In this document: piece by piece, positions 1 through 59,982 of the stretch
Position numbering within the stretch: position 1 is the stretch's first letter
Layout of the letters: the number at the start of each line of letters is the position of its first letter
DNA from: a virus
Taxonomy: Duplodnaviria; Caudoviricetes
Reading direction: 5' to 3' (one strand)
Virus record (IMG/VR): IMGVR_UViG_3300048834_000230
Coordinates: 1-59,982 of that record
Length of the DNA stretch: 59,982 nt
Made by a program: the position numbers and the translations under genes
Notes under the pieces: model-generated
Told to the model about the DNA's origin: nothing
The model's input: only the letters and a program-made list of their open reading frames with translations
Databases searched by the model: none

Positions 1-127
1 ATTCCCCTAAAGAATTCAGGGGATAGAAACCATCGGCTATGTTCCAGCCGATGAGAGGTTTATCACAGATAGTTTCACAGATAAGAGTGATTGTGTGAGG
101 CTGATCGTAGCTATTTAAGGCAATGAT
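1..127. repeat. Exact 127-bp terminal direct repeat (left copy); most likely an assembler circularisation overlap
   Basis: 1-127 is identical to 59856-59982; it lies inside a coding sequence, and 127 is a common assembly k-mer length. Confidence 0.95.
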
Positions 128-178
128 AGGGGTCGATACGTTGAGCATCTTGACCAGTGATTTGATTGTATCTGACAT
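1..178 (-). CDS. N-terminal part of the Ycf46-like AAA+ ATPase, continuing across the origin into 59855-58555
   Basis: ATG at 178 preceded by CTAGCACAAGGAA; MSDTIKSLVKMLNVSTPIIALNSYDQ...GWNIADG reads in frame into LQNIDPAEIK; joined protein 492 aa. Confidence 0.9.
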   Translation of the reverse strand, partial: MSDTIKSLVKMLNVSTPIIALNSYDQPHTITLICETICDKPLIGWNIADGFYPLNSLGE

Positions 179-238
179 AGTAAATTCCTTGTGCTAGGTG
201 ATATCTGAATTGCTAGAGGTTTCGATTGTGTGAGAGGA

Positions 239-460
239 TTAGCGGTAATTCTCATTGATCCAAATTGCACCAATTGAATTAGTTTGACCAGCTAAAGAGT
301 TATTCACCAATTGCTGGTTCTCATCTATTGAGTAGAGGTAAACAGAGGCATTAGTTGTGAACCGTTCAAGCAATTGCTTAATAGTCGTATCGTCAGCTAG
401 GCAATCACACAATCTAGCCCCGCTGATTCTATCTTCAACAAAATATCTGGTTTCTAACAT
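239..460 (-). CDS. Hypothetical early protein
   Basis: 73-aa ORF with AGCACAAGGAA leader upstream of ATG. Confidence 0.7.
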   Translation of the reverse strand: MLETRYFVEDRISGARLCDCLADDTTIKQLLERFTTNASVYLYSIDENQQLVNNSLAGQTNSIGAIWINENYR

Positions 461-533
461 GGTTTATTCCTTGTGCTGATGAGACAGATTATTTTCTTAA
501 ATGGTGAATCCTCGAAATCTAATCCGCCGCATT

Positions 534-809
534 TCAGCCATCCTTTCTAGTGAGGCTGTCGCCGCGGCGGCAACTAGCTGGGCTTTCGGTGTAACGATCC
601 GCGAACTCTGCTTCGGTGAAAGCATCGGCGGTCCCACCAAAACCAGCCATGGCCTCTTCGATGCAGGTGGCATCGTCCACCACACCACGGAATTCATTGC
701 CAGCCACTTCGTCGATCTGTATCATGTAGTACTTCATGTTTTTGACCCTCATTTTGCTGAATTGAATTGAGAACAGAACCTCTATTAAACGTAGAACCGA
801 TTTGTGCAA
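534..809 (-). CDS. Hypothetical early protein (true start probably near MKYY at about 738)
   Basis: ORF collinear with neighbouring minus-strand genes. Confidence 0.5.
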   Translation of the reverse strand: MHKSVLRLIEVLFSIQFSKMRVKNMKYYMIQIDEVAGNEFRGVVDDATCIEEAMAGFGGTADAFTEAEFADRYTESPASCRRGDSLTRKDG

Positions 810-1084
810 TCAGAGGTTTTAGTTGTAAATCCGATACCTGATAAGAACTTCACAGAATCACCTGATTTGGTTTCGATGAACGCTGGCAAACGCATACCAT
901 TAGGCTGTTCTGTTTTCCACCAATCAGAACTTCTCAATAGCTGACGATATCGGCGAATAGCATCCCTAGAACGTGAATAGACTCCGATTAGCTTCCCGTC
1001 AATCCATAAACAGAACTTGCTGGAGAATGAACGACACGGAACACCAATCAAACGAAAGCTATGATTACCGAATAGAACTGACAT
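785..1084 (-). CDS. Hypothetical early protein
   Basis: 99-aa ORF with CACAAGGAG RBS. Confidence 0.65.
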   Translation of the reverse strand: MSVLFGNHSFRLIGVPCRSFSSKFCLWIDGKLIGVYSRSRDAIRRYRQLLRSSDWWKTEQPNGMRLPAFIETKSGDSVKFLSGIGFTTKTSDCTNRFYV

Positions 1085-1832
1085 GCTTAGGACTCCTTGT
1101 GACTGACTGAATAACTACCGAACCTACGGTTCAAGGTAATCAGATATAGACAGAATGTCTATACCATTATCGGATTAAACTGATATCTAGCTTGAAATTG
1201 TTCTGAAATAGCTGTTTTTTTTGCTGTTTTTTGCTGCTAGCGTTCTCGAAATTATTTGGGCAATTTCATTGTATTTGCAATAGGTTTGCATTTGCAATCT
1301 ACACAATATGGGGTAATAACATCAGAAGTAGTATGTAACCCCTAGTGAATCATCCGATATCTAGCTTATGATCATTTCACACTAACCCTTTTACACCAGT
1401 GTTTTCTAATCATTGTACAAATGTTCATTAGTAAGGAAGGTGTAGTATTTTCTACCTAGAGGGAATTACCTAGGGGGTTCTTACTGATTAGAACTATCTA
1501 GAGTATATACATTGATCAATACATACTAGATAGAATGCACTAGATTATTCACACTGATAGGTCTACCCTAGCGGAGAAGTTCTCGGGTCCCATAGTGGGT
1601 GTATATTCAAACTACGGGGGCATACCAGTGGTTTTAATTCAGTAGTGTAAACCAACCACCACTAATCAATATACACTACTAGGGTATAACATCTATAGTA
1701 ATTTATAATTAGGGTCCCATCTAAGTACCTTTAACCTTAAAGGGATTCATTGAGTGTAAAAATCCAGCAGATATAAATAGGTTCCATCTAGCGACATTTT
1801 CTAGTAAGCTAGATACAGAAAGGAACCTTACT
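1085..1832. promoter_or_regulatory. Long divergent non-coding region; candidate control region or physical genome end
   Basis: No ORF of 60 aa or more; strand switch; hairpin TATAGACA-GAA-TGTCTATA 1145-1163; GATATCTAGCTT at 1182 and 1356 (partial inverted copy at 1806); GGGTCCCAT at 1585 and 1712. Confidence 0.55.
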
Positions 1833-2358
1833 ATGAAACTATTTCAATTCGATCTGAATGGCACTGTTCTTAATCTCAATGGAGTAAACCCTAAAGAGAT
1901 ACATGCCTATATCAAACTCATTTATCAAACTCATTAACCTAGAGAAGTGGTATCCTTGGGTATATCCTGATACCTGGGGTATGTTACCCGCTCATTTAGA
2001 TTCTAGAGGTGGTATCGAGAGACTACGCAAAAAGAATCTAGTTGTTACTTGTTCTAACAATCCCTTAGCTCTACAAGCTATGCAATGCCGGAGTAACAAG
2101 ATCGTCTTTGATGCTCTCATTCCCTTAGAATCAATCCAAGTCTATAAGCCTCATTCACCGGAAGCCTACATGCTTCCCTATACTATGATGGGATTATCCA
2201 AAGAAGATGTTATCCATGTTACCGCTAATAAAGAATTCGGTGATTTGGAAATGTGTCACAAGCTAGGTATCAAAACAGAATTCATAGATAGATTGAATCA
2301 CTACAAAGGAGTACATCCTAGAACACTAGTTGAACTTGCAGAAAAGTACGGATGCTAA
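1833..2358 (+). pseudogene. HAD-superfamily (haloacid-dehalogenase-like) hydrolase frameshifted by a 13-bp duplication
   Basis: ATG 1833 with AAGGA RBS gives MKLFQFDLNGTV (motif I); downstream frame has CSN (II), YKP (III), HV...D (IV); the frames join if one TATCAAACTCATT copy is removed. Confidence 0.8.
1910..1935 (+). repeat. Perfect 13-bp tandem duplication TATCAAACTCATT x2
   Basis: Read directly at 1910-1922 and 1923-1935. Confidence 0.95.
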
Positions 2359-2844
2359 ATGAATCAAATCAATCTCACACTAGAATACCCCCCTTCTATC
2401 AATTGCTACTATCGAATGTGGAAAGGGAGATATCTACTCTCTGCCGAAGGTAGAGCCTATAAGGAGTATGTTCACAAAGTCCTACCCTCTTTTCTGGGAA
2501 AGAAATATGAACCACTAAAGGGGCGATTGAAAATCTACATAGGTCTATCGAGATACGACAAACGAGAGTATGACATTGATAACTTCGTCAAAGGCTTGCT
2601 AGATGCTCTCAAAGGTGAAGTATTTGTTGATGATCGCCAGATAGATAAGCTAATCACAGAGAGATTGCCGGTAACACCAGGGGGGTATGCGAATATCCTC
2701 ATCGAATACAGCCGTCCCTATAGAAAGAAAACAGTAAAAAGAAGAGTACCGAATCCTAAAAAGCAATCAGAGCATCAACAGTTCCTAGAGGCTATCAGCA
2801 GAAAGAAGCCTGTGAAGAAAGGTACAAAGAAAAGAAGAAGATGA
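2359..2844 (+). CDS. rusA: RusA-family Holliday junction resolvase with basic C-terminal tail
   Basis: YPPSINCYYR, DIDNFVKGLLDAL, DDRQI motifs. Confidence 0.92.
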   Translation: MNQINLTLEYPPSINCYYRMWKGRYLLSAEGRAYKEYVHKVLPSFLGKKYEPLKGRLKIYIGLSRYDKREYDIDNFVKGLLDALKGEVFVDDRQIDKLITERLPVTPGGYANILIEYSRPYRKKTVKRRVPNPKKQSEHQQFLEAISRKKPVKKGTKKRRR

Positions 2845-3128
2845 AACCTATCATTAAAAAAACAATAGTGCGTATCGTAAAGAGTGGAACTTATCAGACT
2901 GTACAATACAACAGAGGTAAAATTACTAAGGGACCATTCCTAGATTACAAAGATGCTGTTAAGCAAGGTTATGCGATGACTCGCAAACAATCCCAAATAG
3001 TTATCGCGGAATTATGTAAGACGATAACAAAAGAGGGTATTACTGCTCTAGTTGTGTTCTTTGATGATCCACAAAAAGAAATCAGTAATACCCTCAAGAA
3101 GAAATCAGTTAAGAAGCGTAGGTGTTAG
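2841..3128 (+). CDS. Hypothetical basic protein
   Basis: ATGA overlap with rusA. Confidence 0.6.
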   Translation: MKPIIKKTIVRIVKSGTYQTVQYNRGKITKGPFLDYKDAVKQGYAMTRKQSQIVIAELCKTITKEGITALVVFFDDPQKEISNTLKKKSVKKRRC

Positions 3129-3385
3129 GATTCCCTTTGTGTAGCAGTACGGTTCCATCTACGATCTACTTGTAATCCAGGTGCCAGATATCCACCCAAA
3201 CCTGTAGAATTATAGCTTAATAGTCTATATGACATACCACCAGTAAATATAGGGTAAGCATCTACAAAGCAATCCTCACACCTAGACCCATAACAGGGAT
3301 GGGTAGGCTTACCACAACGGCATTTAGATACTCCCCCTTCAACTTGTGCTATTACTGCATCATGTTGTTCTTCAGTTAGTTTCAT
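3125..3385 (-). CDS. Small Cys-rich (Zn-finger-like) protein
   Basis: CRCG...RCEDC; ATGA overlap with the upstream gene. Confidence 0.6.
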   Translation of the reverse strand: MKLTEEQHDAVIAQVEGGVSKCRCGKPTHPCYGSRCEDCFVDAYPIFTGGMSYRLLSYNSTGLGGYLAPGLQVDRRWNRTATQRES

Positions 3386-3675
3386 GCAACTACCTCTGCA
3401 TTAGGTTCTGGTTGTATACCAACTAGGATAAATCTACCTACTTGAACAGCATTGAGAAATTCGACAAGGCTCATAGGAGCAGGATTTTCAAGAAGGTTAA
3501 AATATACTTTTTCAAATTTAACCATGTAGATTTCTAGCAAGTTTCGATCTTTAGCTAGAGTGTCATACCAGATTGTTCTTTCAGCCGGTCCATTTTGAGT
3601 ACAGAGAGTAGTACACACCGGAATGTAAGGATACTTCTTTAACTCTCTTGCTGACTTTGCACTAACAGTAATCAT
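3382..3675 (-). CDS. Hypothetical protein
   Basis: Operon-packed ORF. Confidence 0.6.
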   Translation of the reverse strand: MITVSAKSARELKKYPYIPVCTTLCTQNGPAERTIWYDTLAKDRNLLEIYMVKFEKVYFNLLENPAPMSLVEFLNAVQVGRFILVGIQPEPNAEVVA

Positions 3676-3676
3676 A

Positions 3677-4042
3677 CTATCCTCTTTGGTTAAGTTGACA
3701 ATCGTATTCCCAAATCCTTTTAACTAAGCGAACATCCATGATAAGTAAATCAGCTATTTCTTGTGCCGAGTAGTCCGCATACTTAGAAACAAAATAGATT
3801 TCTTCACGTAACTCATTGATGATCCGCGTTATTGTAGCTACAGAAATTTTCACCTTCTTTCTGATTTGAGTGTAGCTATCTCCTTCAGCTAAGAAATTAT
3901 GTATTTTCAGCAATTGAGAATCTGAAATCTTTCCTAGTTTATTGTACTCATCAGAAAGATTCTTACCGCAATCCTTGCAGACGAATCTACGGGAATTTCC
4001 CTTAAATCCGGCTTTAGTTAGCTGTTTATGCTCACAGTGCAT
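3677..4042 (-). CDS. InsA-like Zn-ribbon plus HTH DNA-binding protein
   Basis: C-x...KAG...RFVCKDCGK ribbon; SYTQIRKKVKISVATITRI HTH; second HTH-like SAQEIADLL. Confidence 0.65.
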   Translation of the reverse strand: MHCEHKQLTKAGFKGNSRRFVCKDCGKNLSDEYNKLGKISDSQLLKIHNFLAEGDSYTQIRKKVKISVATITRIINELREEIYFVSKYADYSAQEIADLLIMDVRLVKRIWEYDCQLNQRG

Positions 4043-4139
4043 TCTTTCTCCCAGAAAAGAATTGACAACGTATTGCTAATAGTAGACAATTTATCTACTT
4101 TACTAGTGTATTGCAATACTTCTTTTTCTGGAGAAAGGA
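4043..4139. promoter_or_regulatory. Divergent promoter region flanked by inverted TTTCTCC(C)AGAAAA motifs
   Basis: TTGACA 4062-4067, 17 nt, GACAAT; motif at 4045-4058 and inverted at 4123-4136; GTAGA-n7-TCTAC dyad. Confidence 0.6.
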
Positions 4140-4226
4140 ATGGATAGTGCCGAAAAGAAAACTGTAGCTATCGGCGTATTGTTTGTAGTGGTTCTAGGAT
4201 TACTCAAGTATTGGTTAGGTCAATAA
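4140..4226 (+). CDS. 28-aa single-TM peptide
   Basis: GGAGAAAGGA RBS; MDSAEKKTVAIGVLFVVVLGLLKYWLGQ. Confidence 0.5.
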   Translation: MDSAEKKTVAIGVLFVVVLGLLKYWLGQ

Positions 4227-4247
4227 ACCTAACAGAAAGGTTTGAAC

Positions 4248-4769
4248 ATGTCATTTACTAAGAAGAAAGCACCAAAGAAAAGCACAGTAGCAGGTGAACG
4301 TGAGAAATTGGATTTAACTAAAGATTGGAAAACTGGATACGAGATTATTGAGACAGGGGACCCCACTAATCGAATTGATTGTGTTCTTGTAAAAGCTGAA
4401 GAAGGTAAACTTTATGTTTTTACAGAAGATGATATGTGTGCTGTAGATTCTGACTTAGACTCTCATCGTATTTACTATTTTGATGAATATGGTGATATGA
4501 ATGATGACTTTTCATTGAGAGTGAAAAAGCCTATCTCATATCGTCCATATATTTTTGAAGACTTTGAAGAAGACAAAAATCTTATCGGTAAAGTAGTAAC
4601 ACCGAAGGATGAATTTCAAGGTTACTATGTCATTACTTCAGCAGTAGTACCTGCTCAAGAATTACCTTTATCTATAGGTTTAGGTAATATTTATGTTAGT
4701 GCTGGTACATTACTATCAGAATACATTTTTACTAATGGTAAACCATGCGGAGTTATCGTTAATGAGTAA
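4248..4769 (+). CDS. Hypothetical protein
   Basis: ORF with GAAAGG RBS. Confidence 0.7.
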   Translation: MSFTKKKAPKKSTVAGEREKLDLTKDWKTGYEIIETGDPTNRIDCVLVKAEEGKLYVFTEDDMCAVDSDLDSHRIYYFDEYGDMNDDFSLRVKKPISYRPYIFEDFEEDKNLIGKVVTPKDEFQGYYVITSAVVPAQELPLSIGLGNIYVSAGTLLSEYIFTNGKPCGVIVNE

Positions 4770-5097
4770 AATTCTACTTGAACTTGAACAAGATGATCTG
4801 AAACAACTACAAGAAGGTAAATCAGTTGTTTCACCTGCTGAGGGTAGCACTCCTGAAATTGTTATTAAGATGAAAACAGAACGAGTACACAGTTTGCTTA
4901 TTACTCATCTAGCAACAGACCCAACTAAGAAGAGAGTTAGCTTAGAGGGTATTACAATTCGATCAGATATTGATGACTCGGCTGATCTAGAAGAACATCA
5001 AGAATCAGAAGTCTTTCTGACAGATAGCCAATTAAAGCGTATGTTGAGTGAATTGAATACCATTTTATTAGAAGGAGAAATCAATGCCGCAAGGTGA
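4762..5097 (+). CDS. Hypothetical protein
   Basis: Likely start MSKILL overlapping the upstream gene end. Confidence 0.65.
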   Translation: MSKILLELEQDDLKQLQEGKSVVSPAEGSTPEIVIKMKTERVHSLLITHLATDPTKKRVSLEGITIRSDIDDSADLEEHQESEVFLTDSQLKRMLSELNTILLEGEINAAR

Positions 5098-5326
5098 TGC
5101 CCATTTAATTGGATCAACATTTGATACGGAAACAAGTATCATTAGATATTGGACTCCGGGACAGCCATCATGTATGGTTCATATTAGTGATGTAAAACAA
5201 TTAAGAAAGATGTTGAAAAAAACATCTAAGCAGTTAAAACAAACTCTTAAAGAGAAAAAGAAGCAAGAAAAGATCGCTCAAAAACTAGCAAAAAAATTTA
5301 AGGAGAATAGTAATGCAAGTAACTAA
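5084..5326 (+). CDS. Hypothetical protein, Lys-rich coiled-coil C-terminus
   Basis: AGGAG RBS. Confidence 0.65.
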   Translation: MPQGDAHLIGSTFDTETSIIRYWTPGQPSCMVHISDVKQLRKMLKKTSKQLKQTLKEKKKQEKIAQKLAKKFKENSNASN

Positions 5327-5645
5327 CATGGCTCACGGGTACAGCAAAATACTCGGTAATGATGGTACTTGGGTCCCAATGGTGAAAATAGCAGTTCAAA
5401 CTGAAGATGGAACTGTTAGCGAATTAGACTTTAGTAGAAATAATCTTAGTGAGTTCATTGGGAGTTTGGTTAAAGTTGAAAAAGAAATGAACCAGTTTAT
5501 GAAGCCAAAGGTGGATAAGTTGGTTAGTGCGATTCGATTAACATTAGCTTCTAGTGAATTCAGTGATGTAGAGCTAACACCTGCACAGTCTGATCGGTTA
5601 GCAGAAGTCTTGATTGAACGTGGTGTTATTTTTGAAGGAAAATAA
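5313..5645 (+). CDS. Hypothetical protein
   Basis: AAGGAG RBS. Confidence 0.7.
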   Translation: MQVTNMAHGYSKILGNDGTWVPMVKIAVQTEDGTVSELDFSRNNLSEFIGSLVKVEKEMNQFMKPKVDKLVSAIRLTLASSEFSDVELTPAQSDRLAEVLIERGVIFEGK

Positions 5646-5647
5646 TT

Positions 5648-6676
5648 ATGATAGAATTTGTTTTAGCCTGTATGATTAGTTCTTATCATATAGGTAATTC
5701 TCTTACTATGGATGGATTAGGTAATAATCCTACTAGTACGCTAGGAATTGAGCATATTGCCAATAAACATAACCAAGATTTAACGATTGGTTATCATGGG
5801 GATTCGTCACAATCACTTAATTCCATTTGGGATAACCCTAATGGGGTAGGTACAGATGGTATCAATTGGAAGCGTAGCCCTTATGATGACTATACGAATG
5901 CCCTAACAAATTACGCTTGGGATGTTGTTTTACTTCAACCATACCTAGGACAATTATCTACTTATGGTCAAGATAAGACGGCTATTGATAACTTCATTAA
6001 CTTGACCAATAATACTGATACAATAGTGTATATTTACCAAGTATGGCCGTGGCAATCTCAAGGGGAATATCGTGAATTTTGGAATAGTGAATCTGTCAAC
6101 AATGATCTAACTCCTACTCGTGCTAAAAGACAGTATTACACTAATCTTATGGAATATCTGCATGATACATATACACCAAATGGAATTGTAGTTAGACAAG
6201 TTCCTACTGGTGAAGTTTGGTATAAGATTGCAGAAGCTATCCATAATGGGGATATTACTGAAATATCTATGGTAAACATGTATGGAGACGATATTCATGC
6301 TTCTAGCAATATAGGTAGATATACAGCAGCAGCTACAGTTTATTCAACACTATTTAGAATACCTGTTACAGAACTACCGGAACTAGGATACTTCAATAAT
6401 ATGATTTCATTGAGTAGTCTTGTAGAAAAGATTAACAAGATTATTTGGGAAGTTGTATCTAATGATCGCTATTCAGGAGTAGGTGACTTTAACGATGATG
6501 GTTATGTAGATGCTGCTGATCTACTTGTATGGCAAGATACAGGAACATCTGGTAGAGATTTTTTACACTGGCAAAGAAATTTCCATCAAAATACCCCAAG
6601 TATCCTTGCAATTCCAGAACCTAGTACCCTATACTTAGTTAGTGTACTTTTACCCCTATTTATGAAAAGGAGCTAG
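5648..6676 (+). CDS. SGNH/GDSL-like (DUF4886-like) hydrolase with dockerin-like repeat and PEP-CTERM sorting signal
   Basis: IGNSLT, WDVVLLQPY, DDIH catalytic blocks; GDFNDDGYVDAADLLVWQ...DFLHWQRNF; C-terminal IPEPST, hydrophobic stretch, KR. Confidence 0.8.
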   Translation: MIEFVLACMISSYHIGNSLTMDGLGNNPTSTLGIEHIANKHNQDLTIGYHGDSSQSLNSIWDNPNGVGTDGINWKRSPYDDYTNALTNYAWDVVLLQPYLGQLSTYGQDKTAIDNFINLTNNTDTIVYIYQVWPWQSQGEYREFWNSESVNNDLTPTRAKRQYYTNLMEYLHDTYTPNGIVVRQVPTGEVWYKIAEAIHNGDITEISMVNMYGDDIHASSNIGRYTAAATVYSTLFRIPVTELPELGYFNNMISLSSLVEKINKIIWEVVSNDRYSGVGDFNDDGYVDAADLLVWQDTGTSGRDFLHWQRNFHQNTPSILAIPEPSTLYLVSVLLPLFMKRS

Positions 6677-6679
6677 ATA

Positions 6680-7153
6680 ATGACAACTGCTGTAGAAGTT
6701 GTACCTGCAAAAACAGCTACAAAACCCAAGACGAAGGCTAAGTCTAAGTCAAAAACTAAGAGTAAGGCAAAGCAACCAGCAAAGAAAACAGCTAAGAAGC
6801 CTCTTACTGAAAAGCAAAAGGCTAGTTTGAAGAAATTTAAGTCTGGTAGTGAGCATCACGCCTACAATCGTACAAAAGAATCTGGGGGCTTGTTGACAGA
6901 ACGCCAAACCCAAATTCTACGTTTAGTAGTTCTTGGGTGTTCCGTTCGTGAGATTGCTACACTAACAGAATTGGCAGTCTCAACTGTCGATAATCATAAA
7001 GCTGCTATGATGGGCATTTTGGAATGCCACAAGATTCAATTGCTTGTTCTTCGTGCTATCGAAATGAAGATCATCAAGCCAACTGATACCCTTACTCCTG
7101 CTGAAATGAAGAAGCTTGGGGGTGATTGGAAAGATGGTTGGAACCGTCGATAA
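6680..7153 (+). CDS. LuxR-type HTH regulator with histone-like Lys/Ala-rich N-terminus
   Basis: LTERQTQILRLVVLGCSVREIA...STVDNHK. Confidence 0.85.
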   Translation: MTTAVEVVPAKTATKPKTKAKSKSKTKSKAKQPAKKTAKKPLTEKQKASLKKFKSGSEHHAYNRTKESGGLLTERQTQILRLVVLGCSVREIATLTELAVSTVDNHKAAMMGILECHKIQLLVLRAIEMKIIKPTDTLTPAEMKKLGGDWKDGWNRR

Positions 7154-7171
7154 GAATAGTTGATTCCTTCT

Positions 7172-7222
7172 AGGCAATCCAAGTAGTATACTGAAAGGTA
7201 TCTCTTGGATTGCTTATTTTTT
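7172..7222 (+). terminator. Intrinsic terminator-like hairpin
   Basis: GCAATCCAAG...CTTGGATTGC followed by a T-run. Confidence 0.6.
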
Positions 7223-7234
7223 GGAGTTTAGGAA

Positions 7235-8173
7235 ATGGCGAAGAAGAAAGCCGTAAAAAAATCTGCTAAGCCTGTTAGACCAACAAAGAAAAAAGCACCT
7301 AAGAAGAAAGGGGTATTTAATACCTATGCTAAAGAGGCAAAGGCTAAACCCGTATCTATCAAGAAAGCTGCTAAAAAAATTACCGATCAAGGAGATAAAG
7401 ATTTAGTAGGAAATAATATCTTTACTCTACTGGATATACCTAATCGAAAGAAACTACCAGCTAAAGGTACAGAACTGTCTAAGATTTATAATGTCATTGA
7501 AAAACGTCCTGATGATTACAAATACTTCATTGCCCAAATCAAAGATGGTGTAAGTCTTAATGTTGCTTGTGCTGCTAGTGGTATTTGTTCCCCCCAAGAA
7601 CTAATGACATATCTCCGTAGAGGGGCACAAGATATTAACCGTTATGAAGATAGAGTAGAAGATACTTACTATGCTCGATTATTCAATGATGTTAATAGAA
7701 CAGCCGCAATTAGCATTGGTGAAGTAGAAACAAGTATCAAAGAAGATGATCCTAAGTTCTTCTTACGGAATAGCCCCTTAGCTCGATTGTTTGGGGATGC
7801 TTGGCGTGATGATCCTGCTACAACTAAGAGCATTCAACATACCCATACTGGTAATGTATCTCTTGAAAGTGTTTTAGGTAGCCCATCAGAAGTTAAACAG
7901 ATTGACTCTGATCCTGATACACTTGCTCTTACAGAAGAAGAAAAGCATAATTCTTTAGAAGAATTAGCTGCTGCTGGTCTAATTACTTTGAATGAGGATT
8001 ACTACATAGCTAAACGTATTCAAGCTGGTGAATTACTATCAGATGAAGAAATGGAAGCTATGGAAGATGAAGTTTCTGATGGTTGTGACGGTGTGTTACA
8101 ACTCAATAGTGAAGGTATGCCACTTAGGCTACCTAGCCCCGTTGAAATCGAAGGAGAAATTATAGATGGGTAA
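7235..8173 (+). CDS. Putative terminase small subunit
   Basis: HTH-like SLNVACAASGI..., IQHTHTG motif typical of TerS; position upstream of TerL. Confidence 0.55.
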   Translation: MAKKKAVKKSAKPVRPTKKKAPKKKGVFNTYAKEAKAKPVSIKKAAKKITDQGDKDLVGNNIFTLLDIPNRKKLPAKGTELSKIYNVIEKRPDDYKYFIAQIKDGVSLNVACAASGICSPQELMTYLRRGAQDINRYEDRVEDTYYARLFNDVNRTAAISIGEVETSIKEDDPKFFLRNSPLARLFGDAWRDDPATTKSIQHTHTGNVSLESVLGSPSEVKQIDSDPDTLALTEEEKHNSLEELAAAGLITLNEDYYIAKRIQAGELLSDEEMEAMEDEVSDGCDGVLQLNSEGMPLRLPSPVEIEGEIIDG

Positions 8174-8612
8174 AAGTAATGCTGATCTTGAGAAAGAAGT
8201 ATCTAGTCTTTCTGCAAAGTTGAAAGAACTAGAAGGTAAGTATAATCAAGAAGCAGATAAAGCTATCAAGGCTGAAACGGCTCTCTCTGAATTGCAAGCA
8301 AAGCACAACGATCTTCTTAGTGACTCTAGTAAGTCTGAAGTTGATATTAAGACTTTGAACGATCAGATTCGTGTCTTGGAAGATAAGATTAGCCGTATGA
8401 AAGAGGCTGGTGCTATGAGCCAGCCGGTAAGCCCTGGTGAACTAGCCATGCTTACCATTATGATGCTTGGACATACTAAGAACAGCTTGGGCATCTATAC
8501 AGGAAATGAGGCTGAATTTAACCTTCAGACTGTTAAGGCTATTCCTATGGCGGCTAGAGGGGTCCATGAACTCCTAAAAGTTCTTCAAGAAGGTGTTGAC
8601 TCCCAAGTATAG
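8166..8612 (+). CDS. Coiled-coil hypothetical protein
   Basis: Heptad-rich N-terminal half; AGGAG RBS. Confidence 0.7.
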   Translation: MGKSNADLEKEVSSLSAKLKELEGKYNQEADKAIKAETALSELQAKHNDLLSDSSKSEVDIKTLNDQIRVLEDKISRMKEAGAMSQPVSPGELAMLTIMMLGHTKNSLGIYTGNEAEFNLQTVKAIPMAARGVHELLKVLQEGVDSQV

Positions 8613-8669
8613 ATAATCTATTCTTGGAATTGATTTGGCAGTACGGCAAGAATTGGGCTGGTTTTGCAA

Positions 8670-8709
8670 ACCCCCTAGGAACTTAATTGATCCTAGGGGG
8701 TGTTTTTTT
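8670..8709. terminator. Terminator between convergent genes
   Basis: ACCCCCTAGGA/TCCTAGGGGGT 11-bp stem followed by a T-run. Confidence 0.8.
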
Positions 8710-9031
8710 AGGTAGACCCAATGAAATAAACTGTTCTTGCAGCAGCTTCAGATGATCCAGAAACGATTCTTAGATTACAACAAGGGAAACACTCATCTGG
8801 AATCCGAGTAGCCTTACCATCGACTACAGGGATGGTGATAGTGTCTCCTGCATCGTCGTAAACATCTGCCCAATCTGCATTAGGATGAGCCTTAATCTGT
8901 GGTGTTACTACAGTTCCAGTAAATGCCGCTGGAAATTGTAGCATTCCAAAAACACTATCAGTAATTTCTAATCCATTACTGGTAGTTGTATCAATTGCAA
9001 TAGTCAATGTCTCTCTTCGGATAGCTCTCAT
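8708..9031 (-). CDS. Small beta-rich putative virion protein
   Basis: FPAAFTGT...WADVYD...LRIVS pattern common in phage structural accessory proteins. Confidence 0.5.
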   Translation of the reverse strand: MRAIRRETLTIAIDTTTSNGLEITDSVFGMLQFPAAFTGTVVTPQIKAHPNADWADVYDDAGDTITIPVVDGKATRIPDECFPCCNLRIVSGSSEAAARTVYFIGST

Positions 9032-9034
9032 TTG

Positions 9035-9697
9035 TTATCTCCTAGGAATGTTGAGTTGCTGAAAAGCAAATCTCTTTGTAGGTACAAAATTCATTTCATT
9101 AGCTAGTGTTAAAGCATTATCTGATTCATCAGAATCAAAAACTTTAATACCACAAATACTACCGGGTAGGTAATTTGTATTACGTCTTCCAAATACAGTA
9201 AGAGCAAATGTTCCTGGTAATGATTGACCCCCTTCAGAGGATTCTACTCCATTTATAAAAACTCTACAGATATTACCGGCTGTTCTGGTTACAAGGATAT
9301 GATACCACGTATCTACAAGAAGAGTGTCAACTAAATCCCATCCCAAAGTTGTTGTACTTGTTGATGTTACACTAATAACGGTTATACCATTAACAAAAAT
9401 TCGTGAATTAGCTGTAGATGTTGTACCAGCTAATCCTGTATTAGCAATTACACTTGTTTTGAAAAACATACCTATAGAAAAAGCATTACCCGATGAAAAG
9501 CTAATTGATGCTAATGCTGCATCAAGAAATTGACTTGTACCATTTAGTAAGAAAGCATAAGGGTATAACCCCCCTGGCCCTGTAGTACGCAAACTAGAAG
9601 TATTAGTACCCCCTGTAACTATATTTGTACCAACAGTAGCTAATATGCTAGTATTAGCAGCATTGTCATCGCATTTCCAATGGTGTAATAATCCCAT
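9035..9697 (-). CDS. LamG/concanavalin A-like lectin-fold protein
   Basis: HHWKCDD, FSIGMFFK, TWYHILVTR, VFING, GSICGIKVF. Confidence 0.8.
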   Translation of the reverse strand: MGLLHHWKCDDNAANTSILATVGTNIVTGGTNTSSLRTTGPGGLYPYAFLLNGTSQFLDAALASISFSSGNAFSIGMFFKTSVIANTGLAGTTSTANSRIFVNGITVISVTSTSTTTLGWDLVDTLLVDTWYHILVTRTAGNICRVFINGVESSEGGQSLPGTFALTVFGRRNTNYLPGSICGIKVFDSDESDNALTLANEMNFVPTKRFAFQQLNIPRR

Positions 9698-9742
9698 AAC
9701 CTAACCCCAACATGTTTTTTTCTGGGAAGAGAGATACTGATA

Positions 9743-12190
9743 ATGAACACAAATTTCCTTCAATGGTCAAGATATATTCCTAAATTGACCGTAGATGGTA
9801 AGCCATATAGGCCCCATCCCAAGCAAAGAGCCTTTCTAATGATACCCCATAGAGAGGCTTTAATGTGTGGTGGTGCTGGTTCTGGGAAATCGGATGCTAT
9901 TCTAATGGCAGCTTGTCAGTATCTCCATAAACCTAATTATAATGCCCTAATTTTGAGAAGGGCTATCTCTGAATCTAAGCTTTCTAGTGCTATTTATGAT
10001 CGTGCTCAACAATGGTTTTGGCCTTTCATCCAAACAGGTGAAGTAAAATGGAATAAAGGAGAGCATAGCTTTCAATTCCCATCAGGAGCTAGATTAACCA
10101 TTTCATTTTTGAGAACCGAACTCGATCATATGCGGTATCAGTGTTTTCATCCTAATACAGAATTACTAACAATATCAGGCTGGAAGAATATCAAAGATAT
10201 TGTATTAGGAGAACTAGTAGCTTCTATGAATCCTGAAACACGGGTTATGGAGTATAAACCTGTAACCAAATTACATAAATACCACTATCAAGGGGATATG
10301 TACAGTAAAGATTCAAGAGAAGTAGGTTTTTGTGTGACTCCTAACCATGAGGTTTGGTTTAGTACACAACGTAGTAATAAGCTGAAAAAATCTCGGATTG
10401 ATGCTTTACCGGCTGTTGCAAAATTACCGCAAGTTTGTCTATGGACTGGTGTTGATCCTGTAGGAAAGGTATTTACTTCAGATGGTAATAATGGCAAGTC
10501 TATTGAATTTAATCCTAAAGTTTGGGCTGAATTTTTAGGCTGGTGGATTGCTGAAGGTAATTGTGATTTAGATAAATGGGCGGTAGTTGTAACCCAAGTA
10601 AAGAAAAGTGGTAGAAAAGAACTAAAGAAACTTTATGCCAAGATAAATACTAATAAGTACATTGATGCTAAACGATTCATATTCAACAATAAAAGTCTTG
10701 TACTGTGGTTACATGAGAATTGTGGTAAAGGAGCTAAAAATAAACATTTACCTCAAGAAGTGAAACAATGGTCTAGTGCTTATTTGGAAATTTTATTGAA
10801 AGCATTAGTAAAAGGGGATGGTACTTGGAAATCTTCTACTAATGGTGTTTTTGTAACTAGTTCAAAACAATTAGCTGAAGATGTTTCTGAAATAGCTGTT
10901 AAATGCGGTTATAGACCAACAACAAAACCCTACACCATGATTGGTTTTGGTAAAGAAACTCCTGGTTGGCGAGTGTCTTTAACGAAATTAGATCGTGATA
11001 CTCTGATTAAAAACTCTACAGTTAAGGAAACAAAGTCACAAACTCTACAGCAAATTCCTTATTCTGGTGATGTTCATTGTGTGACTGTACCCCCTCATCA
11101 TACAGTTCTAACTCGATATAACGGTAAAGTCGTATGGATGGGGCAGTCAACAGAATTTGACTTTATCGGCCTAGAAGAATTGACCACTTTTGAAGATTTC
11201 CAGTACACGTTTATGTTCCGGTCACTACGACAAGTAACTGGATCAGATATTCCCTTGCGTATGCGTTCTAGCACGAATCCGATTGGTCCTGGTGTTGATT
11301 GGGTTAGACGTAGATTTCGTATTACTTGGGATGATGAATTAGGAACTTGGGTAGGGAAGCATCCGTATCGTAAAATTCTACAGGCATTTTACAAAGATAA
11401 TCCCTCACTTGATCCTAGTTATATCTATTCTTTGAATGAAATGGACCCTGTTACACGTACTCAAATGCGTGATGGTGATTGGTCTACAAATCAATACAGC
11501 CGATTCAAACCTGAAAACTTTGATGATCGTTATGAAACTAGGGGACAGTATTTCAGTGCATTGAAATCAAGAAAAACTTGGCACAAAGATACAGTTGAGA
11601 TTTTCTTTACGGTTGATCCTGCTGGTACACAACGAAGTCTCCCTGGTGGTTTAAGCCTACATAAGAACAAAGGGCCAGCTTGGTCTGTGGTCTGTATCTG
11701 GGCTAAAACGTCAGATAATTACTTGCTGCTTTTGGACATGATTCGCAAACAATGCGAAATTCCAGAACTTTTGCAACGGCTGGTTTATGCTAGTCAAGTC
11801 TACAAACCCCTCAAAATTATCGCAGAAAGAAACGGTTTGGGACTTGGGGTAACTCAAGTCGGTGCGTCTTTAGGACTCCCTATTGACGAAATCTATACTT
11901 CTGTGGATAAAGTTAAGAACGCAACTAATGCTTTGTTCCGTGCATCCAAGGGTATGATACTCTTACCCGATGATGCTCCTTGGTTAGATGACTTTGAAAA
12001 TGAAGTCTTAACTTGGATGGGTGCCCCCAACGAAACAGATGACATTGTTGATAATGTTTCCAATGCTGCAAACTATGTCCAACAGTGTGTTGGTGGTGAC
12101 GAGAGACAATACTACGAAGATGTATATGACTCACCACTTGCAAGAGGGCATTGGAACAACGGACTTGCTCTACCAAATTACGAATACTAG
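9743..12190 (+). CDS. terL: Terminase large subunit containing an intein
   Basis: Walker A GGAGSGKS, Walker B FIGLEE, STNP coupling motif, RNase H-like VDPA...ERNG...DDIVD. Confidence 0.93.
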   Translation: MNTNFLQWSRYIPKLTVDGKPYRPHPKQRAFLMIPHREALMCGGAGSGKSDAILMAACQYLHKPNYNALILRRAISESKLSSAIYDRAQQWFWPFIQTGEVKWNKGEHSFQFPSGARLTISFLRTELDHMRYQCFHPNTELLTISGWKNIKDIVLGELVASMNPETRVMEYKPVTKLHKYHYQGDMYSKDSREVGFCVTPNHEVWFSTQRSNKLKKSRIDALPAVAKLPQVCLWTGVDPVGKVFTSDGNNGKSIEFNPKVWAEFLGWWIAEGNCDLDKWAVVVTQVKKSGRKELKKLYAKINTNKYIDAKRFIFNNKSLVLWLHENCGKGAKNKHLPQEVKQWSSAYLEILLKALVKGDGTWKSSTNGVFVTSSKQLAEDVSEIAVKCGYRPTTKPYTMIGFGKETPGWRVSLTKLDRDTLIKNSTVKETKSQTLQQIPYSGDVHCVTVPPHHTVLTRYNGKVVWMGQSTEFDFIGLEELTTFEDFQYTFMFRSLRQVTGSDIPLRMRSSTNPIGPGVDWVRRRFRITWDDELGTWVGKHPYRKILQAFYKDNPSLDPSYIYSLNEMDPVTRTQMRDGDWSTNQYSRFKPENFDDRYETRGQYFSALKSRKTWHKDTVEIFFTVDPAGTQRSLPGGLSLHKNKGPAWSVVCIWAKTSDNYLLLLDMIRKQCEIPELLQRLVYASQVYKPLKIIAERNGLGLGVTQVGASLGLPIDEIYTSVDKVKNATNALFRASKGMILLPDDAPWLDDFENEVLTWMGAPNETDDIVDNVSNAANYVQQCVGGDERQYYEDVYDSPLARGHWNNGLALPNYEY
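10142..11146 (+). mobile_element. LAGLIDADG intein in TerL (335 aa, Cys1 to Gln, Ser+1)
   Basis: CFHPNTELLT block A; VTPNH block B; FLGWWIAEG and LVKGDG endonuclease motifs; VHCVTV...WMGQ/S; removal restores RYQ-STEFDFIGLEE. Confidence 0.9.
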
Positions 12191-12309
12191 GAGACTCAAC
12201 ATAGCAAACAGAATTTAACTCGTTCTTTCTCAGCCTACAGTTGGTAACAACCATTTCTAAAACCCTGAAGTATTATAAATACTTAAATAGGTATAGGCAG
12301 AGTATTATT

Positions 12310-12329
12310 TATATATATATATATATATA
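12310..12329. repeat. (TA)10 microsatellite in an AT-rich intergenic region
   Basis: Read directly; CCCTAATA occurs twice just downstream. Confidence 0.9.
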
Positions 12330-12382
12330 GTAGATTCACCCTAATATATTTACCCTAATAGGGAATCTATGTTTTGGAAGTA

Positions 12383-12735
12383 TTTGTTATAACCCCGCCA
12401 ATCGTGAAATTATCTCAAAGAGACTTTTTATGAACATTCGAGCTAAAAGAGTGACTAATGAAGATTACCTAATAGACCCTGGTAACTTCGCAATTCGTTT
12501 TTTAGATGATGAACCACAAGGTATGATTTACGTTTGCCCCTGTGGTTGTAAGCGGCAAGGATACTTACCTTTTAAAAACGCCCAATACACTACAGAGAAT
12601 GGCCCTAGTTGGGAATTTGATGGAAACCTGGACTTTCCTACACTTCAGCCATCTATTTTAGATAAAGCCTGTAAATGGCACGGATGGCTTAGAAATGGCC
12701 TTTTTGTTACATAACCCCCGTTCGTGAAATTATCT
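12383..12735 (+). repeat. Imperfect 33-bp direct repeats (12383-12415, 12703-12735) with identical core TCGTGAAATTATCT
   Basis: TTTGTTATAACCCCGCCAATCGTGAAATTATCT versus TTTGTTACATAACCCCCGTTCGTGAAATTATCT. Confidence 0.8.
12430..12714 (+). CDS. DUF6527-like Zn-binding protein
   Basis: CPCGC...W-x-FDG...PTLQPSI...C-x-WHG-x-L-x-NG. Confidence 0.75.
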   Translation: MNIRAKRVTNEDYLIDPGNFAIRFLDDEPQGMIYVCPCGCKRQGYLPFKNAQYTTENGPSWEFDGNLDFPTLQPSILDKACKWHGWLRNGLFVT

Positions 12736-12816
12736 ATTTCCGGCTTCTCTTGTCTTTCTCCCAGAAAAAATCTAAATTACCAAGGAACTTAATTTCTCAT
12801 ATATGAGGGTAGTAAT

Positions 12817-14166
12817 ATGGCACTAGACCATGATGGACTGTTCAAAGTAATTGGTAAGTACGTCAAAGCTATTAACATTTGGATGACTTATGTAACTGCT
12901 TTGAATACGTCAAAGGGAGAAATCTTTACAGTCTTAGAAGAAGAAAACTTAGAAGATTACTACAAATCGGTGCCGGATCAATTTGCAGGCTTTCAATCTA
13001 CTATTACGAACTGGATTAGTTCTGTAATTTTGAACACAAGGGATATCCTGTTAGATCGTGATTACGTGATTGATGAGTTATCCATCTATAACTTTCAAGT
13101 TACAGATGTTCTCAATGGTCTATATGACTACATGATAGATAATGCTGAAACAATCAAATCATCTGTTGTAACCCTCGATACAAATGATGTTGATAAAGCA
13201 GCTAGTGAGAGTCTTATATCTATTAATGATGATCCTCAATATCCTATTCTGTTTTGTTCACGTACTTTGGATGGGGTAAATTCACCGGGTAACAATGTTG
13301 CTGCTCATTTACGGTATGACGGCATTGAATCTCAATTAGCTCGATCATGTAAAGTTACTGCTGAATTAATTGATAATTCAGTTGTTGGTTCTGAAATAGC
13401 TCAACTTTATACAGGTGTTACTGCTGTTGAGCCTTATCAACTTCAATCTGAAACACCTGGAAATGGTCCTGCTATTACTTGTGTAGAAGGAACTAATAAC
13501 TTAGTAGCTAATCACTACAACTTTAATTCTTGGTCTGGTGACTCTCCTGATGGCTGGTCTGTATCTGGTACAATCACTACTGATTATGTAGATGGTTCTG
13601 CTGGTAATGGTACAGGACCTTTAAGAATTAAAACCCAAGGTGTTTATGCACTTCAAAAAATAAGTAATTTAGAGCATCACAAGCTTTATTATTTAGGATT
13701 GTTTGCATCTATTAATAGTTCTCCTGGTGGTGGCAACAATGTTATTGGTATTAAGCTACGAACTAATGCCGATGCTACTATTGTTTCACAAACAACCGTT
13801 ACTTTAGATACTGCTTCAACAGAAGATGGAGTTGCATATACATTTTTCAGATTGCCAGCTACGGTAGATTTGAATGATGTTTATGTAGAAGTTGAATATG
13901 TAACAGAAGCATCTAGTGCGGATATCATTGACATAAACAAAGTAGTGCTTACTCCTGCTGTTTATTGGAATGGTTTAGGCTGGGCATATTGGGTGCTGAA
14001 TCACACTAGTTCAATTAAGACTTATGCAGCATTAGGACATAAGACTGATATTGTGATAGCGAACAATGATGCTGGTCTTTTCCAAACCTTCTTTAGAAAA
14101 GCATACGCTATTCAGTTACCATCAGCCGATTCACCTTCAATTGATGACACTCTTGCTAGTGCATAA
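12817..14166 (+). CDS. Putative virion protein with C-terminal carbohydrate-binding-like domain
   Basis: First gene of the structural operon; N-x-NF-x-SW...PDGW pattern; Ser/Thr-rich. Confidence 0.5.
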   Translation: MALDHDGLFKVIGKYVKAINIWMTYVTALNTSKGEIFTVLEEENLEDYYKSVPDQFAGFQSTITNWISSVILNTRDILLDRDYVIDELSIYNFQVTDVLNGLYDYMIDNAETIKSSVVTLDTNDVDKAASESLISINDDPQYPILFCSRTLDGVNSPGNNVAAHLRYDGIESQLARSCKVTAELIDNSVVGSEIAQLYTGVTAVEPYQLQSETPGNGPAITCVEGTNNLVANHYNFNSWSGDSPDGWSVSGTITTDYVDGSAGNGTGPLRIKTQGVYALQKISNLEHHKLYYLGLFASINSSPGGGNNVIGIKLRTNADATIVSQTTVTLDTASTEDGVAYTFFRLPATVDLNDVYVEVEYVTEASSADIIDINKVVLTPAVYWNGLGWAYWVLNHTSSIKTYAALGHKTDIVIANNDAGLFQTFFRKAYAIQLPSADSPSIDDTLASA

Positions 14167-14176
14167 GGAATAAACA

Positions 14177-15484
14177 ATGCCAGCTACAATGCAGCGTATT
14201 CGTAAGAAGATTCTCACTCCTGGTCGCCATAATGCTGTGAAGAATGGTTCGTCAAGGGAACTTGATGACATTCCTTTGGAGCGTATGAAACATTGGGTGG
14301 ATAGTTTTAATCAAATGAAAACTGAATTAGGATATAAACTTCCTAATCCATCGGTTCATTATGATAAGAAGGGTATTCCACCTAGGCCAGTTATTGAGAC
14401 TGAATCCGGTGAACTTATTGATCCCCGTACAGGTAAGCCTACTCCTTGGGACTCTAATCTCAATCTAGGGTTTTGGGATAAGCTTTATATTGAAGATGGT
14501 GCCTTGTGGGGTGAAGTTGAAGCTCCTGGTTCACTTGATGATCCTAATACACCAGCAGGTAAGTTAGGCACTACCATTAAGGAAACATCTATCGGTGCTG
14601 CTAAGACTTATACCGATGGAACGGGTAAGGAATGGAAGGATGTTTTGGTACATGTCGCCTCTTGCGTTCATGCGGTAGAGCCAAATCAGGAAAATTTTAT
14701 CCCTATGACAGAGGGAGAATTTTCGCTTATGTCCATGTCATCTTTAATTCCTGATAATGGGACAAATAACGGGAATTTCAGCCAAAAAAGCACTGGTGAA
14801 GAGTCATCAGTGACAATTAACCCTACTGATCCGAAAGAGGCTATTCAGCTTTTACGAAAAATTCCTATTGACCTTCCCGACGATACCTCTCAAGATAATT
14901 TCATAGAACGGCTAGTAATAGCCTTGAAGCAATGGGATGCGGACCAAAAAAATCAAGAAGAACAATTGGCCCCAAAGAATCCCAAACCTGCTAATCCGAA
15001 CAAACAACCCAAAGAAACCACTGAAAAAACAGGTGTTGTTACTATGAGTACCCAAACCGAAACAAAAAATGACGATCTGGTTTTGGAAATGACCATGAGC
15101 AGTATTCAGAAGGAGACTCGCAAAACTTTGCGTTCTCGTTTGGATGCCATCGTTAAAGCCGGTGCTTTGAAGAAAGAACAAGCTGAAGCACTCTTCCCGA
15201 ACTTGGATATGCTTACCATGTCGGTTGATGATTTCAATCGTGAAACTAAGGAATGGAAGAAGCCATCTTATGAAATTGCCTTAGATGCAATTGAGGCTGT
15301 TCTTACCAATGTTTCTATTGCAAAAGAGGGTATGACTACTCTTTCTCAAGAACTAACCCAAGGCTATCAGCCTGATGGGGCTGCTGTACATACCTTGGAT
15401 GATCTTGTACCCAAGAGTGAAGAGGGTGAAGTTCAAGCTGCTGAATCTGCATTTATGAAGGGTATGAAATCAGTTAGTGCTTAA
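14177..15484 (+). CDS. Prohead protease/scaffold protein (Mu gpI-like)
   Basis: ILTPG, H...LGF, ETSIG, LVHVA motifs plus helical scaffold tail; upstream of the capsid genes. Confidence 0.7.
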   Translation: MPATMQRIRKKILTPGRHNAVKNGSSRELDDIPLERMKHWVDSFNQMKTELGYKLPNPSVHYDKKGIPPRPVIETESGELIDPRTGKPTPWDSNLNLGFWDKLYIEDGALWGEVEAPGSLDDPNTPAGKLGTTIKETSIGAAKTYTDGTGKEWKDVLVHVASCVHAVEPNQENFIPMTEGEFSLMSMSSLIPDNGTNNGNFSQKSTGEESSVTINPTDPKEAIQLLRKIPIDLPDDTSQDNFIERLVIALKQWDADQKNQEEQLAPKNPKPANPNKQPKETTEKTGVVTMSTQTETKNDDLVLEMTMSSIQKETRKTLRSRLDAIVKAGALKKEQAEALFPNLDMLTMSVDDFNRETKEWKKPSYEIALDAIEAVLTNVSIAKEGMTTLSQELTQGYQPDGAAVHTLDDLVPKSEEGEVQAAESAFMKGMKSVSA

Positions 15485-15525
15485 TCCCTAATACAATTTA
15501 GGGTACTCATACAAGGAGTTTTACG

Positions 15526-16305
15526 ATGAGTCAATATCAAGGTGGTTTTGAGACAATTCCGGGTGTATCAGCAGTCATTGAAACTGCTGAAATTGATTTG
15601 ACATGGTTTAATACCACTCAACACAATCGTTTTGATGGTGGTAAGGTTCTTGCTGCATCTGTTGATGCCGGTAATACCCCAACTACTCAATTACGTGCTG
15701 GTTTGTTGCTTGGATTTATTGCCAGTAGCAATAGCTATACTCAATGGACCCCTGGTGCCAGCAATGGTGCTGAAAAGATTGCTGGGGTTTTAGCACGTAC
15801 AAAGAGTACGCTTGAATCTGGTGTTGCTGCTGACCATTTTGTAGGTAGCATCATCACAGACGGTTATCTCAAAAATGATAATCTTCTGATTCCTGGTGAA
15901 TCTACTTATGGTCTATCCGGTAAGGATTTAGAATTTGTTGTTCGGGACCAACTTGCTGAACGATTCCTACTAGATGATATTCGTAATCCTCTTATTCCTC
16001 GTAATGCAACACTTATTGCAGATAAGACGATTGACGGTACATGGCATGGGGCAACAATCAATAATATCGGTGCTACTGGTACTGTTGTTGTTACTTTACC
16101 AGCCCCAAAGCAAGGTTTCCGTTTGCGTTTGCGTCAGTTTAGTAATCAGATTCTTCAAGTTGCTACACCTAGTGCTGGCCAACTTAAGTTGTCTGATGGT
16201 ACAACTGCCCAAACATTGAATCTTGCTGCTGCTACAAACAAGGTTATGGATATTTACGGCATTGGCTCAACCTATCATGCTGTTATCTATGGTGCAACTT
16301 CTTAA
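15526..16305 (+). CDS. Head decoration protein (lambda gpD-like) with extra C-terminal domain
   Basis: LRAGLLLG...YTQW...GAEKIAGVL; position before the MCP. Confidence 0.7.
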   Translation: MSQYQGGFETIPGVSAVIETAEIDLTWFNTTQHNRFDGGKVLAASVDAGNTPTTQLRAGLLLGFIASSNSYTQWTPGASNGAEKIAGVLARTKSTLESGVAADHFVGSIITDGYLKNDNLLIPGESTYGLSGKDLEFVVRDQLAERFLLDDIRNPLIPRNATLIADKTIDGTWHGATINNIGATGTVVVTLPAPKQGFRLRLRQFSNQILQVATPSAGQLKLSDGTTAQTLNLAAATNKVMDIYGIGSTYHAVIYGATS

Positions 16306-16359
16306 TAACTTAGGATTAAATACCTAATTAAAGTTACTGCTTCGTAAAGGGATTTCAAT

Positions 16360-17502
16360 ATGGCTAATATCACAGTAGAAGATTTGTTTCGCCATAGAAA
16401 TGTTATGGGGGTGCGAAGTCAGTACAAAGCACCAGCAACCCCTATGAGTAATTTCTATGGGATTGGTCCTGGTTCTGTTCGTGAACGTAGTGAAGTTCGT
16501 GAATTCTCTCGTGACATTTACAACAACACTCGTTTGCTTGCTAATGTTCGACCACCTAAAACCGGTCCTGCAAAAGTTCGTCGCCATCCGGTAGGAAAGT
16601 TCGATGTGCATGTCATTCGCTTGCACGAAGAACTTGATATCTTTGACGAAGACATTATGAAGTATCGTCCGATTGGTGGTAAGATCGGCGATCTTGATGA
16701 GTCTGGTCAAGCATGGGTAGGCCGGGAAATGGGTCGCCTCATGCAGCGTTTCGGTAACACCAATGAGTTCATGGTAACTCGGATGTTCCGTAACGGTTTT
16801 GGTGTCAAGAAGGATGATGATAACTATTCACTAGTTGAAAAATCGGCTTCCGGTTACACCTTCAATGTTGATTATCAAATCCCATCTACCAATGTTGGTA
16901 ACTGTGATTCGATCTTCAGTGATCTTTGGTCAAGTTCCTCAACAAACATTCCTGCCCAAATCTTGGCATTGAATGCTGCTGCGGAACGTGTTAGTGGTCA
17001 TCCGATCAGCGTTTGCTGGATCAACAGTACCGTTCTCACCTACCTGTATAACAATACGATCATTCGTAACATTTCAGGTACTTGGGTACGTATCTTTGAT
17101 TCGCAAACTGGTCAAGAAGTTTCGACCATTGGTGGTCCGAATCGTTCTAGCGGTTACGTTGTAACATTCACGGCTATTCCAAACGTCGTGTTCCATGTTA
17201 CTGATGTTGTCCAGAACGTGGATCAGAAGGTGGATAGCCAAACTGCTGCTAACTCCAGCAAGGTTATGCCTGATGCTCGTGCCTTGTTCACTCCTGCCCC
17301 TGGTGGTGATTGGTACAGCATTGTGGAAAGTGGTGAACCGATTCGTGAACTACCGAATCGTCCTGAATCCCAAATGCGGTATGGCTTCTACTCGTGGCAA
17401 TGCCCATTTGAGAAACCACCTGGACGTACCTTGACGGCAGTAGATAACTACTTGCCTGTGCTTGATATTCCTGCTGCGGTATTCTATGCGACTATCGCTT
17501 AG
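16360..17502 (+). CDS. Major capsid protein (lambda gpE-like HK97 fold)
   Basis: 380 aa; E-loop-like N-half, FNVDYQIP, W...IPAQI, C-terminal YLPVLDIPAAV. Confidence 0.85.
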   Translation: MANITVEDLFRHRNVMGVRSQYKAPATPMSNFYGIGPGSVRERSEVREFSRDIYNNTRLLANVRPPKTGPAKVRRHPVGKFDVHVIRLHEELDIFDEDIMKYRPIGGKIGDLDESGQAWVGREMGRLMQRFGNTNEFMVTRMFRNGFGVKKDDDNYSLVEKSASGYTFNVDYQIPSTNVGNCDSIFSDLWSSSSTNIPAQILALNAAAERVSGHPISVCWINSTVLTYLYNNTIIRNISGTWVRIFDSQTGQEVSTIGGPNRSSGYVVTFTAIPNVVFHVTDVVQNVDQKVDSQTAANSSKVMPDARALFTPAPGGDWYSIVESGEPIRELPNRPESQMRYGFYSWQCPFEKPPGRTLTAVDNYLPVLDIPAAVFYATIA

Positions 17503-17536
17503 TTGATACACACTGTTGGACGTAGTTTCGCTACGG

Positions 17537-17571
17537 AACCCCACTCCATACCTAATGGGGTGGGGTTTTTT
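17537..17571 (+). terminator. Intrinsic terminator after the MCP gene
   Basis: AACCCCACTCCAT/ATGGGGTGGGGTT stem followed by a T-run. Confidence 0.85.
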
Positions 17572-17587
17572 ATTAGGAGTAAATAAT

Positions 17588-18067
17588 ATGGCTACTTTCA
17601 CCAGTACAGCAGAGATTATCCGTTTAATAGGTAAAGACGCCTATGAAGATTTGATGGAAGGTTTACTAACTTCCCAACGTACTACTTTTATGGAAGAAGT
17701 AGTTGCTTATGCAACTGGTGTAATTACTTCATACACACAAGAGTATTATCTTGATGACTCAATTGCTAATGTTCCTGAAATCAGAATGCGGGCTAGGGTT
17801 ATTGCTGCTAATTTTCTCTCCCAGAGAAGAGGCAATGCCCCTTTGTATGAAACTGAATTAGAGCGTATTTACGAATACCTCAATGATATTAAAGACTATC
17901 GCCGACATATTTCAGGACAAGCTGTAATCGAACCGGATATTCCAGCAGTAAGAAATCATGTTGTTAATCAGAATACTAGGGATAGAATGCAATTGGATGA
18001 ACGTAGCTCAACTGGCTCTTACCCTGGACAAGTAACAGCACCTACCGATAGTCAGTGGTTGTTATGA
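17588..18067 (+). CDS. Head-tail adaptor (Mu gp36/DUF1320-like)
   Basis: AGGAG RBS; ATG..I..Y...Y, IAA..L..RRG, L..I..G-like pattern; follows the MCP. Confidence 0.65.
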   Translation: MATFTSTAEIIRLIGKDAYEDLMEGLLTSQRTTFMEEVVAYATGVITSYTQEYYLDDSIANVPEIRMRARVIAANFLSQRRGNAPLYETELERIYEYLNDIKDYRRHISGQAVIEPDIPAVRNHVVNQNTRDRMQLDERSSTGSYPGQVTAPTDSQWLL

Positions 18068-18810
18068 GTAAAAATAATTTCAAGGTTACTACCCGTAAGG
18101 GTAAAGAAACAGTTAGGAGAATGATAAGAGATTTGCCCCGGATGCTTTCTGGTAAGAAAAATGATATCTATGGAGTTCGTGAAGCATTTTGGGGCGGATT
18201 TGCTTATAGTCTTTATAACTCGATCTTCAAAGCTTACATTTGGAAATCAACATTAGCTAAAGATGATCTTGGAAATAGCTGGCCCGATTTATCACCTAGA
18301 ACAAAAGCCTACCGCAGAGCAAAGAAAACTACCCGTACTCCACTTGGTTTACTAACCCCAACAGAGAGAAAACGCTGGTGGTCGATTTACAAACAATTCA
18401 AAGCTTTCTTTATCCAAAAGAGAAAATTTCCCGTAAAGAAAGCCAAAGCCTTTGCAGCAAGAAAAGCTTGGAGTGTACTAAAAGCAGAAGGGGCCAAAAC
18501 AAAGTTACAAGTCTATGGCAAAGAAAAATTTCCAGTGCTTATTCATAAGGGGAGACTTGTAGCTAGTTTAACTCCTGGTGCTTTTAATGGAACACAATAT
18601 AGAGCAAGAAATAGAAACCAGATATTTACTGTAGACCGATCTGGTTTAACTATGGGTACTAGAGTTAAATACGCAATTGAGCATCACGACCCAAAAAAAT
18701 CATACATACCTAGACGAAGACTTTGGCCCGATAACATGTCACCTTGGATTCGCTTAGCGATGACAGCAGGTACAGCCGCAGCAGTCCGCAAACTCACAGC
18801 AAAACTATGA
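18064..18810 (+). CDS. Virion morphogenesis/neck protein (Mu gpG-like)
   Basis: GNSWPDLSPRT...L...GRL..SL...GT.VKYA..H...IPRR. Confidence 0.75.
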   Translation: MSKNNFKVTTRKGKETVRRMIRDLPRMLSGKKNDIYGVREAFWGGFAYSLYNSIFKAYIWKSTLAKDDLGNSWPDLSPRTKAYRRAKKTTRTPLGLLTPTERKRWWSIYKQFKAFFIQKRKFPVKKAKAFAARKAWSVLKAEGAKTKLQVYGKEKFPVLIHKGRLVASLTPGAFNGTQYRARNRNQIFTVDRSGLTMGTRVKYAIEHHDPKKSYIPRRRLWPDNMSPWIRLAMTAGTAAAVRKLTAKL

Positions 18811-19409
18811 GTATAACAATCACCAAAGCTAAGACGGCATTACTTCAAGGAGTTGTAGAATCTCTACAAGAATCCATAGGAGATAGTTCGGAATTACGTT
18901 ATCTCCAATCTCGTTCAATTCAAATCACAGTAGATGAAAGAGCATCGCCATCTACAGCACGTACATTCATTGGGGTTTATTTATCAAATGTAGGTAGAGA
19001 GACTTTAGGTCCCACTAGAAAAGAGATTTATCAAATCATTGTGGCTTTAACCATGCGTAAGGTAGGTATTCCTGCTGATATGCGTGGTGTTGATCTTTAT
19101 ACTGATACTTACCAAAATAGAGCAATATCCATGACCGAAATCATGGAAGCAATCATTGAAACAATTGATGGTAAGTACGATGTAATCGAAAAGATCAACA
19201 GCTACATAAAGACTGATGGAGAATTTGCTGGGCAACCAATGTTTCTTCAACCTAATGCTGATCTTACCCCCAGAGAAGTAGGCCCTGAACACTTTAGGAT
19301 TCAACCTTCTGAAAAGGGTGTAAAACGATCAGTAGAAACATTTGAAGCCTATTTAATTCAAATTCCATTTAGTAATGCTGTACGATTCGTGAATACTTTA
19401 CCAAGTTGA
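18807..19409 (+). CDS. Putative tail terminator/completion protein
   Basis: Size and position between neck and tail tube; ATGA overlap. Confidence 0.5.
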   Translation: MSITITKAKTALLQGVVESLQESIGDSSELRYLQSRSIQITVDERASPSTARTFIGVYLSNVGRETLGPTRKEIYQIIVALTMRKVGIPADMRGVDLYTDTYQNRAISMTEIMEAIIETIDGKYDVIEKINSYIKTDGEFAGQPMFLQPNADLTPREVGPEHFRIQPSEKGVKRSVETFEAYLIQIPFSNAVRFVNTLPS

Positions 19410-19419
19410 GGAAAATCAA

Positions 19420-20010
19420 ATGCCTATTATCCAACCTGTAATGGGTCCTTACCAAGCATGGTATGCCCCTTATGCTAGTGAGTATTCTGGTACTTTTGCA
19501 TCATTAGGTGCATTAGATAATACCGGTATCAAACAACGTGAACCTATTGGTGGACATGAATTAACTACTGGTCTGTATGGTGAGACTGTAGTTGATGGTG
19601 TAACTGCTGGTAGTCAAGGAATGTTCCTAGACTTTGTTCTGCAAGAAGTAGACAAAGTAATTATCCGTAAGATGCTCAAGCCTAATTACCTTGATACTTT
19701 AGCTGTTACTGCTGGTGATGGTACTTATGCTGTTGAAGGTGCCATTCAACCATCTGGTGTATTATGGTCCCAACAAGCTGGTATGCTGAAGTTGAAACCA
19801 TTAGCAGGTACTTATGCCGCTACCATGAATAGTGGTACGAACAATGTTCGTTGGTATAAATCTGTATTCCTGAATAATGGAAACCAAATCGAAGAAGCTT
19901 TGAACTGGCGAGAAAAGTTCATTCAAATTCAATTGAGAGTATTACCCTATACTGATTCTGGCGGAGTTATGCGGTTCTGGGAATACACTTCATCTACCGG
20001 ATTGTCTTAA
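19420..20010 (+). CDS. Putative major tail tube protein
   Basis: LG....GI, YG...VD pattern; synteny. Confidence 0.6.
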   Translation: MPIIQPVMGPYQAWYAPYASEYSGTFASLGALDNTGIKQREPIGGHELTTGLYGETVVDGVTAGSQGMFLDFVLQEVDKVIIRKMLKPNYLDTLAVTAGDGTYAVEGAIQPSGVLWSQQAGMLKLKPLAGTYAATMNSGTNNVRWYKSVFLNNGNQIEEALNWREKFIQIQLRVLPYTDSGGVMRFWEYTSSTGLS

Positions 20011-20030
20011 TTCTTAGAAAGTAGCTTCTG

Positions 20031-21440
20031 ATGGACAAAGTTACTTTAGAGATAAATTTCTCTGATGATGGTGGGGATAGTAACGACGTATCTAAACTAA
20101 AAGATGATGCGTCGTTACAAAATCCCTTTGAAGATTTTGACGCATTAAGTAAGAAAGATTTACTTGATGTATTTTCATCATCAGCTTTCAAAGATTTATT
20201 CTCTAATGAAGATAATTTTGATAAGTTCATAGATGCCCTTAGACCCATAATCAGTCTAATGGGTACTTCTACGGATGTACCTACAACTCAAACATTAACC
20301 AATCCTCTTGAGGGTATTACCCCAGTAGGAAAAGGAGAGATTCTTAAATATATCTTTCCAGAAACCTTTACAGATTTTTGGAAAAATATACCTGAAGCAG
20401 ATGCCCTAGATAATTTTGCTATTGGTATTGAGCGGTCACTAAAATCTGTTTGGGCTAATATAGATACCCTATCAAAAGCAACAGAATTTGATACTTCTTT
20501 TGTGGGGGGTTTTGAACAGAAATTAAAAGATATAGCAGAAATATCTTTTGATAGTTCTTATGTTGGTGGTTTTGAACCAAAACTAAAGGATATGGAAGAA
20601 GTATCTTTTGATAGTTCTTACATACCATTTTTACCAGATGACTTTGAAGAACAACTAGAAGCATTCTTCAAAGCAATAGATGATGCTAATGATCGTTATG
20701 TAGAAGATAAATCCATGTTTGCTTCAATCATGGATAATGTCACTGGTGCTGTAACTGGTGTTACTGATGCTATAGGGGGATGGGTCGATTGGTTAGGAAA
20801 AGGTGTTGCGGCTATTTCTGGTATCATTGTTTCTATGTTTCTTTGGGATGCTGTTATCAAAGAAGCCTTAAATAGCTTAGGACAGTTTTCAGGGGGTTTA
20901 AGGCGTGCCCAAGCGGAAACTGATCGTAACTTAATGTTACAATCCTTGACTAATAGTAATCGATTAGATGAACAACTTGCTATCAATGAGGCTAGTCGTG
21001 GTGAGCTAACAATGGCTCTATCCCAATTCAAAGTAGAAATGTTTGATCTACTTAGCCCTGTTATTCGTTTTATAACAGGGACAGGAATGGCAATTATGAA
21101 CATTTTGAATTCAGGATTAAGAATTCTCAATGTTATTAAAGATTTATTAGAATTACCTTTTGATTTGCTAGGTAAGATAATTTCTTTGTTAGACCCTGTA
21201 GCACGTAATGCTCGTGATGATCTACGAACAAAAACAAAGAACGATGCAAATAATCTAGCTCCTGGTTTGGGTGATCTAAATGATTTATTTGATCTAGGCG
21301 GAATGAATATCAAACCTTCAGATTTACCCCCTGGATTACGCGAAGATGTAACTAAGCATCCTTTTGATTTTTCTGGTGCTGAAGATGCTTATGATGGTTA
21401 TGATCCAAATGATCCCTTCAGTGATCTTACAATCATTTAA
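20031..21440 (+). CDS. Putative tape measure protein (short)
   Basis: Helical, amphipathic repeats and hydrophobic segments; follows the tail tube. Confidence 0.5.
   Translation: MDKVTLEINFSDDGGDSNDVSKLKDDASLQNPFEDFDALSKKDLLDVFSSSAFKDLFSNEDNFDKFIDALRPIISLMGTSTDVPTTQTLTNPLEGITPVGKGEILKYIFPETFTDFWKNIPEADALDNFAIGIERSLKSVWANIDTLSKATEFDTSFVGGFEQKLKDIAEISFDSSYVGGFEPKLKDMEEVSFDSSYIPFLPDDFEEQLEAFFKAIDDANDRYVEDKSMFASIMDNVTGAVTGVTDAIGGWVDWLGKGVAAISGIIVSMFLWDAVIKEALNSLGQFSGGLRRAQAETDRNLMLQSLTNSNRLDEQLAINEASRGELTMALSQFKVEMFDLLSPVIRFITGTGMAIMNILNSGLRILNVIKDLLELPFDLLGKIISLLDPVARNARDDLRTKTKNDANNLAPGLGDLNDLFDLGGMNIKPSDLPPGLREDVTKHPFDFSGAEDAYDGYDPNDPFSDLTII
20487..20621 (+). repeat. 60-bp (20-aa) internal tandem repeat, about 2.25 copies
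   Basis: FDTSFVGGFEQKLKDIAEIS / FDSSYVGGFEPKLKDMEEVS / FDSSY. Confidence 0.85.
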
Positions 21441-21454
21441 TTGTAATAGTTACT

Positions 21455-23305
21455 ATGGCAACAATAGCTAGTCAACTTGGCACTATCTCTGATAATGTAG
21501 AGCTAACCTACAATGGGTATTCTATACCACCCTATGGGCTGAAAGTCCGTACCAGTGAAATCCCTGTTTATGATTCTGCTGGTAAGACAATCAAATATAC
21601 TAGAATCATTCTTACGGCTGATTTTGTAACAACGATTGAAGAAACAGTATCAGGGTATCAAAGCACAGATAATACTGTTGATACCATTCGTAGGAGATTA
21701 CATAACCCCTGTAAAAGACTAACAATTAAAGGCTTAGGCTTAGGGGAAATGGATATAAGACAGACAACTACCCAATTTAATAATGGCCCTAAAACTGTTG
21801 GGTTTGAATATGAACAGTTACAGAGTAATCGTATTGCTCATATTATTTGGACAGTAGAATTTAATGTTGCTAACTGTACTAGTGCATCTCCCCTAAATGG
21901 GTTAATAGTATCATACAACTACTCTCTTAGTTGGGATTGGGATGATCTATCAGGGGGTGTTCGTACTAGAGTAGCAACAGGTGTGGTAGAAACAAACCCA
22001 TTTACCTCAATAGATGGGCAGAGATACAGTAGTTATATTGAAAGGGCTAAAGAACTAATCAAGGCTCAATTTCCTCGTATCAATGGTTATGATCGTAAAC
22101 ATAGTTTTCAATTATCAGAAGATCGTAAAGAATTATCTTTTACTATTACTGATACTGAAAAAATGACAGATCAACCATTACCAGAGCCAATGTGTGATCT
22201 AGTAATGCGGCAAAGCCTTAGTGGTTCTCGCAACAAAGCTAATTTCAATGAATGGCAGTTTGGACTTACTGCTAGTGTATTAGTATTTAAGCCCCGTAAT
22301 GGATTGAGCCTTAGTCATAACAAAACCCTAGCATGGATTGCTCTCGGTCGTATTATCATTGATCGTTTAATTCGATTCAAAACTGTGAGCTACAGTAACC
22401 CTGCTACTGGTGAGCCAACAAGAGCAAGGTTATTTGTTGATGACATTCAGATTGATGATGAAGTAACTGGTAACTCATTTGATTTTTCAGTACGAGGTAC
22501 AATATGGGTAACTACTGAAAAACTATTTGAAGCTACAGGTATGTTCAAAGGTATTACTGGTGTCTCTAACAATTGGGGAGCTAGAGATAATTTCATCATT
22601 GGACAAGGTATAGATGATTTGAATTCTTCTGAGGTTCCTGTATTTATTGGTGGAAGTTTAACTACAGGAACAGGTGAACAAATCATCAATCCTTGTAACC
22701 AAATTATTGAACAAAATAACCCTAGTATCAAATTCATCCCATCATCACAAAATGCCTACATGGCTGAAAGTGAACGACCAGAACCAGATGAAGCATGGAG
22801 ATACTACTATAACCATGTTGAATTAGTTGATGTAAATGAATCAACTGTTAATGTTCCTCTTTCTGAGAACCCTCCTAGAGAAGAAAGCATCCGTGGTAAT
22901 CCAGAGTCCCCTAAAGAAGTCAGTCCTGTGGCTGATCCTGTGGCTGAAACATCCCCTGAAATAGCTGAAGCTTTCCCAACTGTTCATAATCCAACAGGCA
23001 AGCTATTTGTAGTTGTTATGAAGGGAATGGCTGAACGGGATGGATATAGAATCAATGCCCCCAATTTGATAAGCTATGGGGGTATGAAAGCCGTTAAGTA
23101 CGGGCGAGATAAAGTCGCCTCTCTTAATTCTATCCCCAGAAAAGATAGAAATGGTAGAACCATTACAGTGTATAGATTAGTATGGACAAAAACCTATATT
23201 CTTGTTCCTATGGAAAAAGGTAATGGATTTGGTCCTACTCAACCTGAAAACGACAAGTATGTTACTGACGTTCCAAAAATGTTTAGGAAAGAGGAAAACC
23301 AATGA
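21455..23305 (+). CDS. Putative tail-tip/baseplate hub protein
   Basis: 616 aa, beta-rich; follows the tape measure. Confidence 0.5.
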   Translation: MATIASQLGTISDNVELTYNGYSIPPYGLKVRTSEIPVYDSAGKTIKYTRIILTADFVTTIEETVSGYQSTDNTVDTIRRRLHNPCKRLTIKGLGLGEMDIRQTTTQFNNGPKTVGFEYEQLQSNRIAHIIWTVEFNVANCTSASPLNGLIVSYNYSLSWDWDDLSGGVRTRVATGVVETNPFTSIDGQRYSSYIERAKELIKAQFPRINGYDRKHSFQLSEDRKELSFTITDTEKMTDQPLPEPMCDLVMRQSLSGSRNKANFNEWQFGLTASVLVFKPRNGLSLSHNKTLAWIALGRIIIDRLIRFKTVSYSNPATGEPTRARLFVDDIQIDDEVTGNSFDFSVRGTIWVTTEKLFEATGMFKGITGVSNNWGARDNFIIGQGIDDLNSSEVPVFIGGSLTTGTGEQIINPCNQIIEQNNPSIKFIPSSQNAYMAESERPEPDEAWRYYYNHVELVDVNESTVNVPLSENPPREESIRGNPESPKEVSPVADPVAETSPEIAEAFPTVHNPTGKLFVVVMKGMAERDGYRINAPNLISYGGMKAVKYGRDKVASLNSIPRKDRNGRTITVYRLVWTKTYILVPMEKGNGFGPTQPENDKYVTDVPKMFRKEENQ

Positions 23306-23607
23306 GTAGTGTAAATGAATTAGTAGTACCTAGTTACAAAACTAAGATTGTACTACAGTCCATAAATGTTGAATTAGAAGATGATGCGATGGATTTGGGT
23401 TTAGGTTTAGCCCAATTGAAAGAATCTTTCCCTGAAGGTATTACGACAACCGATAGAGCTATAGCTTTTGCAGAGTTTTTTAATAAACGATGGGAAGTAG
23501 CTTTGAATGGTAATATATTATCCCCAGGTAATGCACTTGCTATTTTGAATCCACTTTCAAAGCAGATGCTTGAGATAAAAAAAAACTTAGAAGATACGTC
23601 GAAGTAA
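23302..23607 (+). CDS. Tail assembly chaperone-like protein (G form)
   Basis: Ends ...EIKKNLEDTSK with A9C slippery site. Confidence 0.6.
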   Translation: MSSVNELVVPSYKTKIVLQSINVELEDDAMDLGLGLAQLKESFPEGITTTDRAIAFAEFFNKRWEVALNGNILSPGNALAILNPLSKQMLEIKKNLEDTSK

Positions 23608-23861
23608 CTTATCAGTACAAGATAAATGCTTTTACATTAGATGAGAATCAAGTAAAAATTCTTCATTACTTTATTCCCTCTATGATTGCACAAGATGAAC
23701 TGTCACAAAGACGTACACAAGCTGAATTAACAGAGCGTAGGTTCCACGATCTAGTATGGCTAGCGACAGATGACAAAGAGAAAGCTGAAAGGGCTGCGGC
23801 ATGGCTATCACTAGAACAGAGTTATCAAAAGACTACACACCAGAGTACGAAGTCCCGTTAG
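23302..23861 (+). CDS. -1 frameshifted extension product (GT form)
   Basis: A-AAA-AAC at 23580-23586; the -1 frame is open about 90 codons to TAG 23859-23861 and fills an otherwise empty gap. Confidence 0.65.
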
Positions 23862-25051
23862 CCTACGGGTCTAGTCCTTATGGTAACTATCATATCAATC
23901 CTAATAGACCACGTTTCTACAACTGGTATATCCCGTTGATGATGCGTGATCCTAGATTGAAATTTGGTATCGAAATTTTGAAAGGTCCTATCCTTCAGAA
24001 TGTTGATTTCCAATTAGATTGTTATGATTCTGAAGCAGGTGACTTAGTTTATAAAACCCTACAAAGGTTTATGAATAAAGCTGCTGGTGCTGCTTTAACA
24101 ACTATGCTTGTATTTGGTTTCACTGGTCAAGAAATCATGTACTATCAGGATGAAGATTCAGGAGAATATGAATTTGATTATCTCAAGTTCCTATCACCTT
24201 ATGATGTACGTCCTGTATCCAAAGAAGGTCACTTGACCGGTATGAATGTTTATCGAACCAAGTATGCTACACAAGGTCCGCAGTATGTCCCCATTCCAAA
24301 ATGTTATTGGGCAGTCCATGAGCCTGAAGTAAATCATTGGTTCGGTCGTACTCGTTTGTTTGGTGCATTTGAGCCTTGGTGGGAGAAATGGGGTTATAGA
24401 GGTTTTCGTGATCTTAGAGCCAATTGGTTCTATCGTAATTCCTTTAATGGTCCCATCATTAAGTATCCTAGTGGTTCTACACCTGTTGCCTACGATCAAG
24501 AAGGGAATGTTACTAGGAGAACTCCCAATCGCCATATAGCTATGGAAATGATTGATAAGTACCAAGCTGGTAGTGGTGCTGCTATTCCATCATTTTCTGA
24601 AAATTCTGGACAAGTTTGGGATTTGATACCATCGGATGCTAGACCAGTTCCTGAAGGGCTAGCTGTCTATGGTAGAAACCTAGACGATGAAGAATGGGAA
24701 GGATTAGGCATTCCCCCTGAAGTAGTTGTTTCGGATGGTACAGGGGCCTATGCGGGTCGTGTAGTGCCACAACAGGCTTTCTATTCTACCTTAGAAGAAC
24801 CTGCTAACTGGATAATTCAACCAGCTTGCAAATATATCTGCGATCCTCTATTATTTCTTAGGTATGGTAAGAAAGTACGTTACGACGTAAAAATCACAGG
24901 ACTGGTAGAAGCATTACCTACAGCATCAGATGGTATGTATCCATCAGATGTAGAGGCTCATAGTCAAGCTGTTATGGATGGTACTGCGGGCCAAAATCAA
25001 TTACCTAACCCTGGTCAAAAACAACTACCAAACTACAGTCAACAACAATAG
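23801..25051 (+). CDS. Portal protein (Mu gp29/DUF935-like)
   Basis: MMRDP, FGF..QEI.Y, HWFGRTRL...W..K, P.I.YP motifs. Confidence 0.75.
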   Translation: MAITRTELSKDYTPEYEVPLAYGSSPYGNYHINPNRPRFYNWYIPLMMRDPRLKFGIEILKGPILQNVDFQLDCYDSEAGDLVYKTLQRFMNKAAGAALTTMLVFGFTGQEIMYYQDEDSGEYEFDYLKFLSPYDVRPVSKEGHLTGMNVYRTKYATQGPQYVPIPKCYWAVHEPEVNHWFGRTRLFGAFEPWWEKWGYRGFRDLRANWFYRNSFNGPIIKYPSGSTPVAYDQEGNVTRRTPNRHIAMEMIDKYQAGSGAAIPSFSENSGQVWDLIPSDARPVPEGLAVYGRNLDDEEWEGLGIPPEVVVSDGTGAYAGRVVPQQAFYSTLEEPANWIIQPACKYICDPLLFLRYGKKVRYDVKITGLVEALPTASDGMYPSDVEAHSQAVMDGTAGQNQLPNPGQKQLPNYSQQQ

Positions 25052-25067
25052 AAAGGTGGTAAACAAA

Positions 25068-25274
25068 ATGGCACTACCTAATTTTGGTGGGGCGGGAGTT
25101 AGAAAGCGAATTCGCAAGCCTGCTACTAAAGCACGTTTCCGAGTCAAGAATCGTAAACCTGGAATGAAATCAGCAGCATCAACTACATCGTCTTCTAGTG
25201 GTGCTTCTATTAAAAGTTCAGTTCGTAAAACAACCCGCAATGCAATTATCATTGCTACAACCCGTCCTAGTTAA
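25068..25274 (+). CDS. Small basic protein
   Basis: AAGGTGG RBS; Arg/Lys/Ser-rich. Confidence 0.55.
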   Translation: MALPNFGGAGVRKRIRKPATKARFRVKNRKPGMKSAASTTSSSSGASIKSSVRKTTRNAIIIATTRPS

Positions 25275-25294
25275 TTTCACAAAGGAGTACCCTA

Positions 25295-25558
25295 ATGGGA
25301 AGCCGGAAGATTCTATTAATCATTGTCTGTTTGATTTTCATGCTATCTGCTGTAGGAGCAGAAGCAGGGTTATTTTTTCGACAAGGTAGGGGTTTTTTCC
25401 CTAATGCCCGTGGTGTAGCTGGTCGTGTTGGTGATCGTCAATCTCGTAGAGTCAATCGACGTTCCACAAGACAAGCTTATCGTGGTTACGGTTACAATTA
25501 CAACTATCGTTGCATTAATTGCAACAAAACGAAAGCAACAGCTATTCCTGTTAGTTAG
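25295..25558 (+). CDS. Secreted Arg/Gly-rich small protein
   Basis: Signal peptide ending AEA; AAGGAG RBS. Confidence 0.65.
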   Translation: MGSRKILLIIVCLIFMLSAVGAEAGLFFRQGRGFFPNARGVAGRVGDRQSRRVNRRSTRQAYRGYGYNYNYRCINCNKTKATAIPVS

Positions 25559-25581
25559 TGTGAGTACACTACGATTCAGGG

Positions 25582-25953
25582 ATGATTCGTATTGAAGCCA
25601 AAGAGGGAAAGGATTTGGATATGAAGTCTGAAGGAATCGACCCTCTTTGGCTTCTCGTTATACTTGGACCTATCGGTTCAATTGCTGGTGTTGCCGCATT
25701 ATTAAGAAGTCAGTCTAAATTAGATCGCAGAGCATTCTTTGCTGCCCTTCTAAACAGTGGTTTATTAGCAGTAGTTGTTGCTTGTGGCCTATTTCATTAT
25801 TATGGAACACAAGTAGTATGGTTAGTTATTAGTGTCTCTATCTTATCTGGTTTAGGTGGTATTGCCCTACTAGACTTTATATTAGCTTTAGCAAGATCGG
25901 TTCTAACAGCATGGGCAGGGAGATATAAAGATGATTCCCAAGATAAAGATTGA
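25582..25953 (+). CDS. Holin-like multi-TM protein (alternative start 25621)
   Basis: Three to four hydrophobic helices, SGLGG motif, charged C-terminus. Confidence 0.65.
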   Translation: MIRIEAKEGKDLDMKSEGIDPLWLLVILGPIGSIAGVAALLRSQSKLDRRAFFAALLNSGLLAVVVACGLFHYYGTQVVWLVISVSILSGLGGIALLDFILALARSVLTAWAGRYKDDSQDKD

Positions 25954-26452
25954 AGCCCCTTGGTATTACCATACTTTTATTGCCCTAGTCTTGTCGATTA
26001 TGCTTGGGGTTATTTTAACACAAGCTTTAGCCCAAAGAGCTAATGAGATTGCTCGTAATAGAGACTATGTAGAAAGAACAGAACGAGAAAAGGTTCTCTT
26101 GCTAGAAGCTATTACCGATGTTGATTCGCCGCAACTAATCACTGATGAAAATTTTTATTCTATTTGGTCTAATGCCAAGTTTCGATCTTTACTAGGTAAG
26201 AAAAAATCTGAATTAGTAGGCACAAGTCTAATTGATATTTTACCTAAAGAAGTATCAGACCAACTAACTAAAATAGTTAAGACTTACAAATTCAAAGGGA
26301 GTAACCCAAGTATTTCAGTAGAAGGTTACATACAACGTGATGATGTAATAACACCAGTATTGATTACATTTATCTCTGTTGAGAAATCTTGGACTCCCCA
26401 AAATGATGGTTATTTTATTTTTACGATCTTACATGAGAAAACAGAGAGTTAA
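25931..26452 (+). CDS. Membrane-anchored PAS-domain protein
   Basis: N-terminal TM, coiled linker, ITDEN....WSN..F..LLG....ELVG.SL.DILP PAS core. Confidence 0.8.
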   Translation: MIPKIKIEAPWYYHTFIALVLSIMLGVILTQALAQRANEIARNRDYVERTEREKVLLLEAITDVDSPQLITDENFYSIWSNAKFRSLLGKKKSELVGTSLIDILPKEVSDQLTKIVKTYKFKGSNPSISVEGYIQRDDVITPVLITFISVEKSWTPQNDGYFIFTILHEKTES

Positions 26453-26455
26453 GCC

Positions 26456-29062
26456 ATGTTCTCAATAGGTGGGCAACCGGCAATCAATTCAGCACCCATC
26501 CTAAAGAGTCTTCGCAAAAGTCAAAGACGTACAGCATGGTGGCACTACAAAGTCAATTCATTTAAGCATGTTCGTGGTGCTTATCCTTCTATTGGTTATA
26601 TTCTATTAACCAAAGCTTCACTAGATCAAATAAACATCTATGAGCCTAATACTCTAAATGTAACTTCTGAAATTGCCATCCCTAATGTTATCATTGATAG
26701 CCTTGTAGCAGTTAATCCTGGTCGTGCTGTTACACCTGAAACAGTTTTTGTAGCTACATTAAAAGATAATCGCCATCACTTTGAGACTAGCTATCTCACT
26801 GAAGATTTCAATATAGTAGAAAAGCACGATAGACAATCTCTATCGTATCTCAAAGCTACTACTAATGGTGGTACGCCTTATACATGGCAATCACTGATTG
26901 ATTACCTATGGTCTATTCCTTTTGCTGCCATTGGTGGTCTAGTCCAAGACACAACTCTCTATCCTACTTCAAAGCCTTGTAACTATTTCTGCCGGGGTAG
27001 GTCTGTAGCTGATGTACTTCATTCTGTCTTAACTGATCTAGGATTAACTCTCTACCTGGATACTGATGGTTCTTATCATATCCGGGGGTTAGATACCAGT
27101 GCTATCACGTATGAAGATGCTTTCCAAGAAATGAAGCTTCAGAATATAATCAGAGAAGTACGACATTTAGATACTAACTTTTCTGAGATTCCTGGTAGAT
27201 TGGCTTTCTGTTTTCCCTCCAGAAAATATCTATCTGACAACGATCATCAATCTTTTGATAGTCGATTTCTAAAAGAGCCATACTATCAACAAGATAAAAC
27301 CACAAGTTCACCTTATTACTATGCAACATTAGATAATAATTTAACACTACCTGTTTATTGTAATCCTGTTGCTTTCTATAGCCCCCAAGGTGGTTCTGAT
27401 CCTGTTAATAAATCAGAAATTGATTCGTACATAGATAAGGTACAAGACAGATACCTACGGAAGATGGCTTCCAATTTTGGACCTGTTCATACTGTAGCTG
27501 GTCTAGTACCGATGTATCCTGGTCGTAGCTTAGCTGCTGTAACATGGTTCATTAACGCTACTGAATCTGGTCAAACAGGTATCCCCCAAACGATCTTAGA
27601 AGTTCCCGAATCAGCAGCTTATAACCATCGCGGCCCCATTTTTTCTTCCAGAGAAGGATACCCAAATTACCCTAGAAATGCTTTTAGTAATTATCCACAA
27701 CATAAATCTCTTGTGGTTAAACCTACTAGTTCAATTGAGAAAGAAAAATCTGGTACTGCAACCATTATCAATTATCAATTGAATTCGGATGGTACACCAA
27801 AAGAAGTAACATCTAGTGATATTGAGATACTTAATCTCACGAATACCACCCTTAAATCAACTGAAAAATATACGGCTGATTTCCAATGGGAAACCCAAAA
27901 GTGGGCAGTTTGGCCCGGAGCTAGTACCAATACAGATAATGGTGGTAATCCTACAACTAATACAGAAGCAGATACACCTGTTGTTAGATTTAGACTGTTA
28001 GAAGATTTGTCTTTAGGTGATGGCTATGCTGATGCACAACTTATCAATATCAATGGGGATGCTATTGATTTTGAAGGTAATGTACTAGGTAATCCTCCAC
28101 CAGTTCTCCCCTGGTTTCCTAATACTCCTTACGATGTTGGTGATAGATGTATTTCACCTACAGATGTTTTTGATACATTACCACCTTTTACGGATAAACT
28201 ATGGTCACAAGGAGATACCATACGATGTAAAGAGTTTCATGTTTCATCAAATATATTTGATTTATTTAGCGGTGAAACTCTTCTTTGGGAAAAAGCACCT
28301 AGCATGGGTACTGGTAAAATTGTAGTTGTTGACCCTTCAGAACAAGGTAGGTTTTATGGTTATGGTCCATACAATGTTCCTATTACTGGTGTTGAAGGTG
28401 GTCAAAATGTAAAAGGCTTTACTGGTGAGTGTTGTCATTTAGGTGATCCTCATGGTACTGATTATGCAGGTACAGGTTTACCTGGATACTTGATTATCAA
28501 CATGGAAGGACCAGCTAGGACTGTTGAAGGTGTAGTTTTAGCTGGTGGGGGTGGGGGCCAATTCTATGCACGCATAACCGGTTGGTATGGTGCTGCTCCA
28601 AATAATAGACCACCCAAGCTAACAACAGGGGGCGGTTCTGAAACTAATGAAAACTTACTAATCAATTGTAGATTAGATGAAGACATACCAAAAGCTGATA
28701 CAAAAATTCGTGCTGATTTTGATGAACAAACAGGAGATTGGGTACTCACTGATTACATTGTTCAACAGGAAGATGGTGGGGGTGATCCTGGTACCCCTGG
28801 TCAAATTATACTAGGTAAGCTAAAAACTGATTTAACTCGTTTAATGGGGTCAGTAGTAGTTGTTGTATTATCCTTTACAGGTGATAATCCTGGTACTGAA
28901 ATTACAGCCTATAATCCTGAAGATTTACTTGATCCTACAAATGGGTTTCAAGGAATTTTCCTAGGTAATAAAGATGGCCGGTGTACAGTGCTTTCTACTA
29001 GTACTGGTTATCACCTGATTGAAGTTCAAACCCCTAGAACAATACCATCATCTATTGTGTAA
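26456..29062 (+). CDS. Large tail/baseplate protein
   Basis: 868 aa; Tal/hub-like N-terminal region and repeated small beta-domains. Confidence 0.55.
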   Translation: MFSIGGQPAINSAPILKSLRKSQRRTAWWHYKVNSFKHVRGAYPSIGYILLTKASLDQINIYEPNTLNVTSEIAIPNVIIDSLVAVNPGRAVTPETVFVATLKDNRHHFETSYLTEDFNIVEKHDRQSLSYLKATTNGGTPYTWQSLIDYLWSIPFAAIGGLVQDTTLYPTSKPCNYFCRGRSVADVLHSVLTDLGLTLYLDTDGSYHIRGLDTSAITYEDAFQEMKLQNIIREVRHLDTNFSEIPGRLAFCFPSRKYLSDNDHQSFDSRFLKEPYYQQDKTTSSPYYYATLDNNLTLPVYCNPVAFYSPQGGSDPVNKSEIDSYIDKVQDRYLRKMASNFGPVHTVAGLVPMYPGRSLAAVTWFINATESGQTGIPQTILEVPESAAYNHRGPIFSSREGYPNYPRNAFSNYPQHKSLVVKPTSSIEKEKSGTATIINYQLNSDGTPKEVTSSDIEILNLTNTTLKSTEKYTADFQWETQKWAVWPGASTNTDNGGNPTTNTEADTPVVRFRLLEDLSLGDGYADAQLININGDAIDFEGNVLGNPPPVLPWFPNTPYDVGDRCISPTDVFDTLPPFTDKLWSQGDTIRCKEFHVSSNIFDLFSGETLLWEKAPSMGTGKIVVVDPSEQGRFYGYGPYNVPITGVEGGQNVKGFTGECCHLGDPHGTDYAGTGLPGYLIINMEGPARTVEGVVLAGGGGGQFYARITGWYGAAPNNRPPKLTTGGGSETNENLLINCRLDEDIPKADTKIRADFDEQTGDWVLTDYIVQQEDGGGDPGTPGQIILGKLKTDLTRLMGSVVVVVLSFTGDNPGTEITAYNPEDLLDPTNGFQGIFLGNKDGRCTVLSTSTGYHLIEVQTPRTIPSSIV

Positions 29063-29067
29063 ATAAC

Positions 29068-30321
29068 ATGGATTTAATCAATCAACTAGGTAATACTGAT
29101 ATGATGCTTATGGCATCCTATCCAAATTTCTTACCTGTATTCACTTCAATAGAGATTGTTAGAGCGGGTTCAGAGTCATCCCCTTTAAGATATGTTGATA
29201 TTAACCAAAGGTTACTAGAAACATTAGCTGCCCCTGGTGCTGTAGTTTGGAATCCTTCAACTAGAGAAGTATGGTTAGCTGGTGCTGATACAAAACAGAT
29301 TAGAAAATATGATGAATGGCTTACAAATATAGATGATCCAAATACATTAGTTACCATTCTTGAATCAGGTAATAATACAATCTATGGTGGTTGCCATTTA
29401 GGTGCTACTGGTGTAGGTCTTTTCAGGGATGTTATTCTAAATACTTTTCTAGTAATTGCTGGTGGTACAAAAATTTTTGCCATTGATATGCAATCTGGTT
29501 TTGTATCCAAGTGGTTTGATACTGCTACGCAAAACACAGAAATAGGAATTTCAAGGATTGTAGATATTTGTCAATTAAGTGCTACGACCCAACGGGGTCC
29601 TGGTGCCGCCATCATAGGTACTTTAGAAAATGGTAGATACTTCATAGGGGAAATCTATGGAGTAAATGCTATTAAAATTTGGAATACTCTTGATGCAGAT
29701 GTTACTACAGATATTCCTGGGGGTACTCGTACTACTAAACAAGTTTATGTTGGTTTAGGTCCATCTGGTGCTGCTAGTGTTTATGTCTGTCAAGAGAATT
29801 GGCAAGATGATGTATTCTTTGAAGAACTTGATAATCCTTTTGGTGGTACTCAACATTTTGAATCTACGGGAAGATGTATTGTTCGTAGATTTAGCAGAGG
29901 TGTTTTCGATGGGGACCCGATTCAAGGGGCTAATGTACTCTTTAGTTATGATATACCTATCCGAGTAAGTACCATTATACAAAATAATGGTTTTGATCCC
30001 CCATTTACAAGTGATATTAACATTGATCGTGAAGGTGGCGGTATAAAAACATGGGCTATTGATTCTCAATCCAATAGTGGAACACAACCTAGAGTTTTAC
30101 ATTACCGTGGTCGTTGTGGATTATTTTATTTCACACCTGTTGATAATGAGATTCCTTTTGCTGCTGTACCCTTTCTTAATCTAACATCAGCAGCAGGTTA
30201 TCGTTATTCAAAATGGTGGAGTACAGGAATAATCGAAAACCAAACTGCTCAACTTTCTGGGGGTGGTTATACGAACCTTCTTATAAACGGTTTAGGTACT
30301 GCCCCCCGCTATCTTATGTAA
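29068..30321 (+). CDS. Putative beta-propeller receptor-binding/tail protein
   Basis: Beta-rich repeats; last gene of the structural operon. Confidence 0.45.
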   Translation: MDLINQLGNTDMMLMASYPNFLPVFTSIEIVRAGSESSPLRYVDINQRLLETLAAPGAVVWNPSTREVWLAGADTKQIRKYDEWLTNIDDPNTLVTILESGNNTIYGGCHLGATGVGLFRDVILNTFLVIAGGTKIFAIDMQSGFVSKWFDTATQNTEIGISRIVDICQLSATTQRGPGAAIIGTLENGRYFIGEIYGVNAIKIWNTLDADVTTDIPGGTRTTKQVYVGLGPSGAASVYVCQENWQDDVFFEELDNPFGGTQHFESTGRCIVRRFSRGVFDGDPIQGANVLFSYDIPIRVSTIIQNNGFDPPFTSDINIDREGGGIKTWAIDSQSNSGTQPRVLHYRGRCGLFYFTPVDNEIPFAAVPFLNLTSAAGYRYSKWWSTGIIENQTAQLSGGGYTNLLINGLGTAPRYLM

Positions 30322-30372
30322 TTTTCTCCAGAAAAATTAATAGTAGACAAACTATCTTTAATAGGTTACACT
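30322..30372 (+). promoter_or_regulatory. Promoter of the replication operon with upstream dyad motif
   Basis: TTTTCT-CC-AGAAAA 30322-30335; TAGACA 30344, 17 nt, TACACT 30367. Confidence 0.6.
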
Positions 30373-30378
30373 TGAACT

Positions 30379-30711
30379 ATGTTCAATATTGTTCATAAAC
30401 CCATCCATGAAGAACGTGTACGATTAGGCGTACCCGATGCAGCCAAAAAACTAGGGGTAGATCGCAGCTATGCCTACAAGCTTGTCAAAGAAGGTAGAAT
30501 TCCTTCACACAAATACTTAGGTAAGACTTGCGTATTTCTTGAAGATTGTATAATCCCACCTACCAAACGAGAAGGTTCCGTTGGTAGACCTATTGGTGCA
30601 AAAGACAAGAAAAAACGTAAAGTACCTAAGAGAAAGAAGAAAGTAGGCCGAAAGAAAAAACGGAAAACTACTTCAAAGAAAACTTCTAAGAAAAAATCAT
30701 CTGTAGCATGA
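30379..30711 (+). CDS. Excisionase-like (HTH_17) DNA-binding protein with AT-hook-like GRP and Lys-rich tail
   Basis: VPDAAKKLGVDRSYAYKLVKEGRIPS. Confidence 0.8.
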   Translation: MFNIVHKPIHEERVRLGVPDAAKKLGVDRSYAYKLVKEGRIPSHKYLGKTCVFLEDCIIPPTKREGSVGRPIGAKDKKKRKVPKRKKKVGRKKKRKTTSKKTSKKKSSVA

Positions 30712-31073
30712 AAGCCTATTATGGTCGTATAACAGGTATGACTCTAACTCAATACTGTGCATTCCTCTTTGCACGTAATGAGAATAGGACTACCAAACTA
30801 TTAGATGAATCTCTACTAATAAAAGTCAAAGATGAGTTTAGGCACTATCCTGAACTTAATATCACTCTTGATCGTTTACGTGATATTCGGCATAAGTATA
30901 ATGCTGGTGATGTTACAAAAGTATTTCCTTCAACACCATCATTCCGCTACTCTAAATCAGGTGAAATTCTTAATAGGTGGAATAAACCTATATCACAAAA
31001 GAGTATTAGACTCTACCTAGAAAAATTTCATCAAAGACGAAAGCGTAAATCAAAACATGCTAAAGAGAGATAG
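30708..31073 (+). CDS. Hypothetical protein
   Basis: ATGA overlap. Confidence 0.7.
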   Translation: MKAYYGRITGMTLTQYCAFLFARNENRTTKLLDESLLIKVKDEFRHYPELNITLDRLRDIRHKYNAGDVTKVFPSTPSFRYSKSGEILNRWNKPISQKSIRLYLEKFHQRRKRKSKHAKER

Positions 31074-31650
31074 TTCCAAGATCAATCCCATTAAAGCCTA
31101 TAAACAGAAATGGTCTAAATGCCAGCTTTGCCCACTAGGAGCAAAAGCTACTAACCATGTTTTATATGGTGGAACAATACCAGCTAGTATCCTCTTTGTC
31201 GGTGAAGCCCCTGGATATACGGAAGATATGGTAGGAGAACCATTCATTGACAAAGCTGGCAAAATCTTTGATCTACTTGTTAGTGAATCAGGGTTATCTG
31301 ATTCAGATTATTGTGTTACTAACATTTTGGCTTGTTTTCCAGCCAAACCAGACGACCCTACCAACTTTCGTATTCCTTCCAAAGAAGAAGCCAAAGCTTG
31401 TCATCCTCGACTGTTAGAACTTATTGAACTAGTCAAGCCCAAACTTTACGTGGCTTTAGGTGATGTTGCAAAAAGGTATGGACTACAGGACTCTACTGAT
31501 ATTAAAATCGTTCACTTGCGGCATCCCTCTTTTATTCTTCGTAATGGTGGTTATGGTTCCGTTGAATACAAAAGGAACTTGTATAAATTGAAGGAATCAA
31601 TCAATGGCATCACGAAGAAGTCACGGCTCAAGAAAACCATTCAAAGGTAG
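31057..31650 (+). CDS. Uracil-DNA glycosylase family 4 (Fe-S, SPO1-polymerase-associated type)
   Basis: C..CPL, GEAPG, GEPF..AG, TN...C.P, HPS. Confidence 0.92.
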   Translation: MLKRDSSKINPIKAYKQKWSKCQLCPLGAKATNHVLYGGTIPASILFVGEAPGYTEDMVGEPFIDKAGKIFDLLVSESGLSDSDYCVTNILACFPAKPDDPTNFRIPSKEEAKACHPRLLELIELVKPKLYVALGDVAKRYGLQDSTDIKIVHLRHPSFILRNGGYGSVEYKRNLYKLKESINGITKKSRLKKTIQR

Positions 31651-32701
31651 TAAAGGGAGAAAGCATAAAATGCTGCGGACTCGTGTAACCAAATCTAAAT
31701 CCCAACGAATCAGGGATAAAAAAACCAAAGAACGCCTTTGGCAACTTGAATCAGGTATTACCTATTCAGGACTCTCTTCATGGCTTGATAATCCAGAAGC
31801 TTTTTATCTTAATTACTGTGAGGGTTTAACCCCCAAGAGATTCCGCAAGCCTATTGAATTTGGAAACATCATCCATTTCATGCTTGAACATCAATTTACT
31901 GGTAGAAAGAAATCACCAGTAAAAGTAGCTAATGAAATAGCTACAGGTTATGAGAACGTCCGATCAAAAACTACTCTTTCAACTGATCGTGAACAACTGC
32001 ATCTACTTTGCCAAGTCGCAAAGATGCTCTTTCCTATCTACTGTGATTATTGGAAAGAAGAAGATGCTGGTATTGAATGGCTTGCTCGTGAACAATCCTT
32101 CAAAACTCCTTATGAGTTTATCGACCTAGAAGGTAAGAAGCGTACCATTCTTCTACGTGGTATGCGTGATGGCCTATTCCGTAATGATTATGGTACAGGT
32201 GTCTTTGAAACCAAAACTAAAGAGAACATTGATACGGCTGGTGTAGCTGCCCAGCTAAAAGCCGACATGCAAACTTTGTTCTATCTTTTTACCTCCAGAA
32301 TAGACCTAAAAAAACAACCTAATCAAATTCTCTATAACATCATTCGTCGCCCTGGACAGCGTAACAAGAATGAAACTGTTGACCAGTTTGTTAAGCGAAT
32401 ACAACAGGATGTACTAAAACGAGAGAAACACTACTTTATGCGGTGGGAAGTTGACGTAGAGACTAAAGACTACGATAAATTTGAACAACAAACACTTCTT
32501 CCGATTCTAAGATTGTTTGTTCGTTGGGCTGATAGCTTAAAAAAAAACAGATGGGACTCACCATATCACTTAACGAACTTAAACGCTTTAATAGGAAAGT
32601 TCGGTCCAAGCGAATATTGGGACCTAATAATCAATGGAAGACAGTCGATGTACTACCGCCGATCTTCGACGTTTCCAGAATTAGAAGAATCTATCCTGTA
32701 A
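31604..32701 (+). CDS. PD-(D/E)XK (Cas4/RecB-like) exonuclease
   Basis: TYS.L, FG...H..LE, E..F, G.RD...ETKT, Q...Y. Confidence 0.85.
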   Translation: MASRRSHGSRKPFKGSKGRKHKMLRTRVTKSKSQRIRDKKTKERLWQLESGITYSGLSSWLDNPEAFYLNYCEGLTPKRFRKPIEFGNIIHFMLEHQFTGRKKSPVKVANEIATGYENVRSKTTLSTDREQLHLLCQVAKMLFPIYCDYWKEEDAGIEWLAREQSFKTPYEFIDLEGKKRTILLRGMRDGLFRNDYGTGVFETKTKENIDTAGVAAQLKADMQTLFYLFTSRIDLKKQPNQILYNIIRRPGQRNKNETVDQFVKRIQQDVLKREKHYFMRWEVDVETKDYDKFEQQTLLPILRLFVRWADSLKKNRWDSPYHLTNLNALIGKFGPSEYWDLIINGRQSMYYRRSSTFPELEESIL

Positions 32702-32738
32702 ACGAAACTTTTGATAACCCTTGGAAAGATTTAATATA

Positions 32739-33683
32739 ATGGCAACTGTTCGTAAAGTACGTGGTTCTATTGCTAGAAAAAAAACATCAGCTAAATCTAG
32801 CTCTAAGGATATGCTTCCTACAGAACTCAATGAACCACCTGAAGAACTCCTAGATTATGTTATTATGATCTACGGAAGAAAGAGTATTGGTAAGACTACT
32901 CTTGCTAGTATGCTGGCTAAAAACAAGGATAAGAAAGTTCTTGTTATCATGCTAGAAAAATCTCGGCGTAATCTTCGCATATACCAAAAGCCTGATTACA
33001 GCAAAGGTGACAAGTATCCTACATGGACTACACTTATCAAATGGATGGACCAGTTTATCGAATCCAAAGAATTTGATGTTGTTGTCTTCGATACACTTGA
33101 TAAACTTTATGATCTTTGTTACGCTCATATCTGCAAACTCAATGGGGTTAAAAGCCCTAATGGTGCTGGTCGTAACTCAAGTGGTGTATGGAAAGAGATT
33201 GATTCAGAATTCAATGCTTTCCTTCAAGCCTTGTCTGAATCCGGTAAGGGTATCATTTATCTATCGCATGAAAAGGTTCGTGAATTAGAAGCTAAGAAAA
33301 TTCGTGAACTCAAGAAAGAAGCGAACAATGATAATGACTCTGAAGAAATCAAAATCGAAAGAGTGGAACCTTCAGCATCACCCGCTGCTTGTCGTTCTGC
33401 TGAAGAGATGTGCGATGTTATTATGTATTATGGTTATGAAAACCGTAAACGTACCCTTACTGTGCGTGATTCAGGAGACTATTTTTGGGTCGGATGCAAT
33501 CTTCCTGATGCTTTCCTTGACCCTGATGGTGAACCAATCAATCAATTTTATGTAGGAGAATCACCTGCTGAAGCAAAGAAAAATCTTCTAGCTGCATACA
33601 ACAATGAACTAAGGGATATTAACTATACTCCCCCAAAACGTAGCAAACCTGTTAAAAAACGTCCAACACGTAGAAGAACTTAG
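32739..33683 (+). CDS. AAA_24/Sak4-like ATPase (recombinase)
   Basis: IYGRKSIGKTT, VVFDT, LSHE; sits between the exonuclease and SSB genes. Confidence 0.85.
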   Translation: MATVRKVRGSIARKKTSAKSSSKDMLPTELNEPPEELLDYVIMIYGRKSIGKTTLASMLAKNKDKKVLVIMLEKSRRNLRIYQKPDYSKGDKYPTWTTLIKWMDQFIESKEFDVVVFDTLDKLYDLCYAHICKLNGVKSPNGAGRNSSGVWKEIDSEFNAFLQALSESGKGIIYLSHEKVRELEAKKIRELKKEANNDNDSEEIKIERVEPSASPAACRSAEEMCDVIMYYGYENRKRTLTVRDSGDYFWVGCNLPDAFLDPDGEPINQFYVGESPAEAKKNLLAAYNNELRDINYTPPKRSKPVKKRPTRRRT

Positions 33684-33716
33684 TAACTTAATTTCATTTG
33701 AAAGGATGGTATTGTA

Positions 33717-34751
33717 ATGGCAAAGTCAGCCAGTGGTGCCCGCAGACGTAATGCTGTAGGTGCTAAGAAACCAACTAAGAAAGCCCCTGCAAAGTCTTCA
33801 ACAAAGTCTGATGCTAGCAGCCCTTTTATGAAGGCAATTGCTAAGAAGAAAGGTGCATTCAAGAAGTTCAAGACAGCACCAAAGGGGGCTGGTGGTTTTA
33901 CTAAGACCAATATCAAAGATGGTACTTACAAAACCCGTTGGTCTGCTAAGTCTGGAATTAGCAAAGATAATAAACCTTATGTAATGCTTAATTGGGTAGT
34001 AGTATCCGGTAAAGCAAAAGGTGAGAAAGATGGTCGTTACTTTGACCTAGACAATGACGATCATTGGGGCTGGCTCTCCGGTATGCTACAACAACTTCTT
34101 GATGAAGACTTTGCAGATTTGGATGACAACCCGGAAGAACTCAAGGAACTGTTAGATCGTGTCAACGATGAACGTCCTTGTACCACAACTGCTATTAAGC
34201 GTAACGATCAAGGATATATCAACGCTTACATTCAGGAGTTAGTTGATGAGGATGACGATGATGAGTCTGATGAAGAAGAGGATGAGTCCGATGAAGGTGA
34301 CGAAGAGGATGCGGAAGACTCTGAAGAAGACGAAGACGAATCTGATGAAGATGACGATTCAGAAGCAGATGAAGATGAGACAGACTATGCCTCATTAGGT
34401 GAAGCTGCTGATGAAGGTGACAAGTCCGCAATCAAGGAGTTGAAAGCTGCTGCTAAAGAAGCAGAGCTAGACCCCAACGATTACGAAACTTGGGCTGATC
34501 TTGCTGAAGCCCTAGGTGAGCCTGAAGAGGATGATGACTCTGATGAAGAATCCGATGAGGATGAAGAAGAAGAGTTAGAACCTCTTGTTAAGGGTGATCC
34601 TTGCTTCTACAAGCCCAAAGGCAAGCGTAAGCCTATTGAGTGCGAAGTTGCCTCTGTCAACAAATCCAAAGAAACCTACAAGATCAACGAAGTTGATGGT
34701 GATGGTTCTTGGACTGTTTTATGGGATGATGAGGCTCTTTCGGTCGAATAG
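33717..34751 (+). CDS. DUF669/gp2.5-like ssDNA-binding protein with basic N-tail and long acidic region
   Basis: IKDGTY OB-fold start; Asp/Glu tract; synteny with Sak4. Confidence 0.65.
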   Translation: MAKSASGARRRNAVGAKKPTKKAPAKSSTKSDASSPFMKAIAKKKGAFKKFKTAPKGAGGFTKTNIKDGTYKTRWSAKSGISKDNKPYVMLNWVVVSGKAKGEKDGRYFDLDNDDHWGWLSGMLQQLLDEDFADLDDNPEELKELLDRVNDERPCTTTAIKRNDQGYINAYIQELVDEDDDDESDEEEDESDEGDEEDAEDSEEDEDESDEDDDSEADEDETDYASLGEAADEGDKSAIKELKAAAKEAELDPNDYETWADLAEALGEPEEDDDSDEESDEDEEEELEPLVKGDPCFYKPKGKRKPIECEVASVNKSKETYKINEVDGDGSWTVLWDDEALSVE

Positions 34752-34767
34752 TCATTTCTAATTACAC

Positions 34768-34829
34768 TAGCAAGAGTAGTCCTACTACGACAGATCATTT
34801 AAGGATGTAGGACTACTCTTTGCTATTTT
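34768..34829 (+). terminator. Long hairpin/terminator after the SSB gene
   Basis: AAGAGTAGTCCTAC/GTAGGACTACTCTT 14-bp stem, 21-nt loop. Confidence 0.7.
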
Positions 34830-34842
34830 CTAGGGAAAGAAA

Positions 34843-35280
34843 ATGAAGATTGGGTTTACCGGAACACAAGAAGGTATGACAAAATCTCAACGTCAACGTA
34901 TGGTAAGGTTTTTAGAATTAACCCTAATAGATCATACTATAGAGTTTGGATTGCATGGTGACTGTGAAGGTGCTGATTTTCAATTCGATAGAGACTGTTT
35001 TCGCCAATCAATCCCGGTTACTGTTTACCCCCCAGAAAATCCAAACAAACGTGCTTTCTGTGAAAATTATCATAGTATAAAAGAACCAAAACCTTATCTG
35101 GATAGAAACCATGATATTGTTAATGATTCTAATATTATGATTGCATGTCCAAAAGAATTTGATGAGCAATTACGCTCCGGTACATGGGCCACTATTAGAT
35201 ACGCCAGAAAACAAAACAAACCACTGATTATATTTTATCCAGATGGTTCTGTATCAAAGGAAAATTGGAATGAAATTTGA
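34843..35280 (+). CDS. SLOG-superfamily (DprA/YspA-like) protein
   Basis: IGFTGT, HG.C.GAD, RN..IV, SGTWATIRYA. Confidence 0.8.
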   Translation: MKIGFTGTQEGMTKSQRQRMVRFLELTLIDHTIEFGLHGDCEGADFQFDRDCFRQSIPVTVYPPENPNKRAFCENYHSIKEPKPYLDRNHDIVNDSNIMIACPKEFDEQLRSGTWATIRYARKQNKPLIIFYPDGSVSKENWNEI

Positions 35281-35893
35281 AATCTTTGATGAGCATGTAA
35301 ATGCCCTATTTGATAAATGCAGAGCCATACTAAAAGGTAAAGGAATTGACTACAATGCAGGTACAGATAGATTCCACGGATTCAAAGACAGAGCATTCAA
35401 AGCAGGTATAACTAAATACCAAGGATGGTACATATTATTCAGTAAGGGTTTAGGTGCCATAGAACGATATGTTCTAAAAGGTGCAACTGAATCAGAAAAT
35501 ATTCATGTCCGTATTCAAGACGCTATCAATTATCTCATACTTCTTGATGCAATGATTACTGAAGATGAACAATCTTCAGATACAGAATCAGCTTTTCTTA
35601 AACAAGCTGAACTTCTTAATAAGGCTGGTTCTTCTGCCCCAGTTACATTACCATTAACTCCTGAAGCATTAGAACTGCTTAAAAATTATGTTCCACCTAA
35701 GCATTTCACTCCTTTTCTATTTGAAGTAGATACACTAGTTACAAAACATGGCATTGAATGCAAGGTAACATCACGTAGGAGAACGGAAGCCGGAAATGTC
35801 TACAACCTTGAAGCTACGGAAACAGGTTCGATCTTCCAAGGTATCCCGGAATCCGAAATCAAACCTAGAGGAATCGTCCCTAGTAAGCCTTGA
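35270..35893 (+). CDS. DUF1599/Nmad1-like all-alpha nucleotide-associated protein
   Basis: KG.DY....D....F, K...I, E....RI.D.INYL.LL. Confidence 0.7.
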   Translation: MKFEIFDEHVNALFDKCRAILKGKGIDYNAGTDRFHGFKDRAFKAGITKYQGWYILFSKGLGAIERYVLKGATESENIHVRIQDAINYLILLDAMITEDEQSSDTESAFLKQAELLNKAGSSAPVTLPLTPEALELLKNYVPPKHFTPFLFEVDTLVTKHGIECKVTSRRRTEAGNVYNLEATETGSIFQGIPESEIKPRGIVPSKP

Positions 35894-37901
35894 CTGTGAA
35901 ACAACTGGTCTAGCTCTCAAGAATGGTTGTAAACCTTTTCTAGTATCTATTACCTATCCTGATGGTACTAGCTATGCTTGGGAATGGTCCGTTAATTCCC
36001 GCACTAGAAAAGTTAATGTCAAACATGATGATTTAATCGACATAGCAAAACATGTTAGAGACAAAACCGTAGTCTTTCATCATGCTAAGTACGACGTTGA
36101 AGCGATGGCATCTATTGGTTTCTTCTTTCTTTTCCCAGAAGAAAGTTGGCCCCAAGCTTGTTCACCTTTAACACTTAATACCAGAATCTTTCCCTATAGT
36201 CCTATCAGAGTACGCTGTAAAGGATGGGAAGATACTCTACCTGCTAGCCATATAGATTCATCTAAGGGAACTCACAAACTCAAAGAATTAGGTCTACTCC
36301 ATTTAGACTATCCTGAAACAGATGAAGAGAAACTACTAACAGCAGTTAAGAAAGCTGTTGATGGTATTGCCAAGAAAAAGAAATTCAATCTCTCTCGGAA
36401 ATATGCCGGTAAGAATGAAGATGGCTCTGACAAAACTGATCCTGAATACGAAGCTGATTATTGGGTACTCAAGGCTCTTGATCGTAAGAACACTCTATGC
36501 CGTCAATATGCCAATGGAGATACAGAACGTACTCTACTCTTATGGATGCTTCGCTATAACAAACTCTTTGAACAAGATGTTAATGCTCGCTTATGCTATG
36601 AGAGAGAGAAGAAAGTCATTCCTGTAGTTTATGCTATTGAGAATCACGGCATCACTATCAGTAAGCATCGTTTGGAATACTACCTAACTAAACTCAAGAA
36701 TGAATCCGAACCTAATCGTGAACATGCTGCTAAGATTGCCTGTAAGACTCTTAAAGTAAAATCATTCAATACAAATTCTTACCCCCAACTAAGGGAGATA
36801 CTTTACTCTAAGAAAGGATTTAACTTTCCAGTCCTAGAGTACACTGATAAAGAAAACCCATCGACAAGTATTGGTAGTGATGAAGTCCCTGGACCCCTCA
36901 TCAAACTACGCAATGACTATTGTGATAATAAACCAACAGCAAAGAAATTCTTACAACATCTCATCATTAGTAAGAAGTATGCAACAGGTGTAAACTACTT
37001 ATCTAATTACAAAAGAGCTATTCAACAACATTGGGATAATGCTAGATGGGTACTCTACCCTACTCTTAATCCCAATGGAACTGACACAACTCGATTTAGT
37101 AGTTTTAACCCAAATGCACAAAATATCTCCAAAAGGGCTGAAACTCCCTTGCGTAATATATTCTGCCCCCCTAAAGGTAGAATCTGGTTTGCTATTGATT
37201 ACCAACAGTTACAACTACGAATCTTTGCATTTGTCACTCAAGCACAAGTCTTGATTGATGCGTTTCGTGCTGGACATGATTTTCATGCCACTGTAGCTAC
37301 TGGTATCTTCAAGAAAGCTTTGAAGGAAATCACAAAGCTAGAAAGACGTATCGCTAAGAATACAAACTTTGCATTGATCTTTGGTGCAACTAAAAAGAAG
37401 GTCAACAAAACAGCCGGTATAGATAATGCGTATGAACGCTTTGAAAAACAATTCCCAATGGTGACAGCATTTCTCAACAAAGCTATCAGACAAGTACGAT
37501 CTACTGGCGGAATTGTTACACCTTTCGGTTATCCATTAGAAGTGGATCATAACAAACCATACGCTGGTGCTAACTACATAATCCAAGGATGCGAAGGGGA
37601 TATCGTCAAGAATGCTATGATTTTGCTTGTCCATACTGGACTAATTGATTTCAAAGATTATAGTCTTATTCTTCAAGTTCACGATGAACTATTGATTGAA
37701 GCCCCTGAAAAGTACAGCAGAACCCGTATTCGTAAGATTATGGGAATCATGGAATTCTGTGGAACTTTACTTGATATGGAAACACCAGTAGAAGCAGAAA
37801 TCATTACTACTCATTGGGGTAAAGGTAGTAAGATTAAACTCAAACCCATACGTCCCAACCTTAAACAGTGTAAAAAAATAATCTACGGTCTAGCAGTATA
37901 A
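35796..37901 (+). CDS. polA: Family A DNA polymerase (3'-5' exonuclease plus polymerase domains)
   Basis: DCETTG, HHAKYD, YA.GD; T.TTRFSS..PN.QN; DYQQLQLR; R..AK..NF..IFG; VHDE. Confidence 0.95.
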   Translation: MSTTLKLRKQVRSSKVSRNPKSNLEESSLVSLDCETTGLALKNGCKPFLVSITYPDGTSYAWEWSVNSRTRKVNVKHDDLIDIAKHVRDKTVVFHHAKYDVEAMASIGFFFLFPEESWPQACSPLTLNTRIFPYSPIRVRCKGWEDTLPASHIDSSKGTHKLKELGLLHLDYPETDEEKLLTAVKKAVDGIAKKKKFNLSRKYAGKNEDGSDKTDPEYEADYWVLKALDRKNTLCRQYANGDTERTLLLWMLRYNKLFEQDVNARLCYEREKKVIPVVYAIENHGITISKHRLEYYLTKLKNESEPNREHAAKIACKTLKVKSFNTNSYPQLREILYSKKGFNFPVLEYTDKENPSTSIGSDEVPGPLIKLRNDYCDNKPTAKKFLQHLIISKKYATGVNYLSNYKRAIQQHWDNARWVLYPTLNPNGTDTTRFSSFNPNAQNISKRAETPLRNIFCPPKGRIWFAIDYQQLQLRIFAFVTQAQVLIDAFRAGHDFHATVATGIFKKALKEITKLERRIAKNTNFALIFGATKKKVNKTAGIDNAYERFEKQFPMVTAFLNKAIRQVRSTGGIVTPFGYPLEVDHNKPYAGANYIIQGCEGDIVKNAMILLVHTGLIDFKDYSLILQVHDELLIEAPEKYSRTRIRKIMGIMEFCGTLLDMETPVEAEIITTHWGKGSKIKLKPIRPNLKQCKKIIYGLAV

Positions 37902-37944
37902 ATACAATTCGCAATATACTTGGCTAATCCAGAAGGAGTTAAAC

Positions 37945-38496
37945 GTGACTATATTATTGGAGTTATCACCAGAGCATATCAAAGCTGAACTAGATTACCG
38001 AATTAAATCATTACCAGTACAAATTGACCAAGATGATCCTAATGGTGGTGTATTGCGGCCTTGGGTTCGTGCATTACCACTACGTCTACAAGGTGTGGTT
38101 ATCACAGCTATTCGTGGCTGTGATGGTGCCCCGAAAGAAGATAGCTCCAAAGCATTAAGTCGTATGATTCGTCGTGTAATTCTCAATCCAGCCGATCCTC
38201 GTGAGTCACTTAGTAAAGGTGGATTTTTTGGATTCGACCCCGTGCAATTACCTTACAAATTGAGTGATATGTTTCATTCACTTGATCAATACCCATTGCA
38301 TTATGTAATGCACCTTTGCCACTGTTGTCAAGTGATAGGCTATCGACATCCAGACAAGAATATCGCCGAGTTTTTTGAATTAACGTACCTGCTTTTTTGT
38401 CATACATTCCATTTGTCGCCAGAGAGTGAAGCCGACATGGAACGACGATTAACGGAAGATCGAATCAAAAAGGGAACAACTGAACGCAACTTTTGA
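37945..38496 (+). CDS. Conserved-looking phage hypothetical protein, His-rich helical
   Basis: AAGGAG RBS with GTG start; AIRGCDG, D.YP.HY..H. Confidence 0.65.
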   Translation: MTILLELSPEHIKAELDYRIKSLPVQIDQDDPNGGVLRPWVRALPLRLQGVVITAIRGCDGAPKEDSSKALSRMIRRVILNPADPRESLSKGGFFGFDPVQLPYKLSDMFHSLDQYPLHYVMHLCHCCQVIGYRHPDKNIAEFFELTYLLFCHTFHLSPESEADMERRLTEDRIKKGTTERNF

Positions 38497-38527
38497 TAAT
38501 TCATGTTATACCGAAGGAGTATAGGAC

Positions 38528-40624
38528 ATGCCCCTTGTTATGAAGACGAAAAAAAAGGCAACCAAGAAAGTTGCTACCCAAGAAGAACCAATTGACCATA
38601 TCAAACTCTTTGAATTTCATGGTGTAGTTTTTCGGGAAGAAGAAGCACAACAGAAGATCGGTCGTTGCCCCTTTTGTAATAAGCCTCTCAAGTTCCATGT
38701 CGCTACCAAAACTGGTCAATTCGATTGTAAGTCTTGTGGTGTATCCGGTAACAAATACACCTTCTTACAAAAAATCTACGATCATTGGCACAGAAAAACC
38801 ACTAAAGCAAACCGGCTAAAGCTAGGTCGTGTTCGTGGTTTACCTTCTGCTGCTTTCATGCACGTAGCCTATCGTAAAACCGATGGGACCTATCTTCTTC
38901 CCTCCAGAAATGAAAATAAGTCTATGGTAAACATAGGTACTTATTCTGGAAAGAAAGGAGATAGAATCTATCGTACTCCTGGTTGTAAACTACACCTAGG
39001 CGGAATAGATCAACTCAAAGAGCAAGGACCCATTTACCTAGTTGAAGGTGATTGGGATGGTGATGCTCTACGTTACCTACTCAAGAAAGTTGTACCGAAG
39101 AAAGAAGCATGGTCTGTCTTAGATAGCTCGGCTAATGTCTTCAAAGAAGAATGGTATAAATTCTTTAAGAATCGTGATGTAGTTCTTATTGGTGATAATG
39201 ATACCCCTGGTGAAAATGGTGTTAAATCTAAGATTGAACATCTACACAAAGCAGGAGCAAGAATTATTAAACGTCTTCATTGGCCGGAATCCTTTGAAGA
39301 TGGTTATGATCTAAATGATTTCATTGCTGATAACAATGATGACTATGAAGAATGTTGGACTAATCTTCAGTCAATGATTAAGTCTGTCTCTAAGTCTTCA
39401 CTATCATCGTCGCCAGCTAACAATCTCAACATCACTAAATTCTCTCAAGTAGTAACAGAATTCAAAAAGCATATTCATCTATCTTCAGGTATGGAAGATG
39501 CTTTAGCTGTTTGCTATGCCGTTATCTTTTCAGCTAGAGAAGAAGGGGACCCTCTTTGGTGTTTCCTAGTAGCTCCCCCTGGTGGTGGTAAAACATTACT
39601 ACTACAAAACATGGCTGGAAATGAATGGACTCACTTTGAATCTTCTCTAGGTCCTAAAACCCTAGTATCTGGTTGGAAAGATTCTGCCGGTGAAGATCAA
39701 TCCCTATTACCTGATATCATAGGTAAAACTTTGATTGTTAAAGATTGGACTGAAATTATGTCCAAACCTACTAGCGATCAAGAAGAAATCTATGGTGTCT
39801 TTCGTGGTGCTTACGATGGCCGAGTAGAACGCTCCTTTGGTAATGGATTAGCACGTAGAGTCTACCCTGATCCTGATTCTGGATTCAAGACTTGCCATTT
39901 CTCTCTACTAGCTGGTGTTACTCACAAAATCTTTGGTGATAACCGTGCTAGTATGGGTGAACGCTTTATTAAATTCCGGCTTGATTCAGGTGATAACTCC
40001 GATCAAGTTCGTAGAGCTATCAGCAATGCTCTTAAAAGCAAAATGGCCGAATACTCTCTACGTGATGTTTCTGCTTCATTTCTCCAAAAAGAAATTACTG
40101 TTGAAAAACTTCCAACTCTACCTAAGTTTATGGAAAACCGAATCGTCTATCTAGCAGAGATTGCTTCAGCTATTCGGGTACAAGTAGAACGTAGACAGGG
40201 GCAAATGCTCTATCGTCCTGAAGCCGAAGTAGCAACCCGCCTAGCAAAACAGTTAGTACGCCTCTCACGTTTCCTAGCTGTAGTCTTTGGTGAATCTGTT
40301 GTTTCTAACAAAAGCTATCGTCTAGTCCAAAAGGTAGCTCTTGATACTTGCTACTCTTGGCATCAAGACGTATTCCTACAAGTCTCTAAACACAAATATG
40401 GTGCTACCAGACTTGATATTGCTCATAAAGCAAAGATGGCCCCTTCTACAACAGATAGGTGTCTCTTTGATCTATTAGAAATCGGTGCTGTCATAAGAGA
40501 AAAGGAGTTAGTTAATGGTAAAAAACTAGATAAGACAATGGGTGCTGAAGCTTACAAATGGAAACTTTCTCCACCAATGAGGAAAGCCTATACTGAATCC
40601 CGTCTTTCACTACTTAAACTCTAG
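38528..40624 (+). CDS. Primase-helicase: Zn finger, TOPRIM, AAA+ (MCM-like) and wHTH
   Basis: CPFC...C..C; VEG..D; DND..G; APPGGGKT; KD.TEI; AYDG...R; ERF. Confidence 0.85.
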   Translation: MPLVMKTKKKATKKVATQEEPIDHIKLFEFHGVVFREEEAQQKIGRCPFCNKPLKFHVATKTGQFDCKSCGVSGNKYTFLQKIYDHWHRKTTKANRLKLGRVRGLPSAAFMHVAYRKTDGTYLLPSRNENKSMVNIGTYSGKKGDRIYRTPGCKLHLGGIDQLKEQGPIYLVEGDWDGDALRYLLKKVVPKKEAWSVLDSSANVFKEEWYKFFKNRDVVLIGDNDTPGENGVKSKIEHLHKAGARIIKRLHWPESFEDGYDLNDFIADNNDDYEECWTNLQSMIKSVSKSSLSSSPANNLNITKFSQVVTEFKKHIHLSSGMEDALAVCYAVIFSAREEGDPLWCFLVAPPGGGKTLLLQNMAGNEWTHFESSLGPKTLVSGWKDSAGEDQSLLPDIIGKTLIVKDWTEIMSKPTSDQEEIYGVFRGAYDGRVERSFGNGLARRVYPDPDSGFKTCHFSLLAGVTHKIFGDNRASMGERFIKFRLDSGDNSDQVRRAISNALKSKMAEYSLRDVSASFLQKEITVEKLPTLPKFMENRIVYLAEIASAIRVQVERRQGQMLYRPEAEVATRLAKQLVRLSRFLAVVFGESVVSNKSYRLVQKVALDTCYSWHQDVFLQVSKHKYGATRLDIAHKAKMAPSTTDRCLFDLLEIGAVIREKELVNGKKLDKTMGAEAYKWKLSPPMRKAYTESRLSLLKL

Positions 40625-40709
40625 GGTTTTAGGTATCTATTTTCTTCTCCCAGAAAAAATGATATGTTGTTAGGTGTTATTTAATTTCTCTTTACAAGGA
40701 GTATGTAGC

Positions 40710-41147
40710 ATGTCAGCTTACGAAACCCAAATGGCGGGTATTTCTAAATCAATCAGCTATCTTGTTACAGCAGTCCGTGCTGGTACGATGATTTCTGATG
40801 CAAAGAATACTGCTTATCATGGATGGAATGTCCAAGGGTATTTGCAATGTATTTCTCTCGGAAGTCCTGTTGAAGTTCTAGCTAATGATTCTCCTGAAGA
40901 ACAAAAAGCTAAGTTACAACTTCAAGACTTGGCTATCTTAGGTGACTTCTGTGAATCACAAGAGTCTCTTGCTTATTCCGCTTCTGCTACTGCTGAAGCT
41001 AAGTTGAATGTTGTGCAAATCCTTACGATTGCACAAACGATTTTCTCAATTTTGAAGCAACTCGGCATCATCAAGAAACCACCTGTTAATCAGAATGGTC
41101 CTGTTGCCACTTCTATCACTGAAGCTGAAGAAGACCCACTAGGCTAA
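40710..41147 (+). CDS. Hypothetical protein with C-terminal amphipathic/hydrophobic helix
   Basis: ACAAGGAG RBS. Confidence 0.7.
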   Translation: MSAYETQMAGISKSISYLVTAVRAGTMISDAKNTAYHGWNVQGYLQCISLGSPVEVLANDSPEEQKAKLQLQDLAILGDFCESQESLAYSASATAEAKLNVVQILTIAQTIFSILKQLGIIKKPPVNQNGPVATSITEAEEDPLG

Positions 41148-41154
41148 TCCTAAT

Positions 41155-41192
41155 AACTCTAGGTAGTTGAAATATACTACCTAGAGTTTTTT
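41155..41192 (+). terminator. Intrinsic terminator
   Basis: AACTCTAGGTAGT/ACTACCTAGAGTT stem followed by a T-run. Confidence 0.85.
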
Positions 41193-41207
41193 ACAGGGAA
41201 GTATTAA

Positions 41208-41339
41208 ATGGAGAAACCTGAATGCTGCGAACAGTGTGGTAGATTAGTAAAAGAACATGACATACGTTTTTGTTCAAAGTGTGGTGCCTTAGTGCATATA
41301 CATTGTACTTGTGACTGTGAAAAGGAATCTGAAAAATGA
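41208..41339 (+). CDS. Small Cys-rich Zn-finger protein (43 aa)
   Basis: CEQC...CSKC...H..C.C.C. Confidence 0.55.
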   Translation: MEKPECCEQCGRLVKEHDIRFCSKCGALVHIHCTCDCEKESEK

Positions 41340-41584
41340 ACCTCACTCCTGAAACTCTAGCTCCCTTAGCTGTAGGTCTAGGTTCGGTAGTAGCTTACTT
41401 CTATCCACAAATCAAATCCTGGTATGTCGATAGAAAGACTGTTCCTACCCAACCCCCAATCAATGAGATAAATACTGTGATTCAGTATTTCATGGCTAAA
41501 GGGTATGCCCCTGGTATTGATGCGTCTGTAACAACTGCCAAGTTGCTCTACGATGCTATACCCCTTCCAACAAAGAACGCTTAA
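41336..41584 (+). CDS. Small membrane protein
   Basis: N-terminal TM; AAGGA RBS. Confidence 0.7.
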   Translation: MNLTPETLAPLAVGLGSVVAYFYPQIKSWYVDRKTVPTQPPINEINTVIQYFMAKGYAPGIDASVTTAKLLYDAIPLPTKNA

Positions 41585-41601
41585 TTAAGGAATTCTTAAT
41601 C

Positions 41602-42231
41602 ATGGAAAAAAACAAAGTCATTGGTATAGGTGGTTTTCTCCTAGCCTTGATTATGATTCTCCAAAATCTAGGTATTGTTGTTATCAACCCTGATAACCCT
41701 GATACTCCAGTTACACCTAGTAACCCTGATATCGTTGTCCCTGATGAACCTAAACCGGATGACCCTACTCCGGTAATACCTGATAACCCAAATCCACCAA
41801 TTGATCCTAACAAGGATATTCTACTTACTATCGAAGCAGAAAATTTCCCTGTTGTACCCCCTAGCTATGAAGCTATCTCTAAACCTGTTTATGATGTTCT
41901 TGTAGCTTGTGAAAATGCCCCTGGTTCATTGATCCTTGCTCGTAGTCATGCCCAATGGTCTAGGTTATTTCTTCTTCCAGAAGCAAGCATGATGAGAACT
42001 ACTGGTTCTTATAGAGAACAGCGTATTAAAAGCCTGCAAGCTATGCTTAGTATTCACAATATGGATTCGATCTGTCCTGGTCTAAGCATAGCTGTTGATG
42101 GTGTTATCAATCAGGCTCTAGGCGGAAAGCAAGATAGAGCATTAACATCAGATGATTTTTTGGCTCTATCTAAGGCTCACGATGCTATTGCTGGTCGTGC
42201 CTTTGAAGCTTTCCAAAGGATTGTTCAATGA
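41602..42231 (+). CDS. Membrane-anchored periplasmic protein with Pro/Asp linker
   Basis: N-terminal TM; PDNPDTPVTP...PDDPTP linker; helical domain. Confidence 0.75.
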   Translation: MEKNKVIGIGGFLLALIMILQNLGIVVINPDNPDTPVTPSNPDIVVPDEPKPDDPTPVIPDNPNPPIDPNKDILLTIEAENFPVVPPSYEAISKPVYDVLVACENAPGSLILARSHAQWSRLFLLPEASMMRTTGSYREQRIKSLQAMLSIHNMDSICPGLSIAVDGVINQALGGKQDRALTSDDFLALSKAHDAIAGRAFEAFQRIVQ

Positions 42232-42455
42232 CTGCTTCTAATCCTAATTCAGAACCAAAGCAAACCTTAGCCTGTGATTTATGGGTACAAACTGTATTAG
42301 GTGAAATCACCTTATGTTTTAACATTGATGACCAACAAGTAGACGTAAATCTTTCATTAGCTAATACAAAAAAACTAATAGAGAATTTACAGTTAGCCCT
42401 GTTTGAGACTGAAGAATTTTTATCACGCACTACTGTCAAAGGAGTAAAAGAATAA
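42228..42455 (+). CDS. Hypothetical protein
   Basis: ATGA overlap. Confidence 0.55.
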   Translation: MTASNPNSEPKQTLACDLWVQTVLGEITLCFNIDDQQVDVNLSLANTKKLIENLQLALFETEEFLSRTTVKGVKE

Positions 42456-42622
42456 TGTCTACTACACTAGAAGCTACTAATGAAACAATTGAAATGACAA
42501 CCACTTGTGATGCTTGTGGTAAAACTGGTCCTATCAATTCAACGAACTTTGATCCGATTAGAGAAATGATTGTTTGTCCTTCTTGCGATCAAATCCTAGG
42601 TGATAAGGACATACAGGTTTAA
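42455..42622 (+). CDS. Small Zn-ribbon protein (55 aa)
   Basis: AAGGAG RBS; CDACG...CPSC. Confidence 0.6.
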   Translation: MSTTLEATNETIEMTTTCDACGKTGPINSTNFDPIREMIVCPSCDQILGDKDIQV

Positions 42623-42624
42623 TC

Positions 42625-42897
42625 ATGCCTACTTTCAATCTACGCTCAACTACAGCAGTAGTCATCAAAGCATACGAATATAATGGTGCGGATAGTCCAA
42701 AACCATTACTTAAAGATTACCAGTATGCTGCTGGTCTAACTACTTATGGAGAAGTCACACAAGTAGGTTCATCTGTAACTGACTATTCAGCCGGTGATAT
42801 TGTTGTTTACCCCAGTGGTATAGGAACTCCAACAATGATGAACGGTATCGAAGTCAGAATTATGGATGAAACTAGTATTCTCTACCATATTTCTTAA
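42625..42897 (+). CDS. GroES/Cpn10-like co-chaperonin
   Basis: GEV..VG..V...SAGD.V.Y...GT......E..IM.E..IL. Confidence 0.75.
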   Translation: MPTFNLRSTTAVVIKAYEYNGADSPKPLLKDYQYAAGLTTYGEVTQVGSSVTDYSAGDIVVYPSGIGTPTMMNGIEVRIMDETSILYHIS

Positions 42898-42909
42898 AGG
42901 ATTAGTTGC

Positions 42910-45033
42910 ATGTCATGGAGAGCAAAGAAACTACACCTACTCAAAGGTGCTAGATTATTTCCGACTGATGCGGTTAATCTTAAACCTGATAAGATTGTCC
43001 AAATGTATAAGGACAGTTTTACAGGAGTACGGATTGATCCTGAAGCAAAAGAAGAACTCATGTCGCTACAGGCTGTGCCTGATGGTGATATGGTAGCTAT
43101 GTCTACAGGGATGGCAGATACAGGTAAGGGTAAATTATCCATACCTTTTATCTATGCTCATCAAGCTTATCCTAAACTCTGGCCTAGTCTCCCTCAAGAA
43201 ACTGGAAATTGTTTTATTGCCGGTACAATGGTACTTGCAGATAACATTAAACCTATTGAACAAATAGAATTAGGCGATAAGGTTTGGACAGGAGAAGGTA
43301 AACTTACCGAAGTTATTAGTAAGAGAAAAATTCTTACTCATAAACCTTTAATTAAAATTTGTCCTGTAGGTAGCCTGCCAATTATATGTACTGACGATCA
43401 TAAAATACTTGTTTATAGACTTGGAATGATAGGCAAAAAGCGTATCAGCAAATCTATGTATAACAGGGTATTAAACGGTACATACAAAGAAAAATCCCCA
43501 ACAACTGTAGTAGAACAGTTTGAAAGCCGGAAGCCTATATGGATTAAAGCTAAAGACTTAAAAGAAGGTGATTGTCTCTTAACACCTATTAAATTTAAGA
43601 ATATGAAAGTACCAAAGGATTGCCCTGGTAATCTCTCTCAATCAGAAGAAGGGTTATTCTTATTAGGATGCTTTTCAGGTAATGGTTATGCTGGTGGTTC
43701 TACAATGGAGATAGTTAGTCCTAATGATGGACTAATCCAAAAATTAGTAGAAATTCTTCAGTTACATGGATTTAATCCAAAACTATGCCCATCTAAGGGA
43801 TGTACCAAAATAAGAGTACATTCTGTTGACCTTGTAACGTGGCTTAGAAAGCATTTTTATAATAAGGATAAAAACAAAGCATATCCCGGCTGGTTAATTG
43901 GTAGCAAAGCTTACTTGCATGGTTTATTTGAAACTGATGGACATTACTCCGAAAAAAGAAAAACCAATACTATAGATTCTACCTCACTAGCTTTGATATA
44001 CGGTACTTATGCTACTTTAGTTAGCCTAGGTTATACACCTTGTATCAATATGGTAAGTAGAAGTAAAGGAACTTACGCTAATGCAAAACCGTTATACAGG
44101 TTAATATGGATAGAAGACAAAAAAAATAATCAAGTATGGATGGATAATAAATTTGTCTGTAGACCTATTCGTAAATTTGAATTAGTAGAAGGACCTAATG
44201 AAGTTTATGACATTGGTGTAAAAGATGAACACCATTCATTTATTGCTAATGGTCATGCTGTTTCAAACTGCGTAGGTAAAGCTGGTAAGAATAGTGGTAT
44301 CTTACTACTAGGTGTAGAAGCTGCCCTAGCTCAACCTGATGAAGAAACAGGTATCACAGAAGGTTTCCCTGAAGTCCCCTTAGAACTACAACCGCATGGT
44401 ATCCTAGCTTGGGAACATCTATACGGTGAACGTGGTCATAGGGGTCAAGGTGCTAACTGTTCTAAGCTTATCTTAGTATCATCCAAATCTAGTGGTATGA
44501 TCCTAAGAAAGAACTACCCTGAAGCTGGTATTGATTTTACAAAAGAAAATACCCGCCTCTCTGTCAATTGGGGTGCTAGAGGTACACCTGATAAGATTCT
44601 TGCCCTAGGCAAATCAAATCCTATCAGGAATGCGGTAGACGTACCTAATCACGAAGTAGCTAGAGACTTCATCAACAACGGATACCCTATTTGGGTGTGT
44701 AGTTCTCTAGGCTTTTCTGAAATCTGTGATGCTAATGGATATTCAGAACGTCAAGGTGGTTGGGGTCACTCTTGGATAGTTGCCGGTTTTGATGATCGCC
44801 CTGAAACAGTTAAAGCCTATGGTTTCCCATTGTTCCTATTCATCCATGATTGGGGTTTGTGGAATAAAAATACCAAGGGTATTACTATTAAGGGTACAAA
44901 CATCAAGATACCCCCTGGTTCTTTCTGGGCAGATGCTCGTTTACTCGATCAGTGCGATATGACAGCACTATCAGGTTTAACTGGTTGGATGCGTAAAGAA
45001 CTTCCCGATTTCAGTGGTGGTCTACTAGGATAA
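42910..45033 (+). CDS. Papain-like (C1 family) cysteine protease interrupted by an intein
   Basis: Q-E-T-G-N-[C]V, W.H...AG.DD, F...HDWG, GSFW. Confidence 0.85.
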   Translation: MSWRAKKLHLLKGARLFPTDAVNLKPDKIVQMYKDSFTGVRIDPEAKEELMSLQAVPDGDMVAMSTGMADTGKGKLSIPFIYAHQAYPKLWPSLPQETGNCFIAGTMVLADNIKPIEQIELGDKVWTGEGKLTEVISKRKILTHKPLIKICPVGSLPIICTDDHKILVYRLGMIGKKRISKSMYNRVLNGTYKEKSPTTVVEQFESRKPIWIKAKDLKEGDCLLTPIKFKNMKVPKDCPGNLSQSEEGLFLLGCFSGNGYAGGSTMEIVSPNDGLIQKLVEILQLHGFNPKLCPSKGCTKIRVHSVDLVTWLRKHFYNKDKNKAYPGWLIGSKAYLHGLFETDGHYSEKRKTNTIDSTSLALIYGTYATLVSLGYTPCINMVSRSKGTYANAKPLYRLIWIEDKKNNQVWMDNKFVCRPIRKFELVEGPNEVYDIGVKDEHHSFIANGHAVSNCVGKAGKNSGILLLGVEAALAQPDEETGITEGFPEVPLELQPHGILAWEHLYGERGHRGQGANCSKLILVSSKSSGMILRKNYPEAGIDFTKENTRLSVNWGARGTPDKILALGKSNPIRNAVDVPNHEVARDFINNGYPIWVCSSLGFSEICDANGYSERQGGWGHSWIVAGFDDRPETVKAYGFPLFLFIHDWGLWNKNTKGITIKGTNIKIPPGSFWADARLLDQCDMTALSGLTGWMRKELPDFSGGLLG
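43210..44268 (+). mobile_element. LAGLIDADG intein (353 aa, Cys1 to Ser-Asn, Cys+1)
   Basis: CFIAGTMV; CTDDH; LLGCFSGNG and GLFETDG; VYDIGV..HSFIANG..SN/C. Confidence 0.92.
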
Positions 45034-45037
45034 AATA

Positions 45038-45358
45038 ATGCCCAAGAAAGTATGTATATTCGTAACTGGTGCTATTAATTCAGGTAAGACTACTTGGATT
45101 AATGACTCTGGTTTGGACAATCTCTGTAACCGTACCTATGCTGGTATTACTTTTGCTTGTCAAGAATTCTTTAACAAAGCAAAAGCAATTAGAGATACTT
45201 CAGATTACATTGCGGCCTATGAAATCCAATGTAATGAAGATGCTATCCGCAAAGCCTCTAGTGTACGTCGAGACTTAGAAGAAGAAGGATGGTTGATTCT
45301 TACTAAACATATTGTAAATCAAGATCAGCAAGAAACTCTATCGGAGCTAATCGCATGA
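45038..45358 (+). CDS. Small P-loop NTPase/kinase-like protein
   Basis: VTGAINSGKTTW. Confidence 0.6.
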   Translation: MPKKVCIFVTGAINSGKTTWINDSGLDNLCNRTYAGITFACQEFFNKAKAIRDTSDYIAAYEIQCNEDAIRKASSVRRDLEEEGWLILTKHIVNQDQQETLSELIA

Positions 45359-46590
45359 AGCCTTTAACAATACTTCTATTATTTCTTACCCTGGGAAACT
45401 TTTCTCTGGGAAAAGAAATGCCCCTGCCTGCCCCTACAGATTATACCCCAATTATTACATGGTATGCTGCCCTGTATTCAATCAAAAATGAACCTACACC
45501 TGCCCCATCGAATGATGAAATCAAAGTCGGTGATAAGTGTATTCATTGTAAGGGAACAGGTACGCTTACCTTAGATGGGGGTAATCGAAATGCCCCTTGC
45601 CATCATTGTAAAGCTGATGGTGTAGCCAATGAGGGTGATCCTATCATCACAGGGAACTACACTCAAGAACCTGAAGTTCCACAAGCTGTCCCCTTTATTG
45701 AAAAGCCTTTAGTTCCACCTGTTGTTTTCCCTCCAGAAAAACCTGTATTAGATTTACCTGATCGTGTTTGGTGTTTCATCTATCAGGGGTCTACTTACTA
45801 CTATGATCCTGAAACAGATATCTTTGTCAGTAAGCAAGGAAAGAAATTCAAGATAGATATTCCACAAACAGAATGGATGAAAGAAGGTTTTGTAAAAATC
45901 TGTACTCACGATGCTACTGGTAGGCAGATTAAATGCGAACCATGTAAACTCTTTCAAGTCGATATCAATGCTGACTTAATTCCAAAATCAAAACCTATAA
46001 CAAGGCTCAATACTCATACCAATTCGGAAGTCCAAACAGCCGATCAGTATGCTACTCCCCAAGCCTCTATTGATCGAATGTTGTCTGTACTTAATCCACA
46101 ACCGCATGAAACATTCCTAGATGTAGGTAGCGGTGATGGTCGTGCTGTCATTACTGCTGCAAAGAACTATGGATGCTATGCAATTGGAATTGAAATTGAT
46201 CCTGATAGAATTCAATTAGCTTACGCTAATGCTGAAGAAGCTGGTGTTGCTAATCAAGTTGAATTTATTCAAGGTGATTTCAAACAGATAGAATGGCCCC
46301 AAGCCGACGTTGGCTTTGTCTATCTCTTCCCAGAAGACTTGTACGATATCCGTAATCGTCTTCTAGGTTTAGATCGGTTTGCCTCTTACGTGCATCAAGT
46401 TCCAAATCTACCAATGTACTCCAAAGACAATGGTGACTTTTACCTATGGGATTACAATGATGTTTTTACTGTTTGGAATGGTCGAACCTATCAAGGTCCC
46501 CCTTGTAGTAAACCCGGATGTACGATGTGTAATTCTATTCGTGCCTCAATAGCTGAACAAAAATCCCATCACTTAGGAGTATTGCCATGA
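45355..46590 (+). CDS. Signal-peptide protein with DnaJ-type Zn finger and class I SAM methyltransferase
   Basis: Signal peptide; CIHCKGTG...CHHCKADG; TPQ..IDRML, LDVGSGDGR, GIEID, QGD, YL. Confidence 0.85.
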   Translation: MKPLTILLLFLTLGNFSLGKEMPLPAPTDYTPIITWYAALYSIKNEPTPAPSNDEIKVGDKCIHCKGTGTLTLDGGNRNAPCHHCKADGVANEGDPIITGNYTQEPEVPQAVPFIEKPLVPPVVFPPEKPVLDLPDRVWCFIYQGSTYYYDPETDIFVSKQGKKFKIDIPQTEWMKEGFVKICTHDATGRQIKCEPCKLFQVDINADLIPKSKPITRLNTHTNSEVQTADQYATPQASIDRMLSVLNPQPHETFLDVGSGDGRAVITAAKNYGCYAIGIEIDPDRIQLAYANAEEAGVANQVEFIQGDFKQIEWPQADVGFVYLFPEDLYDIRNRLLGLDRFASYVHQVPNLPMYSKDNGDFYLWDYNDVFTVWNGRTYQGPPCSKPGCTMCNSIRASIAEQKSHHLGVLP

Positions 46591-46681
46591 CATGGTTTCC
46601 ATTCCTACTAACCTGTGCTGTCTATCTTGTTTCTCTTATCCTTTGGATACTCATTAAGAAAAACATTATCTAGGGTGTATC

Positions 46682-47329
46682 ATGGATGTTAAAAAGTTCT
46701 TTGAGGATTGTGCTACTTTATCTGAAACCTATAGCCTAGCTCCTATGAGTGCTGGCTTTATTTATGATTGCATTAAAGAAGATAAAACCTACAGTGCGGT
46801 AGGTCATTACAGGGATAATAATACCCAAGATGAATTACTAGCCTTTGTCTTAATGGAACTCTATCGTTCTCGCAAAGGTCAAAAGGTAGCCCCCACACCT
46901 GCTTACATTCCAGCTAAGAGAGCTTACGATTTTTGTGTTAATGTAGATGATTGGGTAAGAAACCCTATTCTATCTGATGAAGAACTAGTTGGTTTATTTG
47001 CTCGTAGTATCTTCCAATACACTCTTAATGTCATTTCCGATCTACAAGATGGAACTCTAGTTATTCCTGAACCTACTAGACTCTGGTATCCAAGCAAGAA
47101 AACCCCTTTACCATCTGATATAGACTTCATCCCTAGATGGCGGATATCATGTAATGCGGAAGACTACGATCTACTACATGCCCTATCTAAGAATCCTGGT
47201 CTACAAATCAAGAAGACTACTCAACGCCAACGAACAATGCTGATTCAGGGTCATGCAATCAGGGATTCGCTAGAACAACAATACAAGGATTATATTGATG
47301 GCAAAAACATATACGACATATCTAGGTAA
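46682..47329 (+). CDS. Hypothetical protein
   Basis: 215-aa ORF. Confidence 0.7.
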   Translation: MDVKKFFEDCATLSETYSLAPMSAGFIYDCIKEDKTYSAVGHYRDNNTQDELLAFVLMELYRSRKGQKVAPTPAYIPAKRAYDFCVNVDDWVRNPILSDEELVGLFARSIFQYTLNVISDLQDGTLVIPEPTRLWYPSKKTPLPSDIDFIPRWRISCNAEDYDLLHALSKNPGLQIKKTTQRQRTMLIQGHAIRDSLEQQYKDYIDGKNIYDISR

Positions 47330-48815
47330 TGACTATGCCCTAGACTTGGCTTATGCCCGTAGAGAAAGTGAAATCATTTCATTTGTTCTTTATACTAATT
47401 CATCCAAAACAACAGTTTATGATTTAACTGGTGCTGAAGTCCGGGCAGAAGTTCGGGTAGAAGATGGTAGCGACATTCTTCTTGATCTTAGTCCAGCTAT
47501 TTCCTCTCCAGAAACAAATGGGATAATTACAATATCTCCATATATTTCTTCTGATATCGAAGCACAAACTGCGAAGTATGATATTCTTTTGACTCTTCCA
47601 TCAGGAGAACAAATCTATATTGTTCGTGGTAACTTCCGCATTGATCCATCTATTACTGATGATAGTGGTGTTGATCCTACTCCTGTTCCAACAGGTGCTA
47701 ATCTTCAAGACTTAATCACTTCAGCCTACACTAGAGGCATTGCAAAACTACCTTTCGGTCAAACTAATATCACCGATACGGTTGTCACACTTAACGAAGC
47801 TGGTTTAGTGATTGAAGGACATGGTTCATTATGGGATTTTAACCCTAATCTCAATGGTTCTCATTCTAAAATCATGTGGGCTACAAATAACACAACTAAG
47901 CCTATGATTGATTGCCGTGGTATTCATCAATACTGGCGTAATTTTTCTCTCTGTGGTGATAATAGAAACTTACAGTATGGGGGTAAACCTACTGCTGGTA
48001 TTTTAGTATCAGATGATGCTGGTCTAGGTCCTGGTAAACATACCTTTGATAAGTTCACTATCGAAAGGTGTGTTGCTGGTATTCAAGCAGCAGAACTCAC
48101 TACAGATTCCAACTGTGATGTTAGCTCTGTACTTAATGGAAACTGGCGTCACTGTCAGAAAGCATTTTATTCTAAAGGAACACAAGTCTTAGATTGGTCT
48201 TTCTATAAGGGTCAATTCTCTAACCCTGATGAATCTGCTGGTAAGGCGGCAGTCTTTCACTATGAAGGTGGTGGTAGTCTTACTAGTACAGCCTTTGCTG
48301 TTGTCTCTACCACCCCTGTAGACGTACTACGCTTATCACAAATTCATACTGGTGGAAAAATTGGACATAATGCCAGTAGTTTTCTTATTAGCAGTCTTAA
48401 AGTAGATACCCTATCAGCAGGAACTACACTTATTAATGTCGATCAAACATCAGCAGAGTGTAATTTCATGCCTGCTACTGTTGCTTTTAATGATTGCAAA
48501 ATCTCTGGTGTTAGTGATTCTTATGCTGCTGAATCAGAATCAATGGCTATTCTTGGTGGCGGTATCCGAGTCCATTTTTACCGTACTCGTTTTGCTATAG
48601 ATATTACTGAATCTGTTATCTGGCATACATCGAATTCTGACATAGATGGTACTGAAATATGGTTTGTCAACTGTAAACTCTATGGTGTTGAAAACCCATT
48701 AGATATACTTAATATCACAAATTCAGACGGTCCCATCTTTCTACATGTAGTTGGCTGTACAAATAGCTCTAGCTACATTCCTGATTATCACGGTGTTATT
48801 GAAGGAGCTATCTAA
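47298..48815 (+). CDS. Tail spike-like protein: BppU-like N-domain plus right-handed beta-helix
   Basis: DLTG....EVR, G.I.I, YDI, G...I.P.IT; LQ..I......LP.G...I.......IEG.G pectate-lyase-like start. Confidence 0.75.
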   Translation: MAKTYTTYLGNDYALDLAYARRESEIISFVLYTNSSKTTVYDLTGAEVRAEVRVEDGSDILLDLSPAISSPETNGIITISPYISSDIEAQTAKYDILLTLPSGEQIYIVRGNFRIDPSITDDSGVDPTPVPTGANLQDLITSAYTRGIAKLPFGQTNITDTVVTLNEAGLVIEGHGSLWDFNPNLNGSHSKIMWATNNTTKPMIDCRGIHQYWRNFSLCGDNRNLQYGGKPTAGILVSDDAGLGPGKHTFDKFTIERCVAGIQAAELTTDSNCDVSSVLNGNWRHCQKAFYSKGTQVLDWSFYKGQFSNPDESAGKAAVFHYEGGGSLTSTAFAVVSTTPVDVLRLSQIHTGGKIGHNASSFLISSLKVDTLSAGTTLINVDQTSAECNFMPATVAFNDCKISGVSDSYAAESESMAILGGGIRVHFYRTRFAIDITESVIWHTSNSDIDGTEIWFVNCKLYGVENPLDILNITNSDGPIFLHVVGCTNSSSYIPDYHGVIEGAI

Positions 48816-49414
48816 TGTTTCGTACCCTTGCCCCTGCAAACAATGGTTCAATTGTTACTTACAATCAAGAAGAAGTCCTAGTTGTTGCCTCTAGTGCAAC
48901 TGCCCTAACATGGCTTTTACCTGCCGTCTCTGGTTTACTCACTGGTACAACCATTCATGTCACTAACACACTTGCTGGTACAATTACTGTCAAGGACCCT
49001 ACTAATACAACCACCCTAGGTACAGTAGTTGCTGGTTCCCTAGGTACTTTCAAACTAGCTGGTAATGCCACCTGGATAAATGCTCGTAGTGATCTAGCAG
49101 CAGAATTTGCAACTGTTACCCAATCTACATCAATTTCAACTGGTGTTACAATCAATTCTACATCAGGTGCAATTACACCACAATCATCAACTATTGCCCC
49201 TGGTGAGTCTGTTGCCTTTATTGTCACTAACAATAAAGCAATTAGTAATTACAATGTTCTAATCAATCTTGCAAATTATACTGGTACAGGTAGCCCTGTC
49301 TTGACTGCTACCCGCCTAACTAGTGGTAGTTTTGTCATTTTAATTCAGAACATACACCCTACTCTTGACGTAGAAATAGATGACACTACATCTATTCGAT
49401 TCCGCATTGTCTAA
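48815..49414 (+). CDS. Ser/Thr-rich tail fibre-like protein
   Basis: TVTQ.TS..TGVTIN...G.IT motif common in phage fibres. Confidence 0.65.
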   Translation: MFRTLAPANNGSIVTYNQEEVLVVASSATALTWLLPAVSGLLTGTTIHVTNTLAGTITVKDPTNTTTLGTVVAGSLGTFKLAGNATWINARSDLAAEFATVTQSTSISTGVTINSTSGAITPQSSTIAPGESVAFIVTNNKAISNYNVLINLANYTGTGSPVLTATRLTSGSFVILIQNIHPTLDVEIDDTTSIRFRIV

Positions 49415-49442
49415 TCCAAATCCAATTTAGTGAGATTTTACT

Positions 49443-49679
49443 ATGGCAAGACAATATAAAAATAAAGGTGGTAACTCCAGCGTTCGATCTACTCAAGCTA
49501 GCCAAGATAAAATCAAAGTGAAATTTTCAGATAATTCCACTTATGTTTATTCTAAAGAATCGGCTGGTACACGTAGAGTCAACACTATGAAGAAACTAGC
49601 TGAAGAAGGTCAAGGATTGAATTCATATATCAATCGTCGTGCCTATGAACTCTACGAATCCAAAGATCGCCCTGAATGA
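49443..49679 (+). CDS. KTSC-like small protein
   Basis: I.V.F.D...Y.Y...SAG...MK.LA..G.GLNSYIN. Confidence 0.7.
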   Translation: MARQYKNKGGNSSVRSTQASQDKIKVKFSDNSTYVYSKESAGTRRVNTMKKLAEEGQGLNSYINRRAYELYESKDRPE

Positions 49680-49689
49680 CTCACTCCCT

Positions 49690-49734
49690 GGGCAGGGTAC
49701 TTCTCTCCCCCTGATATCTCAAAGTACCCTGCCC
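49690..49734. terminator. Hairpin between convergent transcription units
   Basis: GGGCAGGGTACTT/AAGTACCCTGCCC 13-bp stem. Confidence 0.75.
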
Positions 49735-49738
49735 CTCT

Positions 49739-50422
49739 TTATGAGGGCAAGTCATCAACATTGATAACTCTTGCTGCTGGCTTAGATACTGTTGGTACTT
49801 CTGGCATACCCTTCCTAGGCTTTACCTCTAGTTTCACTTTTGCTGGTCCATCATACATATCAGCTAACTCTTGCAAACTTAGTTTGATATCAGCTGTTAT
49901 TGTTGGGTACATAACATCTCCTACTGTAGGTAATTTTGGAATCAAAGGTCTTCTAATTACAAACATCTTATCATAGGGTAAATCACCTGCAAAACTAGAT
50001 ATGTTCATAATACCCTCATGGACCCATAAATAATACTCTTCACTCTCTGTATTAGTGTAGGCAACAATACGTTCTAATCTGTAACTTTCTATTTGAAAGT
50101 AATCCCTCTTATATGGTTTCTTACCATATGGCAAACTATAGTCTGTTACTGATCTAGCCCTATCTACCCTTAATACTTTTTTCTCCCAAATCATAGCATC
50201 AACAACTATCTCTTCCCCACTTCGACTACCCCCAAACAGAATAGTTTTGTATGCTGTCTTCGCTCGTTTTACATACGGACAAATCTCTACATAGTATTCA
50301 TCCCCGATCATACGTGCATCTGCAAGCTGATCCTGATAATCCCTAACATCCATACCACAAAGCCTACAGGTACGATCTAAACGAAACTTATGCCCATGAG
50401 TTGCCATGTTACTCCCGCTCAT
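49739..50422 (-). CDS. Hypothetical protein, N-terminal H-C-C-C Zn motif
   Basis: H.F...C..CG...CP; FGG..SG. Confidence 0.65.
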   Translation of the reverse strand: MSGSNMATHGHKFRLDRTCRLCGMDVRDYQDQLADARMIGDEYYVEICPYVKRAKTAYKTILFGGSRSGEEIVVDAMIWEKKVLRVDRARSVTDYSLPYGKKPYKRDYFQIESYRLERIVAYTNTESEEYYLWVHEGIMNISSFAGDLPYDKMFVIRRPLIPKLPTVGDVMYPTITADIKLSLQELADMYDGPAKVKLEVKPRKGMPEVPTVSKPAARVINVDDLPS

Positions 50423-51885
50423 GCTACTACTCCCTTAACTACCTGTGCCATGTCAACCAACTGCCACTTCAAGTTATCAACCATTCTCTGTTGAACTAGT
50501 TCATTCTTATTAGGACAGAAATGGTGCCTTGGATACCACTCATCAAATACGCTTGCATGTTCCTCTACTCCCAAACTAAAAGCTAATTCCGTTAAACGGT
50601 TATCAAGTCTACGCCACCCTGTTACCCGCTGAATCTCTTTCTGATCCATAGGCCCCTTTAAGTAGCACAATGTTTGCCTACTCTTGAACCTTATAGTTTC
50701 TTCCCCAGAAAAAGTATCGGAATACAAGAATTCTCTTTTCTTCAAAGTAGAGATAATTTCACGATCTGCTAGGTTAATAGCCTGTGAAACTTTCTTTCTA
50801 TCTAAATCAGTTTTGAGTAGCCCTGTGATCCATGTTCCTACATTGCTCAATGCCTTGTAGTCGATATCACCTGGATTCTGCGTACTCAAGACAATGCCGA
50901 GTCCAAACGCTCTAGCCTGTTTGATAAGCGTAAGTAGCAATTGCTTTGTCACTGGATTACTGATTGCCGGTATCAATCCTTGGCATTCATCAATGTAAAG
51001 CAATGCTTTCAATTCGTGGCTAGCTGGTTGTGTCTTAACCCAAGTTAGAATCTTACTGAAGAGAATCCCTAGAAAGAACTGTTGTTCCTCTGGTAATAGC
51101 TGTACTGTGTTGAGAATTGAACAGCAGGGAACTCCCCCACCATTCCGAAACAACTTACCTACATCTAGCGTAGGTTTAGATTGCCACTTCTTGAATGCAA
51201 AACTATTGCTCAATGTTTCCAATCTCTTCTGTAGTAGTTTCGTATCATGCTTGTATAGGTCATCACCTACTTCCAAGTAGCTACTGATAAGTTCCGGGGT
51301 AGCTGACTTATTACCTTCCCAACATGCCCAAATTGCCCGTTCTAACAAAACCTTATGGTCCCCTGTAGGCCCTGATTTTAGCCCTAGAATCGACAGCAAG
51401 GAACTCGCCAAAGCGGAAGCCTCATTTAGTCTCTCTAGCCCTGAATTGGGCAGGTTTTCCCCACCAAACAAGCCGAGAACCATACCCGTATCCCCTACCC
51501 CTGGAGTGTAGAGCCTGATATCGGTAGTCCCTAGAATCCTCTCCCCCAAATGATGGGGCAATCCCCATTCCCTGTGACAGTCTTTAGTTGCCTGTGCTAG
51601 AGCCTCATGGATAGCGGGAATATCCATAGCATTAGACCCATCAAACGCTTTGAATTCCTCACTACCAAACTCTGTAGGCATATAGAGTAAATTACCTATA
51701 TCACCTTTAGGGTCGATAGCGATAATAGGTATTCCATTGAGTAGACAAGACTCTAAGATAGAAATACCTAACCCTGTCTTACCGCTCCCGGTACTCCCTA
51801 CAATCACACAATGCCTAGTCAAGTTATCTAGTGCAAAATTAGGATTGCCTTGTTCACCCTTACCAATGTAAGCATGTCTTGTCAT
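50419..51885 (-). CDS. HerA/FtsK-like (DUF87/DUF853) ATPase
   Basis: TRH..IVGSTGSGKT, IDPKGD, YIDE, KQARAFG, STQNP.D.DYK. Confidence 0.9.
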   Translation of the reverse strand: MTRHAYIGKGEQGNPNFALDNLTRHCVIVGSTGSGKTGLGISILESCLLNGIPIIAIDPKGDIGNLLYMPTEFGSEEFKAFDGSNAMDIPAIHEALAQATKDCHREWGLPHHLGERILGTTDIRLYTPGVGDTGMVLGLFGGENLPNSGLERLNEASALASSLLSILGLKSGPTGDHKVLLERAIWACWEGNKSATPELISSYLEVGDDLYKHDTKLLQKRLETLSNSFAFKKWQSKPTLDVGKLFRNGGGVPCCSILNTVQLLPEEQQFFLGILFSKILTWVKTQPASHELKALLYIDECQGLIPAISNPVTKQLLLTLIKQARAFGLGIVLSTQNPGDIDYKALSNVGTWITGLLKTDLDRKKVSQAINLADREIISTLKKREFLYSDTFSGEETIRFKSRQTLCYLKGPMDQKEIQRVTGWRRLDNRLTELAFSLGVEEHASVFDEWYPRHHFCPNKNELVQQRMVDNLKWQLVDMAQVVKGVVA

Positions 51886-52021
51886 TTCTTATTCTCCCAA
51901 ACTGTAGGTACTACCACAGTTAAAACTAGAACTTTAATAATTACATATTTGTCTGTTGGATTAACAATGTAGTCGGCAACTGTTATCCCCCATATCAATA
52001 GTAACCATAAAAATAATCTAT

Positions 52022-52456
52022 TCATATCCAAATCCCCACTTTGTTAAGTAGCTTGCGTACTAAGCTTTTCTGTTCTGGTTGTTTCTCTTCAATTTCATAT
52101 TCAAACACATTCTTATTCGGCAATGGTTCTGGTGAGTATCTACGAATAATCTCACTCATACGCTGATCTTCTTTCAATGGCTCTGGTACGTTCAATGCTG
52201 CCCAAGCTTCATCAGTCGTATCAATCTGAATATCATTAATCTGCTTTCTCTCTTCCCCCTTTAGTTCTCTCTGCTTCCGTTTCACCAAACTATACATAGC
52301 TACCTTGAAATTGTATCTATGATTGTCGGTAACATTCTTGTAGAGAATGTTATACATCAATGCCGCTCCCAAGATATCTTTATCTATCCCTGTGCATTGA
52401 CCTACCTGTTTAATAAACATCAGCTTATCTAAATCCATTTTTATCCTCTCTTCCAT
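52022..52456 (-). CDS. Hypothetical protein
   Basis: ORF in the early block. Confidence 0.65.
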   Translation of the reverse strand: MEERIKMDLDKLMFIKQVGQCTGIDKDILGAALMYNILYKNVTDNHRYNFKVAMYSLVKRKQRELKGEERKQINDIQIDTTDEAWAALNVPEPLKEDQRMSEIIRRYSPEPLPNKNVFEYEIEEKQPEQKSLVRKLLNKVGIWI

Positions 52457-52689
52457 TTTTCAGTATCATCATCATCATGACCGTTAATTCGTTCAAACAA
52501 ATTATGTAATGTCATCGCATGATGATTGTTTGCTTGAACTAACATATCAAGCTGTTGGCAATGATCGCCCGTATGGCTGATAACACTATTCAATTTGTTT
52601 TGCATCAAACAAACCATCACAGTTAATCCCATGATCGCCACTGACTGCCCTACCATCACAACTAACAGAACTGTTTCGACGGTACTCAT
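52441..52689 (-). CDS. Small membrane protein
   Basis: N-terminal TM. Confidence 0.65.
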   Translation of the reverse strand: MSTVETVLLVVMVGQSVAIMGLTVMVCLMQNKLNSVISHTGDHCQQLDMLVQANNHHAMTLHNLFERINGHDDDDTEKWKRG

Positions 52690-52928
52690 ACTGATATCCT
52701 TTCCTTGAACTCGGCAATACTATCGGCCACACTTCTAAAACACTCTTCCAAGTTCTCTAGTGTTTCCTTATCTGTCATGTCTTGAACTGTTACCACCTTG
52801 ATCTGTAGAGTCACAGTCGGCGTCATACCAAGCCTGTACCGATAGGCCCCATCAATCTCAATTCCTTCCGCCTTGTTCTCTAGTTCTTCTTCCAGAAAAG
52901 AACACAAATCATTAATTGTTCCACTCAC
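52686..52928 (-). CDS. Hypothetical acidic protein
   Basis: Overlapping operon ORF. Confidence 0.6.
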   Translation of the reverse strand: MSGTINDLCSFLEEELENKAEGIEIDGAYRYRLGMTPTVTLQIKVVTVQDMTDKETLENLEECFRSVADSIAEFKERISV

Positions 52929-53113
52929 TTTGTAACTCCTACTTGGTATGGGTATTTCACAGTATCACCTTCAGTTAAACGACACTTAATGTTTTCAAAT
53001 TTACCACACTCTGGACAAGTATGCTTTTCTGTAAATGGTTCTGCCCGATCTTCGTGTTCCCAAATTGCTTGGCATTTCTCACATTTATGATAGTGCGTTT
53101 TAACTTCTTTCAT
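52925..53113 (-). CDS. Zn-ribbon protein
   Basis: CEKC...CPECG. Confidence 0.65.
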   Translation of the reverse strand: MKEVKTHYHKCEKCQAIWEHEDRAEPFTEKHTCPECGKFENIKCRLTEGDTVKYPYQVGVTK

Positions 53114-53121
53114 AACTCCCT

Positions 53122-53439
53122 CTAGTTATTTGTTCCTGTTTGTTTGGCTTGATTCTCTCGATACTCTTTCAAGCGAACTCGGCTATCCTCTTGCATATGG
53201 TTCATCAATGTTAGCAACATACTAGCTTGAACCAAAGCATCAATGATATTTCTCGGCTTTTTATTAGCAATAGAAACTCCTAATTCCTCAATTACATGCA
53301 TAGGTATTTTACTTAGAATTTCTTGTACTGCATTTTGTTGTCCTGCAATATCAGCATCCATACGTTCGATTAGCTGTTCTGGTGTAATCGCATCACCTGT
53401 TTCTGGATCAATAATCGGTTTTTCAAAATTAAATCGCAT
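53122..53439 (-). CDS. Hypothetical protein
   Basis: AAGG RBS. Confidence 0.65.
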   Translation of the reverse strand: MRFNFEKPIIDPETGDAITPEQLIERMDADIAGQQNAVQEILSKIPMHVIEELGVSIANKKPRNIIDALVQASMLLTLMNHMQEDSRVRLKEYRENQAKQTGTNN

Positions 53440-53763
53440 TAGATAACCTTTCTATCTGCCATGATTCCGTATTTCCAACAATCCCACCAACACTCTACAT
53501 CTTCCCAATGTTTTGGTTCTAGTTTACTCCATTCACCGATACCATTGTCTCGGCAATACCTTATGAATTTAGGCCAACTAAATTCATGTTTTTCATTTTC
53601 ATCAGGCATTTTGTTTTCTCCTTGTTTTGATTTTCCTTGCCTTGTTTCTAAATAACTTCGCTGCTACATAGTCTCCTCTCTTGTCTGCCATTACTGCCAT
53701 AAACCTGTAATACCCTGCTGTCTTAGTATGTCCGTTCCACACTGTTGAATCTCCTATTCTGAA

Positions 53764-53958
53764 TTAGTTTATATCACTCTTGATTCTTCTTATAATCTCC
53801 TGATTGATTGTTATCGAGACAGATAGATAAGTAATCAAACAAGTAGGACTCTTGCAATTAAACGCTGTTGGGGTATCTGCACTTGTATGATATAAAGTCA
53901 TCAACTCTAGCTCTAATAGGCTACCTAGTGTTTCTAATAACTTTCCTATCTGCTTCAT
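53764..53958 (-). CDS. Hypothetical protein
   Basis: Short ORF on the block strand. Confidence 0.4.
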   Translation of the reverse strand: MKQIGKLLETLGSLLELELMTLYHTSADTPTAFNCKSPTCLITYLSVSITINQEIIRRIKSDIN

Positions 53959-54052
53959 ATTGTCCGCAGTAATCCTTCTAGTGCTTTCTCACTTCTAGGT
54001 AGCTTGAAGTTATTCTTCACCTTATCTAACATTTCACGTAGTTCGCTATACA

Positions 54053-54277
54053 TTATTTCTTGTCCTCATTACCTGGAATTGTGTTAAGTTTATTGTACTC
54101 TTCAATAAACAAATCAGCCGCATCATAGGCCCATTTTACTGTACGGGGTGTAACATCCAATTCAGCATCACTGACTGCATTTGATACCAATTGAATTGTA
54201 ATGAACTGGTGGCAAGTTAATCCTTGTGTAGTAAATGGACTAGAACAAGGAAAGGCTGGCATATGTCCTTTAATCAT
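54053..54277 (-). CDS. Phage hypothetical protein
   Basis: PAFP...GLT...AY..AD..I pattern common in phage early proteins. Confidence 0.7.
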   Translation of the reverse strand: MIKGHMPAFPCSSPFTTQGLTCHQFITIQLVSNAVSDAELDVTPRTVKWAYDAADLFIEEYNKLNTIPGNEDKK

Positions 54278-54471
54278 TATTTCTTGTCCTTATTGATATA
54301 GGCATTAAGTCCCACAATAATCGGCTTCCCATTGTAACTAGCCGTAGTTGGTACATTTCCATTACTGGATGCAACTACGATAGTCTTGCCGCTCTTGCTA
54401 TCCCGCTCACTCATCGGAACACGAATAACCAATTCTTGATTCTTACCCTTACCTTCAACTGATACCAACAT
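54277..54471 (-). CDS. Small conserved beta protein
   Basis: SKSGKT.VVASS.GN...GLNAY; CAGGAG RBS. Confidence 0.75.
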   Translation of the reverse strand: MLVSVEGKGKNQELVIRVPMSERDSKSGKTIVVASSNGNVPTTASYNGKPIIVGLNAYINKDKK

Positions 54472-54681
54472 AATAAAATCTCCTGTTTGAAACTGTTAAA
54501 ACTACACTAGATAGAAACACTCTATCTTTTATACTCGATATGCTTGTTCATAAATTGTATTGCCTGGGCTAGTCTGATCGTAGATTGTATGGTTCTCTTC
54601 AATGCGATATATGTTAGCCAATTTGATACGCACAATCCAAGGATGCAAATGAACTGGGTATTATTAATCATTTTGTTCCCC

Positions 54682-54936
54682 TTAAAGCTTTGCCAAACAA
54701 TCAGAACAGATATCTAAATGGACGATAGCTCCTTTACTATCAATCCCATGCCCATCATAGATATCATCCCGCATTAAGCCCCCTGGATTGCCGCATAAAT
54801 CGCAATTGTAGCCAATGCTAGGTTCATTGGCTGGCTCACTCTGTTCTATCTCTAATCGAGTCATTCCATAGAGTGATTGACAGTCTTTGCAGCTAGAGAT
54901 AATCCCACAACTGATATGGTTATATTCGGTAGTCAT
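54682..54936 (-). CDS. Cys-rich Zn-binding protein
   Basis: C..C, CDLCG, IC.DC. Confidence 0.65.
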   Translation of the reverse strand: MTTEYNHISCGIISSCKDCQSLYGMTRLEIEQSEPANEPSIGYNCDLCGNPGGLMRDDIYDGHGIDSKGAIVHLDICSDCLAKL

Positions 54937-55093
54937 TGTCTGATTTTCCTTGTCTAAATTGTTTGCTTGTCTATTGGTTAAAATTCATCATGTAACCAAT
55001 CAACCATGATTGTAACGATACACCAAAACCCTATCAATACTATAACAAGCTTTTCTAGTGGTTTCATATTATCCCAATCTAGTTTCATTTTGT

Positions 55094-55372
55094 TTACACC
55101 TCTAAACCTTGCAGTACGATCAAAGCCGCATCAATAGGATTATCAGAAGGACCATGCGAAACTATCTTACCATCTATTCCATCTTGCTTCGCTTCACAAT
55201 ACCAATTACCTTCAACGTCCTTGCTATAGGTAAAATCACCCTTAGCTGATTTCCATATGATTGTTTCTAATTGACTCATTCTTGCATTAGCCTGCAATTG
55301 CAAGGTAATTGAATCAGCTATTGATTGCCGATATCTCTCAACTGTTTTAACCAGATTTTCAGTTAGTGGCAT
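55094..55372 (-). CDS. Hypothetical protein
   Basis: GGGAG RBS. Confidence 0.65.
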   Translation of the reverse strand: MPLTENLVKTVERYRQSIADSITLQLQANARMSQLETIIWKSAKGDFTYSKDVEGNWYCEAKQDGIDGKIVSHGPSDNPIDAALIVLQGLEV

Positions 55373-55449
55373 GGTTTATTCTCCCAGAAAAAAAATTGTC
55401 CTGATTGGTTATACCCATTCAATGCAAAGCGTACTCAAAATAGAACTAT

Positions 55450-56034
55450 CTAAACTAGTTTTCCCCATTTTGTGAATTCCATCATGCCATCTTTGGCATA
55501 CTCTGCAATTGTCTCTTCTGTAGTGATATCGTCATAATATGTCTCTAGCTTGCGATAGAATTCCTTGCATTTAGACAGTCGCCAAGCTTCGATTGTCTGC
55601 TGTAAGTTCTTAGCATATTCCCAGAATTGGGAAGAATAACTCTCATCATGGTATCCGCTAATTGATACCACAGAATTCACTGTCTTTTCGTGGCAATACA
55701 GAGAAGAAGTTCTATTAAAAATTATTTCAACAGAATTAGGGAATAGTGCGAACCAATTATCTCGATAATCACTAGGGATTGTCTTGATAAACTTTTCCAA
55801 GTTCTCTACTTGTCCCGTGAATGATAATCCATCCCCTTGTGACCAGAAGCCCGAATAACTTATTTGTGGATTATCTATGCCGCATTCCTCTAGGCATTCT
55901 TTAATTTCTTCCATAATTGGCGAATCCCAACCATATCCCCCTATAATTTCAACTAGCTTGTCTCGTGCCGTATCTTTAGCTTGTCCCTCTAGTTCGTGAT
56001 ACGCGTACACTGTGATTGTCTTTTGCTTTGGCAT
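55450..56034 (-). CDS. Conserved phage/plasmid early protein (family often labelled antitoxin of TA stability system)
   Basis: VY...EL...AK..AR; YSGFWSQGDG.SF; Y.H. Confidence 0.7.
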   Translation of the reverse strand: MPKQKTITVYAYHELEGQAKDTARDKLVEIIGGYGWDSPIMEEIKECLEECGIDNPQISYSGFWSQGDGLSFTGQVENLEKFIKTIPSDYRDNWFALFPNSVEIIFNRTSSLYCHEKTVNSVVSISGYHDESYSSQFWEYAKNLQQTIEAWRLSKCKEFYRKLETYYDDITTEETIAEYAKDGMMEFTKWGKLV

Positions 56035-56086
56035 GATATGTCCCTTTAATCTGAATTATGATTAGAATTAAACTAGATAGAAACTA

Positions 56087-56398
56087 TCAATCTAGTTCTA
56101 ACTTGTCCCAACAATTGTGTTTTGTGTCTTGTGACAGATAGGTGGTTTCCCCTCTCGTTGTGTCGATAATCGTATCAATCAGCATAACAGCTACTTTCCC
56201 CCCCTTTATGTCTCCAATTACTAAACTGCTATATGTCCATTTTAGTTGTCTCGCCAATAGTGCAATCGCTCTATAATGGATATAACTATCATCACTACCA
56301 TATGGAATTGTTACGCTTGCCCCCCTGCTCGCAGTAGCCTTGATTCTGCTAGGTGTCCTGTCGGTAGCTGGAATATATTTTGTCTGGATTGTTTGCAT
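56087..56398 (-). CDS. Conserved phage early hypothetical protein
   Basis: IQTKY..AT....SRIKA. Confidence 0.7.
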   Translation of the reverse strand: MQTIQTKYIPATDRTPSRIKATASRGASVTIPYGSDDSYIHYRAIALLARQLKWTYSSLVIGDIKGGKVAVMLIDTIIDTTRGETTYLSQDTKHNCWDKLELD

Positions 56399-56450
56399 AG
56401 TATTCCCTTATTAAAAACTGAATTAGATAAAATTGATTAAGCTTGTTTGC

Positions 56451-56804
56451 CTAGTCATTCCAACGTAATCCAATATGATAGAAAATGTTTTCACTGTCTG
56501 CTGCTACTTCCGTAAGCTTGACCAGTTTAGCATTCTCAAAATCAGGATACTTATTAAGAATGTCCCGTTCTAATGCTTCCCAATCAGTTCTGTATTCTGT
56601 TAGCTGACTAGCATTCTCTAAACAATCGTCTAATGCCTCTCTAGCGTCAGAACCTATTCCATAACAGCTATTTTGGTAAATTGTTCCACAATTGCCGAAT
56701 CCTTGAAAGTATTGACTATGTTCAACACCGATATCAACTAGTTCAAAATCGGTAATCTGATTTGTAAATTGTCCCTTGTCATTCCGCCGAATTTTAGCAG
56801 ACAT
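56451..56804 (-). CDS. Hypothetical early protein
   Basis: G.EHSQYFQG.G...GIG....EAL.D. Confidence 0.7.
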   Translation of the reverse strand: MSAKIRRNDKGQFTNQITDFELVDIGVEHSQYFQGFGNCGTIYQNSCYGIGSDAREALDDCLENASQLTEYRTDWEALERDILNKYPDFENAKLVKLTEVAADSENIFYHIGLRWND

Positions 56805-56838
56805 AGCATATCCTCTATATTAAATTGATTGTTTGCCA

Positions 56839-57090
56839 CTAATTGTTCGCTGCTGCTGTTTCTCTAGTCCTGATATCGCGTTCTACGATAGCGATATCCG
56901 CTTTCAATAGCTGAAGAATCACACAAGCATTGATAAAATCAGAACAGGGGTTTTCTATTAGTGTAGCTTGAATGACTAGAGAACTTGCCATTAATTCTTC
57001 AGTATCCATATTCTTTATATGGTTTTGAACTTGTGATTCTGTTGCCTCTCGCAATTGCCGTAGCTGTTCTAGTCTCGTTTTTATCGACAT
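56839..57090 (-). CDS. Hypothetical protein
   Basis: AGGTG RBS. Confidence 0.6.
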   Translation of the reverse strand: MSIKTRLEQLRQLREATESQVQNHIKNMDTEELMASSLVIQATLIENPCSDFINACVILQLLKADIAIVERDIRTRETAAANN

Positions 57091-57132
57091 AGTATCACCT
57101 GATTTGGTTGATTGTGATTGATCGTATATTAA

Positions 57133-57177
57133 GAACCTCTAGCGATTATGACACAATCAGGGAACCGCTAGAGGTTC
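57133..57177 (-). other. Intergenic RNA hairpin (15-bp stem with one G-U on the minus strand)
   Basis: GAACCTCTAGCG...CGCTAGAGGTTC. Confidence 0.7.
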
Positions 57178-57192
57178 GCACAAGGTAAAGGA

Positions 57193-57465
57193 TTACGGCT
57201 GGCGACCACCACAAATAGTGCAAATACCCCCAGCATAGGGACCAATTGAACAGACTCCTCTCTCCTGCAATTCAAGTTCTGCTTGAACTTCTTGAATCAT
57301 AGCTTCCAATTGTGCGGCAACAGTATTGAGCGTTTCCTGTTCTGTTGTTTGGTCGATACCAATAATGTATTGAGTATTAATCCCTATCTGATTCGCGTAG
57401 TCCAGTAAGTGAGTCACTGATTCTAGTGATTGTCCGAATTGCTGATTTTGCTTGAACGTGAACAT
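57193..57465 (-). CDS. Hypothetical protein
   Basis: CTAGCACAAGGAA leader. Confidence 0.65.
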   Translation of the reverse strand: MFTFKQNQQFGQSLESVTHLLDYANQIGINTQYIIGIDQTTEQETLNTVAAQLEAMIQEVQAELELQERGVCSIGPYAGGICTICGGRQP

Positions 57466-57499
57466 AGTATTTTCCTTGTGCTAGAGGGGAGAGAATAAA

Positions 57500-57540
57500 T
57501 TCTACTGGCTGGCATTCCCTCACAATGCCAGCGTATAGAA
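57500..57540 (-). other. Intergenic hairpin
   Basis: GCTGGCATT/AATGCCAGC stem with outer TTCTA/TAGAA. Confidence 0.6.
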
Positions 57541-57549
57541 CCTAGTCGA

Positions 57550-58500
57550 TCAATCGTCCAGATTATCTAGGTCGATACTACGGAGAGGCGCGTCTATCAA
57601 TTGATTCTCTAATTGTTGCTTGATGCTAGAGAACTTTTCCCGCAAGTTCTGTTGCTTGAATGAATCACGTTTAATCGCTCCCATTGTCTGATTCCCTAGG
57701 GCTGATTCTGCTTGTGCAACTAGCTGATTCAATTCCTTGTCGCTAGTGATTCCCATTGTGCGGAAACGATTAAAGAACTCCCGCAAATTGTTTGCTGTTG
57801 CTTCCTTGAATACCTGTCTTTTCCCGTCTGTTGGAACAGTAAGAGAGTTTAAGAGACTATCGCAGAGATTAGCCAATTGCTCCTTAGCTTCAATTTCATA
57901 GTTAATCAAAGCATTCTCAAATTGCTTAGCAATCCTCTGCTGTTCTCTGCGATACGTAGCAGGAGCAAGTTTAAGAAGTTCTTCGCTTGGTTCAAAATTA
58001 TGTATCGACCAAGCAATAGAAACAGAACCCTTAAAGCTTTTCGGATAGTCCCTCTCATTAAACAATTGATCGCCAATATATCGGCGAGAACTATCCAAGA
58101 TAGCAGCGTAGTTATCGTCTGCTGCTGCTAGTGCGGTTTGTAGTTCTTTCTCCAGAAAATCGAATTGACGAACAAAGTTTTGTAGTTGGTCTTTTCTGAT
58201 TAGCCTGATACCCTTGCTATAAGCAATAGTCATATTTACCCAACATGAACGAGCATCATTCAAAATGGAATTGATTTGCTTAATGTTTCGCTGCGATGGA
58301 TCGAACAATCGTTTAGAGCTACTAATTGCGTGATGATCGGATGCAAAATGAGTAGCAATTTCATTTTTCTGATTGCCAGTCAGAACTTTTGTTTTGCCGA
58401 TAGCTTGTTTGCGTAGTTCAATTGCGATTACGCTTTCACGTAGTTCATTAGCAAAATCAATTCCGGTTGATACTTCATTGTTTAATGTAGCTGTAGTCAT
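57550..58500 (-). CDS. DUF3150-like helical protein
   Basis: SKRL.D, T......G.RL, LF...DYP, NL.EF..RF..M; adjacent to an AAA ATPase. Confidence 0.65.
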   Translation of the reverse strand: MTTATLNNEVSTGIDFANELRESVIAIELRKQAIGKTKVLTGNQKNEIATHFASDHHAISSSKRLFDPSQRNIKQINSILNDARSCWVNMTIAYSKGIRLIRKDQLQNFVRQFDFLEKELQTALAAADDNYAAILDSSRRYIGDQLFNERDYPKSFKGSVSIAWSIHNFEPSEELLKLAPATYRREQQRIAKQFENALINYEIEAKEQLANLCDSLLNSLTVPTDGKRQVFKEATANNLREFFNRFRTMGITSDKELNQLVAQAESALGNQTMGAIKRDSFKQQNLREKFSSIKQQLENQLIDAPLRSIDLDNLDD

Positions 58501-58554
58501 TGTTTGGTTTCCTTGTGCTAGATTGTTTGAAGATAATTTCAGAGATTAGAGGGG

Positions 58555-59855
58555 TTATAGTGAATTGAAATTGATTGAACGACCATTGCTAGAATCGTCT
58601 TGTGATTCCTTGTATGGTCCCCCGTGATTAGCGTCCAAGTATCTGCCGAGTGCATCGGCTCTACTTTGGCGGATTGCATCAGGTGCAGATTTGCACAGAG
58701 GTACGTGATATCGGCTAGCTTCCGTGATTGTGCAATTCAATTCGTAGCTACGCTGAACTATGTCCCTGATATCAGCACCAGTTAGATTTTCAGCATCGTA
58801 TTGATCGTATTCCCGATTGAATTGCTTGCAGCAGATATCCCAAATCTGTTGACGGCCTGATTTGTTTGGTACGTCAAAATACCACGTTCCGGCTGAAAAT
58901 CTTCTCCGTAGTTCTGGTGGTAAACTAGCTATCTGATTCATTGAAGCTATAAAGAAAACCCTTTCACCACCAATAGCGTGAAGAACTTGCATAGCTTGCC
59001 TAATCTGCTTTTCAGACTCACCAACTAAGCTACCCTTGCATGCGTTCAAATCAAATCGGATAGCTTTTGCCCCGAAATGGTTTGCAGCAGCTTTAGCAAC
59101 TAAAGACTTACCACAACCAGAAACCCCGTAAGCTAATAACCCTGTCCACCTATTGTCTTCCATAGCTGTTAAGAGCGTTCCTAAAGCATCCCCAGACGTG
59201 CCACTAGATTCTGTTGAGACTCCAGCTAAAGCTTTTTCAATTTCTTCAATACGCACGACTACAGCGGGTTTACGGGGACCATTGAAATAGCGTTCAAGGT
59301 ATTCCCTAATTGCTTGCAAACCACCAATCGAGTCAAAATCCTCTGTTGAGGTTTCAACAGATAACCCCGGTGTGTCATTGATTTGCTTTCTAGCATTGTC
59401 TCGCAGGCGAACGATATCAATTCCCGATTTGGTAAGTGATTGTGCTGTTAGCTGTTCCGCACGAAAAGAACTTGAACCCCTCAACTCGATAGCAAATTGT
59501 TGGGATTCTGATTCAGTTAGTTCTTTTCCATACGTCGATTTGTATAATTCAGAAACCTTATTAGATAACTGCTGTTCTGTGGGCAGAGGTTCATCCACAA
59601 AACTAACTGACTGAAGTAAATCACCGGGAATAGCTGATTCCAGAACTAATCCTATCAAGCTACGCTTTGTAGCCTTAAATACTTCTCGTAAATTGAGAAC
59701 GCCCTGCATTGTTTTCGGATCATTCCAGAACCAGTGAAGATTGTGAACGATGAGAATTGCACCTGATTGAAATTTCTTGCATACCTCTAGAGCTACTGCT
59801 ATTCCATACTGCTTAACTGCTTTAATTTCAGCCGGATCAATGTTTTGCAATTGTG
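58555..59855 (-). CDS. Ycf46-like AAA+ ATPase (C-terminal part; start at 178 across the origin)
   Basis: F..IGGL, GLLAYGVSGCGKSL.AKA, GSLVGESE, N.I..LPPEL.RRF, TGADI. Confidence 0.9.
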
Positions 59856-59982
59856 ATTCCCCTAAAGAATTCAGGGGATAGAAACCATCGGCTATGTTCC
59901 AGCCGATGAGAGGTTTATCACAGATAGTTTCACAGATAAGAGTGATTGTGTGAGGCTGATCGTAGCTATTTAAGGCAATGAT
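59856..59982. repeat. Exact 127-bp terminal direct repeat (right copy)
   Basis: Identical to 1-127. Confidence 0.95.

Follow-up and report, generated by a model that had tools for sequence, protein, structure and literature searches.

A holin-like gene paired with a gene for a membrane-anchored PAS protein in a complete phage genome and in diverged lineages

The locus and its three-gene insert

The stretch of DNA analysed here, which we call the window, is a complete phage genome of 59,982 bp. On its plus strand, between a gene for a small basic protein and a long gene for a tail-like protein, three open reading frames follow one another, all of them present where the original prediction, made from the sequence letters alone, had placed them (25295-25558; 25582 or 25621-25953; 25931-26452). 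The features of the locus are as follows.

25068..25274, plus strand: small, very basic protein; its probable start is the internal Met ('MALP...') of the ORF 24978-25274
25295..25558, plus strand: secreted or signal-anchored, highly cationic peptide of 87 aa, with a signal-like segment and a cleavage site of the form AxA before G
25621..25953, plus strand: holin-like protein of 110 aa with three hydrophobic segments and matches to PHROG holins (the 3-TM protein)
25931..25953, plus strand: 23-nt overlap, seen in the sequence, in which the holin-like gene ends and the next one begins
25931..26452, plus strand: protein of 173 aa with a TM segment, a long helix and a PAS domain, the last resting on a fold model and a six-frame PAS_9 hit (the TM-PAS protein)
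26456..29062, plus strand: structural (tail-like) protein of 868 aa, family unassigned, the conserved right border of the insert

The left border, the small basic protein, is conserved as well: in the syntenic relative G001, also a complete genome, a 50-aa basic ORF opening with 'MALP' occupies the matching place and is directly followed by the homologue of the 868-aa gene, a 963-aa ORF to which the N-terminus of the 868-aa protein is homologous. Pfam, PHROG and PDB searches gave no match for the 868-aa protein. The three ORFs between the borders are real genes rather than products of chance, because each has conserved homologues: three for the PAS protein (48-55% identity), three for the 3-TM protein (54-70%) and one, 82 aa long, for the cationic peptide (42% identity by BLASTP, 56% in a MAFFT alignment). 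Among cultured phages, megablast and tblastn returned no match for the region, the 3-TM protein or the TM-PAS protein; IMG/VR gave none for the window PAS protein, the alignment of its clade or the 868-aa neighbour, and species genomes, searched for prophages and hosts with the 3-TM alignment and a further alignment, gave none. The DNA polymerase reached only about 23% identity to actinophage polymerases in tblastn and is uninformative on the host; a tRNA scan of the genome found none, and the counts from a promoter and terminator scan of 23000-31000 equalled the shuffled background.

The first gene of the insert had been described as coding for a secreted Arg-rich peptide, and its product bears this out: a hydrophobic, signal-like N-terminal segment ends in a predicted cleavage site (AEA before G), and the predicted mature part of 63 aa holds 12 Arg, 2 Lys and 1 Asp, a net charge of +13, with a CxxC close to the C-terminus. 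Read by eye, the signal region has no lipobox, its sole Cys being preceded by Val. Besides the window, a single relative carries the peptide; between the two, the mature part is strongly conserved and the signal segment has diverged. Pfam and PHROG searches of the 87 aa gave no match. We see it as a candidate outer-membrane disruptor, which may act much as a disruptin does.

The holin-like protein and the search for an endolysin

The second gene can be read from two in-frame ATGs, the upstream one at 25582 adding 13 residues for a protein of 123 aa. Both starts that the original prediction compared to lambda do exist, but the arrangement is not conserved. The second ATG (25621) has the better-placed Shine-Dalgarno sequence, the upstream one having none that is well spaced, and two of the three near relatives open at the position of the second ATG, on which ground a lambda-style dual start was rejected as a conserved feature. 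The protein itself, expected to have three or four TM segments, has three hydrophobic segments and not four, followed by a charged tail ending in ...RYKDDSQDKD; this layout is common to 25 aligned relatives, and its predicted topology is N-out/C-in.

Taken alone, the 3-TM protein matches the PHROG holin families 6384, 785 and 175 over nearly its full length, with E-values of 1.1e-3, 0.032 and 0.07, and in a PHROG scan of 141 family members it reached no family at E<=1e-3. A profile of the window clade gathers a family of 297 small representatives at E<=1e-3 (96 at E<=1e-10), and 85 of the 141 scanned aligned members match the phrog_6384 holin (best E 2.7e-10), with 30 matching the phrog_785 holin and 24 the phrog_175 holin; Pfam Phage_holin_3_2 and Phage_holin_3_3 are weakly matched by 12 and 8 of them. 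These counts set a family of 3-TM holins, with about 300 representative sequences, in a family-level context. Within the window, the protein is the only small multi-TM protein in a real gene slot.

Gene neighbourhoods in relatives point the same way. In the complete 34.8-kb phage G018, the holin-like gene is preceded by an Amidase_2 endolysin (60 bits, E 7.6e-18) and followed by an overlapping TM-PAS gene. In the provirus locus L061, the holin-like gene comes after genes for a TM-coiled-coil protein and, overlapping it, a lipoprotein, the two resembling a spanin pair; a 144-aa upstream protein of the same locus, DUF5675-like by one record's annotation and with no PDB match, cannot be classed as an endolysin. 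In the largest branch of the family, a clade of 50 rows with six records of about 200 kb among them, the gene has neither a PAS partner nor obvious lysis genes beside it, its neighbours being an actin-like ATPase upstream and a large unknown protein downstream. The holin-like label of the original prediction is upheld by the PHROG matches at the level of the family and by the lysis-gene neighbours of relatives. The 110-aa protein would be the phage's holin, class-I-like, accumulating in the inner membrane and then permeabilising it.

The lack of an adjacent endolysin, noted at the outset, is confirmed, and none was recognised in the remainder of the genome. No lysin family was recognised among 50 window proteins searched against PHROGs or 40 searched against Pfam, and a six-frame search for Amidase_2, Phage_lysozyme, SLT and Peptidase_M15_4 found none of these in the window. 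Three proteins, of 417, 209 and 868 aa, were compared with PDB sequences in the hunt for an endolysin, with no meaningful result, and for the 209-aa one, a TM protein, the Atlas held no usable match. Elsewhere in the genome, a DUF4886 protein lies at 5648-6676 and a Laminin_G_3 protein at 9035-9697 on the minus strand. Since no endolysin was recognised in G001 either, the lysis pathway is incomplete as read, and two complete phage genomes can be flagged in which no known endolysin type was found.

The PAS protein, its pairing and its kinship

The 173-aa protein consists of a short N-tail, a TM segment at 16-34, a long helix up to about residue 62 and a PAS core at about 63-168, and ends five residues past the last PAS strand. 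An AlphaFold model built on a 13-row alignment (mean pLDDT 84.8) has a helix at 11-62 and then a canonical beta/alpha/beta PAS core with strands at 68-71, 76-80, 128-136, 139-151 and 160-168 and four helices in between. Searched with this model, the PDB gave 357 Foldseek matches (E<=1e-3), those listed being PAS domains without exception; an earlier, shallow model (pLDDT 56.7) also matched PAS domains only. Pfam PAS_9 scores 23.9 bits on the window protein (E 5e-5; 24.7 in the six-frame search, where the hit at 26135-26434 is the only one in the genome) against a cut-off of 27, a cut-off that relatives reach or exceed (P0003 30.9, P0004 27.0, G021 36.6, G001 27.2, G048 34.3); the G001 partner also passes for PAS_4 (23.6, cut-off 23.1). 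At E<=1, Pfam finds no HisKA, HATPase_c, kinase or other output domain. The membrane-anchored PAS protein lacking a kinase or output domain is thus as originally described, with one TM segment and a modelled PAS fold. The positive-inside count is nearly even, at 22 K+R on the N side and 30 on the C side over nine rows, and the PAS domain is probably cytoplasmic by analogy, mainly with haem-b PAS sensors. Two other readings of the protein were rejected: LOV or Cys-based sensing, because it has no Cys, and an i-spanin, because its C-terminal portion folds as a PAS domain and a lipoprotein ORF of at least 30 aa is found neither within the gene nor after it.

The overlap with the holin-like gene, at the 23 bp first reported, places the AGGGAG Shine-Dalgarno sequence of the TM-PAS gene inside its neighbour, and the two genes may be translationally coupled through it. 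The arrangement recurs. In ten diverged lineages from phages or metagenomes, with GC contents of 0.39-0.65, a holin-like gene of this family is directly followed by a TM-PAS gene, the spacing ranging from -41 to +51 nt in all ten and the genes overlapping in seven; four of the five metagenome loci that have downstream sequence show the same arrangement. Of 47 records searched in one set and 4 in another, 4 and 2 had PAS_9 hits, one per record and always directly after the holin-like gene. The co-occurrence check proposed with the original prediction found adjacency or overlap in ten diverged lineages, the partner being the sole PAS_9 hit in each of the six of their records that could be searched. 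Outside the tight 50-row clade, the holin tree has 18 rows, of which 12 are PAS-linked, two of the 12 by inference only, and in three related lineages a multi-TM protein replaces the PAS protein in the slot after the holin. An HMM of verified partners, run against 3141 ORFs, retrieved metagenome partners with E-values from 5e-17 to 1e-5; the window protein scored 2e-4, and the PAS of its clade joins the other partners at no better than E 2e-4 to 4e-4. In G001 the pair is placed between genes for replication and packaging and away from the tail region, and this different genome position in a syntenic relative means that the pair moves as a unit.

Together, these sequence comparisons support a functional tie between the TM-PAS protein and the holin-like protein. 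A complex prediction for the two gave an ipSAE of 0.00 in two runs without controls, and weighs neither way. In the literature we found no description of such a module of holin and PAS protein.

The kinship of the partners bears on what the PAS domain might sense. A profile of the nine partners from outside the window clade matches FixL (E 4.9e-16) and DosP (3e-15), which between them account for all of the top 11 chains, and a conserved His of the profile aligns with the His of the F-alpha helix, which is described in the available part of PMC10765370 as the proximal haem ligand. This His is kept in seven of the nine (absent in L016 and L073). Because the PAS domain of most relatives is thus of the FixL/DosP haem type with its His, the cue was ancestrally, and probably, O2, redox state or another haem ligand. 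All four members of the window clade, on the other hand, have a 4-residue gap at the proximal His column; the window protein holds just two His, at positions 14 and 168, with none in the PAS core, and the profile of its clade found 0 matches among PDB sequences at E<=1. The nearest folds of the window model do include EcDOS and FixL, with the proviso that its alignment held FixL-like relatives and may have been pulled towards them. The proposed redox or O2 cue therefore fits the partners outside the window clade and not the window PAS, which is without the haem-ligand His; this PAS has probably lost haem and would be an interaction module, either ligand-independent or differently liganded.

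Possible roles of the pair and comparison with known systems

Our best reading, to which we give a probability of about 0.5 as a whole, is that the three genes form a lysis-related insert within the late, structural gene array, in which a holin is accompanied by a co-functioning PAS lysis regulator, probably antiholin-like. The TM-PAS protein would serve the holin as its own partner, in the likeliest case as a timing regulator of antiholin type: its single TM helix would meet the holin in the membrane, and the juxtamembrane helix and PAS domain, in the cytoplasm and probably as a dimer, would set or tune the moment of triggering. The overlap of its gene with the holin-like gene and the one TM segment at 16-34 are antiholin traits. 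What the sequences show is the gene structure, the PAS fold, the profile-level family membership, the conserved and mobile pairing and the lysis genes beside the holin-like gene in relatives; that the 3-TM protein acts as a holin, how both proteins sit in the membrane, whether they touch, which way the regulation runs, what the ligand is and what the peptide does are what we infer.

A closely related account, which we consider unlikely, keeps the partnership and drops the inhibition: the TM-PAS protein could work with the holin as a positive co-factor, as a second component of the hole, or by handling (tethering or releasing) an endolysin of unrecognised type. Conserved adjacency, after all, shows co-function and not the direction of the effect; with no endolysin recognised in the window genome or in G001, an unusual handling of the lysin is conceivable, and the multi-TM protein found in the slot of three related lineages indicates that the slot accepts different membrane partners. 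Against this, PAS domains are typically sensory or regulatory modules, and in the few characterised systems the second genes that overlap a holin gene are antagonists, lydB of P1 being annotated as 'LydA antagonist'.

It is quite improbable, in our judgement, that the pair has nothing to do with lysis and is a mobile accessory module, serving superinfection exclusion, manipulation of the membrane potential or another part of host takeover, with the 'holin' label of the family an annotation artefact. The PHROG labels are indeed annotations and not tests, the 50-row clade stands apart from lysis genes, the pair changes its genome position as a moron would, and the family has no similarity to P1 LydA. 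The family does, however, adjoin the Amidase_2 endolysin in G018 and the spanin-like pair in L061; the size, three TM segments and charged tail are those of class I holins, and the pair in the window sits inside a late gene array where promoter and terminator signals do not rise above the shuffled background. A decoy, in which the output-less PAS would heterodimerise with PAS domains in the host's sensor kinases (FixL-like O2 sensors, for example) and redirect the signalling of the infected cell, was part of the original prediction and found no specific support: PAS domains commonly dimerise, the protein has no output domain and the partners' PAS is closest to sensor kinases and phosphodiesterases, but a decoy leaves unexplained the strict adjacency or overlap with a holin-like gene in 10 lineages of very different GC and hosts, and we hold it to be highly unlikely.

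Returning to the regulator of lysis, a broader form of this reading is tentative: the pair may represent a widespread, undescribed module of a holin and an output-less, membrane-anchored PAS protein of the FixL/DosP type, from which the window clade has lost the haem ligand while keeping the partnership. If true, this would be the first antiholin to read an intracellular cue, be it O2, redox state or another haem ligand, and a phage could advance or postpone lysis according to the respiratory state of its host. The timing of lysis sets burst size and fitness, and a holin with a PAS sensor would be a new and compact input to it, the PAS being of a type by which bacteria sense O2; the pair recurs in phages of very different GC, and so probably in different hosts. 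To our knowledge, very few ways exist by which a phage adjusts its lysis timing to conditions, the lysis inhibition of T4 and N4 being the classic cases. The module could also serve as a signal-gated lysis switch.

Several known systems resemble parts of the locus. The holin-like protein of the window recalls lambda S105/S107 in its class-I-like build, with three TM segments and a charged C-tail, and in the two in-frame starts of its gene; unlike in lambda, the upstream start is not conserved and the candidate regulator is a separate gene. A parallel in gene order is lydA/lydB of P1, where a small multi-TM holin gene is also followed by an overlapping gene for a modulator and where, by the P1 annotation, the two are likewise unlinked to the endolysin gene (lyz) and head an operon of virion proteins. 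The likeness is one of arrangement: hhalign detected no similarity between the family profile and P1 LydA (probability 0.2%) or between the window-clade PAS profile and P1 LydB (0.07%), and the window partner differs in consisting of a TM helix and a PAS fold. For the cationic peptide, the nearest counterpart is the 'disruptin' gp28 of phiKT, presented in the available part of 10.1101/515445 as a small, strongly cationic phage peptide encoded alongside lysis genes, the phage having no recognisable spanins. By that description the two are alike in size, charge and company, and the window peptide differs from gp28, as there portrayed, in its N-terminal signal-like segment and CxxC motif.

As to the PAS domain, the nine partners from outside the window clade resemble FixL and DosP (EcDOS) in their best domain matches and in the alignment of the F-alpha His. 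The phage proteins differ from these sensors in having no kinase or phosphodiesterase output, only a single TM helix and one PAS domain, and the window clade departs further through its 4-residue deletion at the His, the lack of His in the PAS core and the lack of a PDB sequence match.

In regulatory logic, the pair can be set beside two phage systems. RI of T4 senses superinfection from the periplasm. As given in the accessible part of PMC11413866, RI is a membrane-anchored antiholin whose separate globular domain makes the lysis timing of the holin T responsive to a signal, and by this description it shares with the TM-PAS protein a membrane anchor and a separate globular domain; in the TM-PAS protein, unlike RI, that domain is a PAS fold and probably cytoplasmic. 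VqmA-Phage of vibriophage VP882, in turn, is a soluble transcription factor acting on gene expression. In the portion of PMC8284805 available, it is a PAS sensor, encoded by the phage, that couples a chemical cue to the decision to lyse. The TM-PAS protein, unlike VqmA-Phage, has no DNA-binding domain, is anchored in the membrane and is encoded together with the holin.

The holin-like gene and its downstream partner

The three open reading frames of the insert are as the original prediction had drawn them, each with conserved homologues:

Genes of the insert
25295-25558 (+): peptide gene, 87 aa; open reading frame with a conserved homologue
25582/25621-25953 (+): holin-like gene, three hydrophobic segments and a charged tail; open reading frame with conserved homologues
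25931-26452 (+): TM-PAS gene, 173 aa, one TM segment (residues 16-34); open reading frame with conserved homologues

A search of a 5.8-billion-protein collection returned three homologues of the TM-PAS protein (48-55% identity), three of the holin-like protein (54-70%) and one of the peptide. The predicted 23-nt overlap of the holin-like and TM-PAS genes is borne out, the gaps to the flanking genes measure 20 nt and 3 nt, and promoter and terminator signals around the insert scored no higher than shuffled background, which together place the three genes inside a long late gene array. The holin-like product is a membrane protein, as expected, but of the three to four TM segments foreseen only three hydrophobic ones were counted, and the proposed lambda-like dual start is not conserved. 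Since the start of two of the three relatives coincides with the second ATG (25621) and an AAGGA box lies 7 nt 5' of it, better placed than the purine run directly abutting the first ATG (25582), we take the gene to start at 25621.

The functional link between the two proteins is well grounded in comparative sequence evidence: the suggested check for co-occurrence found the PAS gene directly after the holin-like gene in ten lineages. The loci comprised 57 from IMG/VR (one family alignment), three new ones from another alignment, one (L002) from the alignment of the window clade, that is, the window protein and its three close relatives, and seven from metagenomes. A six-frame search with PAS_9 matched four of 47 records (G001, G008, G018 and G021), once per record and always in the gene next downstream of the holin-like one; a further search matched the record G048 and the window and found no PAS_9 in G049 and G050. 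The same arrangement is seen in four of the five metagenome loci with downstream sequence (L072, L073, L075 and L078), the fifth, L076, having two small TM-coiled-coil ORFs instead of the PAS gene. An HMM of five verified partners, run on 3141 ORFs from 68 sources, retrieved the four metagenome partners (E 5e-17 to 1e-5) and also the TM-PAS protein of the window (E 2e-4), and the window clade aligned in the same register with four other partners (hhalign E 3.7e-4). In every one of the ten lineages the spacing of the two genes stays within -41 to +51 nt; the window and G048 share a value of -23 nt. The GC content of these lineages ranges from 0.39 to 0.65.

The reading of the 3-TM protein as a holin is likewise well grounded in comparison, from which we infer its activity. 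On its own, the window protein matches three PHROG holin families over its full length, but weakly (E 1.1e-3, 0.03 and 0.07). A profile built from the four close sequences and run against 1.84 billion representative proteins collected 297 small proteins at E<=1e-3 (96 at E<=1e-10); among 141 aligned members, 85 matched phrog_6384 (best E 2.7e-10), 30 phrog_785 and 24 phrog_175, all labelled holin, the labels being annotations and not experiments, and any other PHROG family matched at most two. Weak Pfam matches were to Phage_holin_3_2 (12/141) and to Phage_holin_3_3, the LydA family (8/141). Motifs shared across the family are S(L/F)AG(L/V)AALLRS closing TM1, SAxLNSG opening TM2 and AGLGG within TM3. 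In the window, no other small multi-TM protein occupies a real gene slot. With its short acidic N-tail, basic first loop (RSQSKLDRR) and charged C-tail, it would fit an N-out/C-in topology. The holin-like reading is supported by family-level matches and by lysis neighbours in two relatives, although the protein's own match is weak and hhalign found no similarity between the family profile and P1 LydA.

The first of these relatives, the complete 34.8-kb phage G018, encodes an Amidase_2 enzyme directly upstream of the holin-like gene (60 bits, E 7.6e-18) and a 160-aa TM-PAS gene overlapping it. In the second, the provirus locus L061, the holin-like gene comes after the genes of a TM-plus-coiled-coil protein (146 aa) and, overlapping it, a lipoprotein (85 aa), by eye the layout of an i-spanin/o-spanin pair; a DUF5675-like 144-aa protein heads these genes, forming a compact putative lysis block (2995-4333). 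The complete 53-kb phage G001 is syntenic with the window in packaging, head, tail and replication genes (22-44% protein identity), yet at the insertion site it has only a small basic 'MALP...' ORF with a homologue of the 868-aa gene directly behind it; its own holin-PAS pair is found elsewhere, with the primase block on one side and a gene resembling window 7235-8173 on the other, which argues that the pair relocates as a unit.

The holin-like tree has 68 rows (L064 was left out and L063 had no match). Fifty rows form a tight clade without a PAS partner, in which six records are about 200 kb, and its flanks hold an actin-like ATPase or other genes, not lysis genes: within L008-L060, the ATPase (333 aa) or a 151-aa protein lies upstream and a 430-860-aa protein downstream, and in some members a 51-65-aa single-TM ORF overlaps the end of the holin-like gene. 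The other 18 rows are long-branched; 12 are PAS-linked (P0006 and P0007 by inference only), three have a multi-TM partner, and L076, L061 and L074 (truncated) make up the rest. The multi-TM protein, of 114-173 aa, overlaps the end of the holin-like gene (L062 4221-4610, L069 3242-3763, L070 3261-3605) and may be an alternative membrane partner; the holins of these three loci form one clade.

Haem-PAS kinship of the partner

The prediction of a membrane-anchored PAS protein with neither kinase nor output domain holds: it has one TM segment, its PAS fold could be modelled, and Pfam found no output domain. In the proposed profile check, the family-level holin matches were accompanied by a PAS_9 match at residues 69-168 (E 5e-5), which lies below the curated cut-off in the window protein but reaches it in the relatives P0003 and P0004. 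An AlphaFold model from four sequences was poor (pLDDT 56.7) and still matched only PAS structures; with 13 sequences, pLDDT rose to 84.8 and the model consisted of a textbook PAS core preceded by one helix (11-62) that spans the TM segment and its juxtamembrane extension. Of 357 PDB matches from Foldseek at E<=1e-3, the best 12 include a Haloarcula HTR-like PAS, EcDOS, FixL and another haem-binding PAS.

Against all PDB sequences, the profile of the nine partners outside the window clade placed FixL first (E 4.9e-16) and DosP next (3e-15), and the top 11 distinct chains were all FixL or DosP. Its conserved Arg-His aligns with their F-alpha His, which excerpts of PMC10765370 describe as the proximal haem ligand (His194 in SmFixL, His200 in BjFixL). 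Seven of the nine partners keep this His; L016 and L073 do not. The four proteins of the window clade each show a 4-residue gap at its position, the clade's own profile matched no PDB sequence, and in the window protein His occurs only at residues 14 and 168 and Cys not at all. From this kinship and the gap, the family looks like a haem-PAS lineage, of which the window's member is probably a derived form that has lost haem. All four window-clade proteins have the His at residue 14 (window 25976 region), immediately N-terminal to the TM segment (PWYYH, PWWGH, PLYAH, PAWMH). Counts of K+R in the TM-PAS proteins, 22 on the N side vs 30 on the C side in nine rows, lean slightly towards a cytoplasmic PAS domain, for which the kinship with haem-b PAS domains is the stronger, though indirect, argument.

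Genome setting of the insert

The record has direct terminal repeats, a completeness rating of 100% and a GC content of about 0.39. A tRNA scan found no tRNA genes in the window, and no cultured-phage relatives appeared among 50,697 records searched by DNA and by the holin-like and TM-PAS proteins. PHROG and Pfam scans yield a tailed-phage layout:

Gene map of the window from PHROG and Pfam scans
2359-2844: RusA
6680-7153: sigma-like protein
9743-12190 (+): large terminase
After the terminase: head decoration protein, major head protein (16360-17502), adaptor
Up to 30321: poorly matched run of structural genes
From 30379: replication block with UDG, exonuclease and a Sak4-like protein
35796-37901: DNA polymerase
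38528-40624: primase

Several genes deserve mention. A 707-aa protein (42910-45033, +) contains an intein (LAGLIDADG_3, 32.7 bits, and an Intein_splicing match). The terminase is unusually long (815 aa), and its PHROG match covers residues 20-781 but only 450 profile positions, with a separate weak match at residues 108-212; the mismatch suggests an insertion, possibly another intein or homing element. Portal-like matches (phrog_113, E 1.3e-9; Portal_Mu below cut-off) fall on a 416-aa protein (23801-25051, +) far downstream of the head genes, whereas the 449-aa gene adjoining the terminase (12817-14166, +) has no portal match; its counterpart in G001 is a tandem pair of paralogues encoded on the other strand. 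A DUF4886 protein (5648-6676, +; 35.3 bits) and a Laminin_G_3/concanavalin-like protein (9035-9697, -; 35.6 bits), both located with the early or packaging-side genes, may have carbohydrate-active or receptor-related functions.

No endolysin was recognised next to the pair, as first claimed, nor anywhere else in the window: PHROG and Pfam scans (50 and 40 window proteins, respectively) and four six-frame searches recognised none there or in G001, both complete, and this is the main gap in the lysis reading. A lysin of another kind may hide among the window ORFs, for example, at 41602-42231 (N-terminal TM segment, Pro-rich linker). The secreted Arg-rich peptide is as foreseen, with a hydrophobic, signal-like N-terminal segment, an AxA|G site and a remainder of 63 aa with 12 Arg, 2 Lys, 1 Asp, a net charge of +13 and a CxxC motif; it was found in the window and one relative only, the mature part being conserved and the signal part not.

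Possible mechanism and known systems

On this reading the 3-TM protein would be the holin, and coupled translation would supply it with the TM-PAS protein as a regulator, most likely a brake or timer of the antiholin type. The regulator would act on the holin either by helix-helix contact within the membrane or by way of the latter's cytoplasmic loop and tail. In the ancestor, a haem ligand such as O2 would have governed the state of the TM-PAS protein, and the secreted cationic peptide may handle the outer-membrane step, by analogy with phiKT disruptin as excerpts of 10.1101/515445 present it. The analysis shows the genes, the PAS fold, membership of the holin-like family by profile, a recurrent pairing that changes position between genomes, and lysis genes beside the pair or its holin-like gene in two relatives; activity, contact, direction of regulation, ligand and the topology of the pair are inferred. 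Such a 'sensing antiholin' is plausible; the haem-PAS kinship of the partners makes the mechanism sharper for the family, though least so for the protein of the window itself, which lacks the His. The alternative that the protein is a decoy for host histidine kinases is not supported.

Searches of full-text open-access papers and bioRxiv yielded no description of a phage lysis cassette that includes a PAS protein. They brought up a single phage PAS sensor, VqmA-Phage, which is a soluble transcription factor in the excerpts of PMC8284805, and T4 RI, judging from parts of PMC11413866, is alike in concept as an antiholin with a sensing domain. The closest gene arrangement is that of P1 lydA/lydB, in whose annotation an antagonist gene follows the holin gene and overlaps it, and the pair, unlinked to the endolysin, heads a virion-protein operon; hhalign found no similarity of LydA to the holin-like family or of LydB to the window-clade PAS profile. 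In our view the holin-PAS pair represents a lysis cassette whose partner gene is of a new class.

Follow-up and report, generated by a model that had tools for sequence, protein, structure and literature searches.

Genes at the protease locus

The window, i.e. the whole 59,982-bp stretch that was analysed, carries direct terminal repeats and represents a complete virus. It contains a row of ten genes on the + strand, built around a gene for a putative cysteine protease. The row begins with a 157-aa ORF (40674-41147) that has one hydrophobic stretch (aa 111-127), followed by a Cys-rich, Zn-ribbon-like ORF of 43 aa (41208-41339) and an ORF of 82 aa (41336..41584). The last of these has a weak N-terminal hydrophobic stretch (aa 7-23; score 1.51, below our stricter threshold) and is possibly a membrane protein, going by its sequence. 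Directly downstream of it is the gene of what we call the partner protein (41602..42231; 209 aa), which consists of a transmembrane (TM) anchor (aa 8-28, by hydropathy), an acidic Pro-rich linker (about aa 29-78) and a compact helical domain (aa 87-208). The AF2 model of the partner reaches pLDDT values of 88-98 over aa 81-209, and its periplasmic part is predicted to fold into 5-7 short, compactly bundled helices rather than a coiled coil.

Between the partner and the protease (42910..45033; 707 aa including an intein) are three small genes: a 75-aa ORF without any match (42228-42455), a 55-aa ORF with a CxxC...CxxC pattern whose Zn-ribbon Pfam matches are all below cut-off (42455-42622), and a 90-aa GroES-like ORF (42625-42897). 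The latter matches only PHROG 3188 ('co-chaperonin GroES'; E=1.1e-5, aa 40-89), with a sub-threshold match to ADH_N and none to the Cpn10 Pfam family. The protease gene is followed by a 106-aa ORF (45038..45358) with a Walker-A-like GAINSGKT motif (P-loop-like by eye; no family above cut-off) and by a 411-aa Zn-ribbon and methyltransferase protein (45355..46590), annotated by Pfam and motif scans. The 411-aa protein starts with a hydrophobic signal-like segment (aa 3-19), contains a PxPxP stretch, one CxxCxGxG and one CxxCxxxG motif (aa ~62-90), and ends with a SAM methyltransferase domain (aa ~236-325; Methyltransf_31, 43.6 bits). It is predicted to be an exported protein with a DnaJ-type zinc ribbon, and the methyltransferase domain is difficult to square with a periplasmic site. 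All elements listed in the original prediction for this region are present, all on the + strand. Replication genes are found upstream of the protease (DNA_pol_A at 35796, primase at 38528), and the head genes are far from it.

Fold, family and intein of the protease

The 707-aa ORF comprises an N-extein (42910..43209; aa 1-100), which begins like a pro-region and holds the oxyanion Gln (aa 96; column Q95 of A1), a 353-aa intein (43210..44268), and a 254-aa C-extein (44269..45033) whose first residue is the catalytic Cys. Splicing would give a protein of 354 aa, the size given in the original prediction. The catalytic His is C-extein residue 167, and an H-D-W triplet is found at the site where the wider family has N-S-W.

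According to structure modelling, the ORF encodes a papain-fold (C1A-like) cysteine peptidase. The AF2 model of its intein-less homologue P0002 (pLDDT 94.0, pTM 0.93) aligns with enzymes of the papain fold, which is defined by L and R domains and a catalytic Cys opening the central helix. Its top structural match is xylellain (3ois_A; Z 19.5, rmsd 3.1, 231 residues aligned), followed by many C1A enzymes at Z 15.6-17.6 (pro-Der p 1 at 17.6), and 304 chains match at a Z of at least 8. Foldseek returned 228 PDB matches at E<=0.001, with C1 peptidases on top. C1A zymogens align from about residue 25 of the model and mature enzymes from about residues 50-73; the N-terminal segment aligns with the stretch of C1A pro-regions closest to the mature domain. 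The earlier label "C1-type" thus stands by fold, whereas it fails by Pfam: PF00112 matches neither the N-extein, nor the C-extein, nor the whole ORF of the window. PF00112 does match a distant homologue in the viral record G014 (30.4 bits vs. a cut-off of 20.7) and 14% of the members of one look-alike Atlas cluster. No PDB sequence was found by the protease-family profile, and no precomputed Pfam domain is given for any of the 34 homologues listed.

The family is large, with 712 representative clusters (50% identity) matching the protease at E<=1e-3. Q95, C100, H266 and W294 are invariant across 33 homologues, and the wider family has the motifs Q..GDCVSH, GSWxHAM and NSWGxWN; the window protein and P0002 have H-D-W for the papain N-S-W, so their third catalytic residue differs while the Gln-Cys-His order is kept. 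The protease is typically a free-standing protein of 330-380 aa, unfused to tail or internal virion proteins, and a signal peptide is absent from the window protease and from 172 of the 178 family proteins with an intact start. With the C1A peptidases (xylellain 3OIS, pro-Der p 1, procathepsins K, L and B, and Legionella Lpg2622) the family shares the fold over ~200-247 residues (Z 15.6-19.5) and the Gln, Cys, His, Asn/Asp-Trp order, the wider family having NSWG. It differs from them in being phage-borne, signal-less, tied to a periplasmic partner and intein-bearing, and the clade of the window differs further by its H-D-W.

The intein starts with Cys (residue 101) and ends in ...VSN (Asn 453), followed by Cys 454 as the +1 residue; P0002 reads straight across the predicted junction (...QETGN/CVGK...), so that excision would leave a contiguous host protein. 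It contains a Hint domain and a two-motif LAGLIDADG homing endonuclease (LAGLIDADG_3, 35.8 bits vs. a cut-off of 22.5), with the Hint models below cut-off (Intein_splicing 25.5 vs. 35.8, Hint_2 16.4, and also Hom_end_hint). Because the intein lies directly before the catalytic Cys, the same Cys doubles as the +1 splicing nucleophile. Inteins usually reside in replication and packaging genes. Like those of phage terminase, helicase and polymerase genes, the intein described here is of class-1 type (Cys 1, terminal Asn, +1 Cys), carries a LAGLIDADG endonuclease and is inserted at an active-site motif; it differs in that the host protein is a cysteine peptidase whose catalytic Cys is the +1 residue. 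Insertion-like size and offset near the intein site were seen in 31 of the 150 best representatives of the protease family, and intein or endonuclease domains were found in eight of ten odd-length members scanned (four of the eight contain two separate Hint/intein stretches). By these sequence comparisons, inteins are frequent in this family. A narrow literature search found no published intein at the catalytic Cys of a protease, and as far as that search shows, this location is new. The large terminase of this phage is interrupted by an intein as well.

Conserved neighbours, fusions and host range of the family

A profile HMM built from the genes upstream of protease homologues matched the partner alone among 277 window ORFs (E=1.1e-4). 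Among 53 distinct loci (viral and cellular, after removing duplicates), the partner is present in 47 and immediately upstream of the protease in 41, often with overlapping stop and start codons; before duplicate removal, it was found in 30/35 viral and 25/26 cellular loci. The six loci in which it was undetected include those of the most distant homologues (L031-L035) and one with only ~900 bp of upstream sequence (L057). The Zn-ribbon core is found downstream of the protease in 28/53 loci, and a lipobox-like motif (by a crude pattern) on the Zn-ribbon protein in 16/53; the 411-aa protein of the window lacks the lipobox Cys. Some relatives of the Zn-ribbon protein appear to have a thioredoxin part, where the window protein has its methyltransferase domain. 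The lipoprotein of L036 matches Thioredoxin_2 (28.1 bits vs. a cut-off of 27), and thioredoxins make up 20 of the 21 PDB matches of L036 and all eight of L019 (E 1e-3 to 0.1); in L039 and L026 the thioredoxin feature was recognized by motif only.

The other genes of the row behave differently. BLASTP against 35 related viral loci found nothing corresponding to the three genes at 42228..42897, and the P-loop-like gene is not conserved in related viral loci either. On this evidence the GroES-like, the two small Zn-ribbon and the P-loop genes, as well as the methyltransferase domain, are lineage-specific. The set that recurs is limited to three of the ten genes (partner, protease and Zn-ribbon protein), which does not bear out the proposed ten-gene operon as a unit. 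Small ORFs with a TM-like segment are enriched close to the partner-protease pair (125/234 within 1.2 kb vs. 62/303 from 2.5 kb outwards; odds ratio 4.5, Fisher p 2e-15, for loci that are not independent); the 82-aa ORF of the window is comparable to those of related loci in position and hydrophobic segment.

We found natural fusions that join the parts of the module: anchor with partner and protease, partner with Zn-ribbon, and Zn-ribbon with thioredoxin. P0142, P0164 and P0182 each consist of an N-terminal TM anchor, a partner domain (HMM E-values of 1e-7, 8e-5 and 9e-10, respectively) and a protease domain; P0145 and P0173 have the same look by eye only. In P0034 the TM anchor is directly on the protease, and the partner proteins of L045 and L048 continue into a Zn-ribbon-like tail. 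Together with the gene linkage, these fusions imply that the protease acts in the cell envelope, in agreement with the envelope-directed role first proposed for it. The best explanation for the conserved core is a three-part envelope-directed phage module of peptidase, partner and Zn-ribbon protein. The module and its fusions are new.

The suggested link to planctomycetes likewise holds at the level of the protease family. Of 26 cellular loci with homologues, 13 are in Planctomycetota (including two chromosomes and one 922-kb contig) and 13 in non-planctomycete bins, some of which are probably binning errors. Several copies of the protease are in prophage-like chromosome regions, and the nearest fetched homologue of the window C-extein (42.5% identity) belongs to a prophage in Anatilimnocola sp. 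NA78. The G+C content is 39% in the window and 58-60% in the planctomycete chromosomal loci, so the link holds for the family but not necessarily for the host of the window phage. As far as the sections consulted describe it, planctomycete walls appeared to be dominated by protein, with Cys-rich YTV proteins, and peptidoglycan components were detected later (PMC12673574); in the part consulted of a study of P. limnophila, some peptidoglycan-synthesis genes are reported as non-essential (PMC10632474). Our literature search found no paper on phage release from planctomycetes.

Lysis genes and the proposed role of the module

The original prediction that the genome has no recognizable endolysin holds at the level of HMM detection. 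No endolysin-type Pfam family was matched by hmmscan among 60 window ORFs, no endolysin by a PHROGs scan of 30 window ORFs, and none of the profiles of 20 wall-hydrolase families by a six-frame search of the window; lysozyme, SLT, amidase, M15, M23, CHAP and NlpC/P60 models match neither the protease nor anything else in the genome. Profiles of 11 wall-hydrolase families had no match in 16 viral records (this phage and 15 related ones; ten of the 16, this phage included, have a completeness of 90% or more), and nine more families had none in five complete genomes. The wall-binding domains PG_binding_1 and LysM were not found in the five complete genomes, and no wall-binding domain was found on the ten odd-length members of the protease family. 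The same search tool matched the positive control DNA_pol_A in G000 and G001 and recovered PF00112 in these records; the controls for GH19, GH108 and Muramidase gave a signal in no genome. No family was matched by about two thirds of the scanned window ORFs, among which a new lysin could be concealed. By these profile searches, the protease is the only candidate wall-degrading enzyme in the ten near-complete genomes. An SGNH-type DUF4886 hydrolase (5648-6676; Pfam, 35.3 bits) is encoded elsewhere in the window.

A hydropathy scan of 91 non-overlapping ORFs gave as the best holin-like ORF of the window one of 123 aa with three predicted TM segments (25582..25953, + strand). Its neighbours are an ORF with a signal peptide (25295-25558) and one anchored at its N-terminus (25931-26452), and large family-less proteins are encoded beside this cluster (26456-30321). 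The holin-like ORF has no Pfam family, nor was any family-level holin match found; from its hydropathy we infer a candidate holin. No convincing holin was found in the protease region, from which this ORF is 17 kb away, so the holin that had been expected within the region is not borne out there.

A phage-borne peptidase family with exported partners, in phages in which no conventional lysin is found, makes a testable candidate for a non-canonical lysis enzyme. We infer that the protease is an endolysin equivalent with redox and anchoring helpers (probability roughly 0.55), and with it the substrate, the roles of the helpers and the export route of the unfused form. Splicing would first make the protease whole in this phage. 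Late in infection, the spliced enzyme would reach the periplasm through holin lesions; in some relatives, direct export would occur in the form of an anchor-partner-protease fusion. In the periplasm the partner would position or activate it. Thiol-disulfide chemistry would fall to the Zn-ribbon/thioredoxin protein, which may hold the catalytic thiol in its reduced state or free the pro-region and may in addition open wall proteins linked by disulfides. The target of the protease would then be a load-bearing polymer of the envelope, either wall proteins or peptide cross-links; by cutting it, the protease would take the lysis function that a conventional endolysin has in other phages. Cleavage of peptidoglycan is not known for C1A peptidases. 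In the part consulted of PMC10318531, the wall-cutting papain-like enzymes are the NlpC/P60, CHAP and amidase groups, not C1. A more far-reaching and rather unlikely version is that these phages, many of them on Planctomycetota, lyse their hosts without cutting peptidoglycan, by dismantling a Cys-rich, disulfide-linked protein wall that the Zn-ribbon/thioredoxin protein reduces and the partner-held protease cuts. If so, this lysis system would stand in place of an endolysin, with the intein adding a splicing step before the enzyme works. If the lysis role is confirmed, phage lysis would gain a new catalytic class along with new accessory proteins, reagents for opening planctomycete cells would become available, and the missing endolysins of many metagenomic phages would be accounted for.

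It is rather unlikely that a conventional or novel-fold endolysin hides in the unannotated genes and that the protease module is an accessory, which processes envelope or lysis proteins, for example, or strips an outer protein layer. The many family-less ORFs of the window (including the DUF4886 hydrolase and the proteins at 26456-30321) leave room for such a lysin, and HMM searches can miss divergent ones, but 11 families are negative in 16 of 16 records and nine more in five of five, with a tool that did detect DNA_pol_A and PF00112 in them. Such an accessory may be likened to spanins, or to mycobacteriophage LysB acting on the outer layer. A cytoplasmic protease (for host takeover, anti-defence or capsid maturation) with unrelated envelope genes as passengers would account for the lack of signal peptides, and the intein and the position after the replication module would fit it. 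We consider it very improbable: the partner-protease and anchor-protease fusions place the protease outside the cytoplasm, and the partner is linked to it in nearly all loci, often with overlapping codons. Against capsid maturation in particular, L001 and L002 have a separate DUF2213 protein, which we take to be of a prohead-protease-like family, and in the window the protease gene and the head genes are far apart.

The linkage and the fusions apply equally to an envelope role other than lysis, in which the enzyme destroys a receptor or wall protein (blocking superinfection or aiding progeny release) or is delivered with the virion as an entry enzyme, kept in check by the partner, much as the gp5 lysozyme of phage T4 is inhibited by Spackle. 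In L003, L004, L010 and L011 the module is flanked by a putative portal gene (a 663-aa ORF, read by eye, without Pfam match) and a Laminin_G_3 tail-fibre-like gene, and in the window a putative beta-helix tailspike (47295-48815), the N-terminus of which matches PHROG 1084, is two genes downstream. Yet the protease is not fused to any tail or internal virion protein, partner and protease, being neighbours and at times one polypeptide, look more like a cooperating pair than like an enzyme and its inhibitor, and the phages would still be left with no recognizable lysis enzyme; we regard such a role as unlikely. Pairs of effector and immunity protein, such as Tae/Tai of the T6SS, offer another comparison: a signal-less papain-fold enzyme tightly linked to a small exported protein, with several copies in prophage-like chromosome regions, could be a wall-degrading toxin whose periplasmic partner confers immunity, carried for competition or to delay lysis. 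This is quite improbable, since an immunity protein would not be expected in cis fusion with its toxin or with a Zn-ribbon helper, and no T6SS or other delivery domain was found on the ten odd-length members.

As an endolysin equivalent, the protease resembles the CHAP and NlpC/P60 endolysins and the N5 domain in being a papain-superfamily cysteine peptidase of a phage, proposed to open the wall. The predicted N5 domain of mycobacteriophage Lysin A is said to match a 'large papain family' in the portion consulted of PMC3314691. The window protease has no cell-wall-binding domain, and its fold is that of C1A rather than of the small CHAP and NlpC/P60 domains. Assignment to a known muralytic endolysin class was rejected, no known muralytic catalytic domain being matched by HMM.

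The lambda cassette (holin S, endolysin R, spanins Rz/Rz1) is similar in that a signal-less enzyme is flanked by an inner-membrane-anchored periplasmic protein; relatives of the module have an outer-membrane-type lipoprotein, and small TM proteins are enriched nearby. Compared with the lambda spanins (as defined in the sections consulted of PMC6139136), the partner is compact and helical, the lipoprotein bears a Zn-ribbon with or without a thioredoxin, and the helper genes lie on either side of the enzyme gene rather than next to or overlapping one another. The partner was rejected as an i-spanin: it has a TM anchor, but compact helices in place of a coiled coil, and it occurs fused to the protease. 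The Zn-ribbon protein was rejected as an o-spanin, with its 411 aa, no lipobox Cys, and the protease gene separating it from the partner. The helpers were thus not the spanin-like proteins that had been supposed. The anchor-partner-protease fusions of relatives resemble SAR endolysins.

Cwp84 of Clostridioides difficile processes the S-layer precursor and has lectin-like and wall-binding domains. It shares the C1 fold with the P0002 model (Z 15.8, 236 residues) and acts on a surface protein layer, but it is a secreted, non-phage housekeeping enzyme of the bacterium and has no partner module.

Intein-split papain-like protease

The 59,982-bp window record, a complete virus with direct terminal repeats, carries ten head-to-tail ORFs on the + strand (40674-46590), which match the list that the original prediction gave for an envelope-targeting operon. 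The composite protease ORF (42910-45033, + strand, 707 aa) consists of an N-extein (residues 1-100), an intein (residues 101-453, with Cys at position 1 and a terminal Asn followed by Cys), and a C-extein (residues 454-707); the two exteins sum to the 354 aa predicted for the spliced enzyme. The intein matches LAGLIDADG_3 (35.8 bits vs cut-off 22.5), and Hint-type models match below their cut-offs only. The closest relative, the intein-less P0002 (74% identity across the C-extein), reads LPQETGN up to the predicted splice junction and CVGK after it, uninterrupted, and C100 is invariant in 33/33 homologues, so the intein sits directly before an invariant residue. The first C-extein residue doubles as splicing nucleophile and presumed catalytic cysteine.

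Four family members (P0105, P0127, P0153 and P0179) contain two separate Hint/intein stretches each, and four others (P0037, P0081, P0122 and P0124) show an alignment offset suggesting a second insertion. The C-extein match of P0105 ends at query residue 168, adjoining the catalytic His (residue 167); with the match stopping there, both catalytic motifs of the family seem to be targeted by inteins. The large terminase of the window (9743-12190, + strand, 815 aa; Terminase_3, 26.6 bits) also has an intein-like insert, with a Cys-initiated Hint-like start at about aa 134 and a LAGLIDADG_3 match under the cut-off (21.1 bits vs 22.5). There is no significant similarity between the terminase and protease inteins (BLASTP E 0.41).

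For the structure work, P0002 and its alignment were used as a natural stand-in for the spliced window protein. The AlphaFold2 model of P0002 (mean pLDDT 94.0, pTM 0.93) retrieved 228 PDB chains in Foldseek at E<=0.001, with xylellain, Legionella Lpg2622 and cathepsins at the top, and VIA-align matched it to xylellain (Z 19.5, rmsd 3.1, 231 residues), pro-Der p 1 (Z 17.6) and about 50 more C1A enzymes (Z 15.6-17.1). These alignments start at residue ~50-73 of the model for mature enzymes and at residue ~25 for zymogens, so the N-terminus of the protease resembles the last part of the C1A pro-region. The nearest models in BFVD are uncharacterised 'Peptidase_C1' proteins from uncultured tailed phages.

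The link to the C1 family is weaker by sequence than by fold: PF00112 does not match the window protease, and no match was found in PDB sequence searches with the window C-extein or the family profile. Papain-like motifs (Q..GDCVSH, GSWxHAM and NSWGxWN) are found in the wider family, with H-D-W replacing N-S-W in the window clade; PF00112 is above its cut-off in a distant member from viral genome G014 (30.4 bits) and is found on 14% of the members of one look-alike Atlas cluster. The family comprises 712 representative clusters at E<=1e-3 (258 at E<=1e-10), and viral proteins make up 85-100% of the look-alike Atlas clusters. A word-index search gave 33 further relatives (332-381 aa), none with a precomputed Pfam domain, and a similar search for longer relatives returned two only, each with an intein. 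Pfam searches of 10 odd-length members for wall-binding or other fused domains found inteins only; P0123 and P0142 matched no Pfam family, and P0142 was afterwards identified as a fusion (see below).

Protease, partner and Zn-ribbon protein

The loci analysed were 35 from viruses and 26 from assembled genomes of bacteria and archaea, the latter obtained by a profile scan with A3, a family alignment (a first scan of genome contigs with the profile of A1, the alignment headed by P0002, gave 9 pattern matches and no relatives). In the viral loci, the gene directly upstream of the protease encodes an N-terminally anchored helical protein, and its HMM matches only one of the 277 window ORFs (41602-42231, E=1.1e-4). 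After iteration, this partner was detected in 30/35 viral and 25/26 cellular loci, i.e. in 47 of the 53 loci that remain once identical proteases are removed (it directly precedes the protease in 41, lies downstream of it in 5 and overlaps it in 1); it went undetected in six, namely L031-L035, whose homologues are the most distant, and L057, where the upstream sequence covers only ~900 bp. Partner and protease of the window are separated by three small lineage-specific genes.

In 28 of the 53 loci, a Zn-ribbon-type protein is encoded downstream of the protease; its N-terminus is of the signal or lipoprotein type, and it has a PxPxP stretch and two motifs of the CxxCxGxG type. By a crude pattern, a lipobox-like motif is found in 16. 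The window counterpart (45355-46590, 411 aa) has this core in the N-terminal 100 residues, where CxxCxGxG and CxxCxxxG occur once each; it is without a lipobox Cys and has a methyltransferase domain. The other genes of the predicted operon are without BLASTP counterparts in the 35 viral loci; conservation is confined to the partner, protease and Zn-ribbon core.

Fusions are found as well. In P0142, P0164 and P0182, one polypeptide joins a TM anchor at the N-terminus to the partner domain (HMM E of 1e-7, 8e-5 and 9e-10, respectively) and the protease domain; P0145 and P0173 have the same layout by eye only, and in P0034 the TM anchor is joined directly to the protease. The anchors are preceded by basic residues and followed by acidic linkers, which argues that the bulk of the anchored proteins should lie outside the cytoplasm, and this topology would place the protease domain of the fused forms in the periplasm. 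At L045 and L048 a Cys-rich Zn-ribbon-like tail is attached to the partner. The Zn-ribbon lipoprotein of L036 matches Thioredoxin_2 (28.1 bits vs cut-off 27), the PDB matches of the L019 and L036 proteins are almost all thioredoxins (weak, E 1e-3 to 0.1), and the L039 and L026 proteins have, by eye only, a CxxC and a cis-Pro-like motif. Our strongest conclusion is that the protease, the partner and the Zn-ribbon protein are one functional unit at work in the cell envelope.

The partner fold, as modelled, matches nothing known (Foldseek best E 1.4; VIA-align best Z 7.0, noise level for helical bundles), and sequence and look-alike searches returned the window's own protein only or nothing usable. 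A predicted complex of the protease (A1, first row P0002) with residues 78-209 of the window partner (alignment A4), a near-cognate and not a cognate pair, gave no call (0.39, 0.00, 0.00). Small ORFs with a TM-like segment are enriched near the protease-partner pair (125/234 within 1.2 kb vs 62/303 at >=2.5 kb; odds ratio 4.5, Fisher p 2e-15, using a crude predictor, crude ORF calls and related loci). The membrane proteins had been proposed to be spanin-like helpers, a reading we rejected on the compact fold of the partner, the gene order and the fusions.

In the window Zn-ribbon protein, the SAM methyltransferase domain (aa ~236-325 of the 45355-46590 product, + strand) comes after a signal-like N-terminus and a Zn-ribbon of the exported type, and relatives have thioredoxin or other tails in its place. 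The periplasm is not expected to contain SAM; either the window protein stays unexported, or its methyltransferase domain is non-working. Cluster c14 (~287-343 aa; weak Glyco_tranf_2_4, 25.9 bits vs 27.5 cut-off) is a conserved neighbour ~0.5-2.7 kb upstream of the protease, with members in L007-L009, L012, L015-L018, L020, L028 and L030. Just 3' of the module, L020, L028 and L030 have an HNH-type ORF (by motif), which would put the module there beside the packaging genes, an arrangement known from lambda-like phages.

Conventional endolysins and the lysis reading

None of 60 window ORFs scanned against Pfam with hmmscan had a lysozyme, transglycosylase, amidase, M15, M23, CHAP or NlpC/P60 domain, and PHROGs gave no endolysin among 30 window ORFs. 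A six-frame search with 11 wall-hydrolase families (Phage_lysozyme, SLT, Amidase_2, GH19, M15_4, GH108, VanY, Amidase_3, M23, CHAP and NlpC/P60) was negative in all 16 records, i.e. the window and 15 related protease-carrying viral records (ten of the 16 are at least 90% complete). Nine further families (Hydrolase_2, GH25, M15_3, Muramidase, Lysozyme_like, Phage_lysozyme2, Glucosaminidase, PG_binding_1 and LysM) were negative in the five genomes complete by terminal repeats. The six-frame tool detected DNA_pol_A in viral genomes G000 and G001 as positive control; built-in controls for GH19, GH108 and Muramidase gave no signal in any genome. The claim that the window has no recognisable endolysin is thus borne out at HMM level by these scans, after which many window ORFs are without annotation.

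Genes that were recognised in the window encode the intein-bearing large terminase, a decoration protein and the major capsid protein; UDG, a PD-(D/E)XK nuclease, an AAA_24 ATPase, DNA polymerase A and a primase; RusA and ATPases of the HerA-like and AAA types; and proteins matching DUF4886 (SGNH-type) and Laminin_G_3. A tRNA scan found none.

We infer that the protease of the module is probably the lysis enzyme of the phage, because of the phage context, the membrane-protein neighbourhood and the lack of a recognisable lysin in ten near-complete genomes. The planctomycete wall looked protein-dominated, with Cys-rich YTV proteins, and peptidoglycan was detected later (PMC12673574); P. limnophila can do without some of its peptidoglycan-synthesis genes (PMC10632474). 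Both observations lend plausibility to a protease-plus-redox route. Our literature search found no account of a C1-type phage lysis enzyme, of a partner-protease-Zn-ribbon module, or of an intein at the catalytic cysteine of a protease; the closest parallel is N5, a domain of mycobacteriophage Lysin A that is predicted to belong to the papain family (PMC3314691). We rate the module as a putative member of the phage lysis enzyme systems.

Hosts and other window genes

Planctomycetota assemblies account for 13 of the 26 cellular loci: Pirellulaceae (3, one within a 7.8-Mb chromosome), Anatilimnocola sp. NA78 (1, complete genome), Pirellulales (4), Planctomycetaceae (4) and Thermoguttaceae (1, on a 922-kb contig). 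The remaining 13 bins are Flavobacteriales/Flavobacteriaceae (4), Aquaspirillum (2), Promethearchaeota (2), Peribacteria, SAR202, Verrucomicrobiaceae, Paludibaculum and an unclassified bacterium, and some of these loci may be mis-binned viral contigs. L045 and L048 (Promethearchaeota bins), L049 (SAR202) and L046, L050 and L051 (Flavobacteriales) have 32-40% G+C, their partner gene follows the protease gene instead of preceding it, and their bins belong to unrelated phyla; these loci are probably phage contigs that were binned into MAGs by mistake, and therefore poor evidence for host range. The Anatilimnocola locus (L040, in a prophage region) is the nearest among the fetched homologues to the window C-extein (42.5% identity). 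Since G+C is ~39% in the window vs 58-60% in planctomycete chromosomal loci, we assign no host to the window phage itself. Using tblastn against GenBank phages, P0002 and the window major capsid protein had no match and the window polymerase matched actinophages at ~23% identity only, so these phages offer no cultured relative or host hint.

Within the structural region, 25295-26452 (+ strand) contains three membrane or secreted ORFs without family match, encoding a signal-peptide protein (87 aa), a holin-like protein (123 aa, three TM segments) and an N-terminally anchored protein (173 aa, weak PAS match); this cluster may represent the actual holin/regulator set in this phage. A PDB sequence search with the large unknown proteins adjoining it gave nothing useful. 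The 342-aa protein encoded at 5648-6676 (+ strand) matches DUF4886 (35.3 bits vs cut-off 26.7), which we take to be an SGNH-type hydrolase family, and is possibly an esterase on surface glycans or wall; it has no BLASTP counterpart in the fetched loci, which span the protease neighbourhood only. Separate from the main structural block (~9.7-30 kb) are the gene at 47295-48815 (+ strand), for a 506-aa protein that by its sequence resembles right-handed beta-helix proteins of the tailspike or depolymerase type and whose N-terminus matches PHROG 1084, and directly after it a PHROG 18251 gene (48815-49414, + strand). Two ATPases are encoded among small unknown ORFs of the minus-strand arm, one HerA/FtsK-like (50419-51885, - strand; HerA_C, 37 bits), the other of the AAA type (58555-59850, - strand; 55.2 bits).
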